A stretch of DNA of 64,000 nt, taken from positions 1 through 64,000 of IMG/VR virus record IMGVR_UViG_3300033144_003327, one strand, 5' to 3'. This stretch comes from a virus. Below the pieces are notes generated by a model. It was given only the letters and a program-made list of their open reading frames with translations, was not told where the DNA came from and did not search any database. This document shows positions 1 through 64,000 of the stretch, piece after piece (positions within the stretch are counted from its first letter, which is position 1; the number at the start of each line of letters is the position of its first letter). Both the position numbers and the translations under genes were made by a program.

Positions 1-1
1 C

Positions 2-1312
2 CGGAGACTAGAGCTAGGCAAGACAGATGTCATGCAACGAGGTGACTGGTCAGAAATCAGTAAACTGTGTGGCATACCTTTTAGTGGATACTATGACGCA
101 GATGACGGATCGCTACCCGGTGGGATGCAAGAGGGTGATCGATTCTATTTCCACTACTGTCTCGCTCACGCTAGAATGATTGATCCGATTGTTCATTATA
201 TGCAGTTGCCTATCGATGAACGTGAAGCAATGAATATGATGAAGTACAAAAGATTTTTATTGACTATGAGAGAGTTCAAGAATGATACAGGGATGCTTGA
301 CTTCAGTGACATGCTTGAGCACACTCTGAAGCACGGCCCCGCTACTGAAGTGAAGGTCGCTATCGTTGATGAAGCTCAGGACCTTAGCAAGATCCAGTGG
401 CAATTTGTCGAGACACTGTTCAGCGAAGTGGACGAACTGTATATCGCAGGCGACGACGATCAAGCTATTTATCGTTGGAGTGGTGCTGATCTTGACACGT
501 TCCTCAACCTCCAAGGTGAGCGTAAGGTGTTGGAAAGGTCGTGGCGTCTCCCGCGACAGATTTGGTCGTACTCCAATCAATTTACATCACGTATCAGCAA
601 TAGATATGAAAAGAAGTGGCGATCTGATGACCGTGACGGCGTCGTCAAGTTCTTAGAGGATCCGAAGTACGCGCCAGTGAGCGAGGGCGGCGAGTGGTTG
701 ATACTTGTCAGGAACATATATCAAATGAAAGGGATCGAAGAGCTCTGTGTCAATGGTGGCATACCCTACACAGCGAAAGGACGTGACGCTGTCAAAGAAC
801 CTCACATGCGAGCCATCAAGCATTGGGAGGGGTTACGTAAGGGGATGACAATTGGTAAGGGCGATGCCCAGAACCTCTATAACCATATGCGTGGAACGGT
901 TGACGTCAAAAGAGGTCACAAAGATTTTGAAGGCACTCATGCCGAAGAGTTCACGATGAATTCCCTGCAGGAGCACCACGGCCTGTTAGTGAATCCCGAT
1001 CACAATTGGTGGGACGCCCTGTCTAGGATCCCCATTGATGTGAGAGGCTACTACCGTAGGATCAGACGGAGAGGTGAGCAGATCGTCGGCAAGCCTCGTG
1101 TCAACATTTCAACCATCCACGGAGTGAAGGGCGGCGAAGCTGACAACGTTCTCCTGCTCAACTCGATGGCCTATCGTACACGAAAAGACTATGACAGGAA
1201 CCCCGACGATGAGCATCGAGTGTTCTATGTCGGTGCCACAAGGGCAAAGAAGAATCTCTACTTGGTACGAACTAAGGACAGAAATATATATCCATTCCCA
1301 CGATCGATTTAA
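2..1312 (+). CDS. SF1 (UvrD/Dda-like) DNA helicase, 5'-truncated by window edge
   Basis: Motifs DEAQD (II), AGDDDQAIYRWSGA (III), TIHGVKGGEADNV, VFYVGATRAKKNLYLV (VI); reading frame open to position 2, Walker A not seen so N-terminus lies upstream. Confidence 0.75.
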   Translation, partial: RRLELGKTDVMQRGDWSEISKLCGIPFSGYYDADDGSLPGGMQEGDRFYFHYCLAHARMIDPIVHYMQLPIDEREAMNMMKYKRFLLTMREFKNDTGMLDFSDMLEHTLKHGPATEVKVAIVDEAQDLSKIQWQFVETLFSEVDELYIAGDDDQAIYRWSGADLDTFLNLQGERKVLERSWRLPRQIWSYSNQFTSRISNRYEKKWRSDDRDGVVKFLEDPKYAPVSEGGEWLILVRNIYQMKGIEELCVNGGIPYTAKGRDAVKEPHMRAIKHWEGLRKGMTIGKGDAQNLYNHMRGTVDVKRGHKDFEGTHAEEFTMNSLQEHHGLLVNPDHNWWDALSRIPIDVRGYYRRIRRRGEQIVGKPRVNISTIHGVKGGEADNVLLLNSMAYRTRKDYDRNPDDEHRVFYVGATRAKKNLYLVRTKDRNIYPFPRSI

Positions 1313-1549
1313 CGTTAGAATAGATCTTATGAGGATCCTTGACATGACACAGAGCGAGATCGAGGCAGTCATATTCAATGGCGCAACGACCTGCGAACTT
1401 CGATCTCCTCTCGATTGTTTCACAGAAGAAGAGTTGTGCGCTCTCCCCCGAAGCTCTAATTGGAGCTCATTTGATTTGAAGTTCAAAAGTTGGATGTGGC
1501 AGACAATCGACGGAATCTATTCATACACAGAACCTTATAAGACTAAGAC

Positions 1550-2086
1550 ATGTTCAATCGACTCATCGATCTGATCATAGAGTTCGTTTCACTCTTTCAG
1601 TGCTGGGTATACATTGACCATTATGAACAAGCCGTTATTCTTCGCAGGGGTAAGTTCCACAGAGTTGTAAATCCAGGGTGGCGTTGGATATGGCCGCTGG
1701 CTTTTGAAGACGTGATTGCGGAGAACGTCAAGCCTGAACCGATGTTCCTTGAAGTTCAATCGTTGGTTACCAGGGACAATTACACAGTCAATATCTGCAT
1801 TGGAATTGAGTGGAAAATCGTTGACATATTCCTCTTCGTCCTTGAATTTGAATCATCTCCGACTACCGTCAGCATGTTAGCGAGCGGCGTTGTCACTGAT
1901 CGTGTCATAGGAAAGGCGTGGAACGATATCTCTTGCGAGGATTTTGTCAAGAAGTTACGCGCCCCTATGAACCGCAAGGTTAAGAAGCGAGGCGCTGAAA
2001 TCACTGAAGTTGTCATGATTGACTGTTCAAACGGTGAGTCTATCCGCTACTGGCATGATGGGATAGACATTGACTTGGGTGAATAG
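1550..2086 (+). CDS. SPFH/band-7 (prohibitin-like) domain protein
   Basis: N-terminal hydrophobic segment then YEQAVILRRGKFHRVVNPGWRWIWPL...TRDNYTVNI pattern typical of SPFH domain. Confidence 0.4.
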   Translation: MFNRLIDLIIEFVSLFQCWVYIDHYEQAVILRRGKFHRVVNPGWRWIWPLAFEDVIAENVKPEPMFLEVQSLVTRDNYTVNICIGIEWKIVDIFLFVLEFESSPTTVSMLASGVVTDRVIGKAWNDISCEDFVKKLRAPMNRKVKKRGAEITEVVMIDCSNGESIRYWHDGIDIDLGE

Positions 2087-2121
2087 CGTACAATAGGCGT
2101 ACCTTTTCAGAGGAGAATGAA

Positions 2122-2409
2122 ATGGAGACCATTTTAAACTTTCTACCGGCGATCCTACCGATCGTTATCCCACCACTTGTGGGCGTGGTCCGTAAACAGC
2201 TCGGTGATTTGATTCCAGCGAAGTATATCCCCATGGCCCTTGGCTTAGGTGGTGCCCTAATCGGCGGCCTGGCTGGGTTAGTCGGAGTTGAAGCAGGTGA
2301 CCTTGCCACCGCAGGTATTGATGCCTGGAATGGTGCAATCATCGGTCTTGCCAGTGTCGGTGTACATCAGCTCTACAAGAAGACAACGGAAGAGACGCCA
2401 CCGGCGTAA
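2122..2409 (+). CDS. small Gly-rich membrane protein (holin-like)
   Basis: 95 aa, two or three predicted TM helices with GxxxG repeats (LGLGGALIGGLAGLVGV), charged C-terminus; RBS GAGGAGAATGAAATG. Confidence 0.35.
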   Translation: METILNFLPAILPIVIPPLVGVVRKQLGDLIPAKYIPMALGLGGALIGGLAGLVGVEAGDLATAGIDAWNGAIIGLASVGVHQLYKKTTEETPPA

Positions 2410-2633
2410 AATGAAAATGGAAGCCAGCATTTCACAATTGGAGGACGTCATGACGTAACTGTAATCCTGTAGAGGAGCAATACTCATGGCTAGACCAAGT
2501 GATGGATCCGCCCCGAAGGGCGGGAAGAAGAATCGTAAGCACGGGCGCAACCGAAAATGGTGTGCAGCATACCGCCTACGTGGACAACGTGAAAAAAACA
2601 AAGTGAAAAAAGCCAAGCGAGAAAGGAGAAAGG

Positions 2634-2987
2634 ATGAAAAGCGGAAAGGTTTGGGGGCTCACTGAAGAGCTCTTAGCGAACGGCGTACTAGAGTTTCATA
2701 GAATAGAAGTCAAGGCTGGAGGGTTCTGCTCAAAACATAAGCATCGTTTCAAATGGAACGGGTTCTTTGTCGAGAGTGGCTCCCTCCAGATCCGTGTCTA
2801 CAAAGAAGCGTATGACCTAGAAGACGACACAGTACTCAACGAGGGCGACTTCATGCAGGTCCCTCCAGGCGAGTACCATGAGTTCAGAGCTCTTGAAGAC
2901 ACAGTCGCGTTTGAATTGTACTGGGCTGAATTCAATCACCAGGACATCGTAAGAGAGAACCATGGCGGAGTAGCCAGTGAACGATAA
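2634..2987 (+). CDS. cupin-fold protein (RmlC-like)
   Basis: 117 aa; G(d)FmqvPpGeyHef motif typical of cupin barrel. Confidence 0.45.
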   Translation: MKSGKVWGLTEELLANGVLEFHRIEVKAGGFCSKHKHRFKWNGFFVESGSLQIRVYKEAYDLEDDTVLNEGDFMQVPPGEYHEFRALEDTVAFELYWAEFNHQDIVRENHGGVASER

Positions 2988-3759
2988 GATCGTTTGCACT
3001 GCTATCAACCGAAAGTACTTTCCGGGCCTGGTAGCGTTGTGGCATTCTATCCAAGCCAATTCTCCCGAAGTGGTTTTCGTTGTTCTTGCTCACGGCGATG
3101 AAAAACTCGTGCAAGACATACGCGACCTTGGAATCAAGAACGTGCTGCTGAACACGGGCTTGGATAATACGAACATTCCTACATCGTCCGAGTGGCCGAA
3201 AAAGATTCCCGCGATGTATTCACGCCTCTGGATGCCAGAAATATTCGTTGATGTTGAACGTTCTGTATGGCTTGACGCAGACACAATTGTATTGGATAGT
3301 TTAATACCCCTGTTTAAGATGAACCTTGGAGAGTACCCGATAGCCAGTACGACGTCAACAGATCCGCAGGGGAATCCGCGGTTGGTCCATACTCAAGTTG
3401 ACGGCCTGTCGAAACAAAGAGGAAATTTCCGCGGCGTTACATCAGGCGTGATCGTATTCAATCATCAGTGGTACAAAGAGAAGAGAATACTTGAACAGTG
3501 TCGTGTCATCATGAATGATTGTAAGTTGAACTTGAAGTTCGTTGTCCAGTCAGTCTTGAACATGGCACTAAGAGGTGACTACTATCCTCTTGACGAATGT
3601 TGGCAGGTGATGGGCAATCGTAAGACGATGATTGACAAGCTACCAACCGCGAAGATCGTTCACTACGTCGGATTCCTTCCCTGGGAAGAACAGACCGCAC
3701 CACAACGCATCAGGAACACAGATATCTGGAGAGAATATGCTGGTCGTCACAGCCTGTAA
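2977..3759 (+). CDS. glycosyltransferase family 8-like (nucleotide-diphospho-sugar transferase)
   Basis: N-terminal VCTAINRKYFPG, DxD region LWLDADTIVLD; paralogous to next ORF. Confidence 0.55.
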   Translation: MNDKIVCTAINRKYFPGLVALWHSIQANSPEVVFVVLAHGDEKLVQDIRDLGIKNVLLNTGLDNTNIPTSSEWPKKIPAMYSRLWMPEIFVDVERSVWLDADTIVLDSLIPLFKMNLGEYPIASTTSTDPQGNPRLVHTQVDGLSKQRGNFRGVTSGVIVFNHQWYKEKRILEQCRVIMNDCKLNLKFVVQSVLNMALRGDYYPLDECWQVMGNRKTMIDKLPTAKIVHYVGFLPWEEQTAPQRIRNTDIWREYAGRHSL

Positions 3760-4504
3760 CCGCAGATATTTTCACGGCGCTCGTGTGCTGTGGAACTCGT
3801 TCCAACATCACCACCGGGGCACTGCGGACAGGTTCTGGTGCCTAGCGTTTGGAGACGAAGAACTCGTTAACGATCTCCGACATCTCGGGATGCCTGTCGC
3901 AGATAATCCCGTGTTCCCAAGTGACTGTGTCATGAAGCGAGAGCTTACATGGCTCAATCACAACATGTACGATGACGATGCGATCAAGGCACTGTATTCT
4001 AGACTCATGTTGCCAAACCTTTTCCCTGACAGTGAAAGAGTCCTGTGGGTTGATGCTGATTCGAATTTCATTGGACCGATCTCTGAGCTTGACGATTTCA
4101 ATATGCATGGCAAGGTAATCGCCGGGCCGTTGACAAATAAAGAAGACGGTCTCAAAAAGAGAACAGGTCGAGGTGGTCAACATATCAGGACGGGAACCCT
4201 GCTCTTTGACACACAGAAATTCGTTGAAGGCGACTATATAGAGAAGTGTTTCGACGTTATGCGCCACCACTCAGACTTGATCGATGGGTCAGCATCAGAG
4301 TTCGTTATCAATTACGTCTTTAGAAACCAGGCGGCGGACCTGCCGAAACGGTATTCGTACTCTGCTAAGAGACAGGACGTCGGTAAAGGTGTCAAGCTAA
4401 TCCATTGGAGTATTATGGAGCCGTGGAATGCCAAACATACTGAACCAAAGCCACAGAAGGCTAAGGATCAAGTGGAAAGGTACTGGAAACCGTATGACTA
4501 TTAG
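3737..4504 (+). CDS. glycosyltransferase family 8-like paralog
   Basis: MLVVTACNRRYFHG..., LWVDADSNFIGP DxD motif; start chosen at internal ATG 3737 after upstream gene stop (3759). Confidence 0.55.
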   Translation: MLVVTACNRRYFHGARVLWNSFQHHHRGTADRFWCLAFGDEELVNDLRHLGMPVADNPVFPSDCVMKRELTWLNHNMYDDDAIKALYSRLMLPNLFPDSERVLWVDADSNFIGPISELDDFNMHGKVIAGPLTNKEDGLKKRTGRGGQHIRTGTLLFDTQKFVEGDYIEKCFDVMRHHSDLIDGSASEFVINYVFRNQAADLPKRYSYSAKRQDVGKGVKLIHWSIMEPWNAKHTEPKPQKAKDQVERYWKPYDY

Positions 4505-4513
4505 GAGATCACA

Positions 4514-5425
4514 ATGAAAGTTTTAGTCACAGGCGGGCAGGGTTTCATCGGTAGATACGTTTGTCAAGAGCTGAAGGATCGGGGGCATCAACCCGTCATC
4601 TTTGATAGGTATCATCGACGATTGCTGCCACCGGCCTCGGAATTCTTTCTGGGTGATGTGACAAGTCCTGCTGATTGTGCCGAAGCGTTCGCTCACGTTG
4701 ACGCGTTCATACATCTGGCAGCGGTGTTAGGGACGCAGGAGACGATACAGAACCCGACCCCCGCTGCCCACACGAACATCCTGGGCGGTCTGAATATGCT
4801 AGACGCTGCGGCGCAGTACAAGACGCCTGGCGTCTATATCGGAGTCGGCAACCATTGGATGAACAATACCTACTCAATCACAAAGACAACGATTGAACGA
4901 TTCGTTGACATGTATAACAATGAACGAGGGACGTGCATCAACATCGTACGAGCGATGAATGCCTACGGCCCGAGGCAAGAGCCAGCCCAACCCTACGGCT
5001 CCGCTCGTGTACGAAAGATCACGCCGTCGTTTATATGTAGAGCATTGAACAACGATCCGATTGAAATCTATGGTGACGGGTCACAGATTAGTGATATGGT
5101 GTACGTGGGTGACGTTGCCAAGGCTCTTGTCTTGGCGATGGAGCGAGCAGTGGACGGTATTCGTCTCAATAGAACAGTAGAGATTGGTCCAGCTGTCAGC
5201 AACACCGTTCTTGAAGTCGCCGAAATGATCAAGAGGCTCACCGCCAGCAAGAGTAATATCGTTCACTTGCCGATGCGACCGGGTGAGATACCTCATTCAA
5301 TCGTGAGTGCTGACATTGATACGCTCGAACAGATAAACATGTATCCAGCTGATCTTGCTGATCTTGAGTGGGGCATGGAGCGAACAATTGAATACTATAT
5401 AGGATACCTCCATGCCCACTCCTGA
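4514..5425 (+). CDS. NAD-dependent epimerase/dehydratase (extended SDR)
   Basis: MKVLVTGGQGFIGRYV Rossmann GxxGxxG at N-terminus; YxxxK-type SDR architecture; RBS GGAGATCACAATG. Confidence 0.7.
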   Translation: MKVLVTGGQGFIGRYVCQELKDRGHQPVIFDRYHRRLLPPASEFFLGDVTSPADCAEAFAHVDAFIHLAAVLGTQETIQNPTPAAHTNILGGLNMLDAAAQYKTPGVYIGVGNHWMNNTYSITKTTIERFVDMYNNERGTCINIVRAMNAYGPRQEPAQPYGSARVRKITPSFICRALNNDPIEIYGDGSQISDMVYVGDVAKALVLAMERAVDGIRLNRTVEIGPAVSNTVLEVAEMIKRLTASKSNIVHLPMRPGEIPHSIVSADIDTLEQINMYPADLADLEWGMERTIEYYIGYLHAHS

Positions 5426-6389
5426 GGATATTCAAGTCCATGTTCTTGACATGGAAATCAACGGTGGATGCAATTACAAATGTCAGATGTGTCCCCAGTC
5501 AGTCGGTCGCGAGAAGGCCTTCCTAAAGAAACTTCCGATGAACGTCTTCACGAAAGTGATAGACGATGCGATGCAGTACGGGCTCAAGACGGTTACACTG
5601 CACGGCAGCGGCGAGCCGTCACTGAACAGAGACTTTCCCGACTACGTGAGGGAAGTCAAAGACAGAGGTCTGCAATGTATTTCGTTCACGAATGGGCTCC
5701 GCTTAAGAGAGAAGCTGAGCGAAGAGTTGATCGATGCAGGGATCGACATCCTCCGTCTCTCTTGCATCGGGTATGACAAGCGTACCTACACGAAGTGGAT
5801 GGCTGGCGGTGACTACGACATGGTCCGCGCCAATGCGCAACGATTCGTTGACATGGCTAGGGGAACGGCTACACAGATGCACATCAACCATCTTATCATT
5901 GACCAGGATGATCTCGAATACGAAGTCAGAACGTATAGAAAGAATTGGGGACGGCACACTGGAGCGTTCAGTGAAATCTGGCTCATGCACAATTGGGCCG
6001 ACAGCGATAAGATCGATATCAAATATCTACGGCGAGGCAAAAAGAGATCCTGCGGAAGACCGTTCTCTCCTCTCTTACAGGTCCGCGCTGGCGGACTTGC
6101 CGGTAGGAGAGCCGCCGTGGTTGCCTGCTGTATGGTTCTCGGACAGGACTCCAAGGGCGTCTTGGGACATCTTGACACTGACACCATCGCTGATGTCGTT
6201 AGTTCTGCAGAGTATCACAAACTTCGTCTGGCGCATACGGAAGAAAGATTCAACGACATAGAGGTCTGCAGAAACTGCGACCAGCTTTACGACGTACCAG
6301 AGTCATTGGTCTGGAGCGATATCCCTGGCCGCGCGTACGAGCAATCAAAGAACCTCGCCACTCTTAACTTCGGTGACTACCATAAATGA
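5412..6389 (+). CDS. radical SAM enzyme with Cys-rich (SPASM-like) C-terminal region
   Basis: CNYKCQMC (CxxxCxxC) near N-terminus, GSGEPSL glycine motif, extra Cys pairs near C-terminus (CGRPF, CCMV, CRNCDQ). Confidence 0.65.
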   Translation: MPTPEDIQVHVLDMEINGGCNYKCQMCPQSVGREKAFLKKLPMNVFTKVIDDAMQYGLKTVTLHGSGEPSLNRDFPDYVREVKDRGLQCISFTNGLRLREKLSEELIDAGIDILRLSCIGYDKRTYTKWMAGGDYDMVRANAQRFVDMARGTATQMHINHLIIDQDDLEYEVRTYRKNWGRHTGAFSEIWLMHNWADSDKIDIKYLRRGKKRSCGRPFSPLLQVRAGGLAGRRAAVVACCMVLGQDSKGVLGHLDTDTIADVVSSAEYHKLRLAHTEERFNDIEVCRNCDQLYDVPESLVWSDIPGRAYEQSKNLATLNFGDYHK

Positions 6390-6413
6390 TTTGGGGCTTA
6401 TGTAAAGTGAAGG

Positions 6414-6456
6414 CTTGTGTTCGTGAGTCAAGGCTATACTATTAGAACTGAAGCTA
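6414..6456 (+). promoter_or_regulatory. class-1 conserved promoter-like element (copy 1 of 4)
   Basis: CTTGTGTTCGTGAGTCAAGGCTATACTATTAGAACTGAAG; shared with 23211, 24845, 32118; -35 like TTGTAA / -10 like TACTAT/TATTAA, followed by AGAAAGGAAG RBS. Confidence 0.45.
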
Positions 6457-6480
6457 AATAAACGTTAAGGAGAAAGGAAG

Positions 6481-7224
6481 ATGGCTAAGAAGATGGTAAA
6501 TTTAATCGCGCATTGCGGCGCCAACTACGTAGAGCGAAATGCTCTGTCTGGTCCGGTACTGCCTGCGTCCACAGAAACATTCACGCCTATCGGGCATGAC
6601 TATTTCGTAGACCTGGTTGAAGATCAACTCAACGAACGCAACCTGAAAGTCGTTAACAGCGGTTTCGCTCTCGGCAATGAAGGTTCCAACATGTTTGGTG
6701 TGTTGGAAATCGGTCACGCTAAGAACGATGAGTACGCAACGATTATCGGTCTGCGTAACAGCCATATCAAATGGTTCGCAGCGTCTATCGCATGTGGAAG
6801 CGGCGTGTTCGTATGTGACAATATGGCCTTCAGTGGTGAAGTCACAGTCGGTCGAAAGCATACGTCACTCATTCTTGATGACCTGCCTTCGATTATCAAC
6901 GAGGCAATCGATGGAGTCATCACGTTGAAAGACGAGCAGGCTAATCGTTACGAGGCCTACAAAGGACGCCAGCTGGCAACCAATGAGGCTGAGTTCTTGG
7001 TAATCGAGATGCTGCGCCGGGGTGTTATCAACACCGGTCGCGTCGAGAAGGTCATCGCTGAGTGGGACGCACCCACGCATCGTCAGTTCTCAAAGACTGG
7101 TGACAGCGGTTGGAGAATGTTCAACGCAGCCACCGAGGCGCTGAAGGGATTGTCAATGAATGAGTTGGCACCCCGCACTCGGAACCTGCACACCTTGATG
7201 GACGAGGTCTGCATCGCTGCATAA
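6481..7224 (+). CDS. DUF932-like phage/plasmid protein (tentative)
   Basis: LRNSHIKWFAASIACGSGVFVCDNMAF resembles conserved NSH...G...C.N core of DUF932 family; otherwise uncharacterised. Confidence 0.3.
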   Translation: MAKKMVNLIAHCGANYVERNALSGPVLPASTETFTPIGHDYFVDLVEDQLNERNLKVVNSGFALGNEGSNMFGVLEIGHAKNDEYATIIGLRNSHIKWFAASIACGSGVFVCDNMAFSGEVTVGRKHTSLILDDLPSIINEAIDGVITLKDEQANRYEAYKGRQLATNEAEFLVIEMLRRGVINTGRVEKVIAEWDAPTHRQFSKTGDSGWRMFNAATEALKGLSMNELAPRTRNLHTLMDEVCIAA

Positions 7225-7498
7225 AGAAGTCTAAGGCGAGGCTGCCGTGTTCAGTCCGCATAGGCGATCAGCTGGCACCTTAGGGTAGCGGGGCGCACGG
7301 GCCCTGCCAGCACCAAGACTCGGGACCTACCTGGCAGAAGATTGAAGTCAGAATAGGATCCTATTAAACGGGGCTGGTCCTCCCAAGTAAAATGGACTTA
7401 GGTGGCCCCGACAAGAGCGGGAAGGGGATGGTTCGATAGGATAACTCGACCCAGTAACCGGACACTCAGGGGCCACCCCTTATTCACAAGGTAATGAT

Positions 7499-7792
7499 AT
7501 GTCTGAACTAACAAAAATTATCACCGTCACATGCCCCTCGAATGTTGATTGGGGGCTTGACTTCACGAGTGACAGCGGTGTTGAGTATCACATGACGTTC
7601 TCTTTGGAGCGCGGATACTCATGCAACTGCAAGGGCTTCACATATCGCGGCTGGTGTAAACACGTCAGGGATACGGAACTAACTCTACAGCGGTGTGGCT
7701 GGGGCGAAGATTCCTACGCGAACACTATACGTGATGACGAATTCTGTCCTGAATGTGGGGAGAAGACTCACGCATTCTACATTGGAGTCTAG
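7499..7792 (+). CDS. SWIM zinc-finger protein
   Basis: CNCKGFTYRGWCKH = CxCx(n)CxH SWIM signature; second CPEC pair at C-terminus. Confidence 0.5.
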   Translation: MSELTKIITVTCPSNVDWGLDFTSDSGVEYHMTFSLERGYSCNCKGFTYRGWCKHVRDTELTLQRCGWGEDSYANTIRDDEFCPECGEKTHAFYIGV

Positions 7793-7838
7793 TCTTGTAT
7801 TGACCGCTAGATTTCTGTACAGTGTCATCCAAAGTTAG

Positions 7839-8315
7839 GTGAAAGGAATAATGAGAAAGAAAGACTTAAAAGTGCGCCATTATATTATTGGTCGAGTCAA
7901 CCACAAGGTTGCTATCCTCGGTCACTGCTCGTCAGTTGACAATGCTACACGAGCCTCTATCGTGTTGGACGGGATACCCTGCTCCTTCCATACCGATCTC
8001 TACAACAGCCTAGATGCCGAAGATTTCTGGACCCTGTATGAAGACGTCATGGGAGTGAAATTGAGTAGACAACTCATCACAAACCAGATGGCAATCGATC
8101 TTTGGGACAAGTTAGAGGTGACAAAGATACCACACCTCATAAAACCCGGCGCCAAAAAAGTGCTGCGTGAACTCTACTCCTATCCTGGGATGAGTTGGTC
8201 AAAAGAAGAACTCATGATGTTCGTGGCCGGCGGCAAGTGGGACACGATTAGAACGGGTATGAGTGACATGAAATTTAAAATCAAAAAAGTAAGAGGTCAA
8301 TATGTTCGGCAATAA
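7839..8315 (+). CDS. hypothetical protein
   Basis: 158-aa ORF with RBS GAAAGGAATAATG; no recognisable motif. Confidence 0.3.
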   Translation: MKGIMRKKDLKVRHYIIGRVNHKVAILGHCSSVDNATRASIVLDGIPCSFHTDLYNSLDAEDFWTLYEDVMGVKLSRQLITNQMAIDLWDKLEVTKIPHLIKPGAKKVLRELYSYPGMSWSKEELMMFVAGGKWDTIRTGMSDMKFKIKKVRGQYVRQ

Positions 8316-9015
8316 TCCAATAAGAAAGCAGGACCTATCCTCGCCAAACCAGCTGTGGGTGCAAGAGGTGTTCCCTACCATACAGGGTGAGGGTCCCTTT
8401 GCTGGACTGCCCGCGATATTTGTTCGCCTTGCGGGGTGTAACCTCAGGTGCTGGTGGTGTGACACAGATTTCGAATCGTCTACATGGCGTCCAGACATAC
8501 CCGACCTGGTGCAATCAATTGTCGATGCGGGTGAACACATAAAGACTGACCTTGTCGTACTCACAGGAGGCGAGCCGTTCAGGCAAGACATATCAGAGCT
8601 CGTTCATGAGTTGTTAGGATTGAAGTACCGTGTCCAAATTGAAACAAACGGTATAGCCTGGATCCCAGATTTTGAAAGGTACCTCGTCACTGACAGGTGT
8701 ACCATTGTCGTGTCACCAAAAACGGGACGCGTCCATGACAAGATAGAGATGTATGCCAGGGCATGGAAGTACATCGTCAGTGCAAATGATTGTGACAAGG
8801 AAGATGGCCTCCCTGCTATGAGTACTCAACGCGCAGACAAGAGATTACATCTGGCGCGGCCACCAGAGGATGGCCCTGCAGAGATATACGTTCAGGCGTT
8901 GGACGAGTACGATGAAAAGAAAAACAAAGCGAACAACGATCACGCTGTGAGCCTAGTCAAGAAGTACGGTTACCGATTGAGCTATCAAATTCATAAACAT
9001 CTGGGGTTGCCATGA
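8302..9015 (+). CDS. queE: 7-carboxy-7-deazaguanine synthase QueE (radical SAM)
   Basis: FPTIQGEGPFAGLPAIFVRLAGCNLRCWWCDT matches QueE signature FxxxQGEGxxxGxPxxFxRxxGCNLxCxxCDT. Confidence 0.8.
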   Translation: MFGNNPIRKQDLSSPNQLWVQEVFPTIQGEGPFAGLPAIFVRLAGCNLRCWWCDTDFESSTWRPDIPDLVQSIVDAGEHIKTDLVVLTGGEPFRQDISELVHELLGLKYRVQIETNGIAWIPDFERYLVTDRCTIVVSPKTGRVHDKIEMYARAWKYIVSANDCDKEDGLPAMSTQRADKRLHLARPPEDGPAEIYVQALDEYDEKKNKANNDHAVSLVKKYGYRLSYQIHKHLGLP

Positions 9016-9311
9016 ACCTTAACACGATATCATTTGAAGAGGTTTTGAAATTCTACATGGGGTCGATCAAAGACTCTGGATTCTCTGAAGAACAACTCAG
9101 GGCCGCCGAGTTCGCATTCGTTGCTGGCATGAAAGCGGGGTGCGGCGTACAACAGAACAGGTTGGCCCGGTTAGTGTTAGAGATTCGCATGAAAGGTGAG
9201 GAAGAAAAGAAACGAATCTTCCCTGCGATGGCCGATGTGTGCGCAAAGGTCATGGTTGATTTGGAAAAATTAAATATGGATGTCTTAGGCATCCCCTATG
9301 GGACAGGATGA
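9012..9311 (+). CDS. hypothetical protein embedded in deazaguanine cluster
   Basis: 99-aa ORF translationally coupled (ATGA) between queE and queD. Confidence 0.3.
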   Translation: MNLNTISFEEVLKFYMGSIKDSGFSEEQLRAAEFAFVAGMKAGCGVQQNRLARLVLEIRMKGEEEKKRIFPAMADVCAKVMVDLEKLNMDVLGIPYGTG

Positions 9312-9775
9312 TGGAAACTAGAATCACAGCCACACGCTATCACGACTTCAGTTGTGGCCATAGGGTAGTCGGTCATGAAAGTAAATGTCGTTGGCTCCAC
9401 GGTCATAACTATCGAGTGACATTCAGTGTGGAGGCCGACTTCAATCCAGTCACAGGGCGCGGCAAGTTGGATCACGTTGGCCGTGTCGTTGACTTTAGTG
9501 TCATCAAATCTGAGCTGTGCCAATGGCTCGAAGATAATTGGGATCACCGTTTCCTAATGTGGAGAGAGGATCCGTACCTGAAAATCATTAACGAAGATGA
9601 CATGCCGAGCTGTGGTATCCAACCGGTCCCATTTAATCCAACGGCGGAGAATATGGGTGAGTTCTTGATCAACAATGTAGCACCGTCATTGCTATCGCCC
9701 TACCACGTGAAGTTGGTCAAAGTAATCGTAGAAGAAACGCGGAAGTGTTCCGCAGAGGTATCATTATGCGACTGA
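9308..9775 (+). CDS. queD: 6-carboxy-5,6,7,8-tetrahydropterin synthase QueD
   Basis: CGHRVVGHESKCRWLHGHNY (CxxH...HGH zinc motif of PTPS/QueD family). Confidence 0.8.
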   Translation: MMETRITATRYHDFSCGHRVVGHESKCRWLHGHNYRVTFSVEADFNPVTGRGKLDHVGRVVDFSVIKSELCQWLEDNWDHRFLMWREDPYLKIINEDDMPSCGIQPVPFNPTAENMGEFLINNVAPSLLSPYHVKLVKVIVEETRKCSAEVSLCD

Positions 9776-10173
9776 GAGAGAAGTTCCCCGGTAAAACTAG
9801 ATCCCGTGGGTTGAAGGGAAAGGTTTGCGCGGTAAGTTTGAATTCAACATCAAGTGAAGACTCGATAATACTCAGGATCACACTCAGTGAAGATCTCTTG
9901 AGTGAGATGGGATTGGCACTCGGTATGCGAGTCGATATGGATATTGCCGATGGCGTTGATCCGATAGAGATGCTCATCTACGGTGTGGAGGAGGGCGGCT
10001 GGAAGATCCTAGCCAGCGGTGTAACGGGTGACCATAAACACGGTATGATTGTTCCGGTGCTCGCAGTCAGTACCGCACCAGTCAAGAGTGAACGCGCAGA
10101 GATAAAATCCATCGCGGATTATCGTGTGCGCATTGTCGTACCACTGAAGGTTGCAGAGGCATTACAACTATGA
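9766..10173 (+). CDS. hypothetical protein embedded in deazaguanine cluster
   Basis: 136-aa ORF, ATG 9766 overlaps queD stop; coupled to queC. Confidence 0.3.
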
Positions 10174-10895
10174 ATCAGACAGGAAGGGATATAGACCGAG
10201 CAGTCGTCGTGTACAGTGGCGGCATGGATTCATTCACTGTTCTCCATGAGGCTATAGCACGACACGAAGAAGTCTTCGCAGTGTCGTTCAACTATGGACA
10301 ACGCCACAGCAAGGAACTCTCATTTGCTCACGTGGTTTGTGCGATGTATGACATCCCTCATCGTGTCGTTGACTTGCGAAACGTGAGTGGTTTGATTCAA
10401 GGCTCCTCGTTGACGTCTGACATTGACGTACCCGAAGGTCACTACAGTGAAGAGAATATGAAGGCGACGGTCGTTCCAAATAGGAACATGATTATGATCA
10501 GTTTGGCTGTCGGGTACGCCGTCAGCAAGGACTGCCGTAGTGTCTACGTCGGTGCCCACGCCGGTGATCATGCGATCTACCCGGACTGTCGTAAGGAATT
10601 CTTTGAGGCCTTAAACATGGCGACAGTCATCGCCAACTACACACCAGTCAGCATCTGCACACCATTCATTGATCTTTCCAAAGGCGACATACTAGCGACC
10701 GGAAAGGGACTAGGCCTTGAGGCGAAAGATTATCAACTGACTTGGACTTGCTACAACGGACGCGAACAAGCCTGCGGCAAGTGTGGCGCCTGCGTTGAAC
10801 GGTTGGAGGCGTTTGCTCAATGCGGATGGGACGATCCTCTAGATTACGAAGACCGAGAGTTCTGGGTCGACGCGGTGTCGAGAGCAGGGGTATGA
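10170..10895 (+). CDS. queC: 7-cyano-7-deazaguanine synthase QueC
   Basis: [11 protein letters not shown]-loop, C-terminal CxxC...CxxC zinc site ([11 protein letters not shown]). Confidence 0.85.
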
Positions 10896-11455
10896 GCGGA
10901 TCTCGTAACGGTAGGATGGGGGCGTGCCAATACCTCCTGCGGGCAATCGGTGAAGATCCAAAACGGGGTGGACTTGTTGAGACTCCGCAGCGGTTTGAAA
11001 AAGCGTGGGCCTTCTGGACAAAAGGATACGATGAGGACCCCGAAAAGATAATGAAAGTATTTGAAGACGGAGGAGAAAGTTATGACCAGATGGTCTTGGT
11101 TAGAAATATTCCGGTGTATAGTCATTGTGAGCATCATCTTGCTGCTATCTTTGGCGTGGCTCATGTGGGGTATATCCCAGACGGAAGGATCGTCGGACTC
11201 TCAAAACTCAACAGAGTTGTGGATTGCTTTTCACGCAGACTCCAAGTCCAAGAGCGACTCACTGATCAAATTGCAGGATCCATTCATGATGTACTGTCGC
11301 CAAGAGGAGTTGCTGTCCAACTGGTCTGTCGGCACTTGTGCATGGAAAGCCGTGGAGTCTGTCAACAAGGACACGAAACAGTCACCACCGCCCTTAGAGG
11401 ATTGATGAAGACAGATGAAGGAGCCAAGCGAGAATTCTTAGACCAAGTGAGGTAG
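10892..11455 (+). CDS. folE: GTP cyclohydrolase I FolE
   Basis: [31 protein letters not shown] motifs; start at ATG 10892 overlapping queC stop (ATGA). Confidence 0.8.
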
Positions 11456-11460
11456 AGGCG

Positions 11461-11862
11461 ATGCATAGAGTCATCAGTTGTCTGAAAGAGTTCCACGAGG
11501 CTTTTGGGTTGCCGACGGCAGATGAACCTGGCCTGGTGACGATAGAACGTCGGCACTTGAGGATGAAGCTACTTGAAGACGCCTACCACGAGTACAGGTA
11601 CGCAGCAAGAGCGGATAACTTGCTCAAGGTTGCCGAGTCACTCGCAGACATGGCATACGCTATCGGCGGCGCGGCCCTCGAGTACGGTATACCTATTGAC
11701 AAGATCTTTCTTGAGGTGCATAAGAGCAACATGAGCAAATTGATTGACGGACAACCAAACCTAAGAGAAGACGGGAAGGTGCTGAAGGTTCCCGGATATC
11801 ATAAACCAGACGTCGCGGCTGTGTTGTGCGACGAATTGTATGGAGAAGAAGATGCCCGGTGA
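11461..11862 (+). CDS. MazG-like nucleotide pyrophosphohydrolase
   Basis: 133 aa, EFHEAFGLP...E..E pattern of phage MazG/HisE-like all-alpha NTP-PPase. Confidence 0.6.
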   Translation: MHRVISCLKEFHEAFGLPTADEPGLVTIERRHLRMKLLEDAYHEYRYAARADNLLKVAESLADMAYAIGGAALEYGIPIDKIFLEVHKSNMSKLIDGQPNLREDGKVLKVPGYHKPDVAAVLCDELYGEEDAR

Positions 11863-12430
11863 TGATAAAGACGAGTTCGTGGACCACGTATGGATTACGA
11901 CGTTCACGGACAGGAAGTTCCACCTCCACGGTGATGACCCAGACGACATTGACATGGTTGATATCGCCCACGCCCTGAGTAACCAATGCAGGTTCACAGG
12001 TCACGTGAGACGATTCTATTCAGTGGCGCAGCATTCATGTCTGGTGGCCGACATTGTCCGATTGACGGGCGGCACGTTTGAAGAGGGCCGCTCTGCTCTG
12101 TTGCATGACGCGAGTGAAGCCTACCTTAGCGACTTGGCCGCACCTTTTAAGCGACAGGTCACAGGATACAAAGAAGTTGAACTGAAAATAGAGGCACGTA
12201 TTGAGGCCAAGTATAACCTTGTAGGGAAGACTGATGTCGTCAAGAAAGCTGACTGGCTCGCCTTGTTTGTTGAAGCTGAGAATCTTATCAACGCTGATCC
12301 TACACAGTGGGTCGGCTGGGATGAACACGGTGAAGAAGCCCTGGCACTACGGATAGAAATCATTGCTCAGTTGCCGTATTCAGCAGAGAATCAATTCCTA
12401 GACTACGCCAAGGAATTAGGTATCATATAA
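11840..12430 (+). CDS. HD-domain phosphohydrolase (YfbR-like 5'-deoxynucleotidase)
   Basis: VAQHS ... LLHDASEAYLSDL HD signature. Confidence 0.6.
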   Translation: MEKKMPGDDKDEFVDHVWITTFTDRKFHLHGDDPDDIDMVDIAHALSNQCRFTGHVRRFYSVAQHSCLVADIVRLTGGTFEEGRSALLHDASEAYLSDLAAPFKRQVTGYKEVELKIEARIEAKYNLVGKTDVVKKADWLALFVEAENLINADPTQWVGWDEHGEEALALRIEIIAQLPYSAENQFLDYAKELGII

Positions 12431-13122
12431 TGAGTGCACTCAAAGACAGCGTTGACAAAATTGTCACGACATACTTCACAGCGATTACGCGCAAGCCGTT
12501 CACGTATAAAGGGCAGTCTTATTTCCCTCAAGACGTTCGCGTATCGCCAGGCGTGTTTCGTGGGTATACTTGTCCTACGAATTGTGGTGGGTGTTGTCAT
12601 CGGTTCAGCCTTGACTACCTGCCTATTGAGCCTCGTCCTCCAGGAAACGATAGATTCAGTACGCGATTGGTTGAGTTCAACGGTAAAGAATTTGAAATCT
12701 ATTCTGATACGCAACAAGATCATGACGACCATCACTGCATCAATGTCAACAAAAAAGGTGATGGTCCGCAGGTCGTAGATCCAAAAGTGGGTCTCGGTCG
12801 GTGCCAAATACACGGACACCATCCGTTCACTTGCGACTTTGAGCTGTTAAGATTTTCGCACACTGCTAAACCTGAACGACCAAACTATATCAATCAACGA
12901 TTGTACGGACGCGGCTGGGCCATGCTTCGGGTAGATGGTGAGCGCGGTGCCAAATGTGAAATGATCACAGGTGACCCAACCTGGAGAGCCGATACTCAGA
13001 GAAGAATTGGTAGGTTGATGCACTGGGCAGACTTTTTTGGACTGGATCATTGCCTGCTAGAAATCATCGGTTGGGTGGCGACTGGTCCCCATACTGAACC
13101 ACTATTTATCAAGAACACATGA
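12430..13122 (+). CDS. Cys-cluster protein, CxxxCxxCC (YkgJ/UPF0153-like) - unassigned member of deazaguanine cluster
   Basis: [14 protein letters not shown] then [20 protein letters not shown]; located between HD hydrolase and queF. Confidence 0.35.
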
Positions 13123-13133
13123 AGGAGAATGAA

Positions 13134-13679
13134 ATGAACGACCAAACAAAGGGCCTGAAGGCTCTTGGATCAGGAGAAACGAACTATGAATACGAAGGCG
13201 CGAATGCTGATCTACTCGAAAAGTTCGTTTCCCCGTTCTGGGCGGCACCAAGGGAAGGTGACGACGATAATGACGAGCATCATATCGTTCGCAATCCAGT
13301 CGGAGCGGCCGGTAGTGTGCATATTGAAATCCCGGAGTTTACTTCGCTATGTCCGCTCACTGGTCAACCTGACTTCGCTACCATTATCATTGACTACCTT
13401 CCCCGTGAATGGTGCGTGGAATCTAAGTCTCTCAAACTGTATATTGGTTCGTTTCGTAATTCAGGGGAGTTCCATGAGAGCTGTACCTGTCGAATCATCA
13501 ACGATCTTGTGGCACTGCTAGATCCCTACAAGATCCAGGTCCAGGGCAGGTTCACGCCACGCGGTGGCATTCCTTTTTGGCCTGACGCGCAATGGATACA
13601 CCCTGACGTCCACACAGGTGGGCAGCCAGCACCGAAGTCGCAGATTCTAACACCGGGGCGAAACATCTTGAAAGCGTGA
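13134..13679 (+). CDS. queF: NADPH-dependent 7-cyano-7-deazaguanine reductase QueF
   Basis: [17 protein letters not shown] and [18 protein letters not shown] QueF motifs; start at ATG 13134 seven nt after AAGGAG. Confidence 0.8.
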
Positions 13680-13716
13680 ATTTCGTCTCGCGATGATTAT
13701 CAAATTAAGGATCCTG

Positions 13717-13863
13717 ATGGTATTAAAACTGAAAGAGATATGGGGTGACTGGAAATGCAAACTCTTCCACAAGACCCATTGGAAATGGAACGTAAGCAAG
13801 GATCTTCCCTTTGGAGGTAACTATTGGGAATGTCAAAAATGCGGTAGAGGCTGGCGCGTATGA
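13717..13863 (+). CDS. small zinc-ribbon protein
   Basis: 48 aa, CKLFH...CQKCG; ATGA overlap with downstream dpdA-like gene. Confidence 0.25.
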   Translation: MVLKLKEIWGDWKCKLFHKTHWKWNVSKDLPFGGNYWECQKCGRGWRV

Positions 13864-14783
13864 ATCTTTTCTTCTCAGGTGTTGGCAAAGGAGTTATTGA
13901 AGTTGATGAAAGACTCGGATCTCCCAGATTTCGGTTGTTTTCCTGTCATGGAGCGTATTTCAAATATGCCCAAAAAACGGGACCACTGGTCTCATCAATC
14001 GACGATAATTTTGAAATCATGCTTGACTCCGGAGCCTTTACTGCTTGGACGAAAGGAGATGAGGTTACACTTGACCACCTTATCCGTGACTATTCAACCC
14101 TCATTGAAGACTTTGGATATCCCATCGAAAAGATATGGCTCATCAACCTTGACAAGATTCCTGGCGCGCCGGGTCGAACGGCTAGCGAGGAAGAGGTGGA
14201 AGAAGCAATTAAAATCAGCGATGAGAATTTTAACAGACTAGAGGAGGTGTTCGGTGCGAGAGTCGTCCCGGTTTTTCACCAAAATGAGAATGAAGCCCGG
14301 TTGGCGGTGGTCGCAGACATGGCTCAATATATTTGCATTTCTCCTAGGAACGATCTTGGGGAGCGCCATCGTCGTACATGGTCTCAAGAAGTCCACGCCA
14401 AACTCCCTCCAGGAATCAGAACCCACGGTCTCGCAACCACAGGTTTCCCGATGATGACGAAAGTGCCGTGGCACAGCGTAGATTCCGCGACCTGGATTAT
14501 GATCGCGGCGTATGGACACGTCTATTTCAATCGACGTCTGCAGACGATGAGTATTTCGGACGACAGCCCAAATATCCATGAAGCCGATAAACACTACATG
14601 AATATCATAGATGAACAGAAAGAAGTGATGGAAGGCCTGATGAAAAAGTGGGGATTCACACATGACGGTCTCCGCAGCGATTTTGTTGAGAGGGCGATAT
14701 GGAATAGACTAATGATGAGCGAGTTGTATCGCTCCGTGGGTGATATCCACGTACCAATGCAAGAGGGGTTATTTGAGCTATGA
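13860..14783 (+). CDS. dpdA: DpdA-like 7-deazaguanine DNA transglycosylase (TGT superfamily)
   Basis: LDSGAFTAW resembles TGT catalytic DSGGFQ motif, TIM-barrel-sized 307 aa, no C-terminal TGT zinc motif, sits directly after queF in preQ1 cluster. Confidence 0.55.
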   Translation: MNLFFSGVGKGVIEVDERLGSPRFRLFSCHGAYFKYAQKTGPLVSSIDDNFEIMLDSGAFTAWTKGDEVTLDHLIRDYSTLIEDFGYPIEKIWLINLDKIPGAPGRTASEEEVEEAIKISDENFNRLEEVFGARVVPVFHQNENEARLAVVADMAQYICISPRNDLGERHRRTWSQEVHAKLPPGIRTHGLATTGFPMMTKVPWHSVDSATWIMIAAYGHVYFNRRLQTMSISDDSPNIHEADKHYMNIIDEQKEVMEGLMKKWGFTHDGLRSDFVERAIWNRLMMSELYRSVGDIHVPMQEGLFEL

Positions 14784-14877
14784 AGATGAACATTAAAATT
14801 GGAAACGTGACAGTGAACTGGGTATCGGTAGTTCTCGTGCTCGTGGCATGGGGCGTGATAATGTGGGTATCGTTCGC

Positions 14878-15351
14878 ATGAAGGCTTGGCTGAAAGTAAT
14901 TAAACTGGGCCTTTTTGGCAAGGTTGCGATTAAGATAGCGGCACCGTTCGTGGTGCCGTTCTTGTCACCTGAAGAAAGGATGGATCATCACTGGTTCGGT
15001 GTCAGGGATGCAACTGACGTCGGATACTGGAATATCGCGTTCAGAAACGCGGGCCATAACATGTTCACTAGACCGATGCCCAAATACACGACCACCGGGA
15101 ACACGGACGATCAGACACTTGAAAAACTAGACGGATTCCAATGGCGTTACCGCGTCAGCCTCAGTGGCCAATATGTCAGTTTTCGTATGACTTGGGGAGC
15201 ACCATCCAACAAAGGCAAAAAAGAGTTCTATATCGGGTGGGTGATGAATGAAACGAGTTATATGCGATTGTCCTTCTTCCAGTTTCGCCCAGGAATTTTC
15301 GGATGGATATTTATCGCTTGGTTGATTTACACCCTAACGGTGATTTTCTGA
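14878..15351 (+). CDS. hypothetical protein with C-terminal TM helix
   Basis: ORF 14848..15351, probable start MKAWLK; hydrophobic C-terminus IFGWIFIAWLIYTLTVIF. Confidence 0.3.
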   Translation: MKAWLKVIKLGLFGKVAIKIAAPFVVPFLSPEERMDHHWFGVRDATDVGYWNIAFRNAGHNMFTRPMPKYTTTGNTDDQTLEKLDGFQWRYRVSLSGQYVSFRMTWGAPSNKGKKEFYIGWVMNETSYMRLSFFQFRPGIFGWIFIAWLIYTLTVIF

Positions 15352-15423
15352 TGGCTGAGATACGAACGATCGTACACATTATGACACCATTTAGAGATAC
15401 GCTTGATGACTTGAGGAAAGCCA

Positions 15424-16251
15424 ATGCACGTCGTAATTCACGCAAACAACGTTCCGTGGCAGGTGGAGTACCTGGACCGGTTCATAAAGGGGTTCGAGAA
15501 ACACGGGATGACAGTGGGGACGGTTCCAAATGACGTAGCGATACCTGATGCGATAAACGTCGTCTTCGCCAACAACTCGTGGAAGAAGACAGTCGCTACC
15601 TGTAGCCTGACTGGAATCCCTCTGCTGACAGTCAACCGCTGCTTTTTTGGATCGCGCCACGATATGGTCGCTATAGGGTGGAAGGGGTTCAACGGTGACG
15701 CTGACTTCAGTCTCCAACCGTTCATGCCGGATGACAGGTGGCTGAAACACGGTTTTCAAATGCCTGAATGGCAGGAAGAGAAGGATGGATATGTCTTAAT
15801 CTGTGGTGAATTCAGAGACATGTCTAACTGGTATCGTTCCCTTGACAAAGAGTTGCAGGGGATGAATGTTCGGTTTAGGCCACATCCGTTCACGAACAAA
15901 ATACCCGCGGCGTGGGAACGTGCGCCAGGCAAATTACAGGACGATATCGAAACGGCGCTGGAAGGCGCGCGGGTCTGTATCACGTACGATTCAATCGCAG
16001 GCTGTGACGCAGTACTAGCCGGCGTACCGTCTGTCGCTTACGGCAGAAAGAGCATGGCACGACCAGTCAGTTGTTCCAGCTGGAAGGAGTACTTGGCTGG
16101 CAAGGCACTGCCGAAACGACTGCCGTGGGCGAGCCGGCTCGCATATTGCCAATGGGACCACGAGGAGATTGAAAATGGAGACTTTTGGACACATCTCAGT
16201 TCCGGAAAATCTTATACCCCAGCCGCCATTCGACATTCGGCCCGCCCTTGA
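15424..16251 (+). CDS. hypothetical protein (possible GT-B-type transferase)
   Basis: 275 aa; GYVLICGE...RPHPF...VCITYDSIAGCDAVLAGVPSV resembles C-terminal Rossmann half of GT-B/TagF-like transferases; weak. Confidence 0.3.
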   Translation: MHVVIHANNVPWQVEYLDRFIKGFEKHGMTVGTVPNDVAIPDAINVVFANNSWKKTVATCSLTGIPLLTVNRCFFGSRHDMVAIGWKGFNGDADFSLQPFMPDDRWLKHGFQMPEWQEEKDGYVLICGEFRDMSNWYRSLDKELQGMNVRFRPHPFTNKIPAAWERAPGKLQDDIETALEGARVCITYDSIAGCDAVLAGVPSVAYGRKSMARPVSCSSWKEYLAGKALPKRLPWASRLAYCQWDHEEIENGDFWTHLSSGKSYTPAAIRHSARP

Positions 16252-16498
16252 TCATCCTAATGAAGAGCATGAGCGCAGATGGAAGGATCGTGTATGGTTA
16301 AGGGATGAGGGTCGTTGTACGTGGTGCAGAAAGTTTGAAGAATATGTGAATCGAATAGAGGTACACCATTTGACTTATGAAAGATTCGGACGAGAAGAAC
16401 CAGGAGACGGATGCCTGCTCTGCGACACTTGCCACAGTGCTGTTACACAGGAAACCAGGACGCGGCGGCGGTTGCGGCAAAGCCAAGAAAAGATATGA
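16169..16498 (+). CDS. HNH endonuclease
   Basis: CTWCRK...EVHHLTYERF...CLLCDTCH = CxxC..HH..CxxC HNH signature; start uncertain (overlaps upstream ORF). Confidence 0.6.
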   Translation: MKMETFGHISVPENLIPQPPFDIRPALDHPNEEHERRWKDRVWLRDEGRCTWCRKFEEYVNRIEVHHLTYERFGREEPGDGCLLCDTCHSAVTQETRTRRRLRQSQEKI

Positions 16499-16636
16499 AT
16501 CAGCGAGAGCGGCCAGGTCCCAGCTCTTGAAATACGCCGCCAAAGAAAAGACACCTTTTGGATCGTGGTATTGGTGCAAATACTGCACATCGTATCACGT
16601 GACAAGTAAACCAGCTGATGGGAAGTTTAGACAATT

Positions 16637-17617
16637 ATGAATATGCTTGACACCTTAAACCTGGTCCGCGGCGCAGTCAATGATCGAAATCTCGTGTCAG
16701 TGCTGACTCACTTCTGTATCCACGAGGGACAGATATACGGCAGCAACGGCAAGATGTCGATCCAGGCGCCGTTCCCAATACTGCGTGAAGAGCCGATAAT
16801 CGTCAACGCTGACAAATTCCTGAAAGCGGTTGACAAGTGCGATGGCGATCCGATATTTGAGATCGTCGATGAGCACCTCATACTGAGGAGCAAACGTCGC
16901 AAAGCAAGAAAGATCCGGTTACCTTTGTCAACGGATGTCTACGCGAAACCGATCGTGTCAGGTAAACGGTATGAGCTCGAGGATGGATACCGCGCCGCAA
17001 TCATTAAGGTGAGAGATTTCGTATCAAAGGACGCGTCGCGTCCCTGGGCGATGGGCGTCCTGCACATGAACGATCATCTCTACGCCACCAACAATGTCGT
17101 GTTGGTGCGCACGAAGTATTCGTGGCCGCCCGAGTTTCCAGTATTTGGCCTCCCCGGCTTCACGGTAGATGAACTCTGCAGGATCAGCCTCGGCCTATCG
17201 CCAAAGTATCTCTGGCACGAAGACAATGCAATCGCATTTGAGTTCGAGGATGGAATTTGGCTGAGGTCCGTCTTGTATGCTGCTAATTGGCCAGACGTCG
17301 AGAAGATGATACCCGACATGAAAGATCTTCCAGAGTTGCCGAGTGACATGCGAGAGGTCACTGAGGATTTGGTTCCGTTCAATGAAGATGACAAGTTTCC
17401 CATCGTTCAGTTCAAAGGGCGGACCATAAAAACGTTAGACGGTGGAATGGTAGCGGAGGACGAGTTGGCAGGGGAGGTGGCAGAAGCCGCTTTTCACGCG
17501 ATTCCGCTCCAGATGGTTCTTTCCCAGGCTGAGAGAATGGATCTATCGCCTTATCCAAAGCCATGCCCATGGTTAGGTAGGGGGTTAGAAGGCATAATCA
17601 TAGGAGTTCGTACATGA
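16637..17617 (+). CDS. DNA polymerase sliding clamp (beta-clamp-like), tentative
   Basis: 326 aa immediately upstream of PolA; N-terminal LVRGAVNDRNLVSVLTHFCIHEGQIYGSNGKMSIQAPFP resembles DnaN domain I. Confidence 0.35.
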   Translation: MNMLDTLNLVRGAVNDRNLVSVLTHFCIHEGQIYGSNGKMSIQAPFPILREEPIIVNADKFLKAVDKCDGDPIFEIVDEHLILRSKRRKARKIRLPLSTDVYAKPIVSGKRYELEDGYRAAIIKVRDFVSKDASRPWAMGVLHMNDHLYATNNVVLVRTKYSWPPEFPVFGLPGFTVDELCRISLGLSPKYLWHEDNAIAFEFEDGIWLRSVLYAANWPDVEKMIPDMKDLPELPSDMREVTEDLVPFNEDDKFPIVQFKGRTIKTLDGGMVAEDELAGEVAEAAFHAIPLQMVLSQAERMDLSPYPKPCPWLGRGLEGIIIGVRT

Positions 17618-17788
17618 GCAAATTCAGTAGGTGGTGGTGGGGTTTGGATCTCGGGCCAGATTATTGGCGAGGTTTCAGGCGCCGCATGTTCGTGTACGCC
17701 GTCCTCGGATACATCATATTCTTCATTATCCCTGACATGTGGGAATGGTTCGTGATTAACTTCTCCTACCGTGGCGAGGTTTCATGAG
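17615..17788 (+). CDS. small membrane protein
   Basis: 57 aa, W-rich with TM helix (VYAVLGYIIFFIIP), ATGA overlaps at both ends. Confidence 0.25.
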
Positions 17789-19775
17789 TCGATGGGACTC
17801 TATTGGCGTGGCGTGGGAAACGCCCACCAAAGAGAAGAAGAAAGGCGGGGGATATATCAGCACAGTGAGACCAGCGATACCTGAGACACAGTGGAACAGG
17901 CCAACTGAATTTCCAAATCTATCAGCGGCGAAGATGATTGCAGTTGATTTAGAGACACGCGACCCGCAACTGCTACAAAAAGGCCCGGGTCCTCGACGCA
18001 AGGAGGAAGAAGGCGGGTTCATCGCAGGTATAGCGGTTGGCGTTGGCCCGCGTGATGGCGAACAATGGTACTTCCCGATGCGCCATGAAAGTGGCGGCGC
18101 CAATTTTGATCCAGATATGGTTCTTATGTGGGCCAGGGATCAATTATGCAGGCCTAATCAACCGAAACTAGGTGCCAACCTCATGTACGATTTGGACTGG
18201 CTCCAAGACGCGGACGTCCCTGTAGAAGGCCCGTTTTATGACGTCCAAGTAGCAGAACCCCTAATTGATGAGAACGCTTTCAGTTATGCTCTCGGCAAAC
18301 TGGCTGACAAGTATGTCGGCGAAGGAAAGACCGAAGACGCGATGTACGAGTGGCTCTCTCTCGCATTCGGCGGCCAGCCTACACGTAGAGACCAAGGCGG
18401 AAACATCTGGAGAGCTCCCGCACAACTCGCGGGACCATATGCGGAAAGTGACGTTAGACTACCCTTCCTGATATGGGAAGAACAACAGAAAATAATCAAG
18501 CACGAAAACCTGGAGAAGGTGCTTGATCTGGAGACTCGTTTGATTCCGCTCCTATTGGCGATGAAAATTCGCGGCGTAAGGGTTGACACAAGTCAAGCGG
18601 CTGAACTTGACGAGGTCCTGGTCAAAAAGGCAACCGAATTCAGAGAACGGCTCATGGAATTCAACCTTGATCCCCAGAGCCGAGACTCGTTGGAGGGATA
18701 TTGCAATGAGCGCGGCATAAAATTCAAACGAACACCTGCTGGTAACTCATCATTTCCTGGCAAGTGGTTAGAGAAACATCAAGACGAGAATCTGAATCTA
18801 GCATATCAAGTTAGGAGGTTAGAGAAACATGCGGGTACATTTATTGAAGGAACGGTGCTTGGGAACGCTATTAACAACAGAATTCACGGACAATTCCATC
18901 AACTGCGAAACGATGATTATGGCGCGGTATCAGGAAGATTCAGTAGCTCTAATCCCAATCTCCAAAATATCCCGGCGCGAGACGAAGAGCTTGGGCCTCT
19001 CATTCGCGGACTATTTCTGCCTGAGCCTGATGAGGTTTGGTACTGCGATGATTGGTCGCAAATTGAATACCGGCTCCTCGTTCATTACGCAGTTGGTGAT
19101 GGTGCCGATCGAACCAGACGAAAATATTGCGACGACCCGACGACCGACTTCCACAAATACGTCGCCCAAATAGCCGACATCGATCGCAAAGAGGCGAAGA
19201 ACATCAACTTCGGCCTCGTGTACGGAATGGGCGAGCCGGCAATGGCGGCCAACATGGGAAGGTCACTCAAAGAAATCAAACCGATATTCAACGAATACCA
19301 CAAAGAGCTCCCGTTTGTGAGAGAGACCTACAACAAGGTCCAGAAGAGAGCTGAACGGCGTGGGTACATTCACACTCTTTTCGGTCGCCGACGACGCTTC
19401 AATTTGTGGGAACCGAAGAATTGGAACGAAGCGCGGGCCAACACCGCCAAACCTCACGCGGTAGCGATCGAGAAGTGGGGCGAGCAGTGGATTAAAAGAG
19501 CTGGTGGCCACAAGGCGTTAAACGCTCTACTTCAAGGCGGCGCGGCTGACATCATGAAAGTAGCGATGGTCGACATCTGGGAGAGCGGCGTCTGTGACGT
19601 TCTTGGCGCACCTCTGCTGACTGTCCATGATGAATTGAACTGGTCAGCACCGCAGACAAAAGAAGCGGATGAAGCCCACCAGACTGCTTTAGAAATTATG
19701 GAAACCTGCGTAGACTTGCGCATACCGCTGAAAGTAACGACAGGAAAAGGAGACAGTTGGGGTGCCGCCAAATGA
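17784..19775 (+). CDS. polA: DNA polymerase I family A with 3'-5' exonuclease domain
   Basis: IAVDLETRD (exo I), RKEAKNINFGLVYGMG (motif B), LTVHDELNWS (motif C). Confidence 0.9.
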   Translation: MSRWDSIGVAWETPTKEKKKGGGYISTVRPAIPETQWNRPTEFPNLSAAKMIAVDLETRDPQLLQKGPGPRRKEEEGGFIAGIAVGVGPRDGEQWYFPMRHESGGANFDPDMVLMWARDQLCRPNQPKLGANLMYDLDWLQDADVPVEGPFYDVQVAEPLIDENAFSYALGKLADKYVGEGKTEDAMYEWLSLAFGGQPTRRDQGGNIWRAPAQLAGPYAESDVRLPFLIWEEQQKIIKHENLEKVLDLETRLIPLLLAMKIRGVRVDTSQAAELDEVLVKKATEFRERLMEFNLDPQSRDSLEGYCNERGIKFKRTPAGNSSFPGKWLEKHQDENLNLAYQVRRLEKHAGTFIEGTVLGNAINNRIHGQFHQLRNDDYGAVSGRFSSSNPNLQNIPARDEELGPLIRGLFLPEPDEVWYCDDWSQIEYRLLVHYAVGDGADRTRRKYCDDPTTDFHKYVAQIADIDRKEAKNINFGLVYGMGEPAMAANMGRSLKEIKPIFNEYHKELPFVRETYNKVQKRAERRGYIHTLFGRRRRFNLWEPKNWNEARANTAKPHAVAIEKWGEQWIKRAGGHKALNALLQGGAADIMKVAMVDIWESGVCDVLGAPLLTVHDELNWSAPQTKEADEAHQTALEIMETCVDLRIPLKVTTGKGDSWGAAK

Positions 19776-20622
19776 AATTGTTCCCAATATCTATCTTGGC
19801 GAAACTGGCGTCCTGCTCGCCTCCGGGCCTTCTCTTACAGAAGAGCAAGTGGAATTCATTCGTCCATACCACGAACGTGGCGAAATCCGTGTTTTCGGAC
19901 TCAATGACACCTACAAAATTTGTGACTTTCTCGATGTCTTTTATGCCTGCGACCCAAGGTGGTTCGAAGAGAACCTCGACGTTCTTGAGCATCCGTGTAC
20001 CCAAAAATGGACCCAAGATGAACGCGGTGCGGCGAAGTACAAAATTAACCGTATCAAAGGTAGTGGTGGGAAAGGACTCAGCAAAAAGGAAAATCATATC
20101 AATTTCGGATCCAACAGCGGTTTTCAGTTACTGAATCTGGCATGGCACTATGGCATACGACAATTCATTTTATTGGGATACAACATGGATGTCCCTACAG
20201 GGATGCAACAACATTTCTTCGGAAAACATCCCAAACCACTCAACCAAGGGAACAACTATAGAGGATTCGCGAGATCGTTCGCGCAAATTGAAAAATCCGT
20301 CAGTGACCTGATAATCAATTGTACCTACCCGTCTAAACTGGATTGTTTCAGGAAGATGGAATTAGAGGAAGCACTAAATGGAGAACACAGAAGTCGCGGA
20401 CCTGCTGAGCAAAGCACCCCCGAAAAATCAACCGTATCCGGACCATCCAATATCCCCCATCTTCAAGGGGTATACGGGGGTACTCGTCGCTACTGGACCT
20501 TCGTTAAACAGAGCACAATTAGACCTATTGAGAGAATTGCATACGGAGGACCTGGTCAAGGTCTTCTCGATCAACAATGTCTACCAGGTGTACCCGTGGA
20601 CGGATGTCCATCTGTCATGTGA
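19762..20622 (+). CDS. MptE-like / DUF115 (Maf-like) protein, paralog 1; C-terminal 75 codons overlap paralog 2 out of frame
   Basis: GVLLASGPSL motif, FFGKHPKPL; homology to paralog 2 ends near 20400 but no stop until 20622. Confidence 0.5.
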   Translation: MPPNEIVPNIYLGETGVLLASGPSLTEEQVEFIRPYHERGEIRVFGLNDTYKICDFLDVFYACDPRWFEENLDVLEHPCTQKWTQDERGAAKYKINRIKGSGGKGLSKKENHINFGSNSGFQLLNLAWHYGIRQFILLGYNMDVPTGMQQHFFGKHPKPLNQGNNYRGFARSFAQIEKSVSDLIINCTYPSKLDCFRKMELEEALNGEHRSRGPAEQSTPEKSTVSGPSNIPHLQGVYGGTRRYWTFVKQSTIRPIERIAYGGPGQGLLDQQCLPGVPVDGCPSVM

Positions 20623-21151
20623 CGGCCCGTGGTGGCGATGGTACTGGCCAAAAGAACCTGACCTAAGAAACCTGCCCTGCCCGAAATACACCTGGTACCC
20701 CGAAATTGCGAAAGCGTTCGGAATAGATTACATTAAGGCTATCGTGAAAGATGGCCTGTCAACCGATCCCGGCATCGTTCATATCAATCACGGATCAGGT
20801 CCGATGATGATGAACCTAGCGTACCTTTACGGCATCAGGAATGTGGTCCTGCTAGGCCACGATATGAAATTCGCCCCGGACTACAACGCAGCGAAAAGGG
20901 ATCCTGGATCATTTCCACGACACTATTTCGGTGAGTATCCGAAACCATTACAACATTGGCCTTCGGTCAAAGTAAAACCTGACGGAAAGCTAGAAGGTCT
21001 GATTGAGACGTACAGGAAAATGCCGTTCGATGAGCTCGGTATGACAGTCACGAATTGTACGCCTGAATCAGCATTAGAATTCAATTACATGGATTGGAAG
21101 GAGATGGCAGATGGAATTAGGACCGCATCGTCCGGTACACGGGGAGCCTGA
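20378..21151 (+). CDS. MptE-like / DUF115 (Maf-like) protein, paralog 2
   Basis: GVLVATGPSL, YFGEYPKPL; aligns along length with paralog 1. Confidence 0.5.
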   Translation: MENTEVADLLSKAPPKNQPYPDHPISPIFKGYTGVLVATGPSLNRAQLDLLRELHTEDLVKVFSINNVYQVYPWTDVHLSCDGPWWRWYWPKEPDLRNLPCPKYTWYPEIAKAFGIDYIKAIVKDGLSTDPGIVHINHGSGPMMMNLAYLYGIRNVVLLGHDMKFAPDYNAAKRDPGSFPRHYFGEYPKPLQHWPSVKVKPDGKLEGLIETYRKMPFDELGMTVTNCTPESALEFNYMDWKEMADGIRTASSGTRGA

Positions 21152-21800
21152 TTACAAGTGGTATCACCACAAGTTAAAGGGAGTAGATCGTGAACGATGG
21201 ATGCTACCTCAAGACGAAGGGATGTATCAAAACTCCTTTGGTTTCGTTCTGGACAACATTGAAAGAACCGTTAAACACATCCCCGAAGACGACAGACAAT
21301 TGTGCGTTCAAGCCGGCGGGTGTTTCGGACTCTGGCCCTACCTTTACTCACTCTATTTTGAGGAGGTCGTTACGTACGAGCCCATGCCTGTAAATCTCAA
21401 ATGCCTGAAAAGAAATATCAGCGACAGGAAAAACATCACTGCATTCAGAAATGCTCTCAGTGATAAAGAAGAAATGGTTGACATGACCTATTCCAAACCG
21501 AATTTGAACAGCTACGGCGCGCACCACACGAAGTCTGAGGGTAGAATACAGGCATGGCCATTGGACGAATTCTATTGGGAACGGCTCGATCATCTTCAGT
21601 TGGACGTAGAGGGTGACGAGTTGAAAGTCTTGAAAGGTGCGGAACGGGTCATCGGAGAGTTCACTCCCTTAATCACTCTTGAGGTTAGGAACCTGCCGCA
21701 CATGACGATCCCTGCCGCCCGAGCTGAAACATGGTTGAAAAAGACATTCGGGTACAGGGAAATTGATAGGTTTGCCGGAGATAGGTTGTACTCAGTATGA
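21111..21800 (+). CDS. FkbM-family SAM-dependent methyltransferase
   Basis: VQAGGCFG SAM-binding motif and LQLDVEGDELKVLKGAE FkbM signature. Confidence 0.65.
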   Translation: MELGPHRPVHGEPDYKWYHHKLKGVDRERWMLPQDEGMYQNSFGFVLDNIERTVKHIPEDDRQLCVQAGGCFGLWPYLYSLYFEEVVTYEPMPVNLKCLKRNISDRKNITAFRNALSDKEEMVDMTYSKPNLNSYGAHHTKSEGRIQAWPLDEFYWERLDHLQLDVEGDELKVLKGAERVIGEFTPLITLEVRNLPHMTIPAARAETWLKKTFGYREIDRFAGDRLYSV

Positions 21801-22486
21801 AAGAATCAATGACGAAAGAACAATGGCATAAAACATACGGATGGCAGGAACACAACCATACCTATTGGCCTGCCGATTTCAAGTTCTTATGGCCTAATGG
21901 CGATAAGCTACTCCACGGTGACATACCGACTTTGGCACATTTGGACGAATTTGTGTTTCCTCTCGTACCTGAGAAGCGTGTCGCAGTCCAAGCGGGTGGA
22001 GCTATGGGCATGTGGGCCAAGAGAATGGCCCAAGAATTCGGTGTCGTGTATACGTTTGAGCCAAATCCGCAGAGCTTCTATTGCTGTAGTTTCAATTGCC
22101 CGGAGGAAAATGTCGTGCCTTTCCATGCTGCCTTGGGAGCTGAGCCGGCTCTAATCAAAGTGAGCACGCCGCACCGTGAGCAGAATTACGGGGCCAACCG
22201 TGTCACTGGCGCGGGGCACGTTCCCGTCATGACTATCGACAGTCTAGAGCTTGAGCATTGCGACCTCCTGATGTTAGACATCGAGGGATACGAATTGTTC
22301 GCCTTGCAAGGTGCGTTGGAGACGATTAAGAGATGCAAACCTGTCATCGTTCTGGAGGACAAAGGATGCTCCACAGAGTTCGGATATCAAAAAGGGCGCG
22401 TTGAAAGATTCCTGCAGAGAAAGGCGAAGTACCGAACCCATTCACGATTCCATGGCGATAGGGATGTGATACTATGTCCAGAATGA
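21797..22486 (+). CDS. FkbM-family SAM-dependent methyltransferase (paralog)
   Basis: VQAGGAMG and LLMLDIEGYELFALQGA. Confidence 0.65.
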   Translation: MKESMTKEQWHKTYGWQEHNHTYWPADFKFLWPNGDKLLHGDIPTLAHLDEFVFPLVPEKRVAVQAGGAMGMWAKRMAQEFGVVYTFEPNPQSFYCCSFNCPEENVVPFHAALGAEPALIKVSTPHREQNYGANRVTGAGHVPVMTIDSLELEHCDLLMLDIEGYELFALQGALETIKRCKPVIVLEDKGCSTEFGYQKGRVERFLQRKAKYRTHSRFHGDRDVILCPE

Positions 22487-23208
22487 TCACTCAATCAACG
22501 TTGACCACCAACGGTGTCGATTTAAAAACACCTCCCCTGCCGGTGCCACCGCGCGTCACTTCCGGGCCTTCCCCAGCTCATGTGATCGTGGTGTGCGTCT
22601 GGTGGGGGAGTCAATACGGTGTGGAATATGTCGAGAAGCTGAGGAACTCTGTCGCGAGAAATCTCACGATACCCCATGATTTTCTCTGTGTGACGTCCCA
22701 CGTCGGCCCCGACGGTGTCACACGTATTAGTCCACCACGTGGAGGTGAAGGTTGGTGGCAAAAGGTGAACCTATTCGATCCCCTGATGTTCCCCTCCGGT
22801 GTACGAGTCCTCTATTTAGATTTGGATGTGGTCGTGGTTGGCTCTCTCGATAAGCTCGCCTCATCGAATGAACCATTCTGTATGATTGAGAATTACGGCC
22901 CCAACAAAGGCCACGCCGCGCACAATTCATCGATCATGTTGTGGACGCCCGATGAGAAGACCGCAAGGATCTACAACCTGTTCAGTGATGATGTCCCAAA
23001 ACAGCTACACGGTGACCAGTGTTGGATATGGCGCGTAATGAGAGACGACATAACTGATTTTCATCAGAACATGGCCGTGTCATATAAGTATGAAAAAGCG
23101 TCACCGAATTGGCATCACGCTGACGACAAGACTGCTGTCGTCGTGTTCCACGGGCAGCCAAAGCCCCACCAGGTAAAGGACCAAATGATTGTCCAGAATT
23201 GGCAATGA
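22474..23208 (+). CDS. putative GT-A-fold glycosyltransferase
   Basis: VIVVCVWWGSQYG N-terminal beta-strand and LYLDLDVVVVGSLD DxD-like motif. Confidence 0.35.
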   Translation: MSRMITQSTLTTNGVDLKTPPLPVPPRVTSGPSPAHVIVVCVWWGSQYGVEYVEKLRNSVARNLTIPHDFLCVTSHVGPDGVTRISPPRGGEGWWQKVNLFDPLMFPSGVRVLYLDLDVVVVGSLDKLASSNEPFCMIENYGPNKGHAAHNSSIMLWTPDEKTARIYNLFSDDVPKQLHGDQCWIWRVMRDDITDFHQNMAVSYKYEKASPNWHHADDKTAVVVFHGQPKPHQVKDQMIVQNWQ

Positions 23209-23210
23209 TT

Positions 23211-23250
23211 CCTTGTAATGGTGAGTCAAGGGTATACTATTAAATATGAA
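23211..23250 (+). promoter_or_regulatory. class-1 conserved promoter-like element (copy 2)
   Basis: CCTTGTAATGGTGAGTCAAGGGTATACTATTAAATATGAAG then CACACATAGAAAGGAAG RBS. Confidence 0.45.
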
Positions 23251-23272
23251 GCACACATAGAAAGGAAGATTC

Positions 23273-23932
23273 ATGAATGTACTAGCAACAAAGATATCAG
23301 ATTCATCAGCCAAGTACGGTGAAGACAAGGACTGCACCGTAGTAGCGTTGGCCGTCATACTTGACGGTGATTACCCCCGCGCCCACGCCGCCCTGAAAAA
23401 AGCCGGTCGAAAAGATGGGCGCGGTATGGCATCGTATTTGTGGGAAAAGGTCTACCCAAAGGTAGGGTACGCTCTCGATGTTGTGACGAATAATTTCAAA
23501 AGCAAAACCATTCGCGCTCTTGAAAAAGAGTTGGCCGAATTAGATGACGGACGAAAGTATGTCATCAACGTCAGTGGTCATGTCGCAGCGTGGGACGGCA
23601 AAGAATTAGTTGACTGGACGTCGGGTAGGCTACATCGTATTCAAGAAGTGTTTCATGCTCGTCCGATGAATGAAAAACCTATCCCCGTTAAGGCTCCTGA
23701 GCCCTTCGTCCGAAGCGACCTGACCGATTGTATTTTTATCGAGAAAGGCAGACGGGCCAACCATTACAAAATCATGATTCGTGAAAACGGAGTGATACGT
23801 CATTTAAACGACGCAATGGATTGTTACCATGCGGAATGGAAGGCGGAACACGCCGCACACAGACGAGGCATTGAAGACCTCAGCCACTCCACTCGTGGAG
23901 AGGTAGCAGCCTACCATTGGAACCGGTTTTAA
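23273..23932 (+). CDS. hypothetical protein (possible Cys/His hydrolase)
   Basis: 219 aa; DCTVVALAV ... SGHVAAWDG spacing reminiscent of papain-like Cys-His dyad; weak. Confidence 0.35.
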   Translation: MNVLATKISDSSAKYGEDKDCTVVALAVILDGDYPRAHAALKKAGRKDGRGMASYLWEKVYPKVGYALDVVTNNFKSKTIRALEKELAELDDGRKYVINVSGHVAAWDGKELVDWTSGRLHRIQEVFHARPMNEKPIPVKAPEPFVRSDLTDCIFIEKGRRANHYKIMIRENGVIRHLNDAMDCYHAEWKAEHAAHRRGIEDLSHSTRGEVAAYHWNRF

Positions 23933-23942
23933 GGAGAATACC

Positions 23943-24224
23943 ATGCCAATCTGTTACCAGTGTGACGAAGAAACAACGTACCTATTCGCTGACGCACGTT
24001 GTAAAGACTGCACACGACTCACGCCTGAAGAGGTGGTCGGCAACGTTGCAAAGTATGACCGAAACGAGCGGCGCATCGCCTGCTTGAAGCGAGCCCTGCG
24101 AACATTGGCTGCCGCCCAGCACATGAGAGGCGACATGCTTGAGATAGAAGCTATCATAACGGAGCTAGGTGGCAACGCCCGCGAGGCTCCTCACCGCGCA
24201 ATCATGAAAGGAATAGATCAATGA
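23943..24224 (+). CDS. hypothetical protein with N-terminal CxxC..CxxC zinc ribbon
   Basis: MPICYQCDEE...CKDC. Confidence 0.3.
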   Translation: MPICYQCDEETTYLFADARCKDCTRLTPEEVVGNVAKYDRNERRIACLKRALRTLAAAQHMRGDMLEIEAIITELGGNAREAPHRAIMKGIDQ

Positions 24225-24838
24225 AATTGTACCACGGAACATCAGCCCTGTACCTGGAATCGATTCTGGATCAGGGCATCCAACCACGTCTGACGCGCCC
24301 GTCTAATTGGGAGAAGTGCCCGAGCCGCGAGGACGTCGTGTACCTTACCAATGCCTACGGATTCTTCTACGCAGCAGAGGCCGCAAAAGAGAGCGCCATG
24401 CTCATAGTAGAGGTTGACGTTGACCTGGACGACCTGCTACCGGACGAGGATTGGTTAGAGCAGGTGAGCCGGAAACCAGACGATCTTCCAAGGGATATGC
24501 TCGCCAGGACGTGGGCATATCGTGACGCGCTCGATCAATATGGCGAGTATGCGATAGACAGTCTCGCGGGGCTCGGCAACGCCGCTCACTTGGGACCCAT
24601 CAGCAAGGACCAGATCACGGGGATGGCAGTCATAAGCGATGACGCATTCTCGTTCGCTTTCGATCCAACCATATGTCTGGCCAACTACAGCATCATGGGA
24701 GAGTACTACCGCAACGGCATGAGGTGGCTCTTCGATCCTGACTCTGAGTTGGAGGCGGGCGGGCTGTTCGCGGACAGGAACGCTTTCATCAAAGAACTCC
24801 CAAGAACTCATGTGAAACTCATTTCCGCATTAAGTTAA
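24221..24838 (+). CDS. hypothetical protein, possible ADP-ribosyltransferase-fold (H-Y-E class) protein
   Basis: N-terminal LYHGTS followed by VVYLTNAYGFFYAAE resembles H-x-S/T and Y motifs of ART/DarT/Tpt1-like folds; speculative. Confidence 0.3.
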   Translation: MKLYHGTSALYLESILDQGIQPRLTRPSNWEKCPSREDVVYLTNAYGFFYAAEAAKESAMLIVEVDVDLDDLLPDEDWLEQVSRKPDDLPRDMLARTWAYRDALDQYGEYAIDSLAGLGNAAHLGPISKDQITGMAVISDDAFSFAFDPTICLANYSIMGEYYRNGMRWLFDPDSELEAGGLFADRNAFIKELPRTHVKLISALS

Positions 24839-24844
24839 GAACCG

Positions 24845-24884
24845 CTTGTAACGGTGAGTCAGGTTGTTACTATTAAATATGAAG
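24845..24884 (+). promoter_or_regulatory. class-1 conserved promoter-like element (copy 3)
   Basis: CTTGTAACGGTGAGTCAGGTTGTTACTATTAAATATGAAG then CACATAGAAAGGAAAATGAAATG. Confidence 0.45.
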
Positions 24885-24910
24885 TTAACGCACATAGAAA
24901 GGAAAATGAA

Positions 24911-25306
24911 ATGATTGAAATCAAGCCAGCACCGCGTTCCAATCCAGACGGGTTACCGAACCTGCCTTGGAATATTTGGAAGGACGGTCGCAACACGAAC
25001 GTGAAGCCGAACAAGGAAGAGGCTGAAAGGGCCGCCGGTATTGTCGGCACTATCACGGGCCGTTGTCACGCACAACATGTCATGGAACATTATCCAGAGA
25101 AAGGGAATGGCTACTTTGAAGTCCCGCGTCCACGAGGTGCTCCAGAGCTTGGAGCGAAGATTGAGTACACCTACCTCGACGGATCGAAAGTTGAGGCGCG
25201 GGTGTCAGCGTATTTATCTACTCAGTTCATAATCGAGTATGAAACGCTCACTGGAACGAAGGAAGACGTCGTCCACCCCGGCGAAGACTACAAGGTGGTA
25301 GGATGA
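24911..25306 (+). CDS. hypothetical protein
   Basis: ORF 24854..25306; start placed at ATG after AGAAAGGAAAATGAA RBS. Confidence 0.3.
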   Translation: MIEIKPAPRSNPDGLPNLPWNIWKDGRNTNVKPNKEEAERAAGIVGTITGRCHAQHVMEHYPEKGNGYFEVPRPRGAPELGAKIEYTYLDGSKVEARVSAYLSTQFIIEYETLTGTKEDVVHPGEDYKVVG

Positions 25307-25548
25307 AACGTCAATCACAATTGTCATTCGCCACGCGGTACTACTTGATCGTGGCGTGGAGAGTGTTCAAGATTTCGTTGCCTTGGGCAATCGGCATCGG
25401 TTTAATCTTTGGGCTCGGATATTGGAGCGCATCATGGTAACGGAGAAGGCATTGAAGGAGCGCACCAAGGACACTCTTATACGATATATTGGTGCGCTGA
25501 GAGAGGAATTGTCACTCGTGTACGAAGCGAGGATCAAGGAGAAAGGAA

Positions 25549-25992
25549 ATGACGAACGTAGCAAATAAGGCAGCGGACATCGCCTACCGGGCATATGGCC
25601 GCGCTGGCGTGGACGGTTTCTACCACGCCTGTGAGTTGGCTCGCAAGGTAGCGGACGACAAGCGGGCCAGTACACGGCACGTGGCAATCGCCTACCTGTC
25701 GGGTGTCCTGAAAGACACCACTGTCACAGCCATTGATCTTTTGGAAATGGGTGTCGCCGGTGATGTCGTTAACGGTGTGAAGCGATTGAAACGCCACTAC
25801 GGTGAGTCGTTCATTGACTATATCATTCGAGTCAGCGAGGACCCCGATGCGAGCCTGGTCAAACTTCACGACCTTGAAATCGTTCGCGGTAAGGTCCCGG
25901 TGTCAAACTTTGACGTCGGTCGTCGGTTCTACCGATCCATTGACCTGATGCGCAAATCGATCCGTCGCAACTGCGAGCGGAGAACGATATGA
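25549..25992 (+). CDS. RelA/SpoT-type HD-domain-like protein with degenerate catalytic HD motif
   Basis: AADIAYRAYGRAG..YHACELA..VAIAYLSGVLKDTTVT..GVKRL..VKLHDLE aligns with SpoT AHxGQ..HPLxVA..AALLHDVVEDT..GVxKL..LADRLHNM, but HD replaced by SG. Confidence 0.35.
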   Translation: MTNVANKAADIAYRAYGRAGVDGFYHACELARKVADDKRASTRHVAIAYLSGVLKDTTVTAIDLLEMGVAGDVVNGVKRLKRHYGESFIDYIIRVSEDPDASLVKLHDLEIVRGKVPVSNFDVGRRFYRSIDLMRKSIRRNCERRTI

Positions 25993-26273
25993 GCCGCGCC
26001 GAGGCTGCCGCCGCACTGCATTACCTTATCAAGATGCGACCTGGCTCAATGACCAGGAACGGCTGTACTGTCTATGGCTTTGGTGGGCGCGAAGTGTACA
26101 TCGGATCGGGGCATCACATGTTTCGTCGTTTCGAGATTACTGTGATTAAGGAGAAAGCCCAAGGGCTGTCTATCCTTGACATGGCCGGCATAGAAAAGGC
26201 TGCTCGCAACGTTTGCAAGTTCAATTCTAATAGTGTAAACAGTGTTAAATATGAGCATACTTGTACGTCATGA
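25989..26273 (+). CDS. hypothetical protein
   Basis: 94-aa ORF coupled to upstream gene. Confidence 0.25.
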   Translation: MSRAEAAAALHYLIKMRPGSMTRNGCTVYGFGGREVYIGSGHHMFRRFEITVIKEKAQGLSILDMAGIEKAARNVCKFNSNSVNSVKYEHTCTS

Positions 26274-26441
26274 CGCACCGCCGAACACCGTCACCCACCT
26301 CGGGTGCAAGGTCGCGATTAGGACCCTGCTGGAGAGGCGCGGGCGGAGTTGGGTTCCAATGGTGCAACACATTACGCTCGAAGGACCAGAACAGAAGGTG
26401 TCGGAAATCCGGCCCACCCACTAGAAAGTAAGGAGAACGAA

Positions 26442-26876
26442 ATGGAAGAGAAGTTGCTCGTTAGAGCCGTCCCAAAATCTGCTATGCAGAAGATTCGTCA
26501 GTACACGAGCCTCCGGGCATTCGCTGAATTGGGACCAGATGGACATCCCATCAAGTATTTTATTCAAAGCGACGGCGTGGCACGTAGAGCGAAACCGAGG
26601 CCCAGTAGGACTACAGGTCGGGGTGGTAATTCCCCTGTCATTTCAGGTGCTACGTTTTTGGTTACTCAACCAGGTGCTGTTAAACAACCTTTTAATCGTA
26701 GCTCAAAATGCGGTCGAGCGTGGAGAGTCGTGAGGAACTTATTGAGTAATGATACTCATACACGGTCATATCTAGCGACTCATGTAGCCGACGAACTCAA
26801 TATCTCTTACAACGAGGCGAACAGCATAATGAGTGAGTTCTGCCAGCGCAAGAAACTGTTGGTGCCGCAACCATGA
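26442..26876 (+). CDS. hypothetical protein with C-terminal winged-helix-like segment
   Basis: start after GTAAGGAGAACGAA RBS; C-terminal SYLATHVADELNISYNEANSIMSEF HTH-like. Confidence 0.3.
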   Translation: MEEKLLVRAVPKSAMQKIRQYTSLRAFAELGPDGHPIKYFIQSDGVARRAKPRPSRTTGRGGNSPVISGATFLVTQPGAVKQPFNRSSKCGRAWRVVRNLLSNDTHTRSYLATHVADELNISYNEANSIMSEFCQRKKLLVPQP

Positions 26877-27072
26877 GCCTGGACTACAAGGTATTGAGTG
26901 TTGACGAGCTTCTGCATTATGGATCACTGGGCGAAATTGAGGGCCTGGACGCCGGCATCGCTGAACAACTGAAAAGGGAAATCGAACCTGATGACGATTG
27001 TGAAGGAGTTCGTACTAAACTTGCGGAGGCTGAAGATTGCCTTGAAGAAATTGCCAGGATGGCAGGAGGATA

Positions 27073-27414
27073 ATGATGGGAATTTGGGACAAACTAAAAC
27101 AGTGGGCAGGGAAAGACAAGAATGTCGCCCCTTCCAAAGCGTTAAAGAACGAAACGATTTCGTACGACGGTGCCAAGGTGTCGCCCACGAAGAAGTATTG
27201 CAACGGGAAAGAGCGCGGGCGGGCTCGTGCGATGCACCGGTTCAATGCAAGGCAGAACAGATCCGCACGGCGGAAGGTAAACGAGCAGTCGCCTTATCTA
27301 TCGTTCCAACAATTGGATGCGATAAAAAGACTCCACGGTAGGCGGGCAGGGCTGGCGTTGGCGGGTCTTGTTCGTAAACAGGAGATGACTTTCCGGGAGG
27401 CGATGGACTCATGA
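27073..27414 (+). CDS. hypothetical basic protein
   Basis: 113 aa, Arg/Lys-rich. Confidence 0.25.
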   Translation: MMGIWDKLKQWAGKDKNVAPSKALKNETISYDGAKVSPTKKYCNGKERGRARAMHRFNARQNRSARRKVNEQSPYLSFQQLDAIKRLHGRRAGLALAGLVRKQEMTFREAMDS

Positions 27415-27681
27415 TGATTCGATTCAGGAACGCGACCATCTGGCTGTGCATAGGCATGGTCCTCGCTTGGAACGACTGGGCCGTGGTGCAGGAAGCCATC
27501 GCGCTGGTACAATCGTGAGACCACTCTTCTCGCTTAGGGACATGACAATCGTGTTCCTTGGGGTTGTTGTGGTACTGCTATTGATGTCCTGGGCCTACGA
27601 CCAAGGCGTCGTTGACACCGACTCCTGGTACGAAGAAGAGTCCTGGGATTGCATTGAAACTGAAATGGAGCCCTGTGCGAC

Positions 27682-28875
27682 ATGATAATATTTGAGAACA
27701 ATGAAGAGATTGACGTTCGCGCGATAAAGACATTTGGCGTCAACGTCAAAGACAACGACGAAGCCATCGGCTATTTTGGCACGGGCCTGAAGTATGCGAT
27801 CGCAGTTATCTTGCGAGCCGGCTGCACGATAACCATCTGGTCTGGCATGACTGAATACGTGTTTGATACTATGCCAACTGAGATACGCGGCAAGCCTTTC
27901 CACATCGTTCGCATGAATGGTGAGGAATTAGGCTTCAGCACAGAGCTCGGAAAGAACTGGGAAATGTGGATGGCCTACCGTGAATTGCACTGTAACTGTA
28001 CTGATGAGGGCGGAAAACCACGTGAGAGTAACCTGAGCAGGCCGCTGCCCAAGGAAGGCGCCACATTGGTTACGGTCAAAGGTATGGCGTTTGAGAACGC
28101 ATTCAAAGATCGCCATTCCATTATCCTTGACAAGAAATTACTCGAGACCGGTGACCGGGTGACCGCACACGAAGGCAAATCAAACGGCATCTTCTACAAG
28201 AACATTCGTGTACATGAACTTGTCATGGTTGAGTCATTGATGACATATAATTTGACAGGTGACGTTGAACTGACTGAAGACCGGACATTGAAGTATCGAC
28301 ACCACGCGGACTACCCAATTATAGAATTGATCCTGAAAAACAACAACAAGGAGTTCATTCGTGAAGTGTTGTGTGCGCCGCGCGGGTTCTATGAGTACGA
28401 GATCGATTACCGCACCGGTATCCACGCGCCAGGGAAGACCTTCCTGGAGGCGGCAGGCGAGTTGCGTGAAGAGTTGTTCGATCAGGAGATGAACGGTTCA
28501 GCTATCAGTTTACATAAAGAGCACGTCATGAAATCAGTGCTACCGACAGACTCGGTCAAACTTAATGATGTCCAAGAGACGCAGTTAACCAAGGCCAAGA
28601 CATTCGTAAACGATATCCTGAGGTGCGATATGCACGCCTACCCGATTATCGTCCTTAACACGCTCGGTCGGAATATGCTGGGCCGTGCCGACGACGGAAA
28701 GATATACATCGCATTGGCGACTTTTGAACAAGGTACCAAATGGGTCGCGGCTGCACTCTACGAAGAATATACTCACCTGTTCGATGGCGTCAAAGATGAG
28801 ACGTTCGAGCAGAAAATAATCTACCTGACGAAGGTTTTGTCGTTGGGTGAGCAAATAAACGGAGAACCTTTATGA
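27682..28875 (+). CDS. hypothetical protein (397 aa)
   Basis: largest non-structural unknown; N-terminal GYFGTGLKYAIAVILRAG glycine motif of uncertain family. Confidence 0.35.
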   Translation: MIIFENNEEIDVRAIKTFGVNVKDNDEAIGYFGTGLKYAIAVILRAGCTITIWSGMTEYVFDTMPTEIRGKPFHIVRMNGEELGFSTELGKNWEMWMAYRELHCNCTDEGGKPRESNLSRPLPKEGATLVTVKGMAFENAFKDRHSIILDKKLLETGDRVTAHEGKSNGIFYKNIRVHELVMVESLMTYNLTGDVELTEDRTLKYRHHADYPIIELILKNNNKEFIREVLCAPRGFYEYEIDYRTGIHAPGKTFLEAAGELREELFDQEMNGSAISLHKEHVMKSVLPTDSVKLNDVQETQLTKAKTFVNDILRCDMHAYPIIVLNTLGRNMLGRADDGKIYIALATFEQGTKWVAAALYEEYTHLFDGVKDETFEQKIIYLTKVLSLGEQINGEPL

Positions 28876-29434
28876 CATACGTATTGTGGGGCATTGCTAC
28901 ACTGTTTTTCTTTGCAAGTTTTGGAACTGACGGCAAACAATCCGACACCTGCTTAATGGCGGCGGGGCTGTTCGCAATCGCAGCAAGGATGGGATGAAAA
29001 GAGAGGATGGCATGCTTGAACTCACTCGTGACGAGGTTATCTACTTGTGGCAGGAGGCCCATGGCGTGCCGTTCCCGAAGAACTTAGAAATTGGCAGGGC
29101 GGCCGAAGCATGTCTGCTGACCCTTGGCGCCGGAAAGATAGAGAGGATGTTGGACAATGACAGTGATCAGTGTTGATGTTAGACCTAAGCGGTTAGCTGA
29201 TGACTCGTGGACGTTATACGAATTCACGATTACAGATGAGATTGTCAACACTAGACATGGAAGAATAAATAGAGGGACGCGTCGTGTCTGGCCAGAAGCT
29301 AAACAAGAGAATGGCCGCGGCAAGAAGTTCCCGACACAGAAGAAGGCCATGCTGTTCTTTCTAGAATTTAAGGAAGACTTTTCGATAGCGAAAGGATCCC
29401 TGTTGCAAAAGAGATTAAAAAGGATGAAGTTGAT

Positions 29435-29746
29435 ATGAAGAAAAGAGATAAGGAAGCACAGTTCGCCACCGCGTGGGTGGCTGACGATCGACAGATACTC
29501 TGCTACGTCTGGCACGAGGAGGCGATGGGATACTACGTCGTGCACTTGAGCCAAGACCCGACATTGCGGCTGGCTTTCAACGTCGAGTTTGAGGGACCTG
29601 AAAAGGCCTGGACATATTTTGAGGGATTGAGATCCTCTCGTGATGAGGCTCGTCAATTAGTCGAGAACATCTTTGAAGGTTTATTTGAAGCGAAGGGGAA
29701 AGAGTACGCGGAAGAAGAGGTTCCGAGTGATGCCCCGTTATCTTGA
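29435..29746 (+). CDS. hypothetical protein
   Basis: 103-aa ORF, RBS AAAAGGATGAAGTTGATATG. Confidence 0.25.
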   Translation: MKKRDKEAQFATAWVADDRQILCYVWHEEAMGYYVVHLSQDPTLRLAFNVEFEGPEKAWTYFEGLRSSRDEARQLVENIFEGLFEAKGKEYAEEEVPSDAPLS

Positions 29747-29783
29747 TCAAGAACGGTGTATGTGCGGGGAGATTACTAACAAA

Positions 29784-30398
29784 ATGGAGATGGAAATGAG
29801 GACCGAAGAAGAAGAACAGGAAGGATTTTGGGGATACATTATATTGATCGTGATATTCTTGATATTTGCGATACCTGCGTTCGCGACTACGCCAAAGAAG
29901 AACCCAGAGGTGGTTGTTGACGTCGAACAGGATCAGCACCAACGGCAAGAGCAGGATCAGCAGCAAGACCAATCGCAATCACAGGTCACTGACTTGAGTC
30001 AGGCCAATGCGCAGAGCGTGACGTTTACGTCGCCGGACGACATCACCGTCAGGAATACGCCGTCCATTGCGCCACCGTCGGTGTACCCAACGGTGACGTG
30101 TTACACAGGAGTCTCTGGTGGGATATCGGTGGCAGGCTTTGGTGGATCCCTGGGTAAAGGCAAGATAGATCCCGCCTGCGTGATGCGTGAAGAGATACGA
30201 CTCGCCAGTGGTTTAGGCATGATGACCCAGGCGCGGAAGCTATTCTGCAATCGGCCGCACATCATCGAGGCGTTCGGTTCTGTAGAGGCTTGCCTGGACG
30301 ACGGGTTCAGCGTCAAACGTGTACCAGACAGTTGGACGACGGAAGAAGCTGACGAACGATGCGAACGGAAAGAAGAGGCATGTAAGGCATTCAAATGA
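29784..30398 (+). CDS. membrane-anchored protein with Gln-rich linker and Cys-containing C-terminal domain
   Basis: acidic N-term, TM helix YIILIVIFLIFAIPAFA, QDQHQRQEQDQQQDQSQSQ linker, 6 Cys in C-domain. Confidence 0.3.
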   Translation: MEMEMRTEEEEQEGFWGYIILIVIFLIFAIPAFATTPKKNPEVVVDVEQDQHQRQEQDQQQDQSQSQVTDLSQANAQSVTFTSPDDITVRNTPSIAPPSVYPTVTCYTGVSGGISVAGFGGSLGKGKIDPACVMREEIRLASGLGMMTQARKLFCNRPHIIEAFGSVEACLDDGFSVKRVPDSWTTEEADERCERKEEACKAFK

Positions 30399-30832
30399 GT
30401 GAATCCAACCTCTGGAATCGTCTCCGTACCAATATGGTAGGCAAGTATTGGGCGGAGGCGACGCGCCATGAAGACAAACTACAGCGGGGTATCGCCGACG
30501 TATCGTTCTGCCAAAACGGCGCTGGAGGTTGGATGGAGTTGAAGCATGTCAGTGACTGGCCTGCACGGCGTACGACAACCGTCAAGATTCCTCATTACTC
30601 GATTGACCAGAAAGAATTCTTGACGAAGAAAGGCAAGGCCATGGGCAATACTTGGCTCTTCATCCAAATAGGCAGCGACTTCGTGCTGTATGACCACATT
30701 GGTGCGCAGCACGTTGGCGAGTTAACCAAAGAACAGATGGTAGGGAACGTTTACTGCTATGCCTACTGGAGAGGGAAATTAGATTACAGTCAGTTCGCTC
30801 GGGCACTTGTGATCGGGGCTCAGAGTAGATGA
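30395..30832 (+). CDS. PD-(D/E)xK-fold nuclease-like protein
   Basis: IADVSF ... GWMELKH = D...(E)xK restriction-endonuclease-like core. Confidence 0.35.
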   Translation: MSESNLWNRLRTNMVGKYWAEATRHEDKLQRGIADVSFCQNGAGGWMELKHVSDWPARRTTTVKIPHYSIDQKEFLTKKGKAMGNTWLFIQIGSDFVLYDHIGAQHVGELTKEQMVGNVYCYAYWRGKLDYSQFARALVIGAQSR

Positions 30833-31022
30833 GTCATCAACGACTTGAAAAGCTGAAGCGTGACGTCTTCGATCAGATCGATGAGTTTGAGGACAAGACG
30901 GGTCTGTGTGTGGAGAAGATAACGACGACACATGACTGGACGTTGGTCCCCGACCCCGCCCGCAGGAACAGAGAAATACAAGTGAAACGATTGAAGACGA
31001 TCACGATTGAGGTGAATGAGAT

Positions 31023-31478
31023 ATGAACATTGAAGAAAAGATAATAGAATCGAATCGCATTGAAGGGATCAATCGCCCACCTAGAAAGGCTGAGATTGAA
31101 GAGTTCAAACGATTCATAAGGCTAGACGTGATTACGATAGAGGAGTTAGAAAGGTTTGTCGGCGTCTACCAGCCTGGGGCAAAACTCCGCAGTAGGCCAG
31201 GCGACGATTGTCGTGTCGGATCACATCACCCGATAGGCGGCGGCCCTGAGCTCCTACTTGTGTTGACTGAATTATTGACTGAAATTGAAAATAAAACGAT
31301 TCATCCTTTTCATGCTCACATCACCTACGAAACGATTCATCCGTTTATGGACTGCAACGGCAGGTCGGGGCGGATGTTGTGGTACTGGATGATGGCGCAG
31401 CGGTGGGGCGCGGTGTCAACTGACATCGGATTTCTCCATCGGTTCTATTATCAAACATTACATGCGATCCAGAAATGA
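31023..31478 (+). CDS. Fic/Doc-family protein with variant Fic motif
   Basis: HPFMDCNGRSGR vs canonical HPFx(D/E)GNGRxxR (G to C at one position). Confidence 0.55.
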   Translation: MNIEEKIIESNRIEGINRPPRKAEIEEFKRFIRLDVITIEELERFVGVYQPGAKLRSRPGDDCRVGSHHPIGGGPELLLVLTELLTEIENKTIHPFHAHITYETIHPFMDCNGRSGRMLWYWMMAQRWGAVSTDIGFLHRFYYQTLHAIQK

Positions 31479-31771
31479 GAGGCGTCGTTCAAATTATCCG
31501 ATGCAAAGACCATCTGTCAATCGGTGAGCACAATGCGGACGTGGGCAAACAACACGTCATCGCCGTTTGCGACGACGGGACGCTGTGGCACGGCATGATG
31601 TCTTACGACTACAAAGATGAGTTCACTACAACGGAGAAGGATTTAATAGTACAATGGACCCAACTAAACACACCACCCGACGGCGATCACTTGCCAAAGG
31701 ATACGCGGGGTAGGTGGGACAAAATTGAGGAACAGATTCGTGAAGAAGATGATTCAAATATCACTGACTGA
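31475..31771 (+). CDS. hypothetical protein
   Basis: 98-aa ORF coupled to fic. Confidence 0.25.
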   Translation: MRGVVQIIRCKDHLSIGEHNADVGKQHVIAVCDDGTLWHGMMSYDYKDEFTTTEKDLIVQWTQLNTPPDGDHLPKDTRGRWDKIEEQIREEDDSNITD

Positions 31772-32096
31772 CGCTGAACGTCTGTTTGCGGCGCGCCGTA
31801 CTGGAGACGAGAACCAACAAGCGGTCGCGGCGTCTGCAGGATTCCACCAGACGGCAATCTCCAAAATGGAGAAAGGAGAGATCCCTGTGAATCCGAGATT
31901 GATAAAGAGATTTCGTGATGACGATGATCTTCCCGACTACATCTATTTGTCGTTAGTGCGGCGCAGGTATCAATTCAAATTGGCTGAGGCGGCTGTGCAA
32001 TGCGGCATTGCCACCCACCGTTTGGGTGACATGGAACGTGGCCGCGTGGATCCTGATCCAGCATACGTGTCGTGGTTGGAATCCTTAATGAAATGA
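31725..32096 (+). CDS. XRE-family helix-turn-helix transcriptional regulator (two HTH-like segments)
   Basis: QQAVAASAGFHQTAISKMEKGE and FKLAEAAVQCGIATHRLGDMERGR. Confidence 0.5.
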   Translation: MRNRFVKKMIQISLTDAERLFAARRTGDENQQAVAASAGFHQTAISKMEKGEIPVNPRLIKRFRDDDDLPDYIYLSLVRRRYQFKLAEAAVQCGIATHRLGDMERGRVDPDPAYVSWLESLMK

Positions 32097-32117
32097 TTTT
32101 CAAGTTATGTTAAGAAA

Positions 32118-32159
32118 CCATTGTAACGATGAGTGAGGCTGTTACTATTATATATGAAG
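32118..32159 (+). promoter_or_regulatory. class-1 conserved promoter-like element (copy 4)
   Basis: CCATTGTAACGATGAGTGAGGCTGTTACTATTATATATGAAG then CACACAGAAAGGAAGAG RBS. Confidence 0.45.
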
Positions 32160-32541
32160 TTAACACACACAGAAAGGAAGAGATAAAATGGACAAATTAG
32201 ACATGGCATATTTCTTGGCACGTATTTCGTTCCGCAAAGGAAAGAACACGTTGCACGGCGAAACTGTCGCGGAGTGGACTAGCTATTACTTGACATTCAC
32301 TCACGCAGAATTGAAAAGTGAGGTGGCTTCTTATGGCTGCTAAAATGGAATTACGAAAGTTAAACAAAATGTCGTTCGTCGAGTACGAATGTGGCGCCTA
32401 CTACTACGATGAGCGAGAAGCTCTCGTTTGTGCGCCGATGAACGCTGACGACACTGTTGCATATGAGGATGAAATCATCGTCGCCGACTTTGATATACCT
32501 TTGTCTGCAGAGATTTTGAATCGAATAGAGGCGTTACTGTC

Positions 32542-32853
32542 ATGAACGACAATCCAGCAGATTTCAACAACGACCACACGGCACATTGTGATCGTTGCAA
32601 TTCCCGCCAAATGGGAACGGAGTTCTACTGCAACGACGCCATGGGCATGGCAACGCCTGTCTTGTGGGTTTGTCATCGTTGTGAGAACCCGCCGGCACTG
32701 GTGCGCGTCTATCGCGAGATTGTTCGTCGCGCCACCAACGCTTTCAACAAGGCGAAGTATTACGCGACGACGACGCCAGAGTATCGTGCCAAACGTCGCG
32801 CGCGGATGGAGCAAGCCCGTGGACGGATTGCCGCGCGGAGGGCTGCCCAATGA
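32542..32853 (+). CDS. zinc-ribbon protein with basic C-terminal tail
   Basis: HCDRCN ... CHRCEN. Confidence 0.25.
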   Translation: MNDNPADFNNDHTAHCDRCNSRQMGTEFYCNDAMGMATPVLWVCHRCENPPALVRVYREIVRRATNAFNKAKYYATTTPEYRAKRRARMEQARGRIAARRAAQ

Positions 32854-33272
32854 AGATTGGCATAACAGGAACACGTCGCGGCGCATCTACGGCACAGCTG
32901 GCGGCGTTGGAGGCTTGGTTCACTGACTGTCGTGCCGACGAGTTGCACCACGGTGACTGCCGCGGTGTTGATGAGGTCGTTGCCAAAATGGCTCGCCGCC
33001 ATAAGGTGCGCATCGTGTCGCATCCACCCAACATCGGTACATCGAGGGCCTACGTGCCCAGCGATGTCTATTTCAAGGTCTTGCCCTACATTGAACGCAA
33101 CCATGTTATCGTTGATATGACAGATGGTCTGATTGTCGTTCCTAACAGTCCGGCCGAACTTATACGAAGTGGTACTTGGGCGACTTGTCGCTACGCTAGG
33201 TCCAAAGGAAAACGGATCTGGATCATTTATCCAGATGGAACCTGGGAATACGAGGGCGATCATGAAACATAG
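32850..33272 (+). CDS. SLOG/DUF2493-like Rossmann-fold protein
   Basis: MKIGITGTRRG ... HHGDCRGVDEVV resembles DprA/SLOG-type phage nucleotide-binding domain. Confidence 0.35.
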   Translation: MKIGITGTRRGASTAQLAALEAWFTDCRADELHHGDCRGVDEVVAKMARRHKVRIVSHPPNIGTSRAYVPSDVYFKVLPYIERNHVIVDMTDGLIVVPNSPAELIRSGTWATCRYARSKGKRIWIIYPDGTWEYEGDHET

Positions 33273-33660
33273 AGCGGTGAAATTTGTGGTTACGGCGGTG
33301 CTGCTAGGGTCTCTAACGATTCAGGCAGATCCAATCAAGACTTGGTTCTGGGATGCTCCGACTGAGTACGAGAACGGCTCATTGATCCCAGGAGGCGACC
33401 TGATTAACTTCAGGTTGTACTGTGGGATGATAGAGGGCGGTCCGTATCCAGCGAGCAAGATATTTGAGATGCAGGTGGCGCCGTCTATAGAAGACATGGA
33501 CTTCGTCGTCGCAGGTCTTCCAGGGATGTATTACTGCGTATCGACTGTGGAGTCGCTCGCGCACATGACGATTTCTGGAGACTCTAATGAGGTCAATTTT
33601 ACTGTAGCGCCGGGCCAATTGGGATTTGTGCCGAAGCCACCGGTGCTGCACATCCAGTAA
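33262..33660 (+). CDS. secreted protein with signal peptide
   Basis: MKHRAVKFVVTAVLLGSLTIQA signal peptide; ATG 33262 in frame of ORF 33133..33660. Confidence 0.3.
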   Translation: MKHRAVKFVVTAVLLGSLTIQADPIKTWFWDAPTEYENGSLIPGGDLINFRLYCGMIEGGPYPASKIFEMQVAPSIEDMDFVVAGLPGMYYCVSTVESLAHMTISGDSNEVNFTVAPGQLGFVPKPPVLHIQ

Positions 33661-33696
33661 GGAAAGGATCAGGTTGTACTTAAAGGAGAAAGGAAG

Positions 33697-34185
33697 ATGT
33701 CTACTGAAAGGAAAGGAATGGGAACGTTCGGAGTCTTGACACTGTTGTTTATCGGTGGCTTGGCTTGGATGACGATTGAAAACGCTGTGTCGGAGTTTAG
33801 ATTTCCAGGTGCGGTGGTCGAGAGCGGCATCCACGCCAGCGACGACTGTTACGAACAGGACTCTGCTAACTGGCGCGTCGGCTTGTTTGGCGTCAATCAA
33901 GAGTCGATCCGCGACACTGACTGCGAGAAAAGAGAGGCTGCGCGATTAGCATCCGAGGCTGGTATGCCTGAGGTTTCAAAACGGATCATCTGCGGTTTGG
34001 CCGGCTCCATTGCGACGTTTGGCGACGCGGAAAGGTGCATGGCCCAGGTCGGTAACGCCACGACGGTTATCGTTGAGGTTGCCGACCGCGGCGTCTACTG
34101 CGACAAGCGATCCAAGAAGTGGTATAAACGGCTCACATTCAGGGTCAAGCACAATTACCGGAAGTGTATGCGAGGTGAGGTATGA
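33697..34185 (+). CDS. membrane-anchored Cys-containing protein
   Basis: N-terminal TM FGVLTLLFIGGLAWMTI; RBS AAAGGAGAAAGGAAGATG. Confidence 0.3.
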   Translation: MSTERKGMGTFGVLTLLFIGGLAWMTIENAVSEFRFPGAVVESGIHASDDCYEQDSANWRVGLFGVNQESIRDTDCEKREAARLASEAGMPEVSKRIICGLAGSIATFGDAERCMAQVGNATTVIVEVADRGVYCDKRSKKWYKRLTFRVKHNYRKCMRGEV

Positions 34186-34445
34186 AACTCTCCGGAACGG
34201 CGGCAGGATTTTGGATCGCCGTCACAATTATCGTGGTTGTGGGCATCGGGTTTGCTCCAGGTTATGTAAAACCAGAGCGATACGCAGAGAGATGCGTAGA
34301 GTCGCATTCGGTGATTGTGGATGGTACGTGGGTAGGGTGCGTCGGAGACAGCCAGACAGCAGGCAATCTGTGGATCCCGCCAAATGGCCCTGCCCCGATG
34401 GCTGACATAAAAGAACTGGATGATTCTTGGATGGACGGATCATGA
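34182..34445 (+). CDS. small membrane protein
   Basis: TM AAGFWIAVTIIVVVGIGF. Confidence 0.25.
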   Translation: MKLSGTAAGFWIAVTIIVVVGIGFAPGYVKPERYAERCVESHSVIVDGTWVGCVGDSQTAGNLWIPPNGPAPMADIKELDDSWMDGS

Positions 34446-34693
34446 AGACGATCGATGAACAACTGACGGAACTGAAAGAGTGGAGCGGCCAGGGATATTA
34501 CGCGGCGGCGGAGGAACAGATGGCTGGCGAGGCGGCTGCGACGATTGAATTGTTGCTGAAGGAAATAGAGCGCCTGCGTGGTGCAAGGAAGGATGATTGC
34601 GTTGACTTTTTTAGGTGGTGGTGGAATCAACCGGGAAATGATACGGAAGCTGGCTATGACACATGGTTAGCACTAAAGCAGGAGGAATCATGA
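34442..34693 (+). CDS. small RLRG/QEES paralog 1
   Basis: IERLRGARKD, ends ALKQEES with embedded GGAGGA RBS for next gene. Confidence 0.4.
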   Translation: MKTIDEQLTELKEWSGQGYYAAAEEQMAGEAAATIELLLKEIERLRGARKDDCVDFFRWWWNQPGNDTEAGYDTWLALKQEES

Positions 34694-34980
34694 GTAAAGA
34701 ATTTATGAGGGCTGACCGGGACAGGTGGCAGGCTATGGCAAATGATTTGAAAACCCAGAACAAGCGCCTGCGTGGTGAGCGGGACTTGTTGTGTCAAGTG
34801 CTTGAGCGTGGCGGGATTGACTCATCAGCAATTCTTGCCAGTCAAGACGATGGGGGGTTATGGCTTGACGAGAACAAGCGCCTGCGTGGTTTGCTGGATA
34901 GAACCTACGAGTTAGCCAACCACAACAGCGTGGATTGCTATAAGTGCGCAGAGGTAGCGGCACTGCAGGAGGAATCATGA
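34690..34980 (+). CDS. small RLRG/QEES paralog 2 (two RLRG motifs)
   Basis: KRLRGERDLL and KRLRGLLDRT; ends ALQEES; ATGA-coupled. Confidence 0.4.
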   Translation: MSKEFMRADRDRWQAMANDLKTQNKRLRGERDLLCQVLERGGIDSSAILASQDDGGLWLDENKRLRGLLDRTYELANHNSVDCYKCAEVAALQEES

Positions 34981-35207
34981 GTGATAAATATATAGCTCAT
35001 AAAGATTGCGGTATTCACGCTACATATGAGCAGAACCCCTGTCCTCACTGTAAACATGAGCGCCAGCAACAGGAAATCCTATGCCTGCGTGGTGAGGTCG
35101 AACTCTATAAGGCCGTGTATGACGCTGCCCACAAGATCGTCAAGGGCGAACAGTGGAGTCAAGTGCCATTGAAAGAGGCTGTGGATGCTTTGCAGGAGGA
35201 ATCATGA
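34977..35207 (+). CDS. small RLRG/QEES paralog 3
   Basis: CPHCKHE zinc knuckle, LCLRGEVEL, ends ALQEES. Confidence 0.4.
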   Translation: MSDKYIAHKDCGIHATYEQNPCPHCKHERQQQEILCLRGEVELYKAVYDAAHKIVKGEQWSQVPLKEAVDALQEES

Positions 35208-35449
35208 GTAAATTACAGAATGAGGGCATCATTAACTGGCTCAAAGCCACGGAGGATGATGCTATGGGTATGGAGTCTGGCGACAGGGCAATGGCGTATG
35301 CTGCCCGCCAACTGATTCTGGACTCACTTGAGGAAATAGAGCGCCTGCGTGGTGATCTTGCAGATGCGGAGCAGCGATTTCAGTTTATGTCCGATCAGGT
35401 AGAGGCCAAATGCAAAATCATTGAGGCACTAAAGCGGGAGGAATCATAA
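35204..35449 (+). CDS. small RLRG/QEES paralog 4
   Basis: IERLRGDLADAE, ends ALKREES. Confidence 0.4.
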   Translation: MSKLQNEGIINWLKATEDDAMGMESGDRAMAYAARQLILDSLEEIERLRGDLADAEQRFQFMSDQVEAKCKIIEALKREES

Positions 35450-35631
35450 TGTGGCGGATATTCAAGTTGCGGGTTTGCTTAATTGGTTGGTGGTATCACC
35501 GTGTGTGGGTCGGAAATTGCCTATATAAGCAGGAATGGATTGAGTTATATGAGGATATGCCAAACCCGAAAGAGGCATATGAGGAAGGCTGGTGCCGTGA
35601 ATAGCAAAGCACTAAAGCAGGAGGAATCATA

Positions 35632-35925
35632 ATGTGTGATGGACCGATGACATGGGATGAACTGGCGCACGAACATACGCTACAGAAAAAGGAAATAGTG
35701 CGCCTGCGTGGTGTCATCGCTGCGTGGTATGCCTACTGGCCTGAGCCGTGGGGTGAAGGCAGGGACGGTTTTGAAATGCAGGAGTTTGGCGAGAAGCATG
35801 GTATCCTAATTGCGGAAGAAAAGACTACGCCATGTGGTGAGGGGTGCAATTGCACTGAGTTTTTTGGTGACAACGAAACAGTGACTTGTTACCGACTCAA
35901 GCCAGAATTTGTGGAAGGTGCATGA
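35632..35925 (+). CDS. small RLRG paralog 5
   Basis: preceded by GCACTAAAGCAGGAGGAATCATAATG junction; IVRLRGVIAAW. Confidence 0.4.
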   Translation: MCDGPMTWDELAHEHTLQKKEIVRLRGVIAAWYAYWPEPWGEGRDGFEMQEFGEKHGILIAEEKTTPCGEGCNCTEFFGDNETVTCYRLKPEFVEGA

Positions 35926-36085
35926 AGAAGACTGATTTGGAAATGGATGTGGAGAAGAAATGGCCTAGGGTCATGTTGCTCGTATGTTTACATGGCAAGG
36001 CGAAGGTTTACGCGGCGCTTGACGCAATGAAATCGCAGGCGCTGGCCAATGGTTTACGCAAGAAAGTAGATAGGATGGTGGTGAA

Positions 36086-36310
36086 ATGAAAGCAAAATGG
36101 ATAGACCCAGAACAGCAGAAGCCCAAGGTCAAGGTACGGTTGCCACCGTGCTCAGCTAAGAGAACAACGACCTATTGGCGTGATCAACACGGGGACAATA
36201 TGTGCGCGAAGAGTGCCATCGTCAATATAGACGGCAAGGATTACTGTCATCAACACGGCTCTGGCATTGCTCTCAGGTATTTGGTGGCGGGTACGTTGCC
36301 GAAAACGTAA
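36086..36310 (+). CDS. small zinc-ribbon protein
   Basis: CSAKR...C..., CHQHG. Confidence 0.3.
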   Translation: MKAKWIDPEQQKPKVKVRLPPCSAKRTTTYWRDQHGDNMCAKSAIVNIDGKDYCHQHGSGIALRYLVAGTLPKT

Positions 36311-36333
36311 CGCGTTATTAAAAGGAGAAAGGA

Positions 36334-36576
36334 ATGACGTTTAAAATGAATCCAACGAAAGAGTATGTGCGGGAGATTGTCGCGTTCGCGAATGAGCAGG
36401 GTCCCGACGTTTTGGCGATCACTCCGAGCAAGGCTGTTACGCTACACGTTGTCGCTCGCCGGAAGGGCAAGGTACTTTTCAAAATGGATAAGGTGCAATT
36501 GGCGAAGGGGCAGGAGTTTCAGCTGACTGACTTCACTTTGAATATATCGGTCGGTGACATAGGGAAGGACGACTAA
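36334..36576 (+). CDS. hypothetical protein
   Basis: 80 aa, RBS AAAGGAGAAAGGAATG. Confidence 0.3.
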   Translation: MTFKMNPTKEYVREIVAFANEQGPDVLAITPSKAVTLHVVARRKGKVLFKMDKVQLAKGQEFQLTDFTLNISVGDIGKDD

Positions 36577-36782
36577 TGAATCATATTTATTTGTCAAGGA
36601 GGAATCTGCTGACCTTGCTCAATAAGCTGGCGCGGACTGGGAGTGCTCGGACTATCATCAAGAACGACACGGTGCATCCTGAATATCCGTGCACGACTGT
36701 GACGATGGTTACGGCTGTGGCAGACGAGGACTATTACGATGGGAGGGCGGCTGGCGTTGTTCATCCAGCGGACTTGCCGTAA
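36576..36782 (+). CDS. hypothetical protein
   Basis: 68 aa, ATGA-coupled. Confidence 0.25.
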   Translation: MNHIYLSRRNLLTLLNKLARTGSARTIIKNDTVHPEYPCTTVTMVTAVADEDYYDGRAAGVVHPADLP

Positions 36783-36783
36783 T

Positions 36784-36830
36784 GTGCCCTAGGACACACT
36801 TTGATTGATTCAGACTGCTATACTATGAGC
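36784..36830 (+). promoter_or_regulatory. class-2 intergenic element (copy 1): palindrome GTGCCCTAGGACAC + TATACT
   Basis: same motif as at 39167, 39492, 40208, 41062; followed by GAAAGGAAAAGGAAAACGAAATG. Confidence 0.45.
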
Positions 36831-36855
36831 TTGTAGAAAGGAAAAGGAAAACGAA

Positions 36856-37002
36856 ATGAGCAATCTAAACAAATTTTTGAAATCACTTGGACCGGATGCT
36901 TTGGATCGTGAAGACAATCGTACAGAGAAAGAGAAAGAAGAAGCTCGTCGTGAGGATATGCAAGAACAACGTGACGAATTGAAAACGGATCGCAGGGCCT
37001 AG
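36856..37002 (+). CDS. small acidic/basic protein (48 aa)
   Basis: below ORF-track threshold; strong RBS and class-2 element upstream. Confidence 0.25.
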   Translation: MSNLNKFLKSLGPDALDREDNRTEKEKEEARREDMQEQRDELKTDRRA

Positions 37003-37019
37003 AGAAAGGTGATTTGCGA

Positions 37020-37435
37020 GCTTAGGGTGATGTACGCATAACAAACTGAAATGACTTTTTTTATTTTAGGGAATATCCTGGTTTTATACCCTATGGGACT
37101 AGTTCCTATATAAATCAACACACGATAGAGCCTAGCAATAATTTACTTTAGCCTAAGGTACCTATATAACTGATTATCTTGGTGTAACTCAGCTTGGAAT
37201 TATCAGTTATGTTGTAGGTATGGTAATGTGGTAGAGCCTAGTGGTAGATGATTTGTGAGTAACAGGGATTCTTGTTCTGGTGCCGCGCGCATGTGAAGTT
37301 CACTTTTTATTTTTTTGAATTTGAGTCGTTACGTGTATAGGGCCTAAGTTCTGTCTCTTGGTGGATCGTTTTGGATTTGGGTCAGGGTGTGTTATCGTTG
37401 GTTTCCTGCTTATCTAGCTGAGGGAATCACTAGCG
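37020..37435. promoter_or_regulatory. AT-rich non-coding region upstream of terS with GCCTA(A)G repeats (candidate pac/late-regulatory region)
   Basis: ~415 nt with no ORF; repeats AGAGCCTAG x2, AGCCTAAGG, GGGCCTAAG; TATATAA boxes. Confidence 0.3.
37293..37316 (+). terminator. weak hairpin + T-run
   Basis: GTGAAGTTCAC followed by TTTTTATTTTTTT. Confidence 0.3.
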
Positions 37436-38029
37436 ATGGAAGCTCAAGAAGAACTGTTATCTGTCTCCGATCCGCAGGAGCCGGGCTTTAGGTGGACCCT
37501 AAAGAAGAAGAGGTTTGTTTCTAACTTCGTAAGGAATAACGGAAACGGCGCCAAGGCTGCTGTTGATGCGGGTTACACTGATCCGTCAGCGACAGGCCGT
37601 CTGCTTCAGCAAACGCTGGTTCGTCAGGCCATACATGACGAGCTCCGTGCCTGTCTACAAAAAGAGGGCGAAAATTCTGAGACAATAATCGCGAGATGGG
37701 CCAATATGGCTCAGGCCAATTTGGCTGACTATTTCAAAATGGATCAGGAGGGAGAATTGACGTTGGTGGACCTGACTCTCCTGACAAAAGATCAACAACT
37801 CAGGCTCAAGAAGATCACTGCTACGAGAAACCAGTACGGTCAGAACATCACTGTTGAGTTGCACGATGTCTTGAAAGCGAATGACCGATTGGCGGAGATT
37901 CACAATCTGTTGAAAGCTGAGCAAGGCTTCCTACCTCCTGATCAAACTGCCGCCGAAATACGCGACGCGATCAAGAAGATGGATGCTGTAGACGGGATAG
38001 AACGTCCCGCTGACGTCACTCTTCAATAG
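37436..38029 (+). CDS. terS: terminase small subunit (Terminase_2/P27-like)
   Basis: LKKKRFVSNFVRNNGNGAKAAVDAGYTDPSATGRLLQQ matches Terminase_2 N-terminal HTH pattern (LtpKQ..F..eYl..gNataAa..AGYs..tA). Confidence 0.7.
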   Translation: MEAQEELLSVSDPQEPGFRWTLKKKRFVSNFVRNNGNGAKAAVDAGYTDPSATGRLLQQTLVRQAIHDELRACLQKEGENSETIIARWANMAQANLADYFKMDQEGELTLVDLTLLTKDQQLRLKKITATRNQYGQNITVELHDVLKANDRLAEIHNLLKAEQGFLPPDQTAAEIRDAIKKMDAVDGIERPADVTLQ

Positions 38030-38040
38030 CCTCGCATTAT

Positions 38041-38620
38041 GTTAGATTACATAATACGCCTGAACTCCCTAGTGATTTAACATAACGTCTTAACATAATC
38101 TCGTTCATCAATTTGAGAGAAAAAGCGCTCCGCGTTCTCTTTCCCACGTTCGTGAAAAATACGCTCCGCGTTCTCTTTCTACAAAAACCGCTCCGCGTTC
38201 TCTTTCATATTCTCGTTGAGAGAGAGTCATTGGGATTACATAATGTCTTAACATAATCCGACTTAACATAATGTCTTAACATAATCCGATTGAGAGAGAA
38301 TCAGACTCAGTCTCATCATCATGATGTCTCACGATTTAACATAATGTCTCAACGAGAGAGGGCCTGTGGATAACTTATGCACAACTGTGGATAACTTTTG
38401 ATTTAACATAATCCTCAAACGAGAGCCAGAAGGACTCTTAACATAATGTCTTAACATAATCCCAGAAGTCTGAGAGATCATTATGTTTAATCAATGAGTC
38501 ATTTAACATAATGTCTTAACATAATCCTGAAACGAGTCCCAGACTCTCTTCGATCATGATCAGATAGAGAATGGTGGCGCACCCTCCCTCCTCCGTACCC
38601 GGCTTAGGTTTTACATAATG
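38041..38620. repeat. iteron array with two DnaA boxes (putative replication origin)
   Basis: ~13 copies of TTAACATAATGTC/TTAACATAATCC in 5 clusters; 3 copies of 18-bp CGCTCCGCGTTCTCTTTC (38125, 38162, 38189); two perfect DnaA boxes TGTGGATAA (=TTATCCACA) at 38366-38374 and 38386-38394; 10-bp IR TTACATAATG/CATTATGTAA near 38607. Confidence 0.55.
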
Positions 38621-38684
38621 ACGAACCTTTTAGAGGAACGACATTATGTAAAGTGTGATCAGCAACCCGGCCAGCGCGGCCCGT

Positions 38685-38987
38685 TTACTTAACAAAACGT
38701 GTCGCGATAATTTGTGCCGCTGCGCCAATTTCGTAATTGCTTATTTTGCTGTTGCGTCGAATCACTTCGCCGTCGTAAATTAACTGCATGGCCAATTCCA
38801 ACGTTGCACTATGCTGCTCCGCATATTCAACATTTTCAAAAAGGTCCGGCAAACACCCACCGACGTCGGCGGAGTATTCTTCGACTACTAATTCCGTAAG
38901 TGACAATTCCATTTTAAATATTCCTTTCGTGTAGTGTGAATATGCATAGTAACACAATTCCAACTCACTACAAGCGGTTTTTAACAT
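38685..38987 (-). CDS. hypothetical protein (minus strand, next to origin-like repeats)
   Basis: 100-aa ORF in otherwise non-coding stretch; one of very few credible minus-strand genes. Confidence 0.25.
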   Translation of the reverse strand: MLKTACSELELCYYAYSHYTKGIFKMELSLTELVVEEYSADVGGCLPDLFENVEYAEQHSATLELAMQLIYDGEVIRRNSKISNYEIGAAAQIIATRFVK

Positions 38988-39166
38988 AACGCCAAAATGA
39001 TTTGATTTAACATAATCCTGAAACGACTCCCAGATTGACTTAACATAATTGGACGGATCTCTCGCATTTTCTCGGGTAGACCTATACCTTGGTATTGGGA
39101 AGATTTGCGCGCCGTCAGCGTGGAATGAGTAATAATTTGCTCACAATTGCAGTGATATGCTATAAT

Positions 39167-39235
39167 GTGCCCTAGGACACAGTATGTCTCACTCAATCAT
39201 ATACAATGTGATTACACACTTAGGAAAGGAAAACG
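39167..39235 (+). promoter_or_regulatory. class-2 intergenic element (copy 2), preceded by consensus TATAAT at 39161
   Basis: GTGCCCTAGGACAC then degenerate hairpin, ACACTTAGGAAAGGAAAACGAAATG. Confidence 0.45.
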
Positions 39236-39237
39236 AA

Positions 39238-39486
39238 ATGAACGACACATACAAATCAGCTGAAACGGTTATACGTGGTTTCAAAGTAGAGCTGGAGATT
39301 GAAGGTGACGGCGACGACATAGTGTCCAGCTGTTTTGTTTACACCCCGGATCAAAATTACGGCAGCTCACTTGCACTGCTCATGGCCGAAGGTTTCATCG
39401 AACACGACAACGGATACGATGTGAAACGCATAAGGGACTACGTCCGCAACGAAATTGAAGATTGGGCACTGGAAAACGGATATTGA
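39238..39486 (+). CDS. small early-type protein
   Basis: 82 aa, acidic. Confidence 0.3.
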   Translation: MNDTYKSAETVIRGFKVELEIEGDGDDIVSSCFVYTPDQNYGSSLALLMAEGFIEHDNGYDVKRIRDYVRNEIEDWALENGY

Positions 39487-39491
39487 AAAAC

Positions 39492-39560
39492 GTGCCCTAG
39501 GACACAGTATAGCTGACTCATTCAGCTATACTGTGATTACACACTTAGGAAAGGAAATTA
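39492..39560 (+). promoter_or_regulatory. class-2 intergenic element (copy 3)
   Basis: GTGCCCTAGGACAC + perfect hairpin CAGTATAGCTGA-CTCAT-TCAGCTATACTG (39505-39533) containing TATACT. Confidence 0.5.
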
Positions 39561-39562
39561 AA

Positions 39563-39808
39563 ATGTCATCACCGAAAATGGTCAGTTACGTAACAAGCAA
39601 GCCGGATTGCCAAGCAATGATCAAAGCATTGCGCGCCGCCGGGCAGGATGTAATCAAAGATTCGCTGGGCGGCTACCACGCCAGCATGTACCAGTACGCT
39701 ACGAAGGACGGCGTGCGCACTGGAAAAGAGAGGCAAATCAAACTGTTCACAGCACTGCCGGGCCGCAACGGATATTTAGTTCGCCGCGTCGAAAATTTGT
39801 TCTCGTAG
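39563..39808 (+). CDS. small early-type protein
   Basis: 81 aa. Confidence 0.3.
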   Translation: MSSPKMVSYVTSKPDCQAMIKALRAAGQDVIKDSLGGYHASMYQYATKDGVRTGKERQIKLFTALPGRNGYLVRRVENLFS

Positions 39809-39873
39809 GTCTTGGGCTGGGCATTGCACTAGCAGTGCCCAGCGTTGGACACACACACAGAAAGGAAAACGAA

Positions 39874-40206
39874 ATGAACATAACACCACTTGAAGCGTTG
39901 GCCCTCAACCACTACGCATTTGACGAAATGAATCCCGTCAACGGTGCGCGGCCGGAAAGCGCTGACGATGTACACTGCTACGTTTGGATCGACGAGCTGG
40001 CGCCCCACTTGGACATTAGCATGTCGGCAGCGAAGGGCGTAGTCAGCTCACTTGTTAAAAAGGGGCTGGTGCAAGTTTCCAGCGACGAAGACCCGCAGGA
40101 GAGGGGGCTTAACTTTACTGAAGAGGGCTACCGCGTTTGGTGCACAATTGCCGACGCAGAGGACATTGCCGTCAGCTGGGAAATCAAAAACGCACATTGC
40201 GAGTAA
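39874..40206 (+). CDS. small winged-helix-like protein
   Basis: start after CACACAGAAAGGAAAACGAAATG; MSAAKGVVSSLVKKGLVQV recognition-helix-like. Confidence 0.3.
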   Translation: MNITPLEALALNHYAFDEMNPVNGARPESADDVHCYVWIDELAPHLDISMSAAKGVVSSLVKKGLVQVSSDEDPQERGLNFTEEGYRVWCTIADAEDIAVSWEIKNAHCE

Positions 40207-40207
40207 C

Positions 40208-40275
40208 GTGCCCTAGGACACAGTATAGCTGACTCATTCAGCTATACTGTGATTAACAAGTAAGCACACACAGGA
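40208..40275 (+). promoter_or_regulatory. class-2 intergenic element (copy 4)
   Basis: GTGCCCTAGGACAC + identical 12-bp-stem hairpin (40221-40249). Confidence 0.5.
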
Positions 40276-40353
40276 AAGCAAAATGTTAATTATCCAAAAA
40301 GTCATCAGCAAGTCAACTGGCAAAATCGTCACCATCAAATTGTGGGTGTCGTA

Positions 40354-40566
40354 ATGCTAATCAAAACCAAGTACACGTTCCAAACGCCCGGCGAGCACGT
40401 TGCCGCACTTGCACTGCTACAGCAGCAACCAGCCGCCCGCTACATTATTGACCGTTTGGAAATAACAGTCATCGCCCACATGCCGACAGTACGCTTGTTC
40501 AATGTTTCGCTAGTGCAAGCGCACATCACATATTTTAGAGGCGCCGAGCGCCCAGTGGAGAAATGA
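40354..40566 (+). CDS. small hypothetical protein
   Basis: ORF 40342..40566. Confidence 0.25.
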   Translation: MLIKTKYTFQTPGEHVAALALLQQQPAARYIIDRLEITVIAHMPTVRLFNVSLVQAHITYFRGAERPVEK

Positions 40567-40796
40567 AAATGAGCAGTCAATACATCACACACATAAGCCC
40601 GTTCACGCATATGTGCGAGGACTTGGATTGGTTCAAAGGAAATGGTTTTTACGTTTGCACGCCAGCCCTCAGTTCTGACGGAACAGGTTTGCAGCAACGC
40701 TGGGACGGCCCGTTTGTTGACGTCCAAGCCGCACGTTTGGAGTATGGCAATATTCGCTGCCACACACCAGCCCTCGGCAGCAGGAGTGGAGGATAA
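40563..40796 (+). CDS. small hypothetical protein
   Basis: 77 aa, ATGA-coupled. Confidence 0.25.
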   Translation: MKMSSQYITHISPFTHMCEDLDWFKGNGFYVCTPALSSDGTGLQQRWDGPFVDVQAARLEYGNIRCHTPALGSRSGG

Positions 40797-41008
40797 TGAG
40801 AAACGGATATTTGGAAAGACAGGACGAGGTGGTGGCCAAAATTAAATGGCGCATTGCTGCATTGGAGGAAGCCCGCATTGAGTGGGTACAGCAAGCCAAC
40901 GAAAGTAACAGCTGGAACGAGAACGGTGAACTGACCGAGGCTTGCGCTAACGAACGGGAGCAGGATGGCTTGCGCTACGCACTAGCACTGCTGGAGCGGA
41001 CGAAATGA
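40796..41008 (+). CDS. small hypothetical protein (coiled-coil-like)
   Basis: 70 aa. Confidence 0.25.
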   Translation: MRNGYLERQDEVVAKIKWRIAALEEARIEWVQQANESNSWNENGELTEACANEREQDGLRYALALLERTK

Positions 41009-41061
41009 ATTTTCCCAACCTTTCCGCGCTGGAAATATGGTTGCGGTGGAATAGCTAATCT

Positions 41062-41130
41062 GTGCCCTAGGGCACAGTATGGTTCACTCATTCAGCTATA
41101 ATGTGATTGAACAGTTAGCAAACACACACA
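41062..41130 (+). promoter_or_regulatory. class-2 intergenic element (copy 5, perfect palindrome GTGCCCTAGGGCAC)
   Basis: perfect 14-bp palindrome + degenerate hairpin + CACACACAAAGGAAAGGAACATG. Confidence 0.45.
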
Positions 41131-41435
41131 AAGGAAAGGAACATGGAAACTTTAAAAATCGAAACAATTACTCTCGTCGGCGAAAGCGTAACAGTAACCG
41201 AAGAAATCGTCTACGTTGAAAAAGTAATTTTGGAGGAAGTGTAAAATGGTCATCATCGCATTTTCATTCGCACTGTTTTTCGTATACGCAGTAATTTTTG
41301 AGTAAGGCTTGGGTGGTGCATTGCACTAGCAGTGCACCACGTTGGACTTACACACACAGAAAGGAAAATTGAAATGGAATATTACAGCATTGAAGATTAC
41401 CACTTTTGGACGTGGATTGATTCGTGGGGTGACTT

Positions 41436-41618
41436 ATGAGCACTGTGGTAGAGACAATCGACTGCACCCCAACGTGGGAAGCGGCAACACGGATTTACAT
41501 CGCAGTGTTGCGCAACCCAGACGCTGGCCTGGAAGCTCAAGCCGCCGCCGAAGAGGACCTCCTTGCACTAGCAAAGGCAATGGACGGAATTAAATCATCT
41601 AGGGAGGCTCAATCATGA
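41436..41618 (+). CDS. small hypothetical protein
   Basis: 60 aa; preceded by 21-codon mini-ORF with ATGA coupling. Confidence 0.25.
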   Translation: MSTVVETIDCTPTWEAATRIYIAVLRNPDAGLEAQAAAEEDLLALAKAMDGIKSSREAQS

Positions 41619-41929
41619 GTAACATGAGCTACTGCCGGTTTGAAAATACGTACAGGGACCTCGTGGATTGTCAAGAGGCGCTGGACGAGCTGGGCAACAG
41701 CTACAGCATCCAATGTCAAATGAAGGCCAAAACCAAAGAGCTGGAGGCAGCCCACGCAGCGGATGATGTAGACCTGGTCGATAAGTTGGGATGCGAAGTG
41801 GACGACCTCCGTGACCAGCTGGGCGCACTCAGTGAAAGTGAGCACCAGTACGCTGTGCAGTTGCTTTTACTGTGCCAAGAGATGGTGGACCAGTTTGACC
41901 CGGACGACATTATTGCGGAGGACGGATAA
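41615..41929 (+). CDS. small acidic hypothetical protein
   Basis: 104 aa. Confidence 0.3.
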   Translation: MSNMSYCRFENTYRDLVDCQEALDELGNSYSIQCQMKAKTKELEAAHAADDVDLVDKLGCEVDDLRDQLGALSESEHQYAVQLLLLCQEMVDQFDPDDIIAEDG

Positions 41930-42052
41930 TGTACCAGGTACTAGATAGCCAGGGGCGTGTAGCTACTACGCACGCCACCCTGGCCAGTGCTCAAGCGTGG
42001 ATTGTCATAGTCGGCACTGCCGATAAGCAGTACACGATACAGGAGGTGCCCA

Positions 42053-42253
42053 GTGCATAACCACTCTATCACCACCGTGTATGATGATGGTACCCAGCTG
42101 TCTATGCAGTGCACTAGCACAGAAGACAATGCGGATCAGCGTACAGCAGTACACCTTAAAGACAGGCAACGTGATGCACAGCGTACAGACCTTGGTATAC
42201 TGCACTACGTGGTGACGTTTAACCACGAGGTACATGTACTGATACAGGATTAA
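42053..42253 (+). CDS. small hypothetical protein
   Basis: 66 aa. Confidence 0.25.
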   Translation: MHNHSITTVYDDGTQLSMQCTSTEDNADQRTAVHLKDRQRDAQRTDLGILHYVVTFNHEVHVLIQD

Positions 42254-42299
42254 CCTAGTGTGTGTGTGCTTAGGCAGTACTGTATAGACATACAGTACT

Positions 42300-42560
42300 G
42301 TCTTTTTTTATCTACGGCTCTTAACATAACGTTATTACATAATACGAGCCTCTCTATCTCTCTTATTTAACATAACGTAGTTACATAATACCATCCTCTC
42401 TATCTCTCTATCTCTTAACATAATGTAGATCATAGATAGTCATGATCATCTATCAGATAGAGAGACAGATCATAGAGAGATTATGTTAAGACGTTATGTA
42501 ATCTCGTATTATGTAAAGACATTATGTTAAGATTACATAACGTTATTACATAAGCCCCAC
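42300..42560. repeat. second iteron region: imperfect large palindrome with TTAACATAA / TTATGTTAA in opposite orientations
   Basis: TTAACATAACG / TTACATAATAC repeats on left, TTATGTTAAGA / TTATGTAA on right, CTCTCTATCTCTCT tracts, centre near GATAGTCATGATCATCTATC. Confidence 0.45.
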
Positions 42561-42643
42561 CACCCCACCACCACGAATTTCATTTAATGTACCCAAGATC
42601 GCGGAGACAGTACTCAGCGATCAGTATTGACCACCAGACGGTA

Positions 42644-42820
42644 TTAAAACCTGAGTGATGCTTTGTCCGGTGGCCTCTTAGGATCATGATCGACAATCTT
42701 GACTGATTGGAACCCGCCCAAAACCAGGGCATCGGCTTTGGCGGACGCCGCCTCCATCGCCATGTTCTTCCCGAACCTCATCCGGCCACTTAGGCCAATG
42801 GCAGTAACATCGTATCGCAT
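42644..42820 (-). CDS. small protein (58 aa) on minus strand with phage-consensus RBS
   Basis: reverse complement reads GAAGATAAGGAGAAAGGAAG-ATG CGA TAC ...; RBS identical to consensus of + strand genes; not in ORF track (<60 aa). Confidence 0.35.
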   Translation of the reverse strand: MRYDVTAIGLSGRMRFGKNMAMEAASAKADALVLGGFQSVKIVDHDPKRPPDKASLRF

Positions 42821-42961
42821 CTTCCTTTCTCCTTATCTTCAGTTTTAATAGTAACACAATCACTCAGCCATACAACCACTTCGTTACATAATCCCCAAAT
42901 GAACTAGCGATATGAGCGAGACAGATGTATCATCAGGAAAAGCCAGCCACACGGTATTAAA

Positions 42962-44386
42962 ATGTCACTAAGACTTGACCACGAAACAGAATTAACCAGT
43001 CGCTGGACCCCTATGCGGTATCATGCGGAGCAATCCCGTCTCTGCAGAAGCCAGGCCAGGTTCAAAGTCGTACCCGCCGGACGCCGTAGTGGCAAGACAG
43101 AGAGAGCCAAACGTCAAGTCGTGAAAGCGGCCTTGAGTTCCACAGGACCGAGTCCAGCTTATTTTTGCGCGGCACCAGTCAGAGATCAAGCGAAGAGAAT
43201 CTATTGGGATGATCTAAAACTCCTGGTAGGTCAGCGATACATGATGCGGCGCCCGAGTGAGAGCGAGCTCACAATTTGGACAGTAAACGGTGCGAAGATT
43301 GTCGTGATTGGAATGGACAGGCCGGAGAGGATCGAGGGAACACCTTGGGACGGTGGGATTCTAGATGAGTACGGAAACATGAAAGAGACGGCGTGGATGG
43401 AGAACGTACGGCCAGCATTGGCGGACCGGATGGGGTGGTGCTGGTTGATCGGAGTGCCCGAGGGTAGGAACCACTATTACGAGAGATATCGGTTCGCTCA
43501 GGGACCAGGGAATGTCAAGAACGGAGGTGAGTGGGACGCGTTTACTTGGTTCAGTTCTGATATCCTGACGCCGGAGGAGATAGCTGCGGCCCGCGCGGAC
43601 CTCGACCTACTAACCTACCAGCAGGAATACGAGGCGTCGTTCATTAACTTCACGGGTCAGTGTTATTACCCGTTTGATGAAAAAGTCCACTGCACAAACC
43701 TGAAACAGAATTACAATCCGAATAGGGACCTGATCATCTGTTTCGACTTCAACGTCGATCCCGGCGTGGCAGTCATCTGTCAGGAAATGGCATACCCGCG
43801 CATCATCCTACCCATCAAAGGCCTGAAGGTAGACAACAGGACGATGTTCCGCGACAGTGTCATCGACGTGGCACCCGCGGGCACGGCAGCGATTGGTGAA
43901 GTCCATATTCCAAGAAATAGCAATACCCGGGCCGTATGCCGTAAACTAATTCACGATTGGGCCGAGCACCAAGGAAGAATTTTGATTTATGGTGACGCGA
44001 CGGGCGGAGGTAGGAGTACCACGTCGGACCAACCAGGTGAGAATGATTGGGATATCGTCAAGAATGAACTCTATGGATTCTTCGGAGCAACACGAGTGTT
44101 GATGCACGTACCAGGCAAGAACCCGACAGAGCGATCACGAGTGAACTCGATGAATACGAGATTAAGGACGGGCGATGATACGATACGTCTGATGGTAGAT
44201 CCTGCAGAATGCCCCAGCCTGGTACATGACCTTGAGGGCGTGAGACTCTTGGAAGGCGGAAGCGGCGAGATTGATAAGAAGGCAGACCCAAAATTGACCC
44301 ACTTGACCGACGCTCTCGGATATTACATCGTGGCAGAGTTCCCGGTCAGGCAGGAAGTGTTCAGCATCAACGAATTGAGGGCATGA
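42962..44386 (+). CDS. terL: terminase large subunit
   Basis: Walker A VVPAGRRSGKTE near N-terminus, nuclease-domain acidic residues downstream; 474 aa. Confidence 0.85.
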   Translation: MSLRLDHETELTSRWTPMRYHAEQSRLCRSQARFKVVPAGRRSGKTERAKRQVVKAALSSTGPSPAYFCAAPVRDQAKRIYWDDLKLLVGQRYMMRRPSESELTIWTVNGAKIVVIGMDRPERIEGTPWDGGILDEYGNMKETAWMENVRPALADRMGWCWLIGVPEGRNHYYERYRFAQGPGNVKNGGEWDAFTWFSSDILTPEEIAAARADLDLLTYQQEYEASFINFTGQCYYPFDEKVHCTNLKQNYNPNRDLIICFDFNVDPGVAVICQEMAYPRIILPIKGLKVDNRTMFRDSVIDVAPAGTAAIGEVHIPRNSNTRAVCRKLIHDWAEHQGRILIYGDATGGGRSTTSDQPGENDWDIVKNELYGFFGATRVLMHVPGKNPTERSRVNSMNTRLRTGDDTIRLMVDPAECPSLVHDLEGVRLLEGGSGEIDKKADPKLTHLTDALGYYIVAEFPVRQEVFSINELRA

Positions 44387-44387
44387 C

Positions 44388-46184
44388 GTGGCGCACAAGA
44401 AAGCACCTGTAGCGAAACCGAACGACGAATACAATGTGATGTCGTTGTTTTGGCATTTAACAGCCAGCCTCCGTGGTGGCACGCCAGCGATGCGCGGCGC
44501 CGGGCGGACGTACCTGCCCCAGGAGCCCGCTGAGAGTGAAGAGGCATACAAGAACCGTGCGCTGAGATCAGTCCTGACAAACCTTTACAAGAAGACAGCT
44601 GATAAGCTGGTGGGCAAGCCTTTGAAGAAAGGGGTGAAACTTTTAGAAGACGTCCCGCCAGAGATACGCAAGTTTGAGCCGAACATCGATAACCAGGGCA
44701 CCAATCTCAACGTATTTGCGAGAAACGTATTAGATTCCGCGGTTGACGACGGGGTGACCCACATTCTCGTTGATTTCAGCGATACTCAGAGCGTAGACGG
44801 TGAGTTCCCAGACGGAAGCCTGACATTGGCGCAAGAACAGAGGCTCGGAGTGCGGCCATACGCGCGACACGTCAGGGCCGCGGACTTGATAGGTTGGAAA
44901 AGTGAGCTCGTCAACAACAGTAAGGTCCTGACTCAGATCAGAATACAAGAGTTCGTGAAAGTGCAGGATCCGGATGATGAGTTCTCCCAAATCATGGTTG
45001 AAAGAATTCGGGTGGTGGAGCCTTTCCTGCAGAGGGTCTACGAGAGACAGACGAAAGAGAACGTCGGTGATGATAAGGATGAATACGTCCTAATTGAAGT
45101 GAAACCGACGACCATGCCTGTCATACCGTTAGTAACTTTCTACACTAATAAGAAAGGATTCATGCAAGGTGAGCCACTCTTGCTGGACATCGCGTACCTG
45201 AACGTGGCGCATTGGCAGAGTGACAGTGATCAACGTAACATTCTACACATCGCGCGGATTCCCATACTGTTCGCGACTGGTTTTGGCGATGACGACAGTC
45301 AAATCACGATAGAAATCGGTTCTAATACCTTCGCGAGAGCCCCGAAGGGCGCGACGTTGAGTTACGTGGAACATACGGGCAAGGGCATTGAGGCGGGAGC
45401 AAAAGACCTCAAGGATCTAGAAGAAAGAATCGTCCTCTTAGGAATGGAGATGTTGACGAAGCGACCACAGGGTAACGTGACGGCAACAGCACGGTCCATG
45501 GATCAGGTAGAAGCGGATAGCATCATTGGGCTAATCGCTAAAGAATTAGAAAACGCCATGGATGCGATGTTAGACTTGTTCGGAAGATGGTTGAACCTGG
45601 GCGTTGACTCCGGCGGCAGGACCGAAGTGTTTAAAGACTTCGGAATCGAGAGCGAAGATCTACAGGATGTTGAAATACTCCTTAGAGCTCGCATGGCCGG
45701 TGAAATTAGTCAGACAACGTTCTGGGATGAGATAAAACGTAGAGGACTCTTGAGTGACAGTTTTGATCCGCGCACGGAAATCGACCTCCTTGATATCGAG
45801 TCGGGTGGGTCGGTCAACATCACGGACAGCGGCCAAGGTGAGGATCCTGAAGAAGGGCTTCCAGGGGCGGCGCCTGAAAGACGCAACCGCGTCGGGGATA
45901 CCACTGCGGAAACCGACGGGCATACGCACGTCCTTCAAAGCGGGGACGTAACGGACACCGTCACAAATGAAGATGGTGAAAGTCACTCACATACGTGGGA
46001 CGAGCTAGGCATTAGAACATCAGTCGAAGATGCACATTCGCATCTTTTAGTCGTTAGAGCTGCCGCCGGCAGCCATGTAGGAGCAGAGGAAGATGAGCCA
46101 GAAGACAGTAGTGAAGGGGAGCAACCGCCAGGCCAGGCGCCAACCGGGTCAAGCCAGCAAAACAATCAATCGTCGGGCGCCTAG
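44388..46184 (+). CDS. portal protein (tentative)
   Basis: 598 aa directly after terL; acidic, His-rich C-terminal tail. Confidence 0.5.
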   Translation: MAHKKAPVAKPNDEYNVMSLFWHLTASLRGGTPAMRGAGRTYLPQEPAESEEAYKNRALRSVLTNLYKKTADKLVGKPLKKGVKLLEDVPPEIRKFEPNIDNQGTNLNVFARNVLDSAVDDGVTHILVDFSDTQSVDGEFPDGSLTLAQEQRLGVRPYARHVRAADLIGWKSELVNNSKVLTQIRIQEFVKVQDPDDEFSQIMVERIRVVEPFLQRVYERQTKENVGDDKDEYVLIEVKPTTMPVIPLVTFYTNKKGFMQGEPLLLDIAYLNVAHWQSDSDQRNILHIARIPILFATGFGDDDSQITIEIGSNTFARAPKGATLSYVEHTGKGIEAGAKDLKDLEERIVLLGMEMLTKRPQGNVTATARSMDQVEADSIIGLIAKELENAMDAMLDLFGRWLNLGVDSGGRTEVFKDFGIESEDLQDVEILLRARMAGEISQTTFWDEIKRRGLLSDSFDPRTEIDLLDIESGGSVNITDSGQGEDPEEGLPGAAPERRNRVGDTTAETDGHTHVLQSGDVTDTVTNEDGESHSHTWDELGIRTSVEDAHSHLLVVRAAAGSHVGAEEDEPEDSSEGEQPPGQAPTGSSQQNNQSSGA

Positions 46185-46499
46185 CCCTGCGGTGAATGGT
46201 GGCAGCGGTAGTGGCAACCAGGGCAGTAACATGACTGGTGCCGGATCAAACGCAGGACCTATCGGTAGCGCATAGCGTGGCACGCCGCGCACGATTAGGC
46301 GTCAGCAGTCTTACCCGACAGCGGATAAAACCGCTTAGGCGTGTCGGAAAGAACACATTCAGGTCGTTCTCCGGCACGCCTAATTTCCGCGCAGGACGTC
46401 AAAGAGTCAAATTCGCAAGAAAGAGACGACCTTTCAGAGCCCTTAGGAGGTAGTCGTGGCCCAGTACAAGAAACGCCGTAAAGGCAAAAAGAAAAAGAG

Positions 46500-46826
46500 G
46501 TGAGTGTCAATGAAGATATCAGAGATGACCTCGTTGCCCATGACATCGATCTCCGCAGAGTCGACGGTGATGTTCGGAATAGAATTGACAAACGTCTCGA
46601 GGTGCTTGGTAGAGAACTTTCCGGAATCATCGCTCGTCACGACCCTAACGGAGCCGTTCGTAAGCGTACACGCGAAAAACGCACCGTTGAACTTCAAAAA
46701 GATGCTCGCCAAACCATTAACGAAGCCTTTAGAGAGATCCATGCGATGCTTCGGGCAGCCCTTAAGGGGGTCGCCCGTCTCGAATCTACCGTTGTTGTAG
46801 ACGCGATCTCGGAGAGTTTGCCATGA
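46500..46826 (+). CDS. hypothetical protein
   Basis: 108 aa, Arg-rich. Confidence 0.25.
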   Translation: MSVNEDIRDDLVAHDIDLRRVDGDVRNRIDKRLEVLGRELSGIIARHDPNGAVRKRTREKRTVELQKDARQTINEAFREIHAMLRAALKGVARLESTVVVDAISESLP

Positions 46827-47131
46827 AACAAAGTACGAAAGTCGCCGGCGGAGTCGCCGGCATTGGTGCGGCCCTCGCGATGGTGCTTAGCATTTTTTCA
46901 CTAGATGCGCGATACATGAAAGATGCCATCGCAGATGAGGAACATCTGAAAGAGGCTACAAGCCGCGAAGCAGCAAGCGTTGACGTGAATATTAAAGTCC
47001 TGATCCTCGAGATCCAAGTCTTGAGCACGATAGTCGCTCCCACCCCTGTTGAACGAGTTCGTCTCGATAACGCCAAACTTCAATTGGCAGCGTACCTAGA
47101 ACGGCAGGGTGAACTTGCAAAGCCTAAATAA
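46823..47131 (+). CDS. hypothetical protein with N-terminal TM helix
   Basis: VAGGVAGIGAALAMVLSIF. Confidence 0.25.
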   Translation: MKQSTKVAGGVAGIGAALAMVLSIFSLDARYMKDAIADEEHLKEATSREAASVDVNIKVLILEIQVLSTIVAPTPVERVRLDNAKLQLAAYLERQGELAKPK

Positions 47132-47241
47132 TCTCATGGCGCAGGTAGCGGGATTTCTTATCCCGACGTGGACGGCATTTGTCGTTCTCACAGTTGCGGT
47201 CTTCATCACAGGATGGTCAGTTAGGCAATGGATAATCTGGT

Positions 47242-48027
47242 ATGGGCGACATAATAGATTCGGAAGACAACGAGATACCCGCCAGTCTGGCAAGTGCGAT
47301 TGCGATTGCCACTCTGGTCGAGGGAGCAAGGACTAGCCTTTGGAAGAGACGACTCTCTCAAACCCTGCTGAACGATATGATGGACGCTATCAGAGAATCG
47401 CTGGCAAATGGAGAGAACGTCAGTCAGGCTATTACTCGGGTCGTGGGCGGGAACGTCGAAGGCGTCCCAGTTACCGGAGCCCTTCAGAAGGTTCAACGAC
47501 AGACCTCGACGATAGTCAGCACAGCAATCGCGGCGATCTCAAACGCAGCACGCCTGGCGACGTTTCAGAAGAACACTGATGTCATCAAAGGATTACAACA
47601 GGTCAGCACTCTTGACAACAGGACGAGCAGAATTTGCATCTCGTACAGCGGGCAAGCGTGGGACGTTGAAACTTTGGAGCCCATCCTTGGCTCCACCTTA
47701 CCTTTCAACAACGGACCACCAAGGCACTTCAACTGTCGGTCGACACTCATACCGGTTCTTCGATCCTGGGAAGAGTTAGGCATACCCGTCACATCGTTGT
47801 CAGTTGGTCAACGTGCCAGCATGGATGGCGCACTCCCTGGAAACATCACTCTTGATCAATGGTTGCGAGGTAAGAGCAACCGTTTCCAAGATAACCTATT
47901 AGGACCCGCAAGAGCAAGGTTGTGGAGAGGCGGTAGGATAACGTTGACACAGTTAGTAGACATGCGGGGTAACCCTATGACGTTGGAACAACTAAGAGAC
48001 AAGATTGGGCGTCGGCGTCAAAGATAG
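47242..48027 (+). CDS. head morphogenesis protein (Mu F / SPP1 gp7 family)
   Basis: PPRHFNCRST matches conserved PxxHxNCRC motif of the family. Confidence 0.6.
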   Translation: MGDIIDSEDNEIPASLASAIAIATLVEGARTSLWKRRLSQTLLNDMMDAIRESLANGENVSQAITRVVGGNVEGVPVTGALQKVQRQTSTIVSTAIAAISNAARLATFQKNTDVIKGLQQVSTLDNRTSRICISYSGQAWDVETLEPILGSTLPFNNGPPRHFNCRSTLIPVLRSWEELGIPVTSLSVGQRASMDGALPGNITLDQWLRGKSNRFQDNLLGPARARLWRGGRITLTQLVDMRGNPMTLEQLRDKIGRRRQR

Positions 48028-48090
48028 TTGTATTTCCTGAATCGTATTATGTAAAATCTTTTCAGTCAGCGAGAAGCTGTCTCGGCAATT

Positions 48091-48930
48091 ATGGAGGGAA
48101 TCCTTATGCCACTTGAAGCCACAGTTAGTTCATTAGAAGGTTTGAGCGAAGAAGTCTCACAACTCTACTCCGAGAAGGAGGGAGGAGGTTTCCAGCTTGC
48201 ATTACTGTCCAACTATGTCAGCAAAGAGGACGTTGAAGACACAGGTGGATTGAAATCAGCTCTTACTAAAGAACGTGATAACGTTCGAGAGTTGACAAGA
48301 AAGAACCAAGCGATATCGGAAAAGTTCGCTGGGTTCGACGTTGAAGAATTCAACGAGATGAAGAAGCATCAGCAAGACGCTGAAGAAGCTGAATCTGAAA
48401 AGAAAGGTGAATGGGACAAACTGAGGGATCAGATGCGTACCCAACAGAACGAAGCACTCGGTAAAAAGGACACCGAGATTGTTCGTTTGAAAAAGGAATT
48501 AGAGCGTCATTTAATCGACGCTCAAGCCACCGGGGCTATAAACGAGGAGGATGGAAACGTGATGCTTCTACTTCCACATGTTAAGTCTCTGGTGAAGCTG
48601 GTTGAAGAGGACGGGGCCTACAAGCCCCAAGTCGTAGACGCCTCCGGTAGCCCACGGGTAGATGCCGATGGTAATCCTCTTTCAATTAAGGCCCTGGTTA
48701 GCGAGATGCGAACCCAGGATGGTTTTGCAGGAGCCTTTAAAGGCACCGGTGCCGCAGGTGGTGGGACACCCCCAGCGGATGGTGGCGAAGGGAATTCTGC
48801 AGCCAACGGTGGTGGGACGCCTCCGGGAAACAGTGTCGAAGGAAAGCCGCGTTCAACGATGTCGCCACGCGAAAAGGTGGATTACATCAACGAACATGGC
48901 AACGACAAGTTTATGGCGTTGCCCGATTAG
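48091..48930 (+). CDS. scaffolding protein
   Basis: coiled-coil Glu/Lys-rich 279 aa between MuF-like and capsid genes, Gly-rich C-terminus. Confidence 0.5.
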   Translation: MEGILMPLEATVSSLEGLSEEVSQLYSEKEGGGFQLALLSNYVSKEDVEDTGGLKSALTKERDNVRELTRKNQAISEKFAGFDVEEFNEMKKHQQDAEEAESEKKGEWDKLRDQMRTQQNEALGKKDTEIVRLKKELERHLIDAQATGAINEEDGNVMLLLPHVKSLVKLVEEDGAYKPQVVDASGSPRVDADGNPLSIKALVSEMRTQDGFAGAFKGTGAAGGGTPPADGGEGNSAANGGGTPPGNSVEGKPRSTMSPREKVDYINEHGNDKFMALPD

Positions 48931-48973
48931 CTTTCCTTCATAGATTTTTATCTGAGTCTAGGAGGACTTAACC

Positions 48974-50029
48974 ATGCCAGCAGGTGGACGTCAACAGTGG
49001 GCCGGCAGCGGTGCCGCTGGTCATTTACCCCAAGGTCTTATCTACCCGGAGCTCGTACATTCCGGCCTAAGTGAAACTTTGGTCCAAAACACAGATGCCT
49101 TTAACGAAGCATCTCGCAACACGATTCGTCTTGTCACGTCAAGACGTCGCGGTGACTTTGCTCAAGAGTCATTCTTCAAGAACGTCAGTAACATTGTCCA
49201 GCGCAGGCTGGTCAGTTCTACGTCTCCTGAGAATCAGGCCGCAACGCCTTCCAACGTGCCGATGGACGAGCACATCTCAGTCAAGCTGAACCGACGTATC
49301 GGTCCTATTGACCAGACGTTCGATTCGTTCCGCAAACTCGGTGATGACGTTGACCTGGAAGTTTTATCCTTCCTGCTCGGCGGACAGATCGCGAAAGCGG
49401 TACAGGTCGATCAGCTGGAGGCTGGACTCACTGCATTGGTTGCCGCACTTAGCAATCAGGCAGGCGTGCTCGTTGATATCGGACCTGGCGCTTCACCACA
49501 GGCTACTATCCAGACCACGACTCTTGTCGACGGTTTGAATACGTTCGGTGACGCAGCAGGTCGTATCAGTATGTGGGTGATGCACTCAAAGGTGTATTTT
49601 GATCTTGTCAAAGAACAGATCAACGCCAACATCGACGGCGTGTCAAACTTCAACGTGGCGCAGGCTACGCCAATCACGTTGAATCGCCCAGTGCTTGTTA
49701 CTGACAGCGCAGCATTGATTGCCGCTGCACCGGTAGTGTCTCCGGACGTTGGTGCAAGGTACATCACGCTTGGCCTAACCGAAAACGCCGTTACGCTTGA
49801 AGACAGCGAAGAAGAGCTGTTGTATACGGACGTTATCACAGGTAACGAAAATATCGTTGCTCGTCTGCAAGGTGAGTTCGCTTACAATGTAGGCTGCAAG
49901 GGCTTCCGATATGATCCGGCCAACGGCGGCGTTAACCCTGATGATACGGCGCTCGGAACAGGCACCAACTGGGATGTTGTCATGGACAGCACGAAAGATC
50001 TCGGTGGTTGCGTAATCCGTACGCTCTAA
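48974..50029 (+). CDS. major capsid protein (tentative)
   Basis: 351 aa following scaffold, followed by strong terminator; RBS CTAGGAGGACTTAACCATG. Confidence 0.5.
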   Translation: MPAGGRQQWAGSGAAGHLPQGLIYPELVHSGLSETLVQNTDAFNEASRNTIRLVTSRRRGDFAQESFFKNVSNIVQRRLVSSTSPENQAATPSNVPMDEHISVKLNRRIGPIDQTFDSFRKLGDDVDLEVLSFLLGGQIAKAVQVDQLEAGLTALVAALSNQAGVLVDIGPGASPQATIQTTTLVDGLNTFGDAAGRISMWVMHSKVYFDLVKEQINANIDGVSNFNVAQATPITLNRPVLVTDSAALIAAAPVVSPDVGARYITLGLTENAVTLEDSEEELLYTDVITGNENIVARLQGEFAYNVGCKGFRYDPANGGVNPDDTALGTGTNWDVVMDSTKDLGGCVIRTL

Positions 50030-50046
50030 ACAGCAGAGGGAGAAGT

Positions 50047-50076
50047 AAGGGGTGAGGCAACTCACCCCTTCTCTTT
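50047..50076 (+). terminator. intrinsic terminator after capsid gene
   Basis: perfect 10-bp stem AAGGGGTGAG/CTCACCCCTT, loop GCAA, then CTCTTT. Confidence 0.55.
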
Positions 50077-50095
50077 AGACAATGAGGTATTAGAA

Positions 50096-50683
50096 ATGGC
50101 TGAAGGAAAACCAGTAGAACAACCAGCATCCGTTATCTACTTTCGTGAAGACAGTGGAACAATGGCCAAGGGCCTTGGTTTACGTATAAGAGATCAAGGT
50201 GCTCTCACAAGGCTCGTTTGGGCACACCTGTTCAAAGGACCAGACCAAATAATTGACAACGCAGGCGCTGTCGTTATTGAAACCGCTGCTCCCAACGCGT
50301 CATTGATTGCTAGAAGCTACGAACGATTTGCCCACGATGTGGAGATACACTATGTTGACTCAGACGGAAAATTTGTCGAAGAACCCGATAATATCAGAGA
50401 AGAACGTCGAGCCAACTCCGTTATTCAAACGGATACCATCGTCGATCCCAAAGCGGCACTCGCTAGTCTTGCAGCCGCGGAGCCAGAACCTGAGCCTGAG
50501 CCTGATCCACCAAAATTCGAACCAGCGAACGAGCAAGATCCTGCTGGTGAGGTCAGCGGCGAAGATGGTCCATCCGAACCTGAAGTCAGTGATACAGTTG
50601 GGGGTGACGGGGTCAGTGAAGGAACTGAACACGATAGCGGAGTACGTAGCGAAGAGGTTCCGTCGACCAACGATAGCGATTGA
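50096..50683 (+). CDS. hypothetical virion-module protein with acidic Pro/Glu-rich tail
   Basis: 195 aa; AAAEPEPEPEPDPPKFEP low-complexity C-terminus. Confidence 0.3.
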   Translation: MAEGKPVEQPASVIYFREDSGTMAKGLGLRIRDQGALTRLVWAHLFKGPDQIIDNAGAVVIETAAPNASLIARSYERFAHDVEIHYVDSDGKFVEEPDNIREERRANSVIQTDTIVDPKAALASLAAAEPEPEPEPDPPKFEPANEQDPAGEVSGEDGPSEPEVSDTVGGDGVSEGTEHDSGVRSEEVPSTNDSD

Positions 50684-51052
50684 TTCGTTCGAAGGGTTTG
50701 AATCATCTGTACTTGACGGGAAGAATATAGCGACGCGGGGCCACTACCGTACCCCGCCGTCGGTTCACTCATTCGTAGAGTTGAGAAAAAACCTTCCCGA
50801 AATCGTTGATCCTATAGCCTTCGTGCATATCTGGAATCAGAGTTTAATCGAAAATCTGGTGCCTTATTTCGATCACATCGTTGATGACACCGTTGTTGTC
50901 GGTAGCATTGACGCACTGCAAGAGTTGGGTGAGAAGGCAAATCTTGAATATAGACCATTGTGCTATTTCAATGAATTTGTTGCTGTCAGAGTAATCTCGT
51001 CGTAGACTTAGGTTGATGACTATGTCGTCAGAAAAAGCCAAGAGGTATTGTC

Positions 51053-51334
51053 ATGAAAACTGAATTTTCTGCGTATAAAGAATTGGTTCTCGATGAAGAT
51101 GAGAACGGCGGGACCTGGATCGGTCGTATTTACAAACGAAAGGGTCCGGCTACAATGCTCGCCACCGCAAGTGGTAGCGCGAAAGATTTAGAAGCGGCAA
51201 GAGACGCCGCAGTAGAATGGGCTGACGCGGAACTTGAGAAGTACCGTATCGCGCCGGCACCAGTATCGTCCTTGGACGCTAAGAGGGCAAAGAGCGGTCG
51301 AGATATTGTCGGCATAATTCGTAAGACATTTTAA
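51053..51334 (+). CDS. hypothetical protein
   Basis: 93 aa. Confidence 0.3.
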   Translation: MKTEFSAYKELVLDEDENGGTWIGRIYKRKGPATMLATASGSAKDLEAARDAAVEWADAELEKYRIAPAPVSSLDAKRAKSGRDIVGIIRKTF

Positions 51335-51346
51335 CGAGGGAAGATC

Positions 51347-51781
51347 ATGGCTTTAGGATTCACAGCAGTATTACAACGCAACAGGCTGGATGAAATCACA
51401 GCCTTGATTAACGCAGTCGCAGATGGTTTGATTCGCATCTACAGCAATGGCAGACCGCTGAACGCAGACACTGCGATCACAGTCCCATCTCCGTTGCCTG
51501 TGCTATTGGCTGAACTGACGTTCGCCACCGCGAGTTTCCCGGCAGCATCGGGCACTCCAGGATCGATGACGGCCAACGCCATCGCGCCGGACACTTCGGC
51601 GGATGCGACAGGTGTCGCCACGTGGTTTAGGGTCAGCGATTCATCTGGCGCAGCCGTGTTTGACGGCGACGCGGGTATCGCTGGTTCGCCAACACCTGAC
51701 CTGGTCTTGAACTCCGCAACCATTAACTCTGGTGTGCAGGTTTCAATCAGCTCATTTGTTATAACCGCTGGTAACCAGTAA
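51347..51781 (+). CDS. hypothetical structural protein
   Basis: 144 aa Ala/Ser/Thr-rich. Confidence 0.3.
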   Translation: MALGFTAVLQRNRLDEITALINAVADGLIRIYSNGRPLNADTAITVPSPLPVLLAELTFATASFPAASGTPGSMTANAIAPDTSADATGVATWFRVSDSSGAAVFDGDAGIAGSPTPDLVLNSATINSGVQVSISSFVITAGNQ

Positions 51782-51791
51782 GAATTAGGAC

Positions 51792-51826
51792 GGCGCGCTT
51801 CATCTGGAGCGCGCCTCCTTTCAATT
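51792..51826 (+). terminator. hairpin terminator
   Basis: GGCGCGCT-tcatctgg-AGCGCGCC then TCCTTTCAATT. Confidence 0.45.
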
Positions 51827-51867
51827 CGCCTCTTGGCGTTGCCTCTAGGTGACACAGGAGGTTTGGA

Positions 51868-52149
51868 ATGCCCTGTTCCGGGAATTCAAGTGATCATTGC
51901 TGTTGGGTCAGCGGCAACCCGTGTGCGTTGCTCATAGAAAATCACGTAGATGAAACGGGCTACCTTCGCAGGTGGGCTTGTTCGCTGCGGGCCAAACTAG
52001 GCAATTGGGATGATGTAATCGTGCATCCGGATTATTTAGAAGCAACCAAAGGTGCGTGGACTAACGGCCTGAACTGTCGTGATTGGCCTGATGGTGAAGG
52101 TGCGAACCACGGCACCTGTGAGGATATGCGTTGCAGGGTGATTAGCTGA
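51868..52149 (+). CDS. Cys-rich small protein (9 Cys/93 aa)
   Basis: MPCSGNSSDHCCW...CALL...CSL...CRDW...CEDMRC. Confidence 0.3.
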   Translation: MPCSGNSSDHCCWVSGNPCALLIENHVDETGYLRRWACSLRAKLGNWDDVIVHPDYLEATKGAWTNGLNCRDWPDGEGANHGTCEDMRCRVIS

Positions 52150-53663
52150 TGGCTTTTTTTGACATCACAGTAACAGCCCAATCCGGACGCGCCGCCGGTA
52201 ACACTGGTAGCAGTAGTTTTTCTGAGCCGGGTGATTTTGATGGCGCGACGATTGACAGTGTCGCTATTATTGGCTCCCCTAACACTGTCACTTCTGATGG
52301 TGTTACCGACGATACCATAGGTGTTCGTTTCTGGATTGAAACAACTGGCGGTGGCGCAGATGTTTACGGCAGTAGCGGTTCGGATGCTGCATCCCTTTGC
52401 TTTGCTTCAGTAGGAGATTCAGCTTCTAGTGACATTATAACAGATGGAGCATCACCCAGCCCCGGTCCAACTATTGCAGTCGGAGCAGATTGGACCCGCG
52501 TAGGTTTCGCAATTAACTACAGCGCCAACATGAAGGATGATGGCGAGACTGTCTCTTGGTCAGCCTTCACCATCCGCGTTACTTATACCCCGATTCCTCC
52601 ACCAGACCTTCAGCAAGAACACTATCGTTTCGCTACGCCTATTACTGGCGCTGCGCATGAAGCATGGACGCTGGTTGGTAGTGAAGATACTAGTTTTGAG
52701 ATTGTTCTGGATGATGATTATGCGCTGATTGTTAAGCTAGGAAATGACGGGTCCGCCTCCGGCTTTCAAGGTTGGCAACTTGAATACAATGTTGATGGTG
52801 GTGGGTGGAATGCTGTCATTGATTCATCTAGCAATGTCCGTCTCACGGCATCTGGCGATGTAGATGGCGCGTTATCTGGGACTGAACGATTAACAGCATC
52901 AGCAAGAACTTTTCAGGCTAGCATCTTAGAAGAATTCGGCGGTGCCGCACTATCCTCAATATCAAACGCTGATAGTGACGTTGAACGTTACTATGCAATA
53001 ACGTTCCGCTCAGTGGACTTGAGTGGTGGGGAATCAATCCAGTTCAGAGTTACGACAACGGAGTCGGTCACTTATGACATAACGCCGACCGCAACTGTCC
53101 CGGGCGGCGTACACACCGTCACCGTCTCTGGCACAATCACAGAGAACCTATCCCCGGCTGGCTCATTGGAATCGCAAGTCCTTGGAAGTCCCGAACTCAC
53201 GATTATCCTGACGTTAGATGGCACGACGTGGGTCCCTGCAAGCGGCTCGCCGAACTTTGATGACAATCGACAGGCAATCATTGACGGCTTTGATTCGGAT
53301 GGCATAGAGAAACGAGGATGGAACACCGAGATTCGCGATGCATTAAACGTCGCGAACGTCGTGCGAACGTCTGACACTGTCGTCACGATCACGCTGGACG
53401 CGACAGATATCGGTGATTATTCGATCATCACTGACGAGACAATCACCTTCACACTTGAGCCATCAACACACATAGACGCAAGCGCATCCCCGTTCGACAC
53501 TGGTGTACCTCCGTTCACGATCACCGCAGAATGCAGTGAAGTGCTCCCGCCCGATGCTATAGTCACACAGCAAAACCTGTCCGGTGTCGTTGGCGACATC
53601 GACGAACCAGTCGTGTCCCCGGAAGGCTCCGACTGGTTAATTTTCGATCCACCTCCACTGTAG
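52149..53663 (+). CDS. structural protein (fibre/decoration-like), 504 aa
   Basis: Thr/Ser/Gly/Asp-rich, beta-rich composition. Confidence 0.4.
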   Translation: MAFFDITVTAQSGRAAGNTGSSSFSEPGDFDGATIDSVAIIGSPNTVTSDGVTDDTIGVRFWIETTGGGADVYGSSGSDAASLCFASVGDSASSDIITDGASPSPGPTIAVGADWTRVGFAINYSANMKDDGETVSWSAFTIRVTYTPIPPPDLQQEHYRFATPITGAAHEAWTLVGSEDTSFEIVLDDDYALIVKLGNDGSASGFQGWQLEYNVDGGGWNAVIDSSSNVRLTASGDVDGALSGTERLTASARTFQASILEEFGGAALSSISNADSDVERYYAITFRSVDLSGGESIQFRVTTTESVTYDITPTATVPGGVHTVTVSGTITENLSPAGSLESQVLGSPELTIILTLDGTTWVPASGSPNFDDNRQAIIDGFDSDGIEKRGWNTEIRDALNVANVVRTSDTVVTITLDATDIGDYSIITDETITFTLEPSTHIDASASPFDTGVPPFTITAECSEVLPPDAIVTQQNLSGVVGDIDEPVVSPEGSDWLIFDPPPL

Positions 53664-53672
53664 GAAATTAAA

Positions 53673-53978
53673 ATGGCTTTCAAGGTCGAGAGAGAAAACA
53701 CAAGACTCCAAGACATCCAAGTCGGTGCGCAGAACTACAACACAGGCGAGCAGGCGTTCCGAGCGGCTATGGGGAACATGACCAAGTTCATCACTGATCA
53801 TTGGGATGCGGCGAACGGCATCGCCAATCGTGACGGTCCGATGAACGACGCGAAGTTCAAGGTCTACGTTAACCGACGTCCGGGAACGGCAGAGATAAAC
53901 CTGCGTTATGACTACGGTTTCGGATCTCCTGAAGTGTGGGAAACGAATAACATCTTTTGGCGGATCCTTGAGGTTTAA
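53673..53978 (+). CDS. hypothetical protein
   Basis: 101 aa. Confidence 0.3.
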   Translation: MAFKVERENTRLQDIQVGAQNYNTGEQAFRAAMGNMTKFITDHWDAANGIANRDGPMNDAKFKVYVNRRPGTAEINLRYDYGFGSPEVWETNNIFWRILEV

Positions 53979-53981
53979 GTC

Positions 53982-55460
53982 ATGCCAATTTTAGATATCA
54001 TACGGACAGTAGGTGATCGTGTAGCCAGCACTGCTTCAGGTTGGGTGAGAACACACGCGATCGGCATCGGCGGAAACACTGTGCATTCTGACGGCACAGC
54101 AGAATTTTTCTGTATTACGACGGGAATTTTCGGTGGGGACAGCACTGTCACAAATGATTACGAACTGGTGCTGCGGGATGGCGACACCGACATTGAACAC
54201 ACAAGATGTTTGTTGGAACCTCCAGTGGCAAGCACCACTTTTCTCGGGGCACATTATGCCTTCGGGACGAAAATTACAAAATTGCGGACGTCGCCGCGGA
54301 CGTCGCCGCTTCCTGATATCGCATTGTGGATGAGAGTATCGACAGCTGATCGAGTTGCAAGCTGTGTGGTTGACTCGTGGCTCATTCCACTTGATGATTT
54401 AGTAGAGGGGCAAGACTGGTTGTCAGCTGAAACCTCCCCAGTAGGGAACGCGCCTCAAACATACACAGACGGGGCAAGCATACAATTGCCGGGGGGCATC
54501 TCTCCCGAAGACGATTGGGTCATTTTTGCTACAACACATTGGCTTGTTGATAGCACAAACGCTGATATGTCAATGAGAATAGTTGACGGTGACGAGTCTC
54601 CGGAGGGGCATCACACAGAGGCGCGTTTTGAAGGCGAGGACACCAGTAATCAGCATTCTTTCATGACCACAAAACTCACGAAAGGATCTCCGGCAGGATC
54701 TCCGGAGAAAGTGGTTAAAGTTCAATATAAAAATAGTGCGAATAACAATGATTGCGACCACACAGAAATCTTCGCGCTACGATTGAATATATTCAAAAAT
54801 TACATGATAGATCAGACCGCTGTTGGCGCACCGTTGAACACGTTTGGTGGACCGTTCAGTCCAACGCCTCCAGATGCAGACCCACTTGTCACTGAGTTCG
54901 ATATAGTCGGCATTACAGCGAGCCCGGATACGCAATTTATGACGATGGCTTTTGGAAGATTCACGGGCACTGACGACAATAATCAAAGAGAAATCCTGTC
55001 GCGAGTTTTCGACCAGATCGGTTCTCCCAGTCGTGCGGCACAATCGCCCTATTCATTAGAACTCTCGCCGCAACATTTTCAATCAGCTGGTGACTTCACT
55101 ATTGGACAGATGGGAAATAACGCCAGTACTGAACTGCATCCGGTGTTTAAAATAAGTCGTAAAGATTCTTTGGATTCCGGGCAGTTTGATCAGACACTGA
55201 CGACGATGTCCGTTCCGAGTGTCGCTAATGTCGGCGATCCCGTCGCGGAAGATGTTGATTTTTGGCATTGCACGTTCGGTCGTGAGCTTGCAGAAGGCGT
55301 CCCGTCTCCACAATCTCCGCAGGGCGGCGGCGGATCCCCAACGCCTGTATCCCTCACCTCTGACGACTTCCGTTTCAGAGAGAACGACGGCAGCGAGTCA
55401 GCCGCAACGTGGATCGCAGCGCAGGACACTGACATCACGAGGCCGCAGGGGCAAACGTAA
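53982..55460 (+). CDS. structural protein, 492 aa
   Basis: ATGA-coupled to giant repeat gene. Confidence 0.4.
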   Translation: MPILDIIRTVGDRVASTASGWVRTHAIGIGGNTVHSDGTAEFFCITTGIFGGDSTVTNDYELVLRDGDTDIEHTRCLLEPPVASTTFLGAHYAFGTKITKLRTSPRTSPLPDIALWMRVSTADRVASCVVDSWLIPLDDLVEGQDWLSAETSPVGNAPQTYTDGASIQLPGGISPEDDWVIFATTHWLVDSTNADMSMRIVDGDESPEGHHTEARFEGEDTSNQHSFMTTKLTKGSPAGSPEKVVKVQYKNSANNNDCDHTEIFALRLNIFKNYMIDQTAVGAPLNTFGGPFSPTPPDADPLVTEFDIVGITASPDTQFMTMAFGRFTGTDDNNQREILSRVFDQIGSPSRAAQSPYSLELSPQHFQSAGDFTIGQMGNNASTELHPVFKISRKDSLDSGQFDQTLTTMSVPSVANVGDPVAEDVDFWHCTFGRELAEGVPSPQSPQGGGGSPTPVSLTSDDFRFRENDGSESAATWIAAQDTDITRPQGQT

Positions 55461-58400
55461 TGGCCGCTGATACCTTTTTCCGGTTACGCATAGGCGTCCG
55501 CAACGACGGCGGAGCGATAGACCAGACGTATACGTTGCAAGTGAGCGACGATGTTGGTGGCAGTTGGACGGATGTAACCGACTCTTCGGACACTTGTCGA
55601 TTGGTAGCAGTCGGATCCCCGGCGTACTTCGCAGACCTTGATGCAACGACAGAACAGCTCGCAGGATCGGGAACATTCATCGCGGGTGAGATGATCGAGG
55701 GCACCGGTACGGCTGTCACCAGTTCGGTACTCCTGCAACTCGGCGAAGAGACAGAATTCGAATTTTTGCTGGAGGCGCACAACAACATACAAGGCGCGAC
55801 GCTCTCATTTCGTTTGGTGGGAAGTGTAACGTCTCCGATAGCGGTGCCACAGACAGTTGTCCCGGACTACACGATCGACAGCAGTGCCGCAGAGACAATC
55901 TGTGATGTATCTTTCCCGACACCGGCTGTTGCGCCGTACTTTGAAAGTGATTCACCCGAAACGCCGAAACAGGTGTTCAAATGGGAGCTGCGAAAAGATA
56001 GTCTGAACTCGGGCACCGGAACACCGACTGCTGATTTCTTCCTGTATGAAGGCGGCGTACTTCGGGAGACATTAACGCAGGGCGTTTCAATAACCGATGC
56101 CGTGCGGCAGATCGTGACAGTCACATGGGATGCGAAAAACCTTGTTGATCCTACAGGCGCAGATGTTGAAGCCCGGATGCGTGGCAACGTCGGCGGGAGT
56201 GGCGTTCAACAAAGAACCGTTGAAGTTGGCGCCGTTGAGTGGTGTGTAGAGCACGCCTTACCGACAGCGAATGTCACTGGCACCGTCAACGTAACGCTCG
56301 GCGACGATACGCTTGCCGCATCCGGTGATCGGTCATTCCTTGGCACTGTTGCAGTAACGCTGGGTGATGACACCCTAGTCGCAGCGGGCGGAATTGAAGT
56401 TTCAGGATCCGTTGCCGTAACGCTTGGCGACGACACTCTCGTCGCAGCAGGGACGCCAGAGATAATTGGCACCGTCGCTGTAACCGAAGGTGATGACACC
56501 CTCGCGGGCGCGGGCGAGCTTGAATACATCGGCACCGTCGCAGCAACCCTCGGAGATGACACGCTGGTTGCGGCTGGCGAGCTGGAAGTATCCGGCACCG
56601 TCGCAGCGACAACGTTAGACGATACTCTCGCGGGCGCGGGCGAACAAGACAACCGTGGAACAGTAGCGTCCACAACGTTAGATGATACGCTTGCCGCAAC
56701 AGCCATCGCCGCGATTACCGGAACCGTCGCAGCAACAACGTTAGACGACACGCTAGTCGCTACTGGTGCACAAGACAATCAAGGAACCGTCGCAGCAACA
56801 ACGTTAGACGACACGCTCGTAGCTTCGGCCGAACAAGACAACCGCGGAACCGTTGCAACGACAACGTTAGACGACACGCTAGTCGCCGCCGCGTCAACGG
56901 GAGACGTAACCGGAACCGTTGCAACGACAACGTTAGACGACACGCTCGTTGGATCAGCTGAGCAAGACAACCGCGCAACAGTCGCAGCGACAACGCTAGA
57001 TGACACGCTAGTCGCCGCCGGTCTCACTGGTGATATACTCGGTACCGTTGCAGCGACGACTCTCGATGACACGCTTGTCGCGGCAGGTGAGCAAGACAAC
57101 CGCGCAACAGTCGCAGCGACAACGTTAGACGACACGCTTGTCGCAGCCGGTGACATTGAAGTCGTCGGCGATGTTGACGTCAATCTTGATGCCACCGAAG
57201 GTGATGACACGCTTGTCGCAGCCGGTGATCTTGAATATGTAGGTACTGTCGCAACAACGACGTTAGACGATATTCTTGTCGCCGCAGCCGAACAAGACAA
57301 CCGTGGAACAGTAGCGTCCACAACGTTAGACGACACGCTCGCCGCTGCCGGTGCAATAGAAGTTGACGGCACGGTCGCAGTTACCCTGGGCGACGACACT
57401 CTTGTCGCAGCCGGTGACGTAGCTTCAGAGACCACTGGAACAGTCGCAACCACGACCCTTGACGACACTCTTGTCGCTTCTGGTGAACAAGACAACCGCG
57501 GAACAGTCGCAGCGACGACGTTAGACGATATTCTTGTCGCAGCCGGGTTGACAGGTGACGTAACAGGTACCGGTAGTGTTACATTAGGTGACGACACGCT
57601 CGTCGCTTCTGGTGAACAAGACAACCGCGGTACCGTTGCAGCGACGACGTTAGACGATACGCTTGCGGCGACCGGTAGTGTTGATGTCGTCGGTGACGTA
57701 GACGTCAATCTTGATGCTACTGAAGGCGACGACACGCTCGTTGCCGCTGGTGACCTTGAATACGTAGGTTCTAGTGCAGTCACATTAGGTGATGATACTC
57801 TTGTCGCAGCCGGTGCCCTTGAATACATCGGCACCGTTGCATCCACGACCCTTGACGATACTCTCGCGGCCGCAGGATTGACAGGAGACATACTCGGTAC
57901 CGTCAGCGTAACGTTGGGTGATGATACTCTTGTCGCTTCGGCTGAACAAGACAACCGGGGTACTGTCGCAGCGACAACGCTAGACGATACTCTAGTCGCA
58001 GCTGGTGTTAACGGGACTGATGCGACAGTCGCAGCGACGTTGGGTGACGACACACTCGCGGGTGCCGCCGAACAAGACAACCGCGGAACAGTCGCAGCGA
58101 CAACGCTAGACGATACTCTAGTCGCAGCTGGTGAACAAGACAACCGGGGTACTGTCGCAGCGACAACGCTAGACGATACTCTAGTCGCTTCTGGTACAAC
58201 GGGTGACGTGACTGGCACCGCTAGTGTCACGTTAGGTGACGACACGCTCGCCGGATCAGCCGAACAAGACAACCGGGGTACTGTCGCAGCGACATTAGGT
58301 GATGACACTCTCGTCTCCGACGGTGACGTTGAAGTCGTCGGCGATATTGACGTCGATCTCGATGCTACTGAAGGCGATGATACTCTTGTCGCAGTCGGCG

Positions 58401-60367
58401 AACAAGATAACCGAGCGACAGTCGCAGCAACATTAGGAAATGACACGCTTGCGGCGACTGGAGGCCAAGGCCTAGACGGCGCCGTAAACACAACAACGTT
58501 GGATGACACTCTTGTCGCGGCGGCAACGACAGGCGACATACTAGGTACCGTTGCTGTCACGTTAGGTGATGACACTCTTGCCGCTTCAGCTGAACAAGAC
58601 AACCGCGGAACAGTCGCGGCAACGACGTTAGACGATACTCTAGTTGCCACCGGTGACGTTGAGGTCATCGGTGATGTAGACGTTAACCTAGATGCCACTG
58701 AAGGTGATGACACGCTCGTTGCAGTCGGTGATCTTGAATACATTGGATCGGTCGCAGCAACGACGTTAGACGATACTCTAGCCAGTTCAGCTGAACAAGA
58801 CAACCGCGGTACTGTCGCGGCAACAACTCTTGATGATACTCTAGTCGCTTCAGGAGCGACGGGAGACGTAGCGGGCACAGTCGCAGTCACGTTAGGTGAC
58901 GATACTCTAGCCAGTTCAGCCGAGCAAGATAACCGCGGTACTGTCGCAGCAACGACGTTAGACGATACTCTAGCCGCCGCCGGTGATGTTGAAGTCATCG
59001 GCGACATTGATGTCAACCTTGATGCTACAGAAGGTGATGATACTCTCGTCGCAGCTGGTGACCTTGAATACATTGGCACTGTAGCATCCACGACCCTTGA
59101 CGACACGCTAGTCGCTTCGGCTGAACAAGATAACCGTGGAACTGTTGCCGCCACAACGCTTGATGACACGCTCGTCGCATCAGGCGAGGTAGCCGGCGAC
59201 ATAACAGGATCGGTCAGCGTAACGCTAGAAGATGACACGCTAGTCGCTTCGGCTGAACAAGATAACCGTGGAACTGTTGCCGCCACAACGCTTGATGACA
59301 CGCTTGTCGCATCAGGGTCAACTGGAGACGTATCGGGAACCACCTCTGTAACGTTAGGTGACGACACGCTCGTTGCAACCGGTAGCGTTGAAGTCATCGG
59401 CGACATTGATGTCAACCTTGATGTCACTGAAGGTGACGACACGCTCGTTGCAACCGGTAGCGTTGAAGTCGTCGGAGATGTCAACGTTGACCTTGACGTT
59501 ACTGAAGGTGATGACACCCTAGTTTCATCTGGTGCTATTGACAATCAGGGAACAGTCGCAGCGACAACGTTAGACGACACGCTCATCGCTTCAGCATCAC
59601 AAGGCCTAGACGGCGCAGTCAATGCAACGCTGGGAGATGACACCCTTGTAGCCTCAGGTGAACAAGACAACCGCGCAACGGTTGCCGTCACATTAGAAGA
59701 TGACATCCTTGTAGCGTCTGGCGCAACAATTGTCTCCGGCACACTGAGTGTTACACTTGAGAACGACACTCTTGCTGCGTCTGGCTTAGCTGAGTTTGTC
59801 GGAACGCTATCAGTCACGCTAGAAGACGATGTCCTAGTCGCTTCAGCTGACCTTGAATACATAGCGGCAGCAGATATCACACTCGGAGATGACACCCTTT
59901 CTGCAGACGCTGCGATAGACATCCAGGGAACGGTCACCGCAACACTTGACGATGATACCACAGTCATTGCAGGTGTATCTGGCAACCCAGTCACAGGAAC
60001 CGCCGCCGCAACACTTGACGATGATACCACAGTCATATCTTCTGATCAGGCAGTAATCGGCTCTATTAGTCAAATACTCGATGACGATATTGGCGCAGCT
60101 AATGGCTCACTTGAGGTCATTGGTCTCGTAACCAACACTCTTGAAGATGACGTATCAGCATTCTTTGGTGAGATACAACTCTCTGGAACCATCGGTGTCG
60201 TACTGGAACGCGACACCGCAGTGGTTGGTACAGTGGTTGGTTTCTTTGAAAACTTCGTTGATATCACAGGCAAGGTCACAACGCGAGTCGTTATCAACGG
60301 ACAAGTCGTAACTGAGACTGAGATAATCGGTGAAGTCGTGACCCAAGTCGAAGTAGAAGCGGGATGA
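55460..60367 (+). CDS. giant (1635 aa) tandem-repeat structural protein (fibre-like)
   Basis: 270-aa unique N-terminus then dozens of ~20-aa repeats (GTVAATTLDDTLVAAGEQDNR / TLGDDTLVAAGDLEYIG variants); no in-frame stops over 4.9 kb. Confidence 0.6.
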   Translation: MAADTFFRLRIGVRNDGGAIDQTYTLQVSDDVGGSWTDVTDSSDTCRLVAVGSPAYFADLDATTEQLAGSGTFIAGEMIEGTGTAVTSSVLLQLGEETEFEFLLEAHNNIQGATLSFRLVGSVTSPIAVPQTVVPDYTIDSSAAETICDVSFPTPAVAPYFESDSPETPKQVFKWELRKDSLNSGTGTPTADFFLYEGGVLRETLTQGVSITDAVRQIVTVTWDAKNLVDPTGADVEARMRGNVGGSGVQQRTVEVGAVEWCVEHALPTANVTGTVNVTLGDDTLAASGDRSFLGTVAVTLGDDTLVAAGGIEVSGSVAVTLGDDTLVAAGTPEIIGTVAVTEGDDTLAGAGELEYIGTVAATLGDDTLVAAGELEVSGTVAATTLDDTLAGAGEQDNRGTVASTTLDDTLAATAIAAITGTVAATTLDDTLVATGAQDNQGTVAATTLDDTLVASAEQDNRGTVATTTLDDTLVAAASTGDVTGTVATTTLDDTLVGSAEQDNRATVAATTLDDTLVAAGLTGDILGTVAATTLDDTLVAAGEQDNRATVAATTLDDTLVAAGDIEVVGDVDVNLDATEGDDTLVAAGDLEYVGTVATTTLDDILVAAAEQDNRGTVASTTLDDTLAAAGAIEVDGTVAVTLGDDTLVAAGDVASETTGTVATTTLDDTLVASGEQDNRGTVAATTLDDILVAAGLTGDVTGTGSVTLGDDTLVASGEQDNRGTVAATTLDDTLAATGSVDVVGDVDVNLDATEGDDTLVAAGDLEYVGSSAVTLGDDTLVAAGALEYIGTVASTTLDDTLAAAGLTGDILGTVSVTLGDDTLVASAEQDNRGTVAATTLDDTLVAAGVNGTDATVAATLGDDTLAGAAEQDNRGTVAATTLDDTLVAAGEQDNRGTVAATTLDDTLVASGTTGDVTGTASVTLGDDTLAGSAEQDNRGTVAATLGDDTLVSDGDVEVVGDIDVDLDATEGDDTLVAVGEQDNRATVAATLGNDTLAATGGQGLDGAVNTTTLDDTLVAAATTGDILGTVAVTLGDDTLAASAEQDNRGTVAATTLDDTLVATGDVEVIGDVDVNLDATEGDDTLVAVGDLEYIGSVAATTLDDTLASSAEQDNRGTVAATTLDDTLVASGATGDVAGTVAVTLGDDTLASSAEQDNRGTVAATTLDDTLAAAGDVEVIGDIDVNLDATEGDDTLVAAGDLEYIGTVASTTLDDTLVASAEQDNRGTVAATTLDDTLVASGEVAGDITGSVSVTLEDDTLVASAEQDNRGTVAATTLDDTLVASGSTGDVSGTTSVTLGDDTLVATGSVEVIGDIDVNLDVTEGDDTLVATGSVEVVGDVNVDLDVTEGDDTLVSSGAIDNQGTVAATTLDDTLIASASQGLDGAVNATLGDDTLVASGEQDNRATVAVTLEDDILVASGATIVSGTLSVTLENDTLAASGLAEFVGTLSVTLEDDVLVASADLEYIAAADITLGDDTLSADAAIDIQGTVTATLDDDTTVIAGVSGNPVTGTAAATLDDDTTVISSDQAVIGSISQILDDDIGAANGSLEVIGLVTNTLEDDVSAFFGEIQLSGTIGVVLERDTAVVGTVVGFFENFVDITGKVTTRVVINGQVVTETEIIGEVVTQVEVEAG
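56270..60130 (+). repeat. ~60-bp tandem repeat array inside giant structural gene
   Basis: recurrent GGAACAGTCGCAGCGACAACGTTAGACGACACGCTCGTCGC-type units. Confidence 0.7.
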
Positions 60368-60411
60368 TAAACTGTAGTATAATTCTGGATGAATATTCTT
60401 GGAGTATGTGA

Positions 60412-60789
60412 ATGGCCATTAAAGCTGATCTTGGAGGGAACCCTGTTTACTTCTCAGGAGACACTCTTAAAATCCAAGTCACTGTGAAAGATGGCGATGC
60501 CTCTCCGCAAGTGTCACCGGAACCGCCCCTTGATTTGACGTTGGTGACGACAGTTACGTGGGTTCTTGCTAGGGCACAAGGACGAGCACCGATACTCACG
60601 AAGACTAATGGATCGCCCGACGGCATAACTATCATCGATGCCGTGAACGGCAGGCTTGACATTCAACTTGATAACGCTGACACGGCTAACTTGAAAGGAA
60701 CGTTCTATCACGAGTTACAGATTGAACCTGGACCCAGCACAGCTCTATACGGCGCCTTCGTCATACAAGACGACTCCGCTCCACCTTAA
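60412..60789 (+). CDS. hypothetical beta-rich protein (Ig-like?)
   Basis: 125 aa. Confidence 0.3.
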   Translation: MAIKADLGGNPVYFSGDTLKIQVTVKDGDASPQVSPEPPLDLTLVTTVTWVLARAQGRAPILTKTNGSPDGITIIDAVNGRLDIQLDNADTANLKGTFYHELQIEPGPSTALYGAFVIQDDSAPP

Positions 60790-60796
60790 GGATTGA

Positions 60797-61390
60797 ATGA
60801 TGACTTTGGTTATTGAAGACGGCACCCAAGGGGTCAGCAGCCCAACGCCTAATTCGTATGTGACAACGGAAGAACTAACGACCTTCACTACTGATAGAGG
60901 TTTATTCGATGTCGCTGATTCTGGTGATGGCGAGCAAGAGTCTGCCTTGTTGAAAGCCGCTGATTATATGACGCAGAAATATCGACTGGTTTGGAAGGGT
61001 TCACGTGTCCAGGCATTCCAACCGATGGATTGGCCCCGTCGTGGTGTCGACGTCCCTGATTTCTTTGATCCGTTTTTCAAACAAACGAATGTCCCCATCA
61101 GCTTCCAGGACACTCTTTTCATCCCTGAAGATGTAGTTCCTCAAGAAGTAAAGACAGCTCAGATGTTACTCGCCATTGCGACGTACAGTGGTGACGTCAG
61201 TACGGGTAACCTGCAACCCAGCCTAAGTCGTACAACGAAACGAGAAAAATTAGGTACGTTGGAGGTTGAGTACATGGGTGCGGATGATGGTCATACGAGG
61301 GTAACGGTAACCTACTGGGATTCAAAGCATACGATTGAACCCTTCCTGCTAGCCAGTCATCCGTTCACAGGTCAGATGGTACGCTCATGA
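60797..61390 (+). CDS. head-tail connector (gp6-like adaptor), tentative
   Basis: YVTTEELTTFTTDRG...ESALLKAADYMTQKY resembles Phage_connect_1/gp6-like N-terminal pattern. Confidence 0.45.
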   Translation: MMTLVIEDGTQGVSSPTPNSYVTTEELTTFTTDRGLFDVADSGDGEQESALLKAADYMTQKYRLVWKGSRVQAFQPMDWPRRGVDVPDFFDPFFKQTNVPISFQDTLFIPEDVVPQEVKTAQMLLAIATYSGDVSTGNLQPSLSRTTKREKLGTLEVEYMGADDGHTRVTVTYWDSKHTIEPFLLASHPFTGQMVRS

Positions 61391-61782
61391 CACAGTTCGA
61401 TGATCTCTTTGCAGCCGCTGGTGGAGTAGCAGAGAGACTTCATAACCAGTTTGGCACTAATGCTATCTTGCGACGTGAGTCAAAGGTGTACGATCCTATT
61501 GAGGGCAAGAACACCGTAACCACAACAGACTTCTCGATTAAGATCACACCACCCATCGCTGGCGTCGATACCGTTGGCGCGTATCGTAAAGATGTCATTC
61601 AAAGTACGACGGTCCCTATTAACGAGATAACCGTCTCATTCGCGGCTGTCGGGCTTTCTATAGAGCCCAATGCAACGACGGATAAACTCGTCTATCGTGG
61701 CAGTGTCTACCAGATAGTGCGAGTCTTGCCGGTAGTCAGTGGTGATGATATCGCGATGTGGCAAGTGCAGGCAAAACAATGA
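61387..61782 (+). CDS. head-tail joining (head closure) protein
   Basis: ILRRESKVYDPIEGKN...KLVYRGSVYQIVRV...DIAMWQVQA matches Phage_H_T_join pattern (..R...D..g.....t.R..R..y.I..v....rr..l.l). Confidence 0.5.
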   Translation: MTQFDDLFAAAGGVAERLHNQFGTNAILRRESKVYDPIEGKNTVTTTDFSIKITPPIAGVDTVGAYRKDVIQSTTVPINEITVSFAAVGLSIEPNATTDKLVYRGSVYQIVRVLPVVSGDDIAMWQVQAKQ

Positions 61783-62243
61783 CAATAGGACGCATCAAAG
61801 TAACGAACGGTCGCCAATTTGATTTGGTTCTGAATGATTTTGGCAAGAATGTCGTACCCAAACAACATCTGAAGTTCCAAAAGAAGGTTGCTTTTAAAGT
61901 CTTGTCCAGCGTAGTTCTGAGGACCCCAGTTGGCAACCCGAGCCTGTGGGCACCCTCATCCCTACCGCCACCACCTGGATACGTCGGTGGCAGAGCGAGA
62001 GGCGGATGGCAGGTGTCGTTAAATGTTCCAAGAGAAGCCGACCTTGAAAACGTAGATCCAAATGGCAGCAAGACTATCGCAGCAGGGGTAGGTGCCATGT
62101 CAAGTGCGAGACCGTTTGGCATAATATGGGTTTCAAACAATACGCCGTATATTCAGCCGTTGGAAGTCGGATGGAGTAGCCAAGCTCCCACGGGTATGGT
62201 ACGTGTCGCTCTCGCTGAAATCGCAACGTTTGGGGGAGTGTAA
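61779..62243 (+). CDS. HK97 gp10-like tail-component/neck protein
   Basis: VSNNTPYIQPLEVGWSSQAPTGMVRVALAE resembles gp10-family NvpYA.a.EyGh...P.G motif. Confidence 0.5.
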   Translation: MTIGRIKVTNGRQFDLVLNDFGKNVVPKQHLKFQKKVAFKVLSSVVLRTPVGNPSLWAPSSLPPPPGYVGGRARGGWQVSLNVPREADLENVDPNGSKTIAAGVGAMSSARPFGIIWVSNNTPYIQPLEVGWSSQAPTGMVRVALAEIATFGGV

Positions 62244-62665
62244 TGGGATTTGACGCAACATCATCAGTCATTAGATCAAGGTTCAATACGCAGTGGCCTG
62301 GTCTTCAACCTAATGTTCCGTTCCAGCTTGATAACCAGGGACAGAACGAAGAAGACTTTCCGACACGTGATGAGCCCTGGGTTCGCTTGACCATTTTAGA
62401 CGGCGATGCTGCACAAGTTGAGATGGGCAACACGAGACGTTGGCGTAGACCGGGCGTCGTAGAGGTGCAGATCTTTGTTCCTGCGGGTGATGGCGACGGT
62501 CGTTCAGCCGAACTTGCAGATAGTGTGCGTGATATATTTGAAGGGCGTACAATCAGTGGAGTCATCTTCCGAGCTACGAGTCGGCAGAGAGTTGGACGTG
62601 GAAGAGATGCTGCGTGGATGCAGTGGAACGCAACGACTCCTTTCCAAGCAGATGAGTTGAGGTAA
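62243..62665 (+). CDS. tail terminator-like protein
   Basis: 140 aa; WPGLQPNVPF...WVRLTILDG...RPGVVEVQIFVPAGDG pattern of tail-terminator/DUF3168-like proteins. Confidence 0.35.
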   Translation: MGFDATSSVIRSRFNTQWPGLQPNVPFQLDNQGQNEEDFPTRDEPWVRLTILDGDAAQVEMGNTRRWRRPGVVEVQIFVPAGDGDGRSAELADSVRDIFEGRTISGVIFRATSRQRVGRGRDAAWMQWNATTPFQADELR

Positions 62666-62680
62666 CCGAGGGAATTAGTC

Positions 62681-63913
62681 ATGTCAGACGCTTCAAGTAC
62701 ACAATTATTCTATAGGCCTGAGACTACGTGGGGTGAAGACCCAACCGTAGCTTCACCCCAAGCGCCGCTTCGTGAATTTAGATTTACGAATGAGTCATTA
62801 AACTTCACAGCCAACACTGAAGTGTCGGAAGAGATACGAAGTGATCGCCAGGTAGCTGACATCATACGTACTGGCGTGGAGAGTGGCGGTGATGTCGGAA
62901 TCGAGTTCAGCTTCTCGGCCCACGACGATTTGTTTGAAGGCGCGCTCTATAACAACTGGACAGCCGTTCAAGATTCGAACACAGTGTCACCACTGGCTAC
63001 GACATTCCTTGTGGCAGGCTCCCCTGACGGAACAACCATTTCAGTTGGATCACCGACAGCCGGCGAGATTGCTTTCCTAGACGGTCTTACAGTCGGCGCG
63101 TTCATTGAGCTGACCGAATCAATTGCTTCGCCGACTAATAACGGATTCACTCGTGTTACGGCTAACAGCGGCGCCGGTTCAATTACAGTCAGTCCAGCGA
63201 TCCCCGGCATCGGACAAGACACGTTCCGTATTCGTGAAAGTCATTTACGGAACGGAACAACGTTGAAATCATTCCTGCTCGAAAAGTCGTTTACTGACAT
63301 CGGTGAGTTCATTAGTTTCAGTGGTATGCGAGTCGGTAACGCTCAGTTGAACATTGCGCCAGGAAGCATCTTGAACGGACAATTCAGCTTCCAGGGTGAG
63401 ACAGCAACCGCACAGTCAGCCAGTATCATTGCTGGAGCGATATCGCCGGAGACTGTACCCGTTGCTGCTAACGATGTATTCAACGCGATTGACAACATCG
63501 GCGACATACTCATAGACGGTGTTGAAGATCCTACCGTCTGCTTCACAGAGGTATCGTTCACGATTGAGAACAACCTTCGCAACCAACCCTGTATCGGTCA
63601 GTTAGAAAACAGCGGTATTGGTGTCGGACGAACGAACGTCACAGGCACGTTGTCTGCCTACTTCGTGAATCGTAACCTGTATGATTCCTATCTAAACTTT
63701 GACACCGTGTCGTTGTCGTTCACAGTAACGCTCGGTGGTAATACCTACTTGTTTGATTTTCCATCGTTCAAGTTCACGAACGGAGAAGTCGTGGCCGGCG
63801 GAAATGATCAAGACGTGCTTGTCACAATGGAGTTCACAGCGAAACGTGATCCGACGCTGGGCTTCACGATGGGCATCAACCGCTTTGGTACAATACCAAC
63901 GCTAGTGCAATAA
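62681..63913 (+). CDS. major tail protein or tail sheath protein
   Basis: 410 aa, first large gene after connector/terminator set; RBS GAGGGAATTAGTCATG. Confidence 0.35.
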   Translation: MSDASSTQLFYRPETTWGEDPTVASPQAPLREFRFTNESLNFTANTEVSEEIRSDRQVADIIRTGVESGGDVGIEFSFSAHDDLFEGALYNNWTAVQDSNTVSPLATTFLVAGSPDGTTISVGSPTAGEIAFLDGLTVGAFIELTESIASPTNNGFTRVTANSGAGSITVSPAIPGIGQDTFRIRESHLRNGTTLKSFLLEKSFTDIGEFISFSGMRVGNAQLNIAPGSILNGQFSFQGETATAQSASIIAGAISPETVPVAANDVFNAIDNIGDILIDGVEDPTVCFTEVSFTIENNLRNQPCIGQLENSGIGVGRTNVTGTLSAYFVNRNLYDSYLNFDTVSLSFTVTLGGNTYLFDFPSFKFTNGEVVAGGNDQDVLVTMEFTAKRDPTLGFTMGINRFGTIPTLVQ

Positions 63914-63947
63914 TACCCATTAGTGGGTACACATTGGAGGCCACGAT

Positions 63948-64000
63948 ATGGATCTTTCTCAGTTAGAGACTGACCGAACGCTTGAGATTGAAGGTGTTTG
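63948..64000 (+). CDS. start of next tail-module gene (3'-truncated by window)
   Basis: ATG 63948 preceded by GGAGG; MDLSQLETDRTLEIEGV... Confidence 0.25.
   Translation, partial: MDLSQLETDRTLEIEGV

What the first reader, a model, noticed from the sequence alone, without database searches (positions are those of the whole stretch)
2634..6389. Sugar-tailoring module: cupin, two GT8 glycosyltransferases, SDR epimerase/dehydratase and radical-SAM (SPASM-like) enzyme
This is a contiguous, co-oriented block of nucleotide-sugar-type chemistry in a phage. A radical SAM with a Cys-rich C-terminal domain next to an epimerase/dehydratase and a cupin is typical of deoxy/amino-sugar tailoring. The two GT8 paralogs could transfer the sugar to DNA (hypermodified base), to virion proteins, or to host LPS.
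Basis: partly seen in the sequence, partly recalled or inferred. Interest (0 to 1): 0.6.

Follow-up and report, generated by a model that had tools for sequence, protein, structure and literature searches.

The report
Phage sugar-building operon, part of larger island
A phage carries a real five-gene sugar-chemistry operon that is one piece of a scattered, mix-and-match glycan-building gene set shared by several phage lineages; it probably attaches a small, Kdo-type acid-sugar glycan to a protein or to the host surface, not to DNA.

Summary
Window 2634-6389 carries five co-oriented genes with 9-23 nt overlaps or gaps: cupin, two GT8 glycosyltransferases (DxD intact), an NAD-dependent SDR and a radical-SAM enzyme. 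All five pass Pfam thresholds.

- The SDR looks like a UDP-hexose 4-epimerase. It has no dehydratase signature, and no aminotransferase is present.
- The radical-SAM enzyme is twitch-like: five invariant C-terminal Cys, not the seven-Cys SPASM motif. Its closest fold is BlsE.
- It belongs to a large uncharacterised family. In 22 of 28 informative loci with 54-69% identical homologues (the named ones are bacterial genome bins), it sits with CMP-Kdo genes (kdsA, kdsB, kdsC).

The operon is mosaic. Relatives carry cupin+rSAM only, cupin+GT8+SDR only, or one to three GT8 copies.

It is also incomplete. The window holds partner genes at 15424-16251 and 19762-23208: two Maf-like DUF115 proteins, two FkbM methyltransferases and a third GT-A. 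In other phages these lie contiguous with the rSAM or with GT8+SDR.

DNA is an unlikely acceptor. No hydroxymethyl-pyrimidine enzyme was detected, and relatives lacking the 7-deazaguanine cluster keep the cassette. The real acceptor, virion protein or host envelope, is unresolved.

The parts
2634..2987 (+). Small cupin (117 aa) with candidate metal ligands His35, His37 and His82. It is the constant first gene of the cassette in all close relatives.
   Evidence: Pfam Cupin_2 7.6e-9. There is a weak WbuC-family hit, 28 bits against a cutoff of 42. It is 46-48% identical to the cupin at the same position in L007 and L090 by direct tblastn; cupins also occupy that position in L109, L110 and L111 (Pfam Cupin_2; family-probe hits). 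A 157-aa cupin follows the rSAM in four bacterial loci.
2977..3759 (+). GT8a: short (260 aa) GT-A glycosyltransferase of family GT8. This is the GT8 type that is conserved in relatives.
   Evidence: PF01501 5e-25. DxD D100/D102 is invariant. Only 12 homologues were found by the word-indexed search of 5.8 billion proteins, all on phage-sized contigs. It is 54-58% identical to the single GT8 of L090, L109 and L110.
3737..4504 (+). GT8b: second GT8 (255 aa from ATG 3737; the ORF opens at TTG 3632). It is a divergent paralogue, 28% identical to GT8a.
   Evidence: PF01501 4e-17. The VDADS DxD motif is present. It is 57% identical to the third GT8 of L111. Only 25 cluster representatives reach E<=1e-10 among 1.84 billion.
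4514..5425 (+). Extended-SDR NAD-dependent nucleotide-sugar enzyme, most like a UDP-hexose 4-epimerase. In these phages it always travels with GT8a.
   Evidence: PF01370 6e-41. The best solved relative is Thermotoga UDP-glucose 4-epimerase 4zrm, 1.6e-27. It has GGQGFIG and Y120-SIT-K124 but no [ST]DE motif. It is 50-52% identical to actinophage proteins that sit next to GTs.
5412..6389 (+). Radical-SAM enzyme with a twitch-like auxiliary-cluster domain. It is a member of a large uncharacterised family.
15424..16251 (+). orf275: protein of unknown fold or family that co-travels with the glycan genes.
   Evidence: No Pfam, PHROG or NCBIfam hit. It is 31% identical to the gene immediately downstream of the rSAM in jumbo-phage contig L089. 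A homologue lies within about 5 kb of the DUF115 genes in 12 of 16 viral contigs, often adjacent to the DUF115/GT3 genes, and in L114.
19762..20622 (+). DUF115/MptE-like paralogue 1 with an ASGPS nucleotide-binding motif. Its last ~80 aa overlap the next gene.
   Evidence: 29% identical to the next gene and 27-30% to the L088/L089 DUF115 proteins. Alignment A5.
20378..21151 (+). DUF115/MptE-like paralogue 2: a Maf-like putative (non)ulosonic-acid transferase.
   Evidence: PHROG 4603 'alpha-2,3-sialyltransferase' 5.8e-15. The PF01973 hit is sub-threshold, but most homologues carry PF01973. The AF2 model has pLDDT 94.2. The only PDB fold match with E<=0.001 is Maf flagellin glycosyltransferase 5mu5, 2e-5. 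It is 58-60% identical to the gene next to the rSAM in L088/L089.
21111..21800 (+). FkbM-family methyltransferase a.
   Evidence: PF05050 1.4e-8. It is 38% identical to the methyltransferase immediately upstream of the rSAM in L089.
21797..22486 (+). FkbM-family methyltransferase b.
   Evidence: PF05050 8e-17. It is 32% identical to paralogue a.
22474..23208 (+). GT3: third GT-A glycosyltransferase, distantly GT8-like, with an LDLD motif.
   Evidence: PHROG 1962 glycosyltransferase 4.5e-20. The PF01501 hit is just under threshold at the DxD region. It is 65% identical to the GT two genes from the rSAM in L088/L089. The DxD aligns with GT8a/b.

Best explanation
The operon is the nucleotide-sugar supply and extension arm of a modular, cytoplasmic phage glycan-assembly island. 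In this genome the island is split over three sites: 2634-6389, 15424-16251 and 19762-23208.

Shown:
- The enzyme families are as assigned.
- The catalytic motifs are intact.
- The same gene families are physically contiguous in other, unrelated phage contigs.

Inferred, in order of decreasing support:
1. The SDR interconverts a UDP-hexose (4-epimerase type) to feed the retaining GT8 enzymes. The GT8 enzymes add one to three alpha-linked hexoses.
2. The twitch radical-SAM enzyme, probably with the cupin, abstracts a hydrogen from a Kdo-type 3-deoxy-ulosonic acid (free, 8-phosphate or CMP-activated) supplied by the host. The product would be an oxidised, epimerised, dehydrated or decarboxylated derivative.
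3. The Maf-like DUF115 proteins transfer that CMP-activated acid sugar onto the acceptor. GT3 and the GT8s extend it, and the FkbM enzymes O-methylate it.
4. Every component is a soluble protein, there is no flippase, polymerase or lipid-carrier transferase, and the only solved relative of the DUF115 proteins is a flagellin O-glycosyltransferase. So the acceptor is most likely a protein in the infected cell, with virion proteins the leading candidate.
For: Family assignments. DxD conservation. SDR motifs and nearest structures.

rSAM:
- Invariant Cys pattern.
- Confident model.
- The nearest fold is BlsE, and the other carbohydrate-acting radical enzymes BtrN and DesII are among the close folds, interleaved with peptide maturases.
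- After de-duplication, 22 of 28 loci with 54-69% identical rSAM and at least 3 kb of upstream sequence carry kdsA, kdsB or kdsC within 6 kb.
- Those neighbours pass NCBIfam cutoffs as true KdsA, KdsB and KdsC.
- Four bacterial loci continue with cupin, sugar C-methyltransferase, SDR, GT4 and GT1.

Island:
- In jumbo-phage contigs L088/L089 the order is DUF115 - FkbM - rSAM - orf275-like - MT - GT3. These are 58-65%, 38%, 71-74%, 31% and 65% identical to the window genes.
- L114 reads DUF115 - rSAM - orf275 - GT3.
- L197 has GT8a-type (38%) and SDR (62%) inserted between the DUF115 genes and GT3 - orf275.
- All 16 further viral contigs carry DUF115, 15 with GT3, 12 with orf275 and 8 with FkbM nearby.
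- At least 12 contig lengths recur in both the rSAM and the DUF115 homologue lists, taken as shared contigs.

The DUF115 model matches Maf 5mu5 as its only hit with E<=0.001. Relatives carry a true kdsA. This is consistent with a demand for Kdo.
Against: - No substrate, product or acceptor was observed. Every chemical step is inferred from family and neighbourhood.
- The Kdo link comes from homologues at 54-69% identity; the named ones are bacterial genome bins, mostly Rhodospirillales, so shared ancestry inflates the count. The window itself has no kds gene.
- Phage relatives with only cupin+GT8+SDR (L109, L110) or only cupin+rSAM (L007) show that the sub-cassettes can work without each other.
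- The Maf fold match is modest: TM 0.48, E 2e-5. The window DUF115 protein is below the Pfam threshold on its own.
- The genes lie among replication genes, not next to structural genes as in actinophage virion glycosylation.
- No Ser/Thr-rich tails stand out on capsid or tube proteins.
- GT8 enzymes are classic LPS-core transferases, and relatives carry a PagL-like gene. Both point to the envelope rather than to virion proteins.
Confidence: 0.45

Rival explanations
1. Host-envelope remodelling. The enzymes act on the cytoplasmic face of the inner membrane, on lipid A-core or a lipid-linked surface-polysaccharide unit. They would add hexoses (GT8), a modified Kdo and methyl groups. Infected cells and their debris would then stop adsorbing progeny or competing phages. 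This is the usual reading of 'cell-wall synthesis and modification' genes in aquatic phages.
For: - GT8a's only NCBIfam hit is the LPS 3-alpha-galactosyltransferase model, far below its cutoff.
- Cellular rSAM homologues sit in Kdo and surface-polysaccharide loci with GT4 and GT1.
- Close relatives encode KdsA and a PagL-like protein.
- The literature interprets such phage genes this way (PMC7029224, PMC12801897).
Against: - The same island, at 37-65% identity, occurs in a ~66-kb phage, in jumbo-phage contigs and in many unrelated viral contigs; T4-like marine phages carry the rSAM with DUF115-like genes. That breadth is hard to reconcile with acceptor-specific LPS-core chemistry.
- No membrane component, flippase or Gtr-type gene was detected.
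- The GT8s (~255 aa) lack the C-terminal extension of LPS-core GT8 enzymes (reading from lengths).
- The only solved relative of the DUF115 protein with E<=0.001 glycosylates a protein.
Confidence: 0.3
2. DNA hypermodification. The GTs glycosylate a modified base in phage DNA, either a 7-deazaguanine derivative made by the adjacent Que/DpdA cluster or a hydroxymethyl-pyrimidine. The SDR would serve as the partner epimerase, as in the GT+epimerase pairs of Pyle et al.
For: - The operon lies 2 kb upstream of a complete preQ0/preQ1 + DpdA set, among replication genes.
- Phage GT+epimerase pairs are proven DNA glycosylation systems, and Kdo-modified cytosine exists (bioRxiv 10.1101/2023.12.21.572611).
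Against: - Relatives L109 and L110 lack the Que cluster in the ~9 kb downstream where L007, L090 and the window have it, yet keep cupin-GT8-SDR. Only about 20 kb of each contig was fetched.
- No Que gene is detected within the fetched flanks of most island-bearing contigs or of the bacterial loci.
- No thymidylate-synthase-like hydroxymethylase, TET/JBP or C5-methyltransferase was detected in the window.
- The known DNA GT-A enzymes are JGT/TarP-like, not GT8.
- No glycosylated 7-deazaguanine has been described in the papers searched.
Confidence: 0.08
3. The radical-SAM enzyme, with the cupin, is not a sugar enzyme here. It would be a peptide/protein maturase (SPASM-type) or an extra step of 7-deazapurine chemistry, and it only sits next to GT8-SDR because that spot is an insertion hot-spot.
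For: - Cupin+rSAM occur without GT8/SDR in L007, immediately upstream of the Que genes.
- The best NCBIfam hits are a W-cofactor maturase and MoaA, N-terminal half only.
Against: - 54-69% identical homologues are embedded in kdsA-kdsB-kdsC and polysaccharide loci with no Que genes.
- In jumbo phages and L114 the rSAM is flanked by DUF115, methyltransferases and GT3.
- No precursor-peptide-like partner is conserved.
Confidence: 0.07

Closest known systems
Flagellin glycosylation by Maf (DUF115) transferases with CMP-pseudaminic/legionaminic acid (Campylobacter, Aeromonas, Magnetospirillum Maf, PDB 5mu5)
   Same: Both use a DUF115/MptE-like transferase with a GxGPS-type motif. Both are linked to a CMP-activated 2-keto-3-deoxy acid-sugar pathway. 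All components are soluble and cytoplasmic.
   Different: The phage proteins are ~255 aa single-domain versions of a ~630-aa enzyme. The linked pathway is Kdo (C8), not Pse/Leg (C9). A radical-SAM step, FkbM methyltransferases and GT8 extension are added. The acceptor is unknown.
Carbohydrate-acting twitch/SPASM radical-SAM enzymes BlsE (7vob), BtrN (4m7t) and DesII (8hzv)
   Same: BlsE is the best sequence and fold match, with BtrN and DesII among the close matches, interleaved with peptide maturases. The Cys spacing 214/239/286/289 resembles BtrN's single auxiliary cluster; the BtrN ligand positions are recalled from memory, not checked here.
   Different: Identity is only 16-22%. All NCBIfam family cutoffs are missed by a wide margin. 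An extra invariant Cys is present (the CC pair). The genomic partners are Kdo genes, not aminoglycoside or nucleoside-antibiotic genes.
Phage GT + partner sugar-epimerase pairs that glycosylate 5hmC DNA (Pyle et al., bioRxiv 10.1101/2023.12.21.572611)
   Same: In both, an adjacent GT-A transferase and a sugar epimerase travel together as a cassette. Both sit among replication genes in metagenomic phages.
   Different: Those GTs are JGT/TarP-like and always accompany a 5mYOX or ThyS-type enzyme. Here the GTs are GT8 and no such enzyme was detected.
Virion glycosylation of actinobacteriophages (Freeman et al. 2023, cited in PMC12619734) and the 'cell-wall synthesis and modification' AMG clusters of marine myophages (PMC7029224, PMC12801897)
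   Same: All are phage-encoded GTs with nucleotide-sugar enzymes, methyltransferases and radical-SAM cassettes in variable regions. SDR homologues at 50-52% identity lie next to GTs in Streptomyces and Microbacterium phages.
   Different: The actinophage GTs are not GT8 by BLAST and, as recalled from Freeman et al. (not checked here), lie near structural genes. For the marine clusters no function has been shown. The DUF115-FkbM-GT3-orf275 core is not described in the papers I could search.

Membership tests
Glycosyltransferase family 8 (PF01501, retaining GT-A) | Profile match above the Pfam gathering score | tested here: met
   GT8a scores 89 bits and GT8b 63 bits against a cutoff of 24.3. 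GT3 (22474-23208) scores 23.3, just below.
Glycosyltransferase family 8 (PF01501, retaining GT-A) | DxD metal/nucleotide-sugar motif and C-terminal His...PW motif | tested here: met
   D100/D102 are invariant across GT8a, GT8b, ten homologues and GT3. HYVGFLPW and HWSIMEPW were read directly from the sequences.
Glycosyltransferase family 8 (PF01501, retaining GT-A) | Alpha-retaining transfer from a UDP-hexose to a defined acceptor | not testable with these tools
   This needs an enzyme assay.
LPS-core GT8 enzymes (WaaI/WaaJ/RfaI type) | NCBIfam equivalog score | tested here: not met
   GT8a scores 25.4 bits against a cutoff of 461 for the LPS 3-alpha-galactosyltransferase model. GT8b has no hit.
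Extended SDR nucleotide-sugar epimerase/dehydratase (PF01370) | GxxGxxG NAD motif and YxxxK catalytic pair | tested here: met
   GGQGFIG at residue 7 and YSITK at residue 120. PF01370 6e-41.
Extended SDR nucleotide-sugar epimerase/dehydratase (PF01370) | Catalytic Ser/Thr about 25 residues before the Tyr | tested here: inconclusive
   There is an ~18-residue deletion relative to 4zrm between the Ser/Thr strand and the Tyr, so the alignment there is ambiguous.
NDP-hexose 4,6-dehydratase (RmlB type) | [ST]DE acid/base motif and equivalog score | tested here: not met
   No [ST]DE motif. TIGR01181 scores 100 bits against a cutoff of 365.
UDP-glucose 4-epimerase GalE | Equivalog score | tested here: not met
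   TIGR01179 scores 85 bits against a cutoff of 262. It works like an epimerase-type SDR but is not a GalE orthologue.
Radical SAM superfamily (PF04055) | CX3CX2C cluster motif | tested here: met
   C20, C24 and C27 are invariant in 39-42 sequences.
SPASM subfamily (two auxiliary clusters) | Seven-Cys motif CX9-15GX4C...CX2CX5CX3C...C | tested here: not met
   There are only five conserved C-terminal Cys, with CX2C but no CX5CX3C. PF13186 matches only its C-terminal two-thirds. This is best described as twitch-like.
BlsE / BtrN / DesII families | Family-level sequence score | tested here: not met
   TIGR04466 (BlsE) scores 30 bits against a cutoff of 400. PDB phmmer E-values are only 9e-6 and 2e-5, over the N-terminal third. 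The resemblance is at fold level only.
Maf / DUF115 (PF01973) glycosyltransferases | Profile match and Maf-like fold | tested here: inconclusive
   The window protein scores 22.2 bits against a cutoff of 34.6. Most homologues carry PF01973. Foldseek's only hit with E<=0.001 is Maf 5mu5, with TM 0.48.
Phage DNA-glycosylation systems (T4 a/b-GT; 5mYOX/ThyS-associated GTs) | A hydroxymethyl-pyrimidine-forming enzyme in the genome | tested here: not met
   No thymidylate-synthase-like, TET/JBP or C5-MTase family was found in Pfam scans covering the window's ORFs.
Seroconversion Gtr-type systems | GtrA flippase, GtrB bactoprenol transferase and a membrane GT | tested here: not met
   No such families appear in the Pfam or PHROG scans of the window. 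Divergent membrane proteins could be missed.

The most novel reading that the evidence does not exclude
Phages of several unrelated lineages share a portable protein-glycosylation system. Lineages carrying the DUF115-GT3-orf275 core are this ~66-kb phage, jumbo phages and many uncultured viral contigs. T4-like marine phages carry the rSAM with DUF115-like genes but not the GT3/orf275 core. Small Maf-like DUF115 transferases would attach a Kdo-type acid sugar to virion proteins. That sugar would first be rewritten by a previously uncharacterised twitch radical-SAM enzyme, whose cellular orthologues end kdsA-kdsB-kdsC operons. The glycan would then be extended by short GT8 enzymes and O-methylated. 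This would be both a new viral glycosylation pathway and a new radical sugar-modifying enzyme family.
Probability: 0.2. Interest if true: 0.75.

Novelty: new variant of a known kind. Interest (0 to 1): 0.5.

Why it matters
Phage-encoded glycan genes are widely catalogued as 'LPS-related auxiliary genes', but almost none has a known product or acceptor.

This locus turns a vague annotation into a defined, testable gene set of eleven genes with interchangeable cassettes. It has three concrete handles:
1. A radical-SAM family of more than 500 members, 54-80% conserved between phages and cellular genomes (Rhodospirillales and related bins). It is tied to CMP-Kdo synthesis and has no assigned reaction.
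2. Minimal (~255 aa) Maf-like transferases.
3. A GT8 + epimerase cassette whose copy number varies from 0 to 3 between otherwise syntenic phages.

If the acceptor is the virion, glycan shielding would extend from actinophages to phages of Gram-negative hosts. That bears on receptor masking, immune recognition and phage engineering. If the acceptor is the envelope, the system is a compact lytic-phage route to surface conversion.

Tried and rejected
- Near-identity DNA search of 2400-6600 against 50,697 phage records found no match.
- The only INPHARED phage with the rSAM (C48C1, 40% identity) has different neighbours, so no synteny could be used.
- A GT8a pattern scan of IMG/VR found nothing.
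- The terminase look-up was not on record.
- Promoter and terminator scans of 1300-8400 were not above shuffled expectation: 12 against 7.5±2.7 and 8 against 6.1±2.3. No operon boundaries can be claimed from them.
- The cupin has no informative solved relative; the best E-value is 0.011.
- A search for Ser/Thr-rich tails on structural proteins, as a hint of virion glycosylation, found nothing decisive.
- Literature searches for a radical-SAM/Kdo link, for DUF115 in phages and for glycosylated 7-deazaguanine found no description.
- I considered that the rSAM+cupin pair serves the adjacent 7-deazaguanine pathway and rejected it. Homologues in bacteria, jumbo phages and T4-like phages have no Que neighbours.
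- I considered that the MptE-like genes are pterin kinases linked to FolE/QueD and rejected it. The DUF115 module occurs mostly in contigs where no Que genes are detected within the fetched flanks.

Full report
**1. The observation**

Window 2634-6389 holds five + strand ORFs. Each matches its Pfam family above the curated threshold:
- 2634-2987: Cupin_2.
- 2977-3759: Glyco_transf_8, 5e-25.
- 3632/3737-4504: Glyco_transf_8, 4e-17.
- 4514-5425: NAD-dependent epimerase/dehydratase, 6e-41.
- 5412-6389: Radical_SAM, 9e-15, plus SPASM, 1e-6.

Neighbouring genes overlap by 11, 23 and 14 nt or are 9 nt apart. Simple promoter and terminator scans give no signal above shuffled sequence, so the operon reading rests on spacing alone.

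The window is a phage genome. It encodes a major capsid protein, tail tube, tail terminator, small terminase, Mu-F-like protein, PolA and a clamp-like processivity factor. There is no near relative in GenBank phages. The best PolA matches are ~44% identical.

Two details need correction. The second GT8 most likely begins at ATG 3737. The radical-SAM tail is twitch-like, not a full SPASM domain (section 2).

**2. The individual enzymes**

GT8a and GT8b:
- They share 28% identity.
- Both keep the DxD motif, which is invariant in the alignment with ten homologues.
- Both keep the C-terminal His...PW motif.
- They are unusually short, ~255 aa.
- They belong to sparsely populated clades. The word-indexed search of 5.8 billion proteins found 12 relatives of GT8a. 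GT8b has 25 cluster representatives at E<=1e-10 among 1.84 billion.

The SDR:
- It has GGQGFIG and Y120xxxK124 but no [ST]DE dehydratase motif.
- It aligns best with Thermotoga UDP-glucose 4-epimerase 4zrm and with UDP-GlcNAc 4-epimerases. It carries an ~18-residue deletion before the catalytic Tyr.
- It misses every NCBIfam equivalog cutoff.
- Homologues at 50-52% identity sit next to glycosyltransferases in Streptomyces and Microbacterium phages.

The radical-SAM protein:
- It has the CX3CX2C motif plus five invariant C-terminal cysteines: C214, the C239-C240 pair and C286xxC289.
- That is enough for one auxiliary cluster and one spare Cys.
- It is not a member of any characterised family.

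**3. What the radical-SAM family keeps company with**

The family is large and tightly conserved: 536 hits, of which the 120 best-scoring are 57-80% identical. Three contexts emerge.

(a) Cellular genomes. The named ones are genome bins, mostly Rhodospirillales, but also Magnetococcales, Puniceicoccaceae and other Alphaproteobacteria bins.
- The gene ends a compact kdsA - CBS - kdsB - kdsC operon.
- Those neighbours pass NCBIfam cutoffs as genuine Kdo-8-P synthase, CMP-Kdo synthetase and Kdo-8-P phosphatase.
- After de-duplication, 22 of 28 loci with at least 3 kb of upstream sequence carry at least one kds gene within 6 kb.
- Four loci continue with cupin - sugar C-methyltransferase - SDR - GT4 - GT1.

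(b) Jumbo-phage contigs (L088, L089) and L114. The rSAM is flanked by a DUF115/MptE-like gene, an FkbM methyltransferase, a 266-aa unknown, further methyltransferases and a GT-A. A true kdsA and a cupin lie 7 kb away.

(c) T4-like marine phage contigs, with 45-54% identity.
- The rSAM lies between the gp59 loader and a ~214-aa ORF.
- From my reading of that ORF's sequence it looks like a 2OG-Fe(II) oxygenase. It was not scanned against any profile library.
- One or two genes with a GNG(E/K)S motif follow it. They are distantly related to the DUF115 group (hhalign 83%).

**4. The operon is mosaic and incomplete**

Close relatives of this phage share its helicase, Band_7 protein and DUF932-like gene. 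They differ between cupin and the DUF932-like gene, as the table shows.

| Locus | Genes between cupin and DUF932-like gene |
|---|---|
| L007 | cupin - rSAM |
| L090 | cupin - GT8a - SDR - rSAM |
| L111 | cupin - three GT8 - SDR - rSAM |
| L109, L110 | cupin - GT8a - SDR, no rSAM |

L109 and L110 also lack the 7-deazaguanine cluster in the ~9 kb fetched downstream, where the other relatives have it. They carry kdsA and a PagL-like gene instead.

So the cupin is constant. GT8a and the SDR move together. The rSAM and the extra GT8 copies are optional.

The window also contains homologues of the jumbo-phage rSAM neighbours at other sites:
- orf275 (15424-16251), 31% identical.
- Two DUF115 paralogues (19762-20622 and 20378-21151), the second 58-60% identical.
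- Two FkbM methyltransferases (21111-22486), 30-38% identical.
- GT3 (22474-23208), 65% identical.

Sixteen further viral contigs all carry DUF115. Fifteen have GT3, twelve have orf275 and eight have FkbM nearby, mostly in one run. In L197 a GT8a-type gene and the SDR (62%) are inserted inside that cluster. At least twelve contig lengths recur in both the rSAM and the DUF115 homologue lists. I take these as shared contigs.

I therefore treat the eleven genes as one functional island with interchangeable cassettes.

**5. The DUF115 proteins**

- The window protein alone is below the Pfam threshold, but most homologues carry PF01973.
- PHROGs labels it as an alpha-2,3-sialyltransferase family.
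- A very confident model (pLDDT 94.2) has a single PDB match with E<=0.001. That match is the Maf flagellin glycosyltransferase of Magnetospirillum (5mu5, 2e-5). Archaeal MptE kinase follows at 4e-3.
- From general knowledge, Maf enzymes are understood to transfer CMP-activated nonulosonic acids to flagellin Ser/Thr.

**6. Mechanism**

The best-supported reading is a soluble, cytoplasmic glycan-assembly line with four inferred steps.
1. Host CMP-Kdo-type donor is used. In some relatives it is boosted by a phage kdsA.
2. The donor is modified by the twitch radical-SAM enzyme, possibly with the cupin.
3. It is transferred by the Maf-like DUF115 proteins.
4. The glycan is extended by GT3 and the GT8s, using a UDP-hexose supplied by the epimerase-type SDR. 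It is then O-methylated by the FkbM enzymes.

Only the family assignments, motifs and gene linkages are shown. Every chemical step is inferred. The exact radical reaction (oxidation, epimerisation, dehydration or decarboxylation) cannot be chosen. The spare invariant Cys next to a cluster ligand would fit a hydrogen-donor role as in radical epimerases, but that is speculation.

**7. The acceptor**

DNA is disfavoured for four reasons:
- The cassette persists in relatives where no Que/DpdA cluster is seen.
- No Que gene is detected within the fetched flanks of most island-bearing contigs.
- No hydroxymethyl-pyrimidine-forming enzyme was detected in the window.
- The proven DNA GT-A enzymes are JGT/TarP-like and always accompany 5mYOX or ThyS.

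Between protein (virion) and host envelope the evidence is split.
- For a phage-autonomous protein target: the Maf relationship, the lack of any membrane component, and the spread of the island across unrelated phage types.
- For LPS: the GT8 family's usual role, the polysaccharide context of the cellular homologues, and kdsA and PagL-like genes in relatives.
- Neutral: no Ser/Thr-rich tails stand out on the structural proteins.

**8. Comparison and novelty**

Phage GT and sugar-nucleotide clusters, including radical-SAM cassettes, are known as a class in marine myophages, without assigned function (PMC7029224, PMC12801897). Phage GT + epimerase pairs are proven for DNA. Virion glycosylation is proven in actinophages (cited in PMC12619734).

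The following features were not described in any paper I could find:
- the DUF115 - FkbM - GT3 - orf275 core;
- its link to a Kdo-associated radical-SAM family;
- the variable GT8 + SDR cassette.

I rate it a new variant of a known kind. Interest is moderate. It is a clean, testable system rather than a surprise.

Noticed in passing
window 8302-14783: A complete 7-deazaguanine DNA-modification gene set lies here: QueE, QueD, QueC, FolE, a MazG/PRA-PH-like protein, an HD dNMP-phosphatase-like protein, a QueF-like protein and a DpdA-like transglycosylase (phrog_887, 5e-43). Unannotated small genes are interspersed. Relatives L109 and L110 show no such cluster in the ~9 kb fetched downstream, where the other relatives have it; they carry kdsA plus a PagL-like gene there instead.
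   Followed up: partly
window 19762-20622 and 20378-21151: The two DUF115 paralogues overlap by 245 nt. The last ~80 residues of the first do not align with any homologue. This could be an over-extended ORF, a frameshift or a real overlap.
   Followed up: no
window 1550-2409: A Band_7/SPFH protein and a holin-like membrane protein (Phage_holin_5_2, 1.3e-8) lie immediately upstream of the operon, far from the structural genes; no endolysin was looked for. The Band_7 gene is conserved at this position in relatives.
   Followed up: no
window 2486-2665: A 59-aa, extremely basic ORF (Lys/Arg-rich) overlaps the start of the cupin gene. It is unclear whether it is a real gene.
   Followed up: no
L001 8001-8951 and L002 2393-3307 (Streptomyces phage Frankenweenie gp170, Microbacterium phage Magritte gp5): These actinophage proteins are 52% identical to the window SDR. 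They are annotated 'UDP-glucose dehydrogenase', but they are epimerase-type extended SDRs next to glycosyltransferases. This looks like a mis-annotation.
   Followed up: partly
L010-L023, L170-L190 (T4-like marine viral contigs): A conserved insert lies downstream of the gp59 loader (with ThyX in some contigs) and upstream of a ~294-aa ORF. It holds the radical-SAM homologue (45-54% identity), a ~214-aa ORF that looks like a 2OG-Fe(II) oxygenase by eye (not scanned against any profile library), and one or two DUF115-like genes with a GNG(E/K)S motif.
   Followed up: partly
window 23273-42000: A Fic/DOC-family protein and several HTH regulators are present among mostly unannotated small ORFs. 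GC skew peaks at 34-38 kb and turns negative at 38-40 kb.
   Followed up: no
L109 15189-15680, L110 16039-16527, end of L007: Relatives encode a signal-peptide-bearing PagL-like (weak Pfam hit) outer-membrane-type protein right after kdsA or DpdA. No homologue was found in the window by tblastn.
   Followed up: partly

Follow-up and report, generated by a model that had tools for sequence, protein, structure and literature searches.

An uncultured tailed phage that encodes both the synthesis of a 7-deazaguanine and a transglycosylase raises the question of which base is made and where it goes. The window, 64,000 nucleotides of IMG/VR record IMGVR_UViG_3300033144_003327, carries inside a tailed-phage genome a plus-strand train of overlapping genes (8302-14783) encoding QueE, QueD, QueC, FolE, QueF and a 307-aa DpdA-type DNA-guanine transglycosylase (Table 1). 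A preliminary description had named folE, queD, queE and queC, together with queF, and proposed their translational coupling. All five were recovered by profiles and motifs, and the junctions from QueE to DpdA, mostly 4-nt ATGA-type overlaps with the remainder between -23 and +13 nt, support the coupling; a MazG-like and an HD-domain ORF had been omitted from that gene list. Gene identities, motifs, fold, synteny and co-occurrence were established for the cluster, and in the light of published homologues it probably encodes a DNA-modification system of the preQ1 type, which would place dPreQ1, with partial mdPreQ1, in phage DNA.

Table 1. ORFs of the deazaguanine cluster and its neighbours in the window.
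Feature	Coordinates	Strand	Length (aa)	Basis or remark
QueE, 7-carboxy-7-deazaguanine synthase (radical SAM)	8302..9015	+	237	PF04055 1.7e-09
u99, between QueE and QueD	9012..9311	+	99	
QueD, 6-carboxytetrahydropterin synthase	9308..9775	+	155	PF01242 (PTPS) 1.6e-24; TIGR03367 1.5e-18
u135, between QueD and QueC	9766..10173	+	135	
QueC, 7-cyano-7-deazaguanine (preQ0) synthase, without Gat domain	10170..10895	+	241	PF06508 8.1e-65
FolE, GTP cyclohydrolase I	10892..11455	+	187	PF01227 9.6e-68
MazG-like nucleotide pyrophosphohydrolase, accessory	11461..11862	+	133	PF01503 1.9e-11; phrog_671 2.2e-27
HD-domain phosphohydrolase, resembles phage dNMP 5'-phosphatases, accessory	11840..12430	+	196	phrog_318 1.2e-49; weak YfbR-like Pfam match
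DpdM homologue (YkgJ/CxxCxxCC family), predicted dPreQ1 N-methyltransferase	12430..13122	+	230	tblastn and motif
QueF, unimodular preQ0 reductase using NADPH, yielding preQ1	13119..13679	+	186	PF14489 1.9e-30
u56	13693..13863	+	56	
DpdA-type DNA-guanine transglycosylase, DpdA1 kind	13860..14783	+	307	PHROG 887, BLAST to phage DpdA, fold
u167, hydrophobic N- and C-terminal segments, neighbour	14848..15351	+	167	
u275, glycosyltransferase-like, beta-Kdo-transferase fold	15424..16251	+	275	conserved DpdA neighbour in nearest relatives

As read from its sequence, the preQ0 pathway is complete. The family cut-offs are cleared by QueC (TIGR00364, 211 bits against 150), FolE (NF006825, 223 against 174) and QueF (TIGR03139, 134 against 86.9), while QueD and QueE were assigned by best matches plus motifs. 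The top five NCBIfam matches of QueE are all QueE families (TIGR04322, 3.6e-25), under their equivalog cut-offs; the protein has the CxxxCxxC motif (CNLRCWWC) and is 42% identical to QueE of Cellulophaga phage phiSM and 51-64% to that of relatives. QueD and DpdL can be told apart by the signatures CxxxHGH and LxxxHRHxF (Cui et al., 2023, PMC10516641), of which the former is present (CRWLHGH) and the latter absent. The ATG of FolE at 10892 overlaps the QueC stop by 4 nt. Together, FolE, QueD, QueE and QueC would turn GTP into preQ0 as a free base.

The following step would be the reduction of preQ0 to preQ1 by QueF with NADPH. Its sequence motifs, CPLTGQPD with the cysteine at residue 78 and the NADPH motif ESKSLKLY at residue 101, mark it as a genuine NADPH-type enzyme and, since the latter motif separates the two, as QueF and not QueF-L. 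Gat-QueC, ArcS and QueF-L were not found in the cluster, and preQ1 is thus the predicted end base. Published experiments bear out the earlier rule by which the presence of QueF points to preQ1, and not preQ0, in DNA: dPreQ1 was detected in phiSM, HVTV-1 and Dp-1, and the DpdA2 of Vibrio phage VH7D is roughly four times more efficient with preQ1 than with preQ0 (PMC10516641, PMC6884629). The VH7D enzyme provides the direct evidence for preQ1 insertion by a QueF-linked DpdA, so far demonstrated directly for a DpdA2 only; the phiSM enzyme, the only QueF-linked DpdA1 tried heterologously, was inactive in E. coli (PMC10516641).

It is unlikely that DpdA inserts preQ0, with dPreQ1 arising on the DNA, or with preQ0 staying the main modification and QueF serving another purpose. 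All first-characterised DpdAs insert preQ0, for instance the DpdA1 enzymes of Enterobacteria phage 9g, Escherichia phage CAjan and Pseudomonas phage Iggy; the window protein falls in this DpdA1 sequence group, and VH7D DpdA2 still takes preQ0 at lower efficiency (PMC10516641). Nevertheless, NADPH-motif QueFs of phages complement E. coli lacking queF and therefore act on the free base (PMC10516641), and an aminomethyl acceptor is required by DpdM. Among 51 related loci in IMG/VR, all with a DpdA of 38% identity or more, QueF is encoded within 10 kb of DpdA in 50, which argues for co-adaptation of the two.

The transglycosylase lies 3' of the pathway genes, with just u56 between QueF and itself. 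As had been described, it is a TGT-superfamily protein with a DSGAF motif (LDSGAF, residues 55-60); having only two cysteines, C29 and C159, it lacks the CxCxxC...H zinc site. In the suggested search against TGT and DpdA profiles, no curated profile of Pfam, NCBIfam or PADLOC was reached, which, taken literally, is the outcome named beforehand as refuting. It is outweighed only by a match to PHROG 887, by BLAST matches to DpdA1 proteins of phages that have been characterised by genetics or biochemistry, and by the fold, for which bacterial DpdA, a DNA enzyme, is the closest structural match. The His equivalent to 9g H196, absent from DpdA2, is retained. The protein is a DpdA1-like TIM barrel of the TGT fold from which the zinc subdomain is missing. 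It differs from DpdA of the bacterial Dpd system (PDB 7ui4) and from tRNA-guanine transglycosylases in the missing zinc motif, in its length (307 against 375-413 aa) and in giving no sequence-profile match to them; moreover, the window system is phage-encoded and no DpdB or DpdC partners were identified.

These features bear on a further, very improbable reading, namely that the cluster consists of auxiliary metabolic genes boosting host tRNA queuosine, with preQ1 feeding the bacterial TGT and phage DNA left unmodified. The product of QueF is the exact base used by that enzyme, and the genome paper of Pseudanabaena phage Pan1 takes that phage's homologues to complete the tRNA-Q pathway of the host. 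Yet the transglycosylase, which has neither the TGT zinc site nor a tRNA-TGT profile match, is structurally closest to a DNA enzyme, falls among phage DpdAs with demonstrated DNA-modifying activity and is located in the replication module beside clamp and PolA, as in Queuovirinae. DpdM has so far been linked only to mdPreQ1 in DNA (PMC10516641). Under the preferred reading of DNA modification, the DpdA1-type enzyme would swap guanine for preQ1 in replicated phage dsDNA, yielding dPreQ1. The replacement of G in known dPreQ1 viruses ranges from 1% to 30%.

Five unassigned ORFs, listed as 9012, 9766, 12430, 13717 and 14878, had been put forward as possible tailors of the base, which at the sequence level is borne out for one, 12430, a homologue of DpdM. 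By tblastn it is 49% identical to Pan1_55 (2e-70), 44% to Knocker gp4 (1e-50), 37% to phiSM DpdM (3e-25) and 30% to the validated VH7D DpdM (1e-28). The CxxxCxxCC motif is present as CPTNCGGCC, and all eight metal-ligand cysteines of DpdM (PMC10516641) are kept (C48, C52, C55, C56, C103, C125, C135 and C176), being invariant in a five-way DpdM alignment, all five members of which match PF03692. The gene is directly upstream of QueF, and matches in cultured phages occur solely in QueF-encoding genomes. DpdM is present in 11 of the 51 related loci, adjoining QueF in every one (11/11), and in none of 29 more distant DpdA loci. VH7D DpdM yielded mdPreQ1 in E. coli (PMC10516641), and by analogy the window protein would methylate the aminomethyl nitrogen on part of the dPreQ1 to give mdPreQ1. 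In published work mdPreQ1 amounts to a very small share of G (0.01-0.1%; PMC10516641), so DpdM may contribute little, or serve mainly in another role. No formyltransferase DpdN (PF00551) was found among the ORFs scanned.

The remaining four candidates fared differently. Neither u99 nor u135 (9012 and 9766) has a match in Pfam, PHROG or PADLOC. The former shares 34% identity with its positional counterpart in L087, the closest relative, and no similarity with the 97-aa ORF that L005 has in this slot; its membership in the pathway is not supported. The latter is lineage-restricted: it is 68% identical in L087, and 5.8 billion proteins contained just 17 homologues, each with 56% identity or more and all on metagenomic contigs of close relatedness. 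For u56 (13717), which may be a small protein of Cys/His type, there is no family match, and tblastn against 88 loci gave nothing even at E 0.01; L087 has just a 46-nt gap between QueF and DpdA. No family match was obtained for u167 (14878), which has no match in any related locus, its slot in L087 being taken by different ORFs, one of them PagL-like. Lineage-restricted or unconserved as these four are, nothing supports a tailoring role for them. The MazG-like ORF is found in L087 (58%) and L011 (51%) and in just one of the 51 related loci (1e-5), and the HD-domain ORF, 66% identical in L011 and missing from L087, in four of 51. Both are probably optional accessories acting on nucleotide pools; for the MazG-like enzyme we only infer a role in the system.

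Tailoring of dPreQ1 has precedents (methyl, formyl), sugar-modifying genes are abundant in the window, and u275, with its glycosyltransferase fold, comes after DpdA in the four nearest relatives. It is nonetheless highly unlikely that dPreQ1 is an intermediate from which u275, a small ORF or the upstream GT8/epimerase/radical-SAM genes make a bulkier, undescribed base: glycosylated deazaguanine is not known in DNA, the small ORFs are unconserved, and u275 occurs in just two of the 51 related loci. The u275 family occurs also without deazaguanine genes, with distant homologues lying in a head module, on a bacterial contig and in a phage that has no Que or DpdA genes, and u275 is probably outside the pathway.

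Among known systems, phiSM has the same inventory of DpdA1, FolE/QueD/QueE/QueC, QueF and DpdM (Cui et al., 2023, PMC10516641), the same DpdM-QueF-DpdA neighbourhood (identities 37% for DpdM, 30% for DpdA and 46% for QueF) and, like the window, a DpdA of the DpdA1 type that is detectable from 9g. The same products would be predicted, dPreQ1 major and mdPreQ1 minor. However, phiSM belongs to another phage lineage with another gene order; the window has several lineage-specific ORFs in addition, as well as the MazG-like and HD genes, its DpdA has a C-terminal helical region lacking in the 240-aa phiSM protein, and the ParB-like gene adjoining DpdA in phiSM is missing. The closest cultured homologues are those of the Nanhaivirus-like siphophages Pan1 and Dinoroseobacter phages R5C and R26L (DpdA 43-49% over the core), which share with the window the module order QueD-QueC-FolE-QueF/DpdM-DpdA ... 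clamp ... PolA. DpdM and QueF of Pan1 are 49% and 51% identical to those of the window, whereas its DpdA has 433 aa with large insertions and aligns by tblastn with no more than residues 53-221 of the window's DpdA, and its QueE sits away from the cluster. For R5C and R26L, tblastn gave no DpdM match. VH7D (Schizotequatrovirus), whose experimentally validated DpdM has the eight cysteines in common, is a 247-kb myovirus with dispersed genes, long insertions in DpdM and a DpdA2 without the conserved His that is not BLAST-detectable from 9g DpdA, unlike the DpdA1-like window protein. Queuovirinae (9g, CAjan, Iggy) have DpdA1 homologues (25-29%, 1e-12 to 1e-17), share the invariant residues including 9g H196 and the architecture Que genes-DpdA-clamp-PolA, but have neither QueF nor DpdM, their product being dG+ (via Gat-QueC) or dPreQ0; the window has plain QueC and QueF, and a different end product is therefore predicted.

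The cluster is another example of an anti-restriction system already described in other phages rather than a new kind, its gene set having been described in 2023. New here are the recognition, from sequence comparison, of ORF 12430-13122 as a DpdM homologue and the addition of the MazG-like and HD phosphohydrolase ORFs. As published work on homologues suggests, preQ1 rather than preQ0 would be the substrate and DNA the target, and the modified, partly methylated DNA would be expected to resist host restriction enzymes.

The cluster under study lies inside a long run of plus-strand genes in a tailed-phage genome that also encodes the large terminase, portal, scaffold, major head protein and minor tail protein. 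All of the preQ1 pathway genes named in the preliminary description (folE, queD, queE and queC, plus queF) were found there. From QueE to the transglycosylase, each gene either shares 1-23 nt with the next or lies no more than 13 nt away from it. The majority of junctions are 4-nt overlaps of the ATGA type, so that describing the genes as translationally coupled is fair. A MazG-like nucleotide pyrophosphohydrolase and an HD-domain phosphohydrolase are additions to that gene list. Neither a preQ1 riboswitch nor another Rfam family reached the gathering threshold in the whole window, or E ≤1 in 6000-18000; promoter-like and terminator-like sites in 6000-18000 did not exceed the shuffled expectation, and no tRNA genes were found.

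Predicted genes of the deazaguanine cluster and its surroundings
Feature	Position	Strand	Observation
UvrD-type helicase	32-1312	+	left end of window
SPFH/Band 7 domain protein	1550-2086	+	left end of window
GT8 glycosyltransferase	2977-3759	+	just upstream of deazaguanine cluster
GT8 glycosyltransferase	3632-4504	+	just upstream of deazaguanine cluster
NAD-dependent sugar epimerase/dehydratase	4514-5425	+	just upstream of deazaguanine cluster
Radical SAM/SPASM protein	5412-6389	+	just upstream of deazaguanine cluster
DUF932-like protein	6481-7224	+	
SWIM zinc-finger protein	7499-7792	+	
158-aa ORF	7839-8315	+	14-nt overlap with QueE start
QueE	8302-9015	+	radical SAM; CxxxCxxC present
u99 (99 aa)	9012-9311	+	no family match
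QueD	9308-9775	+	PTPS, 1.6e-24; 155 aa
u135 (135 aa)	9766-10173	+	no family match
QueC	10170-10895	+	TIGR00364, 211 bits (cut-off 150); 241 aa
FolE	10892-11455	+	NF006825, 223 bits (cut-off 174)
MazG-like pyrophosphohydrolase	11461-11862	+	PF01503, 1.9e-11; phrog_671, 2.2e-27
HD-domain phosphohydrolase	11840-12430	+	phrog_318, 1.2e-49
DpdM homologue	12430-13122	+	230 aa
QueF	13119-13679	+	TIGR03139, 134 bits (cut-off 86.9)
u56 (56 aa)	13693-13863	+	no family match
DpdA candidate	13860-14783	+	307 aa
u167 (167 aa)	14848-15351		no family match
u275 (275 aa)	15424-16251		
HNH endonuclease-like ORF	16169-16498	+	109 aa; PF01844, 3.4e-04; TTG start
MptE-like (Maf-type) protein	20378-21151	+	weak match; downstream of PolA
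FkbM-family methyltransferase	21111-21800	+	downstream of PolA
ORF adjoining FkbM	21797-22486		

In NCBIfam, the five best matches of the putative QueE (E 3.6e-25 to 3.1e-19) belong without exception to QueE types, each below its curated cut-off; the assignment is supported by gene position and by 42% identity to QueE of Cellulophaga phage phiSM. The window QueC carries no glutamine-amidotransferase domain. QueF contains CPLTGQPD at residue 78, the cysteine of which we take to be the thioimide-forming residue of established QueF enzymology. The NADPH motif E(S/L)K(S/A)hK(L/Y)(Y/F/W), sought to tell QueF from the amidinotransferase QueF-L, is present as ESKSLKLY at residue 101. In QueD, the segment KCRWLHGHNY holds the CxxxHGH signature and not the LxxxHRHxF of the CDG decarboxylase DpdL (motif definitions for QueF, QueD/DpdL and DpdM from Cui et al., 2023; PMC10516641). 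Phage QueFs bearing the NADPH motif complement an Escherichia coli queF deletion (PMC10516641).

The preliminary description had also claimed a TGT-superfamily ORF with a DSGAF motif and no C-terminal zinc motif, and both features were confirmed. It had made the DpdA assignment depend on a profile search; taken literally, that search speaks against DpdA, since no Pfam, NCBIfam or PADLOC profile, including PF01702, was matched at E 0.01. This refutation is nevertheless overturned by three independent lines. The candidate matches PHROG 887 "queuine tRNA-ribosyltransferase" at 4.9e-43. By tblastn it matches 175 phage records, among them the genetically or chemically characterized DpdAs of the Queuovirinae 9g (2e-14), CAjan (2e-12) and Iggy (1e-17) and of phiSM (3e-18). 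Its AlphaFold2 model, built with 44 metagenomic relatives as input, is confident (pLDDT 92, pTM 0.88) and has the TIM-barrel fold of the TGT superfamily, and Foldseek agrees. With no curated profile match, it took PHROGs, BLAST comparison with phage DpdAs and the fold prediction to recognize this DpdA. Against PDB sequences, both a single-sequence phmmer search and a seven-sequence profile returned only noise.

Detectable similarity to 9g-type DpdA was used to define DpdA1, since DpdA2, DpdA3 and DpdA4 are undetectable that way. In the alignment, D56-S57-G58-A59, D98, H140, H189 and D208-S209 are invariant with the DpdAs of 9g, CAjan, phiSM and Mycobacterium phage Knocker. H189 occupies the position of 9g H196 and does not vary, either in the alignment of seven sequences or among 44 clade members; a histidine at this position is missing from DpdA2 (Hutinet et al.; PMC6884629). 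D56 (LDSGAF) and D208 (SVDSA), likewise unchanged throughout the window clade and in 9g, CAjan, phiSM and Knocker, appear to be the conserved TGT active-site aspartates, with a presumptive catalytic role. When the 44-sequence family profile was compared with E. coli TGT by hhalign, the DSGxF motif alone was aligned (1.4% probability), and in this low-probability alignment D56 stands opposite D89. The TGT zinc site CxCxxC...H is absent from the sequence because only two cysteines (C29 and C159) occur in its 307 residues; together with the conserved residues, including H189, this argues for a DpdA of the DpdA1 kind and not a tRNA TGT, and the ORF is filed as such.

Residue comparison in the alignment yielded no consistent marker separating QueF-linked from QueF-less DpdA1. 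A 'SPRND/SPAND' segment and an insertion at residues 101-122 are common to the window clade and phiSM and not found in the QueF-linked Knocker protein. The DpdA of Pseudanabaena phage Pan1 (gp56, L001 9658-10959) is 433 aa long with large insertions inside the conserved core, so that its tblastn alignment covers window residues 53-221 only.

The preliminary description had put forward five unassigned ORFs as possible tailoring enzymes, and one of them, 12430-13122, is by sequence a homologue of DpdM, the predicted YkgJ/DUF3109-like dPreQ1 N-methyltransferase. It is 37% identical to phiSM DpdM (3e-25) and 30% to the validated DpdM of Vibrio phage VH7D (93% coverage, 1e-28); further tblastn homologues are Pan1_55 (49%) and Knocker gp4 (44%). 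The CxxxCxxCC motif, CPTNCGGCC at residues 48-56, is invariant in all five aligned proteins, phiSM and VH7D included. Four further cysteines have been proposed to complete the two predicted metal sites of DpdM (PMC10516641); C103, C125, C135 and C176 of the window protein are likewise invariant in all five sequences (phiSM C92, C102, C112 and C150). Weak matches to PF03692 (YkgJ family) were obtained from every member. The gene lies directly upstream of QueF and is co-encoded with DpdA, and every cultured phage with a DpdM match also encodes QueF. Methylation of DNA-borne dPreQ1 at its 7-aminomethyl nitrogen has been demonstrated for VH7D DpdM only, in E. coli and at low yield (PMC10516641).

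Knocker gp2 (L004 1310-1702) is annotated as 'GTP cyclohydrolase I'; it carries the QueF NADPH motif ESKSLKLY, shares 39% identity with the window QueF and adjoins DpdA and a DpdM homologue. Judged by motif, identity and neighbors, gp2 is probably misannotated and Knocker can probably be counted in the dPreQ1/mdPreQ1 group.

The other four ORFs, u99, u135, u56 and u167, gained no support as tailoring enzymes. None matched a family, and all are poorly conserved: u99 shares 34% identity with its counterpart in the closest relative and shows no detectable relationship to the same-slot ORF of the slightly more distant L005, u135 has only 17 close homologues among 5.8 billion proteins, and for u56 and u167 none of 88 loci yielded a homologue.

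Altogether, 687 metagenomic homologues of the window DpdA were found, and 80 IMG/VR loci with 10-kb flanks were scored by tblastn using all window proteins. Among the 51 loci with a DpdA at least 38% identical, QueF was present in 50, QueC in 48, FolE in 48, QueE in 46, the sliding clamp in 50 and DpdM in 11; the corresponding counts for the 29 loci with a more distant DpdA were 16, 20, 22, 21, 5 and 0. QueF was present and directly adjacent in all 11 DpdM-bearing loci. The closest relative, L087 (DpdA 82% identical), keeps u99, u135, MazG and DpdM (64%) and is without the HD gene; L005 (DpdA 60%) is without DpdM, MazG and HD. Comparison of the two points to a conserved core of QueE/QueD/QueC/FolE-QueF-DpdA beside clamp and PolA, and the layout Que genes-DpdA-clamp-PolA matches that of Queuovirinae. 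The FolE-QueF junction is a variable slot. In L005 (7107-7679) and L006 it is occupied by a 190-aa ORF with no Pfam match, the L005 copy of which is unrelated to the HD protein and has no tblastn match to DpdM. Directly upstream of QueE, both loci encode a class-I SAM methyltransferase (Methyltransf_23; L005 3807-4364), and still further upstream L005 has a 2OG-Fe(II) oxygenase (1797-2360). The methyltransferase, the 190-aa ORF and the oxygenase could be alternative tailoring enzymes.

Upstream of its QueE, L087 conserves the DUF932-like, SWIM and 158-aa ORFs in identical order; no connection of these ORFs (6481-8315) to the deazaguanine pathway was established. The SPFH/Band 7 protein near the left end is unusual for a phage. 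When the 6.5-kb region was compared by megablast with 50,697 phage records, nothing matched, and at the DNA level it has no close cultured relative among them. Of the phages in culture, Pan1 and two that infect Dinoroseobacter, R5C and R26L, come nearest. Pan1 has the DpdM-QueF-DpdA triad, whereas QueF and DpdA but no DpdM were detected in R5C and R26L. The papers on these phages offer in-silico interpretations only, either as auxiliary genes for tRNA queuosine or as "queuosine in DNA".

The window and its relatives show which genes are present, with their motifs, fold, synteny and joint occurrence; the mechanism would be that published for homologues. FolE, QueD, QueE and QueC would convert GTP to preQ0, QueF would reduce preQ0 to preQ1, DpdA would exchange G in DNA for preQ1, and DpdM would methylate part of the resulting dPreQ1. 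By analogy, the window DpdA would thus exchange guanine for a 7-deazaguanine in double-stranded DNA. dPreQ1 has been found in phiSM, HVTV-1 and Dp-1 (PMC10516641, PMC6884629), and the DpdA2 of VH7D inserted preQ1 at 2765 per 10^6 nt, compared with 630-712 per 10^6 nt for preQ0 (PMC10516641). Products such as dG+, dDG or fdPreQ1 are argued against by the absence of Gat-QueC, ArcS, QueF-L, DpdL and a PF00551 formyltransferase (DpdN-type, PurN-like) among the scanned ORFs (29 ORFs in the Pfam scan, covering 32-6389, 6481-17617 and 17784-21800). A weak point for the preQ1 reading is that the sole QueF-linked DpdA1 tried heterologously, that of phiSM, was inactive, and for the role of DpdM that known phages contain mdPreQ1 only at tiny levels (PMC10516641). 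The extent of G replacement is unpredictable. As far as sequence analysis allows, the dPreQ1 interpretation is supported, and the identification of DpdM refines it.

dPreQ1 would not be the end product if u275, predicted to have a Kdo-transferase fold, placed a sugar or sugar acid on its aminomethyl group, perhaps with the upstream GT8, epimerase and radical SAM genes as the sugar source. The four nearest relatives also encode u275, at 30-68% identity, on the 3' side of DpdA, and in L005 and L007 it is the immediate neighbor. Its 85 homologues are all metagenomic and none has a Pfam domain; distant ones occur in another phage between its capsid and head-completion genes, on a bacterial contig, and within a replication module that has methyltransferases at its flanks. 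Since these contexts are without deazaguanine genes, u275 was rejected as a dedicated DpdA partner, and such glycosylation is considered very improbable. If true, glycosylated 7-deazaguanine in DNA would be the DNA counterpart of glycosylated queuosine in tRNA. u275 is treated as a glycosyltransferase-like neighbor outside the system; the predicted product is dPreQ1, in part methylated. Taken together with the upstream sugar genes, the MptE-like and FkbM genes suggest a phage glycan or nonulosonic-acid-type modification pathway. The GT8-epimerase-radical SAM/SPASM set is also kept in L087, and FkbM genes as in the window occur in L087 and L005. The HNH-like ORF is read in a different frame from u275, with whose 3' end it shares 83 nt, and is kept in L087 (59%) and L011 (64%).

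This gene set was already described in 2023 for phiSM and VH7D-like vibriophages, the system being known from work of 2019-2023. What the locus contributes is an uncultured tailed phage of roughly 66 kb, added to those predicted to carry dPreQ1/mdPreQ1 DNA, and its relatives bring a large metagenomic clade into this predicted group. The added value is modest and twofold: a large DpdA1-type clade, almost always QueF-linked (50 of 51 loci), and a tight DpdM-QueF-DpdA triad that recurs. This recurrence adds weight to the functional link for DpdM, whose fold is unusual. In practice, such DNA may withstand restriction enzymes, and its modified bases could alter sequencing signals and base-calling. 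For the cultured clade members Pan1, R5C and R26L, DNA chemistry would calibrate predictions for hundreds of metagenomic phages, and preQ1 in the DNA of such a relative would directly demonstrate that a DpdA1 inserts preQ1.

Follow-up and report, generated by a model that had tools for sequence, protein, structure and literature searches.

The five genes directly downstream of the DNA polymerase A (PolA) gene in the 64,000-nt stretch of viral DNA analysed here (the window), together with a KpsC-like gene and probably a sugar module at 2.6–6.4 kb, could well form a system that decorates the virion with a methylated Kdo-type glycan, the acceptor most likely being a head protein. We put this forward as our preferred but tentative reading. 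The cassette (19762–23208, plus strand) consists of co-oriented, overlapping and tightly packed genes (Table 1), and its open reading frames, paralogy and profile matches confirm both the coordinates and the arrangement that an earlier, sequence-only reading had proposed: a tandem pair of DUF115-like proteins (A and B) and a tandem pair of FkbM methyltransferases (FkbM1 and FkbM2), with a GT-A-like protein (GT), after PolA. The start of paralog A overlaps the PolA stop at 19775 by 14 nt, a GAGGA-like ribosome-binding site lies 6 nt ahead of the paralog B ATG at 20378, and the two FkbM genes are joined by an ATGA overlap. Megablast of the 6.2-kb region against phage genomes returned zero matches and no cultured close relative; the PolA of relatives carries PF00476.

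Table 1 Cassette genes, their conserved partner and the probable sugar module in the window
Feature	Coordinates	Strand	Remarks
Probable sugar supply/extension module	2634–6389	+	Pfam matches; cassette link suggested by co-occurrence only
Cupin	2634–2987	+	Pfam
GT8	2977–3759	+	Pfam
GT8	3632–4504	+	Pfam
NAD-dependent epimerase/dehydratase	4514–5425	+	Pfam
Radical SAM/SPASM	5412–6389	+	Pfam
KpsC-like protein	15424–16251	+	Conserved partner of the cassette; retaining beta-Kdo glycosyltransferase fold; upstream of clamp and PolA genes
PolA (context)	17784–19775	+	tblastn, 44% identity to phage PolA genes
DUF115/Maf-core-like paralog A	19762–20622	+	286 aa, GTG start
DUF115/Maf-core-like paralog B	20378–21151	+	257 aa; old, divergent clade with two insertions
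FkbM-family SAM methyltransferase 1 (FkbM1)	21111–21800	+	PF05050, TIGR01444
FkbM-family SAM methyltransferase 2 (FkbM2)	21797–22486	+	PF05050, TIGR01444
GT-A-like (GT8-like) glycosyltransferase	22474–23208	+	LDLDVVV (DXD) motif, PHROG_1962

Paralogs A and B share 29% identity (E = 1e-31), a paralogy far beyond chance, and both contain a GPSL motif (LASGPSL in A, VATGPSL in B). The catalytic core of A spans amino acids 1–208 (19762–20385) and is followed by a disordered 78-aa tail, which is a second-frame reading over the start of B. We rejected the 'conserved YGG motifs' of this tail as a protein feature, because they arise at least in part from reading the conserved N terminus of B in another frame. 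Paralog B matches PHROG_4603 at 5.8e-15 and has orthologues with clade-specific substitutions and insertions in the relatives L001, L003, L005 and L006. In the proposed PF01973 profile search, both paralogs scored below the gathering threshold of 34.6 bits (A, 13.5 bits, E = 0.063; B, 22.2 bits, E = 1.4e-4); among the more distant homologues listed, about one in three has a precomputed PF01973 match. Structure comparison revealed that the A/B family has the DUF115 fold of the solved members Maf (PDB 5mu5) and MptE (PDB 8sd5), with the alignment extending over 190 residues for Maf versus 150 for MptE and a higher Z for Maf. The invariant D64 and S119-G120, and D/N141, match in spacing the acidic residues and the Ser needed for Maf activity (E324/D415 of MmMaf; D272, S334 and D357 of CbMaf), and on this spacing alone may be their equivalents; in the L005 and L006 orthologues of B, Asn takes the place of D64. 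Comparison with Cst gave only E = 0.09, the profile aligning with the CMP-binding motifs of CstII, and the catalytic His188 of Cst-II has no aligned counterpart. The 'alpha-2,3-sialyltransferase' label carried by PHROG_4603 proteins is automatic, and our literature search found no test of it.

The remaining family assignments, like that of the DUF115/Maf-like core, were upheld. FkbM1 and FkbM2 (32% identity, E = 2e-24) both score above the cut-offs of PF05050 (35.5 and 62.3 bits; curated cut-off 22.7) and TIGR01444 (63.1 and 59.7 bits; cut-off 37.7). The GT-A-like protein matches PHROG_1962 'glycosyltransferase' at 4.5e-20 and reaches 23.3 bits against PF01501 (GT8; cut-off 24.3) in an alignment that covers the DXD region only. 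PDB sequence searches with this protein and FkbM2 gave nothing informative, and tblastn against cultured phages returned only three weak matches for the GT and one for the KpsC-like protein. The top matches of the KpsC-like model were exclusively retaining beta-Kdo transferases with the modified GT-B fold (GT99/GT107). Such enzymes have an invariant QXXXD nucleophile motif, a Glu general base and an HP motif (PMC10148158), and of these the window protein keeps HP (H154-P155); in its subgroup G-E-F-R-D replaces GQxxxD (ExxD for QXXXD), and N71 occupies the position of the E of ERG in more distant members, the lineage having Asn or Gly for the Glu base. More distant phage KpsC-like members retain the canonical QXXXD/Glu motifs. 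The cupin of the sugar module is 71% identical to a cupin adjoining the cassette in L010 and is also found in L041, L060 and L068, and the radical SAM protein is 69% identical to the product of an L001 gene.

The order u275 (the 275-aa KpsC-like protein)...PolA–A–B–(FkbM)–FkbM–GT is kept in L001, L003, L005, L006, L058, L060 and L065, with A at 37–59% identity. All of these have the A+B pair and a GT orthologue in the same position, so that the 'two copies of each' that had seemed unusual for a phage represent a conserved feature of the lineage. The second FkbM is found only in L001 and L003, and FkbM2 (61% identical to its orthologues in these two) is the copy retained in all relatives. A single-sequence IMG/VR scan with A gave no matches; an alignment-based scan was needed, and it revealed the DUF115-like enzyme in at least 547 IMG/VR contigs. 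Neighbourhoods were counted in the best 80 of these relatives and in 29 genomic (prophage) loci. In 44 of the best 80 viral loci the gene is immediately preceded, on its own strand, by portal, protease or major capsid protein (MCP) genes, and at least 23 of the 29 genomic loci have the same head-module layout, although the capsid-adjacent loci share ancestry and are therefore not independent observations. In 25 loci, 213–575 nt separate the MCP gene from the DUF115-like gene. Most relatives are situated in capsid modules of HK97-like prophages; in L014 and L072 the gene is flanked by window-type portal and MCP genes, and phage D3 has it (orf7) between its major head gene and its adaptor gene. 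Tail modules also house the gene, after tail genes in CcrBL9 (gp527) and within a T4-like module in L007. The small proteins encoded between the MCP and DUF115-like genes of relatives have no homologue in the window. Neighbours in the best 80 loci include KpsC-like proteins (23/80), FkbM (18/80), Methyltransf_23 (18/80), GT9 (6/80) and other glycosyltransferases (29/80). Companion genes further include a hexapeptide acyltransferase in L072 and, in one relative only (L010), a bona fide Kdo-8-phosphate synthase, KdsA, inside such a cluster (NF003543, 333 bits; cut-off 242).

The location of the DUF115-like gene beside a capsid gene in other phages makes the virus particle itself the probable target, and the partner enzymes (the KpsC-like beta-Kdo-transferase fold, GT9, and KdsA in L010) point to a Kdo-type sugar from the host pool. 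The idea of a glycosylation system is supported, and so is its link to the virion, by evidence that the earlier reading lacked: head-module placement across phages, typically 213–575 nt after the MCP gene, argues for it, whereas in the window phage and its closest relatives the cassette resides in the replication (early/middle) module, away from the capsid gene. Nothing ties the Thr-rich giant repeat protein (55460), the target suggested earlier, to the cassette; the CcrBL9 tail protein gp528, considered as a homologue of that protein, is not homologous to it. As for the donor sugar, the sequence of reactions and the acceptor, we infer the following. The cassette products would be soluble enzymes of the cytoplasm that together make and modify a short glycan. 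As minimal Maf/Cst-type cores, A and B would most likely transfer a CMP-activated ulosonic acid. The simplest choice of donor would be Kdo drawn from the CMP-Kdo pool of the host; the window yielded no CMP-sugar synthetase. The KpsC-like protein may add or process a further Kdo-type residue, the GT-A/GT8 enzymes may add hexoses and the two FkbM enzymes may O-methylate sugar hydroxyls. The acceptor, most likely the major capsid protein or a head accessory protein, would yield a glycosylated particle; a Ser/Thr-rich tail suited to glycosylation is not obvious on the capsid protein.

Maf enzymes transfer Kdo and Neu5Ac onto Ser/Thr (bioRxiv 10.1101/2020.06.03.131540), and we compared the paralogs with the flagellin nonulosonic-acid/Kdo O-glycosyltransferases of Magnetospirillum (PDB 5mu5), Clostridium botulinum and Geobacillus. 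The proposed Maf-type character holds for the DUF115/Maf-like catalytic core and fails for the rest. Maf proteins are multi-domain (~600 aa) and have N- and C-terminal acceptor-binding domains, both absent from the phage proteins (a core of ~208 aa plus the disordered tail in A, 257 aa in B). Maf genes are linked to flagellin and nonulosonic acid (NulO) genes, whereas the partners in phage relatives are KpsC-like, GT9, GT8-like and methyltransferase genes, and no flagellin or Pse/Leg/Neu5Ac synthesis genes were found among the window proteins scanned. Campylobacter Cst-I/Cst-II (GT42) act on a lipooligosaccharide (LOS) sugar, and the phage side lacks sialic acid synthesis genes. In contrast to KpsC/KpsS, WbbB and KrKA (GT107/GT99), the phage KpsC-like protein is a single 275-aa module with no membrane anchor. 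There are viral parallels too. Phage-encoded capsid glycosylation is known in mycobacteriophages (Che8, Corndog and Myrna; Freeman et al. 2023, as cited in PMC11256854). Chlorovirus capsid glycan enzymes include methyltransferase domains. Both systems have virus-encoded cytoplasmic glycosyltransferases that, with O-methyltransferases, decorate capsid proteins. As in the mycobacteriophage and chlorovirus systems, the genes lie beside structural genes in many relatives; they differ from those systems in glycosyltransferase families and sugars, in their apparently Gram-negative hosts and, in the window, in their location behind the polymerase.

The main rival is that the cassette remodels the host envelope, a possible though less likely reading in which the enzymes modify the lipopolysaccharide (LPS) inner or outer core, a Kdo-linked glycolipid or a capsule primer of the infected cell at the cytoplasmic face of the inner membrane. 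The receptor would thereby be changed or masked, leading to superinfection exclusion or fewer progeny lost on cell debris. Such a target is favoured by enzyme families typical of LPS/LOS/capsule assembly (the KpsC-like fold, GT8, GT9 in relatives, similarity to Cst-type LOS sialyltransferases) and by a PagL-like lipid A deacylase (signal peptide, RH[FW]SNAGT motif) whose gene adjoins the KpsC-like gene in the sister phages L001 and L003. It is also kept in play by the replication-module location, where the lineage's cassette is co-transcribed with replication genes, and kdsA/kdsB of cyanophages have been read as cell-surface modifiers (PMC12801897). The replication-module location and the PagL-like gene of L001 and L003 speak against a virion target, and the altered motifs of the window's KpsC-like protein, the single KdsA, the missing CMP-sugar synthetase and the capsid protein's lack of an obvious Ser/Thr-rich tail also count against our preferred reading. 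However, most other phages keep the DUF115-like gene and its partners right behind the capsid gene, inside late head or tail modules, a placement that is difficult to reconcile with an LPS modifier; PagL was not found in the window, and slow LPS turnover would leave little gain for a lytic phage with its own polymerase.

It is very improbable that the enzymes instead glycosylate and/or methylate a modified DNA base such as dPreQ1 for extended restriction protection. In favour of this reading, a complete dPreQ1 pathway (QueE, QueD, QueC, FolE, QueF and DpdA) is encoded 5–11 kb upstream, the position of the cassette right behind PolA places it among DNA metabolism genes, the N terminus of some A orthologues is extended by a Lys/Arg-rich stretch, and DNA-hypermodifying phage glycosyltransferases are known (10.1101/2023.12.21.572611; PMC13326640). 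Nevertheless, Que/DpdA genes occur within 8 kb of the DUF115-like gene in 0/80 viral and 0/29 genomic loci and are absent from the equivalent position in the PolA-linked relatives L005, L006 and L060, and the capsid modules of HK97-like prophages that house most relatives fit poorly with such a role. Furthermore, the dPreQ1 acceptor group is an amine, not a hydroxyl, and no thymidylate-synthase-like hydroxylase/hydroxymethylase was found among the window proteins scanned. We rejected the FkbM enzymes as dPreQ1 methyltransferases because DpdM, the known enzyme of this kind, belongs to DUF3109, whose fold carries a CxxxCxxCC metal motif (PMC10516641), and because the cassette is also found where Que genes are lacking; the literature on glycosylated 5hmC/5hoC DNA systems yielded no links to FkbM, sialyltransferase-like or deazaguanine enzymes. 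We give equally little credence to A and B as MptE/thiamine-pyrophosphokinase-type enzymes acting on a pterin/7-deazapurine intermediate or hydroxymethylated base, an earlier suggestion for which the window offers FolE and the PTPS-family QueD, since archaeal MptE is a 6-hydroxymethyl-7,8-dihydropterin pyrophosphokinase of the pterin pathway and not a glycosyltransferase, the phage family travels with glycosyltransferases and sugar-tailoring enzymes including methyltransferases beside capsid genes and never with pterin or queuosine genes across >100 loci, and the better Maf alignment and the match to the CstII CMP-binding motifs count against a kinase.

Mycobacteriophages and giant viruses are established cases of virion glycosylation, and our literature search found no report of it in phages of Gram-negative bacteria, which apparently are the hosts here. 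A bolder and rather doubtful extension is that many tailed phages with Gram-negative hosts carry on their heads an O-methylated glycan resembling the LPS inner core, made of Kdo and perhaps heptose and hexose as well, and draw on the host CMP-Kdo pool for it; the window would contain a duplicated and relocated set of the enzymes, and the at least 547 IMG/VR contigs would make this a widespread form of virion glycosylation. In such phages a minimal Maf/Cst-like ulosonic-acid transferase would prime Ser/Thr of a head protein, alongside KpsC-like beta-Kdo transferases, GT9/GT8 extenders and methyltransferases of the FkbM or class I type. The cultured carriers D3 and CcrBL9 make a direct test possible for either target. 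If the target is host LPS, the cassette would exemplify a lytic phage rewriting its own receptor during infection. If instead the virion bears a Kdo-type methylated capsid glycan, minimal Maf-like and KpsC-like enzymes would constitute a protein-O-Kdo glycosylation system, and the glycan would alter the recognition of particles by antibodies, lectins and host surfaces, with relevance to phage therapy and environmental virus decay.

The window is a phage genome in which every long gene lies on the + strand and the terminase, portal and major head genes are located at 37-50 kb, head proteins being encoded at 48974-50029 and 50096-50683. Directly 3′ of the DNA polymerase A (PolA) gene lie five genes that mutually overlap by short stretches (19762-23208), and our analysis confirmed the gene set described in the sequence-only reading: two DUF115/Maf-core-like paralogs (A and B), two FkbM methyltransferases and a GT-A/GT8-like protein (GT), with the DUF115 assignment being one of remote homology. 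A and B share 29% identity (E=1e-31), and FkbM1 and FkbM2 share 32% (E=2e-24). As that reading had anticipated, both methyltransferases passed the curated PF05050 threshold. The PF01973 match it had also anticipated was not obtained, since neither A (13.5 bits) nor B (22.2 bits) reached the threshold of 34.6 bits, but both matched PHROG_4603, which bears the label 'alpha-2,3-sialyltransferase'. GT scored 1 bit below the GT8 profile threshold, the matched part being the DXD segment.

Genes of the dPreQ1 pathway, PolA and the downstream cassette in the window
Feature	Position	Strand	Evidence or role
QueE	8302-9015	+	dPreQ1 pathway
QueD	9308-9775	+	dPreQ1 pathway
QueC	10170-10895	+	dPreQ1 pathway
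FolE	10820-11455	+	dPreQ1 pathway
QueF	13119-13679	+	dPreQ1 pathway
DpdA transglycosylase	13860-14783	+	PHROG_887, 4.9e-43
DNA polymerase A	17784-19775	+	44% identity to PolA of Vibrio, Microcystis, Stenotrophomonas, Pseudomonas siphophages
A, DUF115/Maf-core-like	19762-20622	+	PHROG_4603, 4.7e-33
B, DUF115/Maf-core-like	20378-21151	+	PHROG_4603, 5.8e-15
FkbM1 methyltransferase	21111-21800	+	PF05050 and TIGR01444 above curated thresholds
FkbM2 methyltransferase	21797-22486	+	PF05050 and TIGR01444 above curated thresholds
GT, 244 aa	22474-23208	+	PHROG_1962, 4.5e-20

The order KpsC-like ... PolA-A-B-(FkbM)-FkbM-GT is kept in the metagenomic contigs L001, L003, L005 and L006, whose A orthologues are 46-59% identical to A, and the cassette order is also kept in the IMG/VR contigs L058, L060 and L065. 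The A/B duplication is older than these lineages, with insertions and substitutions peculiar to the B clade; among the relatives, two FkbMs are retained only in L001 and L003. The A ORF continues past the B start for 245 nt (20378-20622; about 80 codons) in the other frame, and the A tail encoded there is predicted to be disordered. A corresponding overlap is present in L001, L003 and L006 after restoration of the true upstream, GPSL-encoding start of B, and L005 has none. Upon synonymous reshuffling of B codons, the A frame stayed open equally long in 0.96% (window), 0.045% (L001), 4.7% (L003) and 28% (L006) of trials; the overlap may therefore represent a maintained overprinted extension of A.

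The most informative result was the distribution of DUF115-like genes elsewhere. At least 547 IMG/VR contigs carry DUF115-like relatives, and gene context was counted in the best 80. Capsid-adjacent loci are of common ancestry, so that their count overstates the independent evidence: recognisable head genes lie directly upstream on the same strand in 44 of the best 80 IMG/VR loci, an HK97-like head module (portal-protease-MCP-DUF115-like) occurs in at least 23 of 29 loci found by scanning bacterial and MAG genomes (chiefly Alphaproteobacteria), and in 25 loci a gap of 213-575 nt (median about 236) separates the end of the MCP match from the start of the DUF115-like match downstream. Only three of the best 80 IMG/VR loci have a PolA-linked DUF115-like gene. 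Partners in this set were KpsC-like (23), FkbM (18), Methyltransf_23 (18), other glycosyltransferase (29) and GT9 (6) genes, with Que genes near the DUF115-like gene in none; in the genomic loci, KpsC-like, GT9, FkbM or methyltransferase genes often come next after it. In contigs L072 and L014 the DUF115-like gene is surrounded by portal and MCP genes of the same type as in the window and has a hexapeptide acyltransferase or methyltransferase gene beside it. In phage D3, orf7 is flanked by the genes for the major head protein and the head-tail adaptor, and a Methyltransf_23 gene is close by. In Caulobacter phage CcrBL9, gp527 lies 3′ of tail genes and is followed by two KpsC-like proteins, one protein without family assignment, then a methyltransferase and finally a GT9 enzyme. 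Besides an A homologue (48% identity), the marine contig L010 carries GT8-like, two KpsC-like, FkbM, GT9 and cupin genes, the cupin being 71% identical to that of the window, and encodes a genuine Kdo-8-phosphate synthase (KdsA; NF003543, 333 bits versus a cut-off of 242). The tblastn match of A in D3 (4001-4531) begins 90 nt 5′ of the annotated orf7 start, overlapping orf6.5, so that orf7 is probably annotated too short, without its N-terminal nucleotide-binding strand.

A Foldseek search with the DUF115-like protein ranked the archaeal MptE structure 8sd5 first (E=1.6e-3). The family profile gave a weak alignment (E=0.09) with the Campylobacter GT42 sialyltransferase Cst-II; it covered two CMP-binding elements of that enzyme, the GxGPSL loop and the SG...LG..I.L.G.D segment. 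Residues G22, P23, L25, N48, D64, W67, S119, G120, G139, H151 and N186 are invariant or nearly so, and D64, S119 and D/N141 resemble, in their spacing along the sequence, D272, S334 and D357, which were shown to be necessary in a Clostridium Maf (10.1101/2020.06.03.131540). The fold by itself does not discriminate between a CMP-sugar transferase and a pyrophosphokinase. Since glycosyltransferases and sugar-tailoring enzymes constantly accompany A and B, the preferred reading of both is as glycosyltransferases and not as kinases.

Both the Maf/Cst-like and the KpsC-like family, which are unrelated to each other, use CMP-activated ulosonic acids. Because these two families are found together, most carriers are devoid of sugar-nucleotide genes and KdsA was seen once, host CMP-Kdo would be the most economical donor. 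The KpsC-like protein of the window (15424-16251) has a predicted beta-Kdo-transferase fold, but its catalytic motifs are degenerate in this lineage (N71 replaces the Glu base and G-E-F-R-D replaces GQxxxD), whereas the canonical motifs are intact in phage homologues at greater distance. The acceptor would be a head protein, favoured because capsid-gene adjacency recurs in several structural-module types, and capsid glycosylation in mycobacteriophages, as cited in PMC11256854, offers a parallel. We consider it probable that the cassette builds a glycan with ulosonic-acid-type transferases and sugar O-methyltransferases; the full reading of Kdo-type transfer, extension and O-methylation, most likely on a head protein, is proposed tentatively, at slightly under even chances.

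Remodelling of host LPS by the cassette is the main rival reading and is considered fairly unlikely; it draws support from the LPS-like enzyme repertoire, the position of the cassette in an early module in this phage and a PagL-like lipid A deacylase encoded by the sister phages L001 and L003. These PagL-like proteins (lipid A 3-O-deacylase family; L001 4787-5272, L003 5314-5808) bear a signal peptide as well as an RH[FW]SNAGT motif, and their genes neighbour the KpsC-like gene. No homologue is present in the window, which at the corresponding place carries DpdA and a 167-aa protein (14848-15351) with hydrophobic ends and no family match.

The region upstream of the cassette (8302-14783) contains a complete 7-deazaguanine (dPreQ1) DNA-modification pathway together with MazG-like and HD-like proteins, and given this pathway dPreQ1 is very probably present in the phage DNA; Que/DpdA genes are absent at the equivalent place in L005, L006 and L060. 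The modified-base or MptE-like alternative of the sequence-only reading has lost ground: DNA hypermodification by the cassette is highly improbable, considering that Que genes showed no association at all with the DUF115-like family across the loci counted, the capsid-module contexts and a validated dPreQ1 methyltransferase of another family than FkbM (PMC10516641), and the first two points make an MptE-type kinase function of A and B scarcely credible.

Upstream of the dPreQ1 genes is a sugar module in which two GT8 enzymes (89 and 63 bits) are encoded together with a cupin, an epimerase/dehydratase of the NAD-dependent type and a radical SAM/SPASM enzyme (5412-6389). The radical SAM/SPASM enzyme is 69% identical to an L001 gene product and matches only generic families (maturase, MoaA, BlsE-like). 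A 1635-aa protein (55460-60367) consists nearly entirely of 63-nt (21-aa) repeats (GTVAATTLDDTLVAxGEQDNR-like; 16% Thr), which also give rise to a spurious 921-aa antisense ORF (56779-59544); it had no PHROG family match, and we found no evidence linking it to the glycosylation genes, as had been suggested. A 151-aa protein (31023-31478) with a Fic/DOC domain match (28 bits versus a cut-off of 24) may be a host-takeover AMPylase or toxin-like protein. The 34000-40000 region has few long ORFs and an anomalous composition, with a GC skew maximum of 0.26 at 34-36 kb; at 38-40 kb the skew is negative and GC content falls to 0.44. Between 40.2 and 43.0 kb, a 2.7-kb stretch without ORFs of at least 120 aa includes a 46-nt AT-rich tandem repeat (42319-42427; 2.3 copies, 85% matches). 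This repeat, which precedes the large terminase gene by about 530 nt, may serve in packaging or regulation. The entire window yielded no tRNA genes.

Searches of the paper library returned no experimental work on the phage DUF115-like family. Virus-encoded glycosylation is already known; here the enzyme set is unusual, and its distribution is wide and has gone unnoticed.
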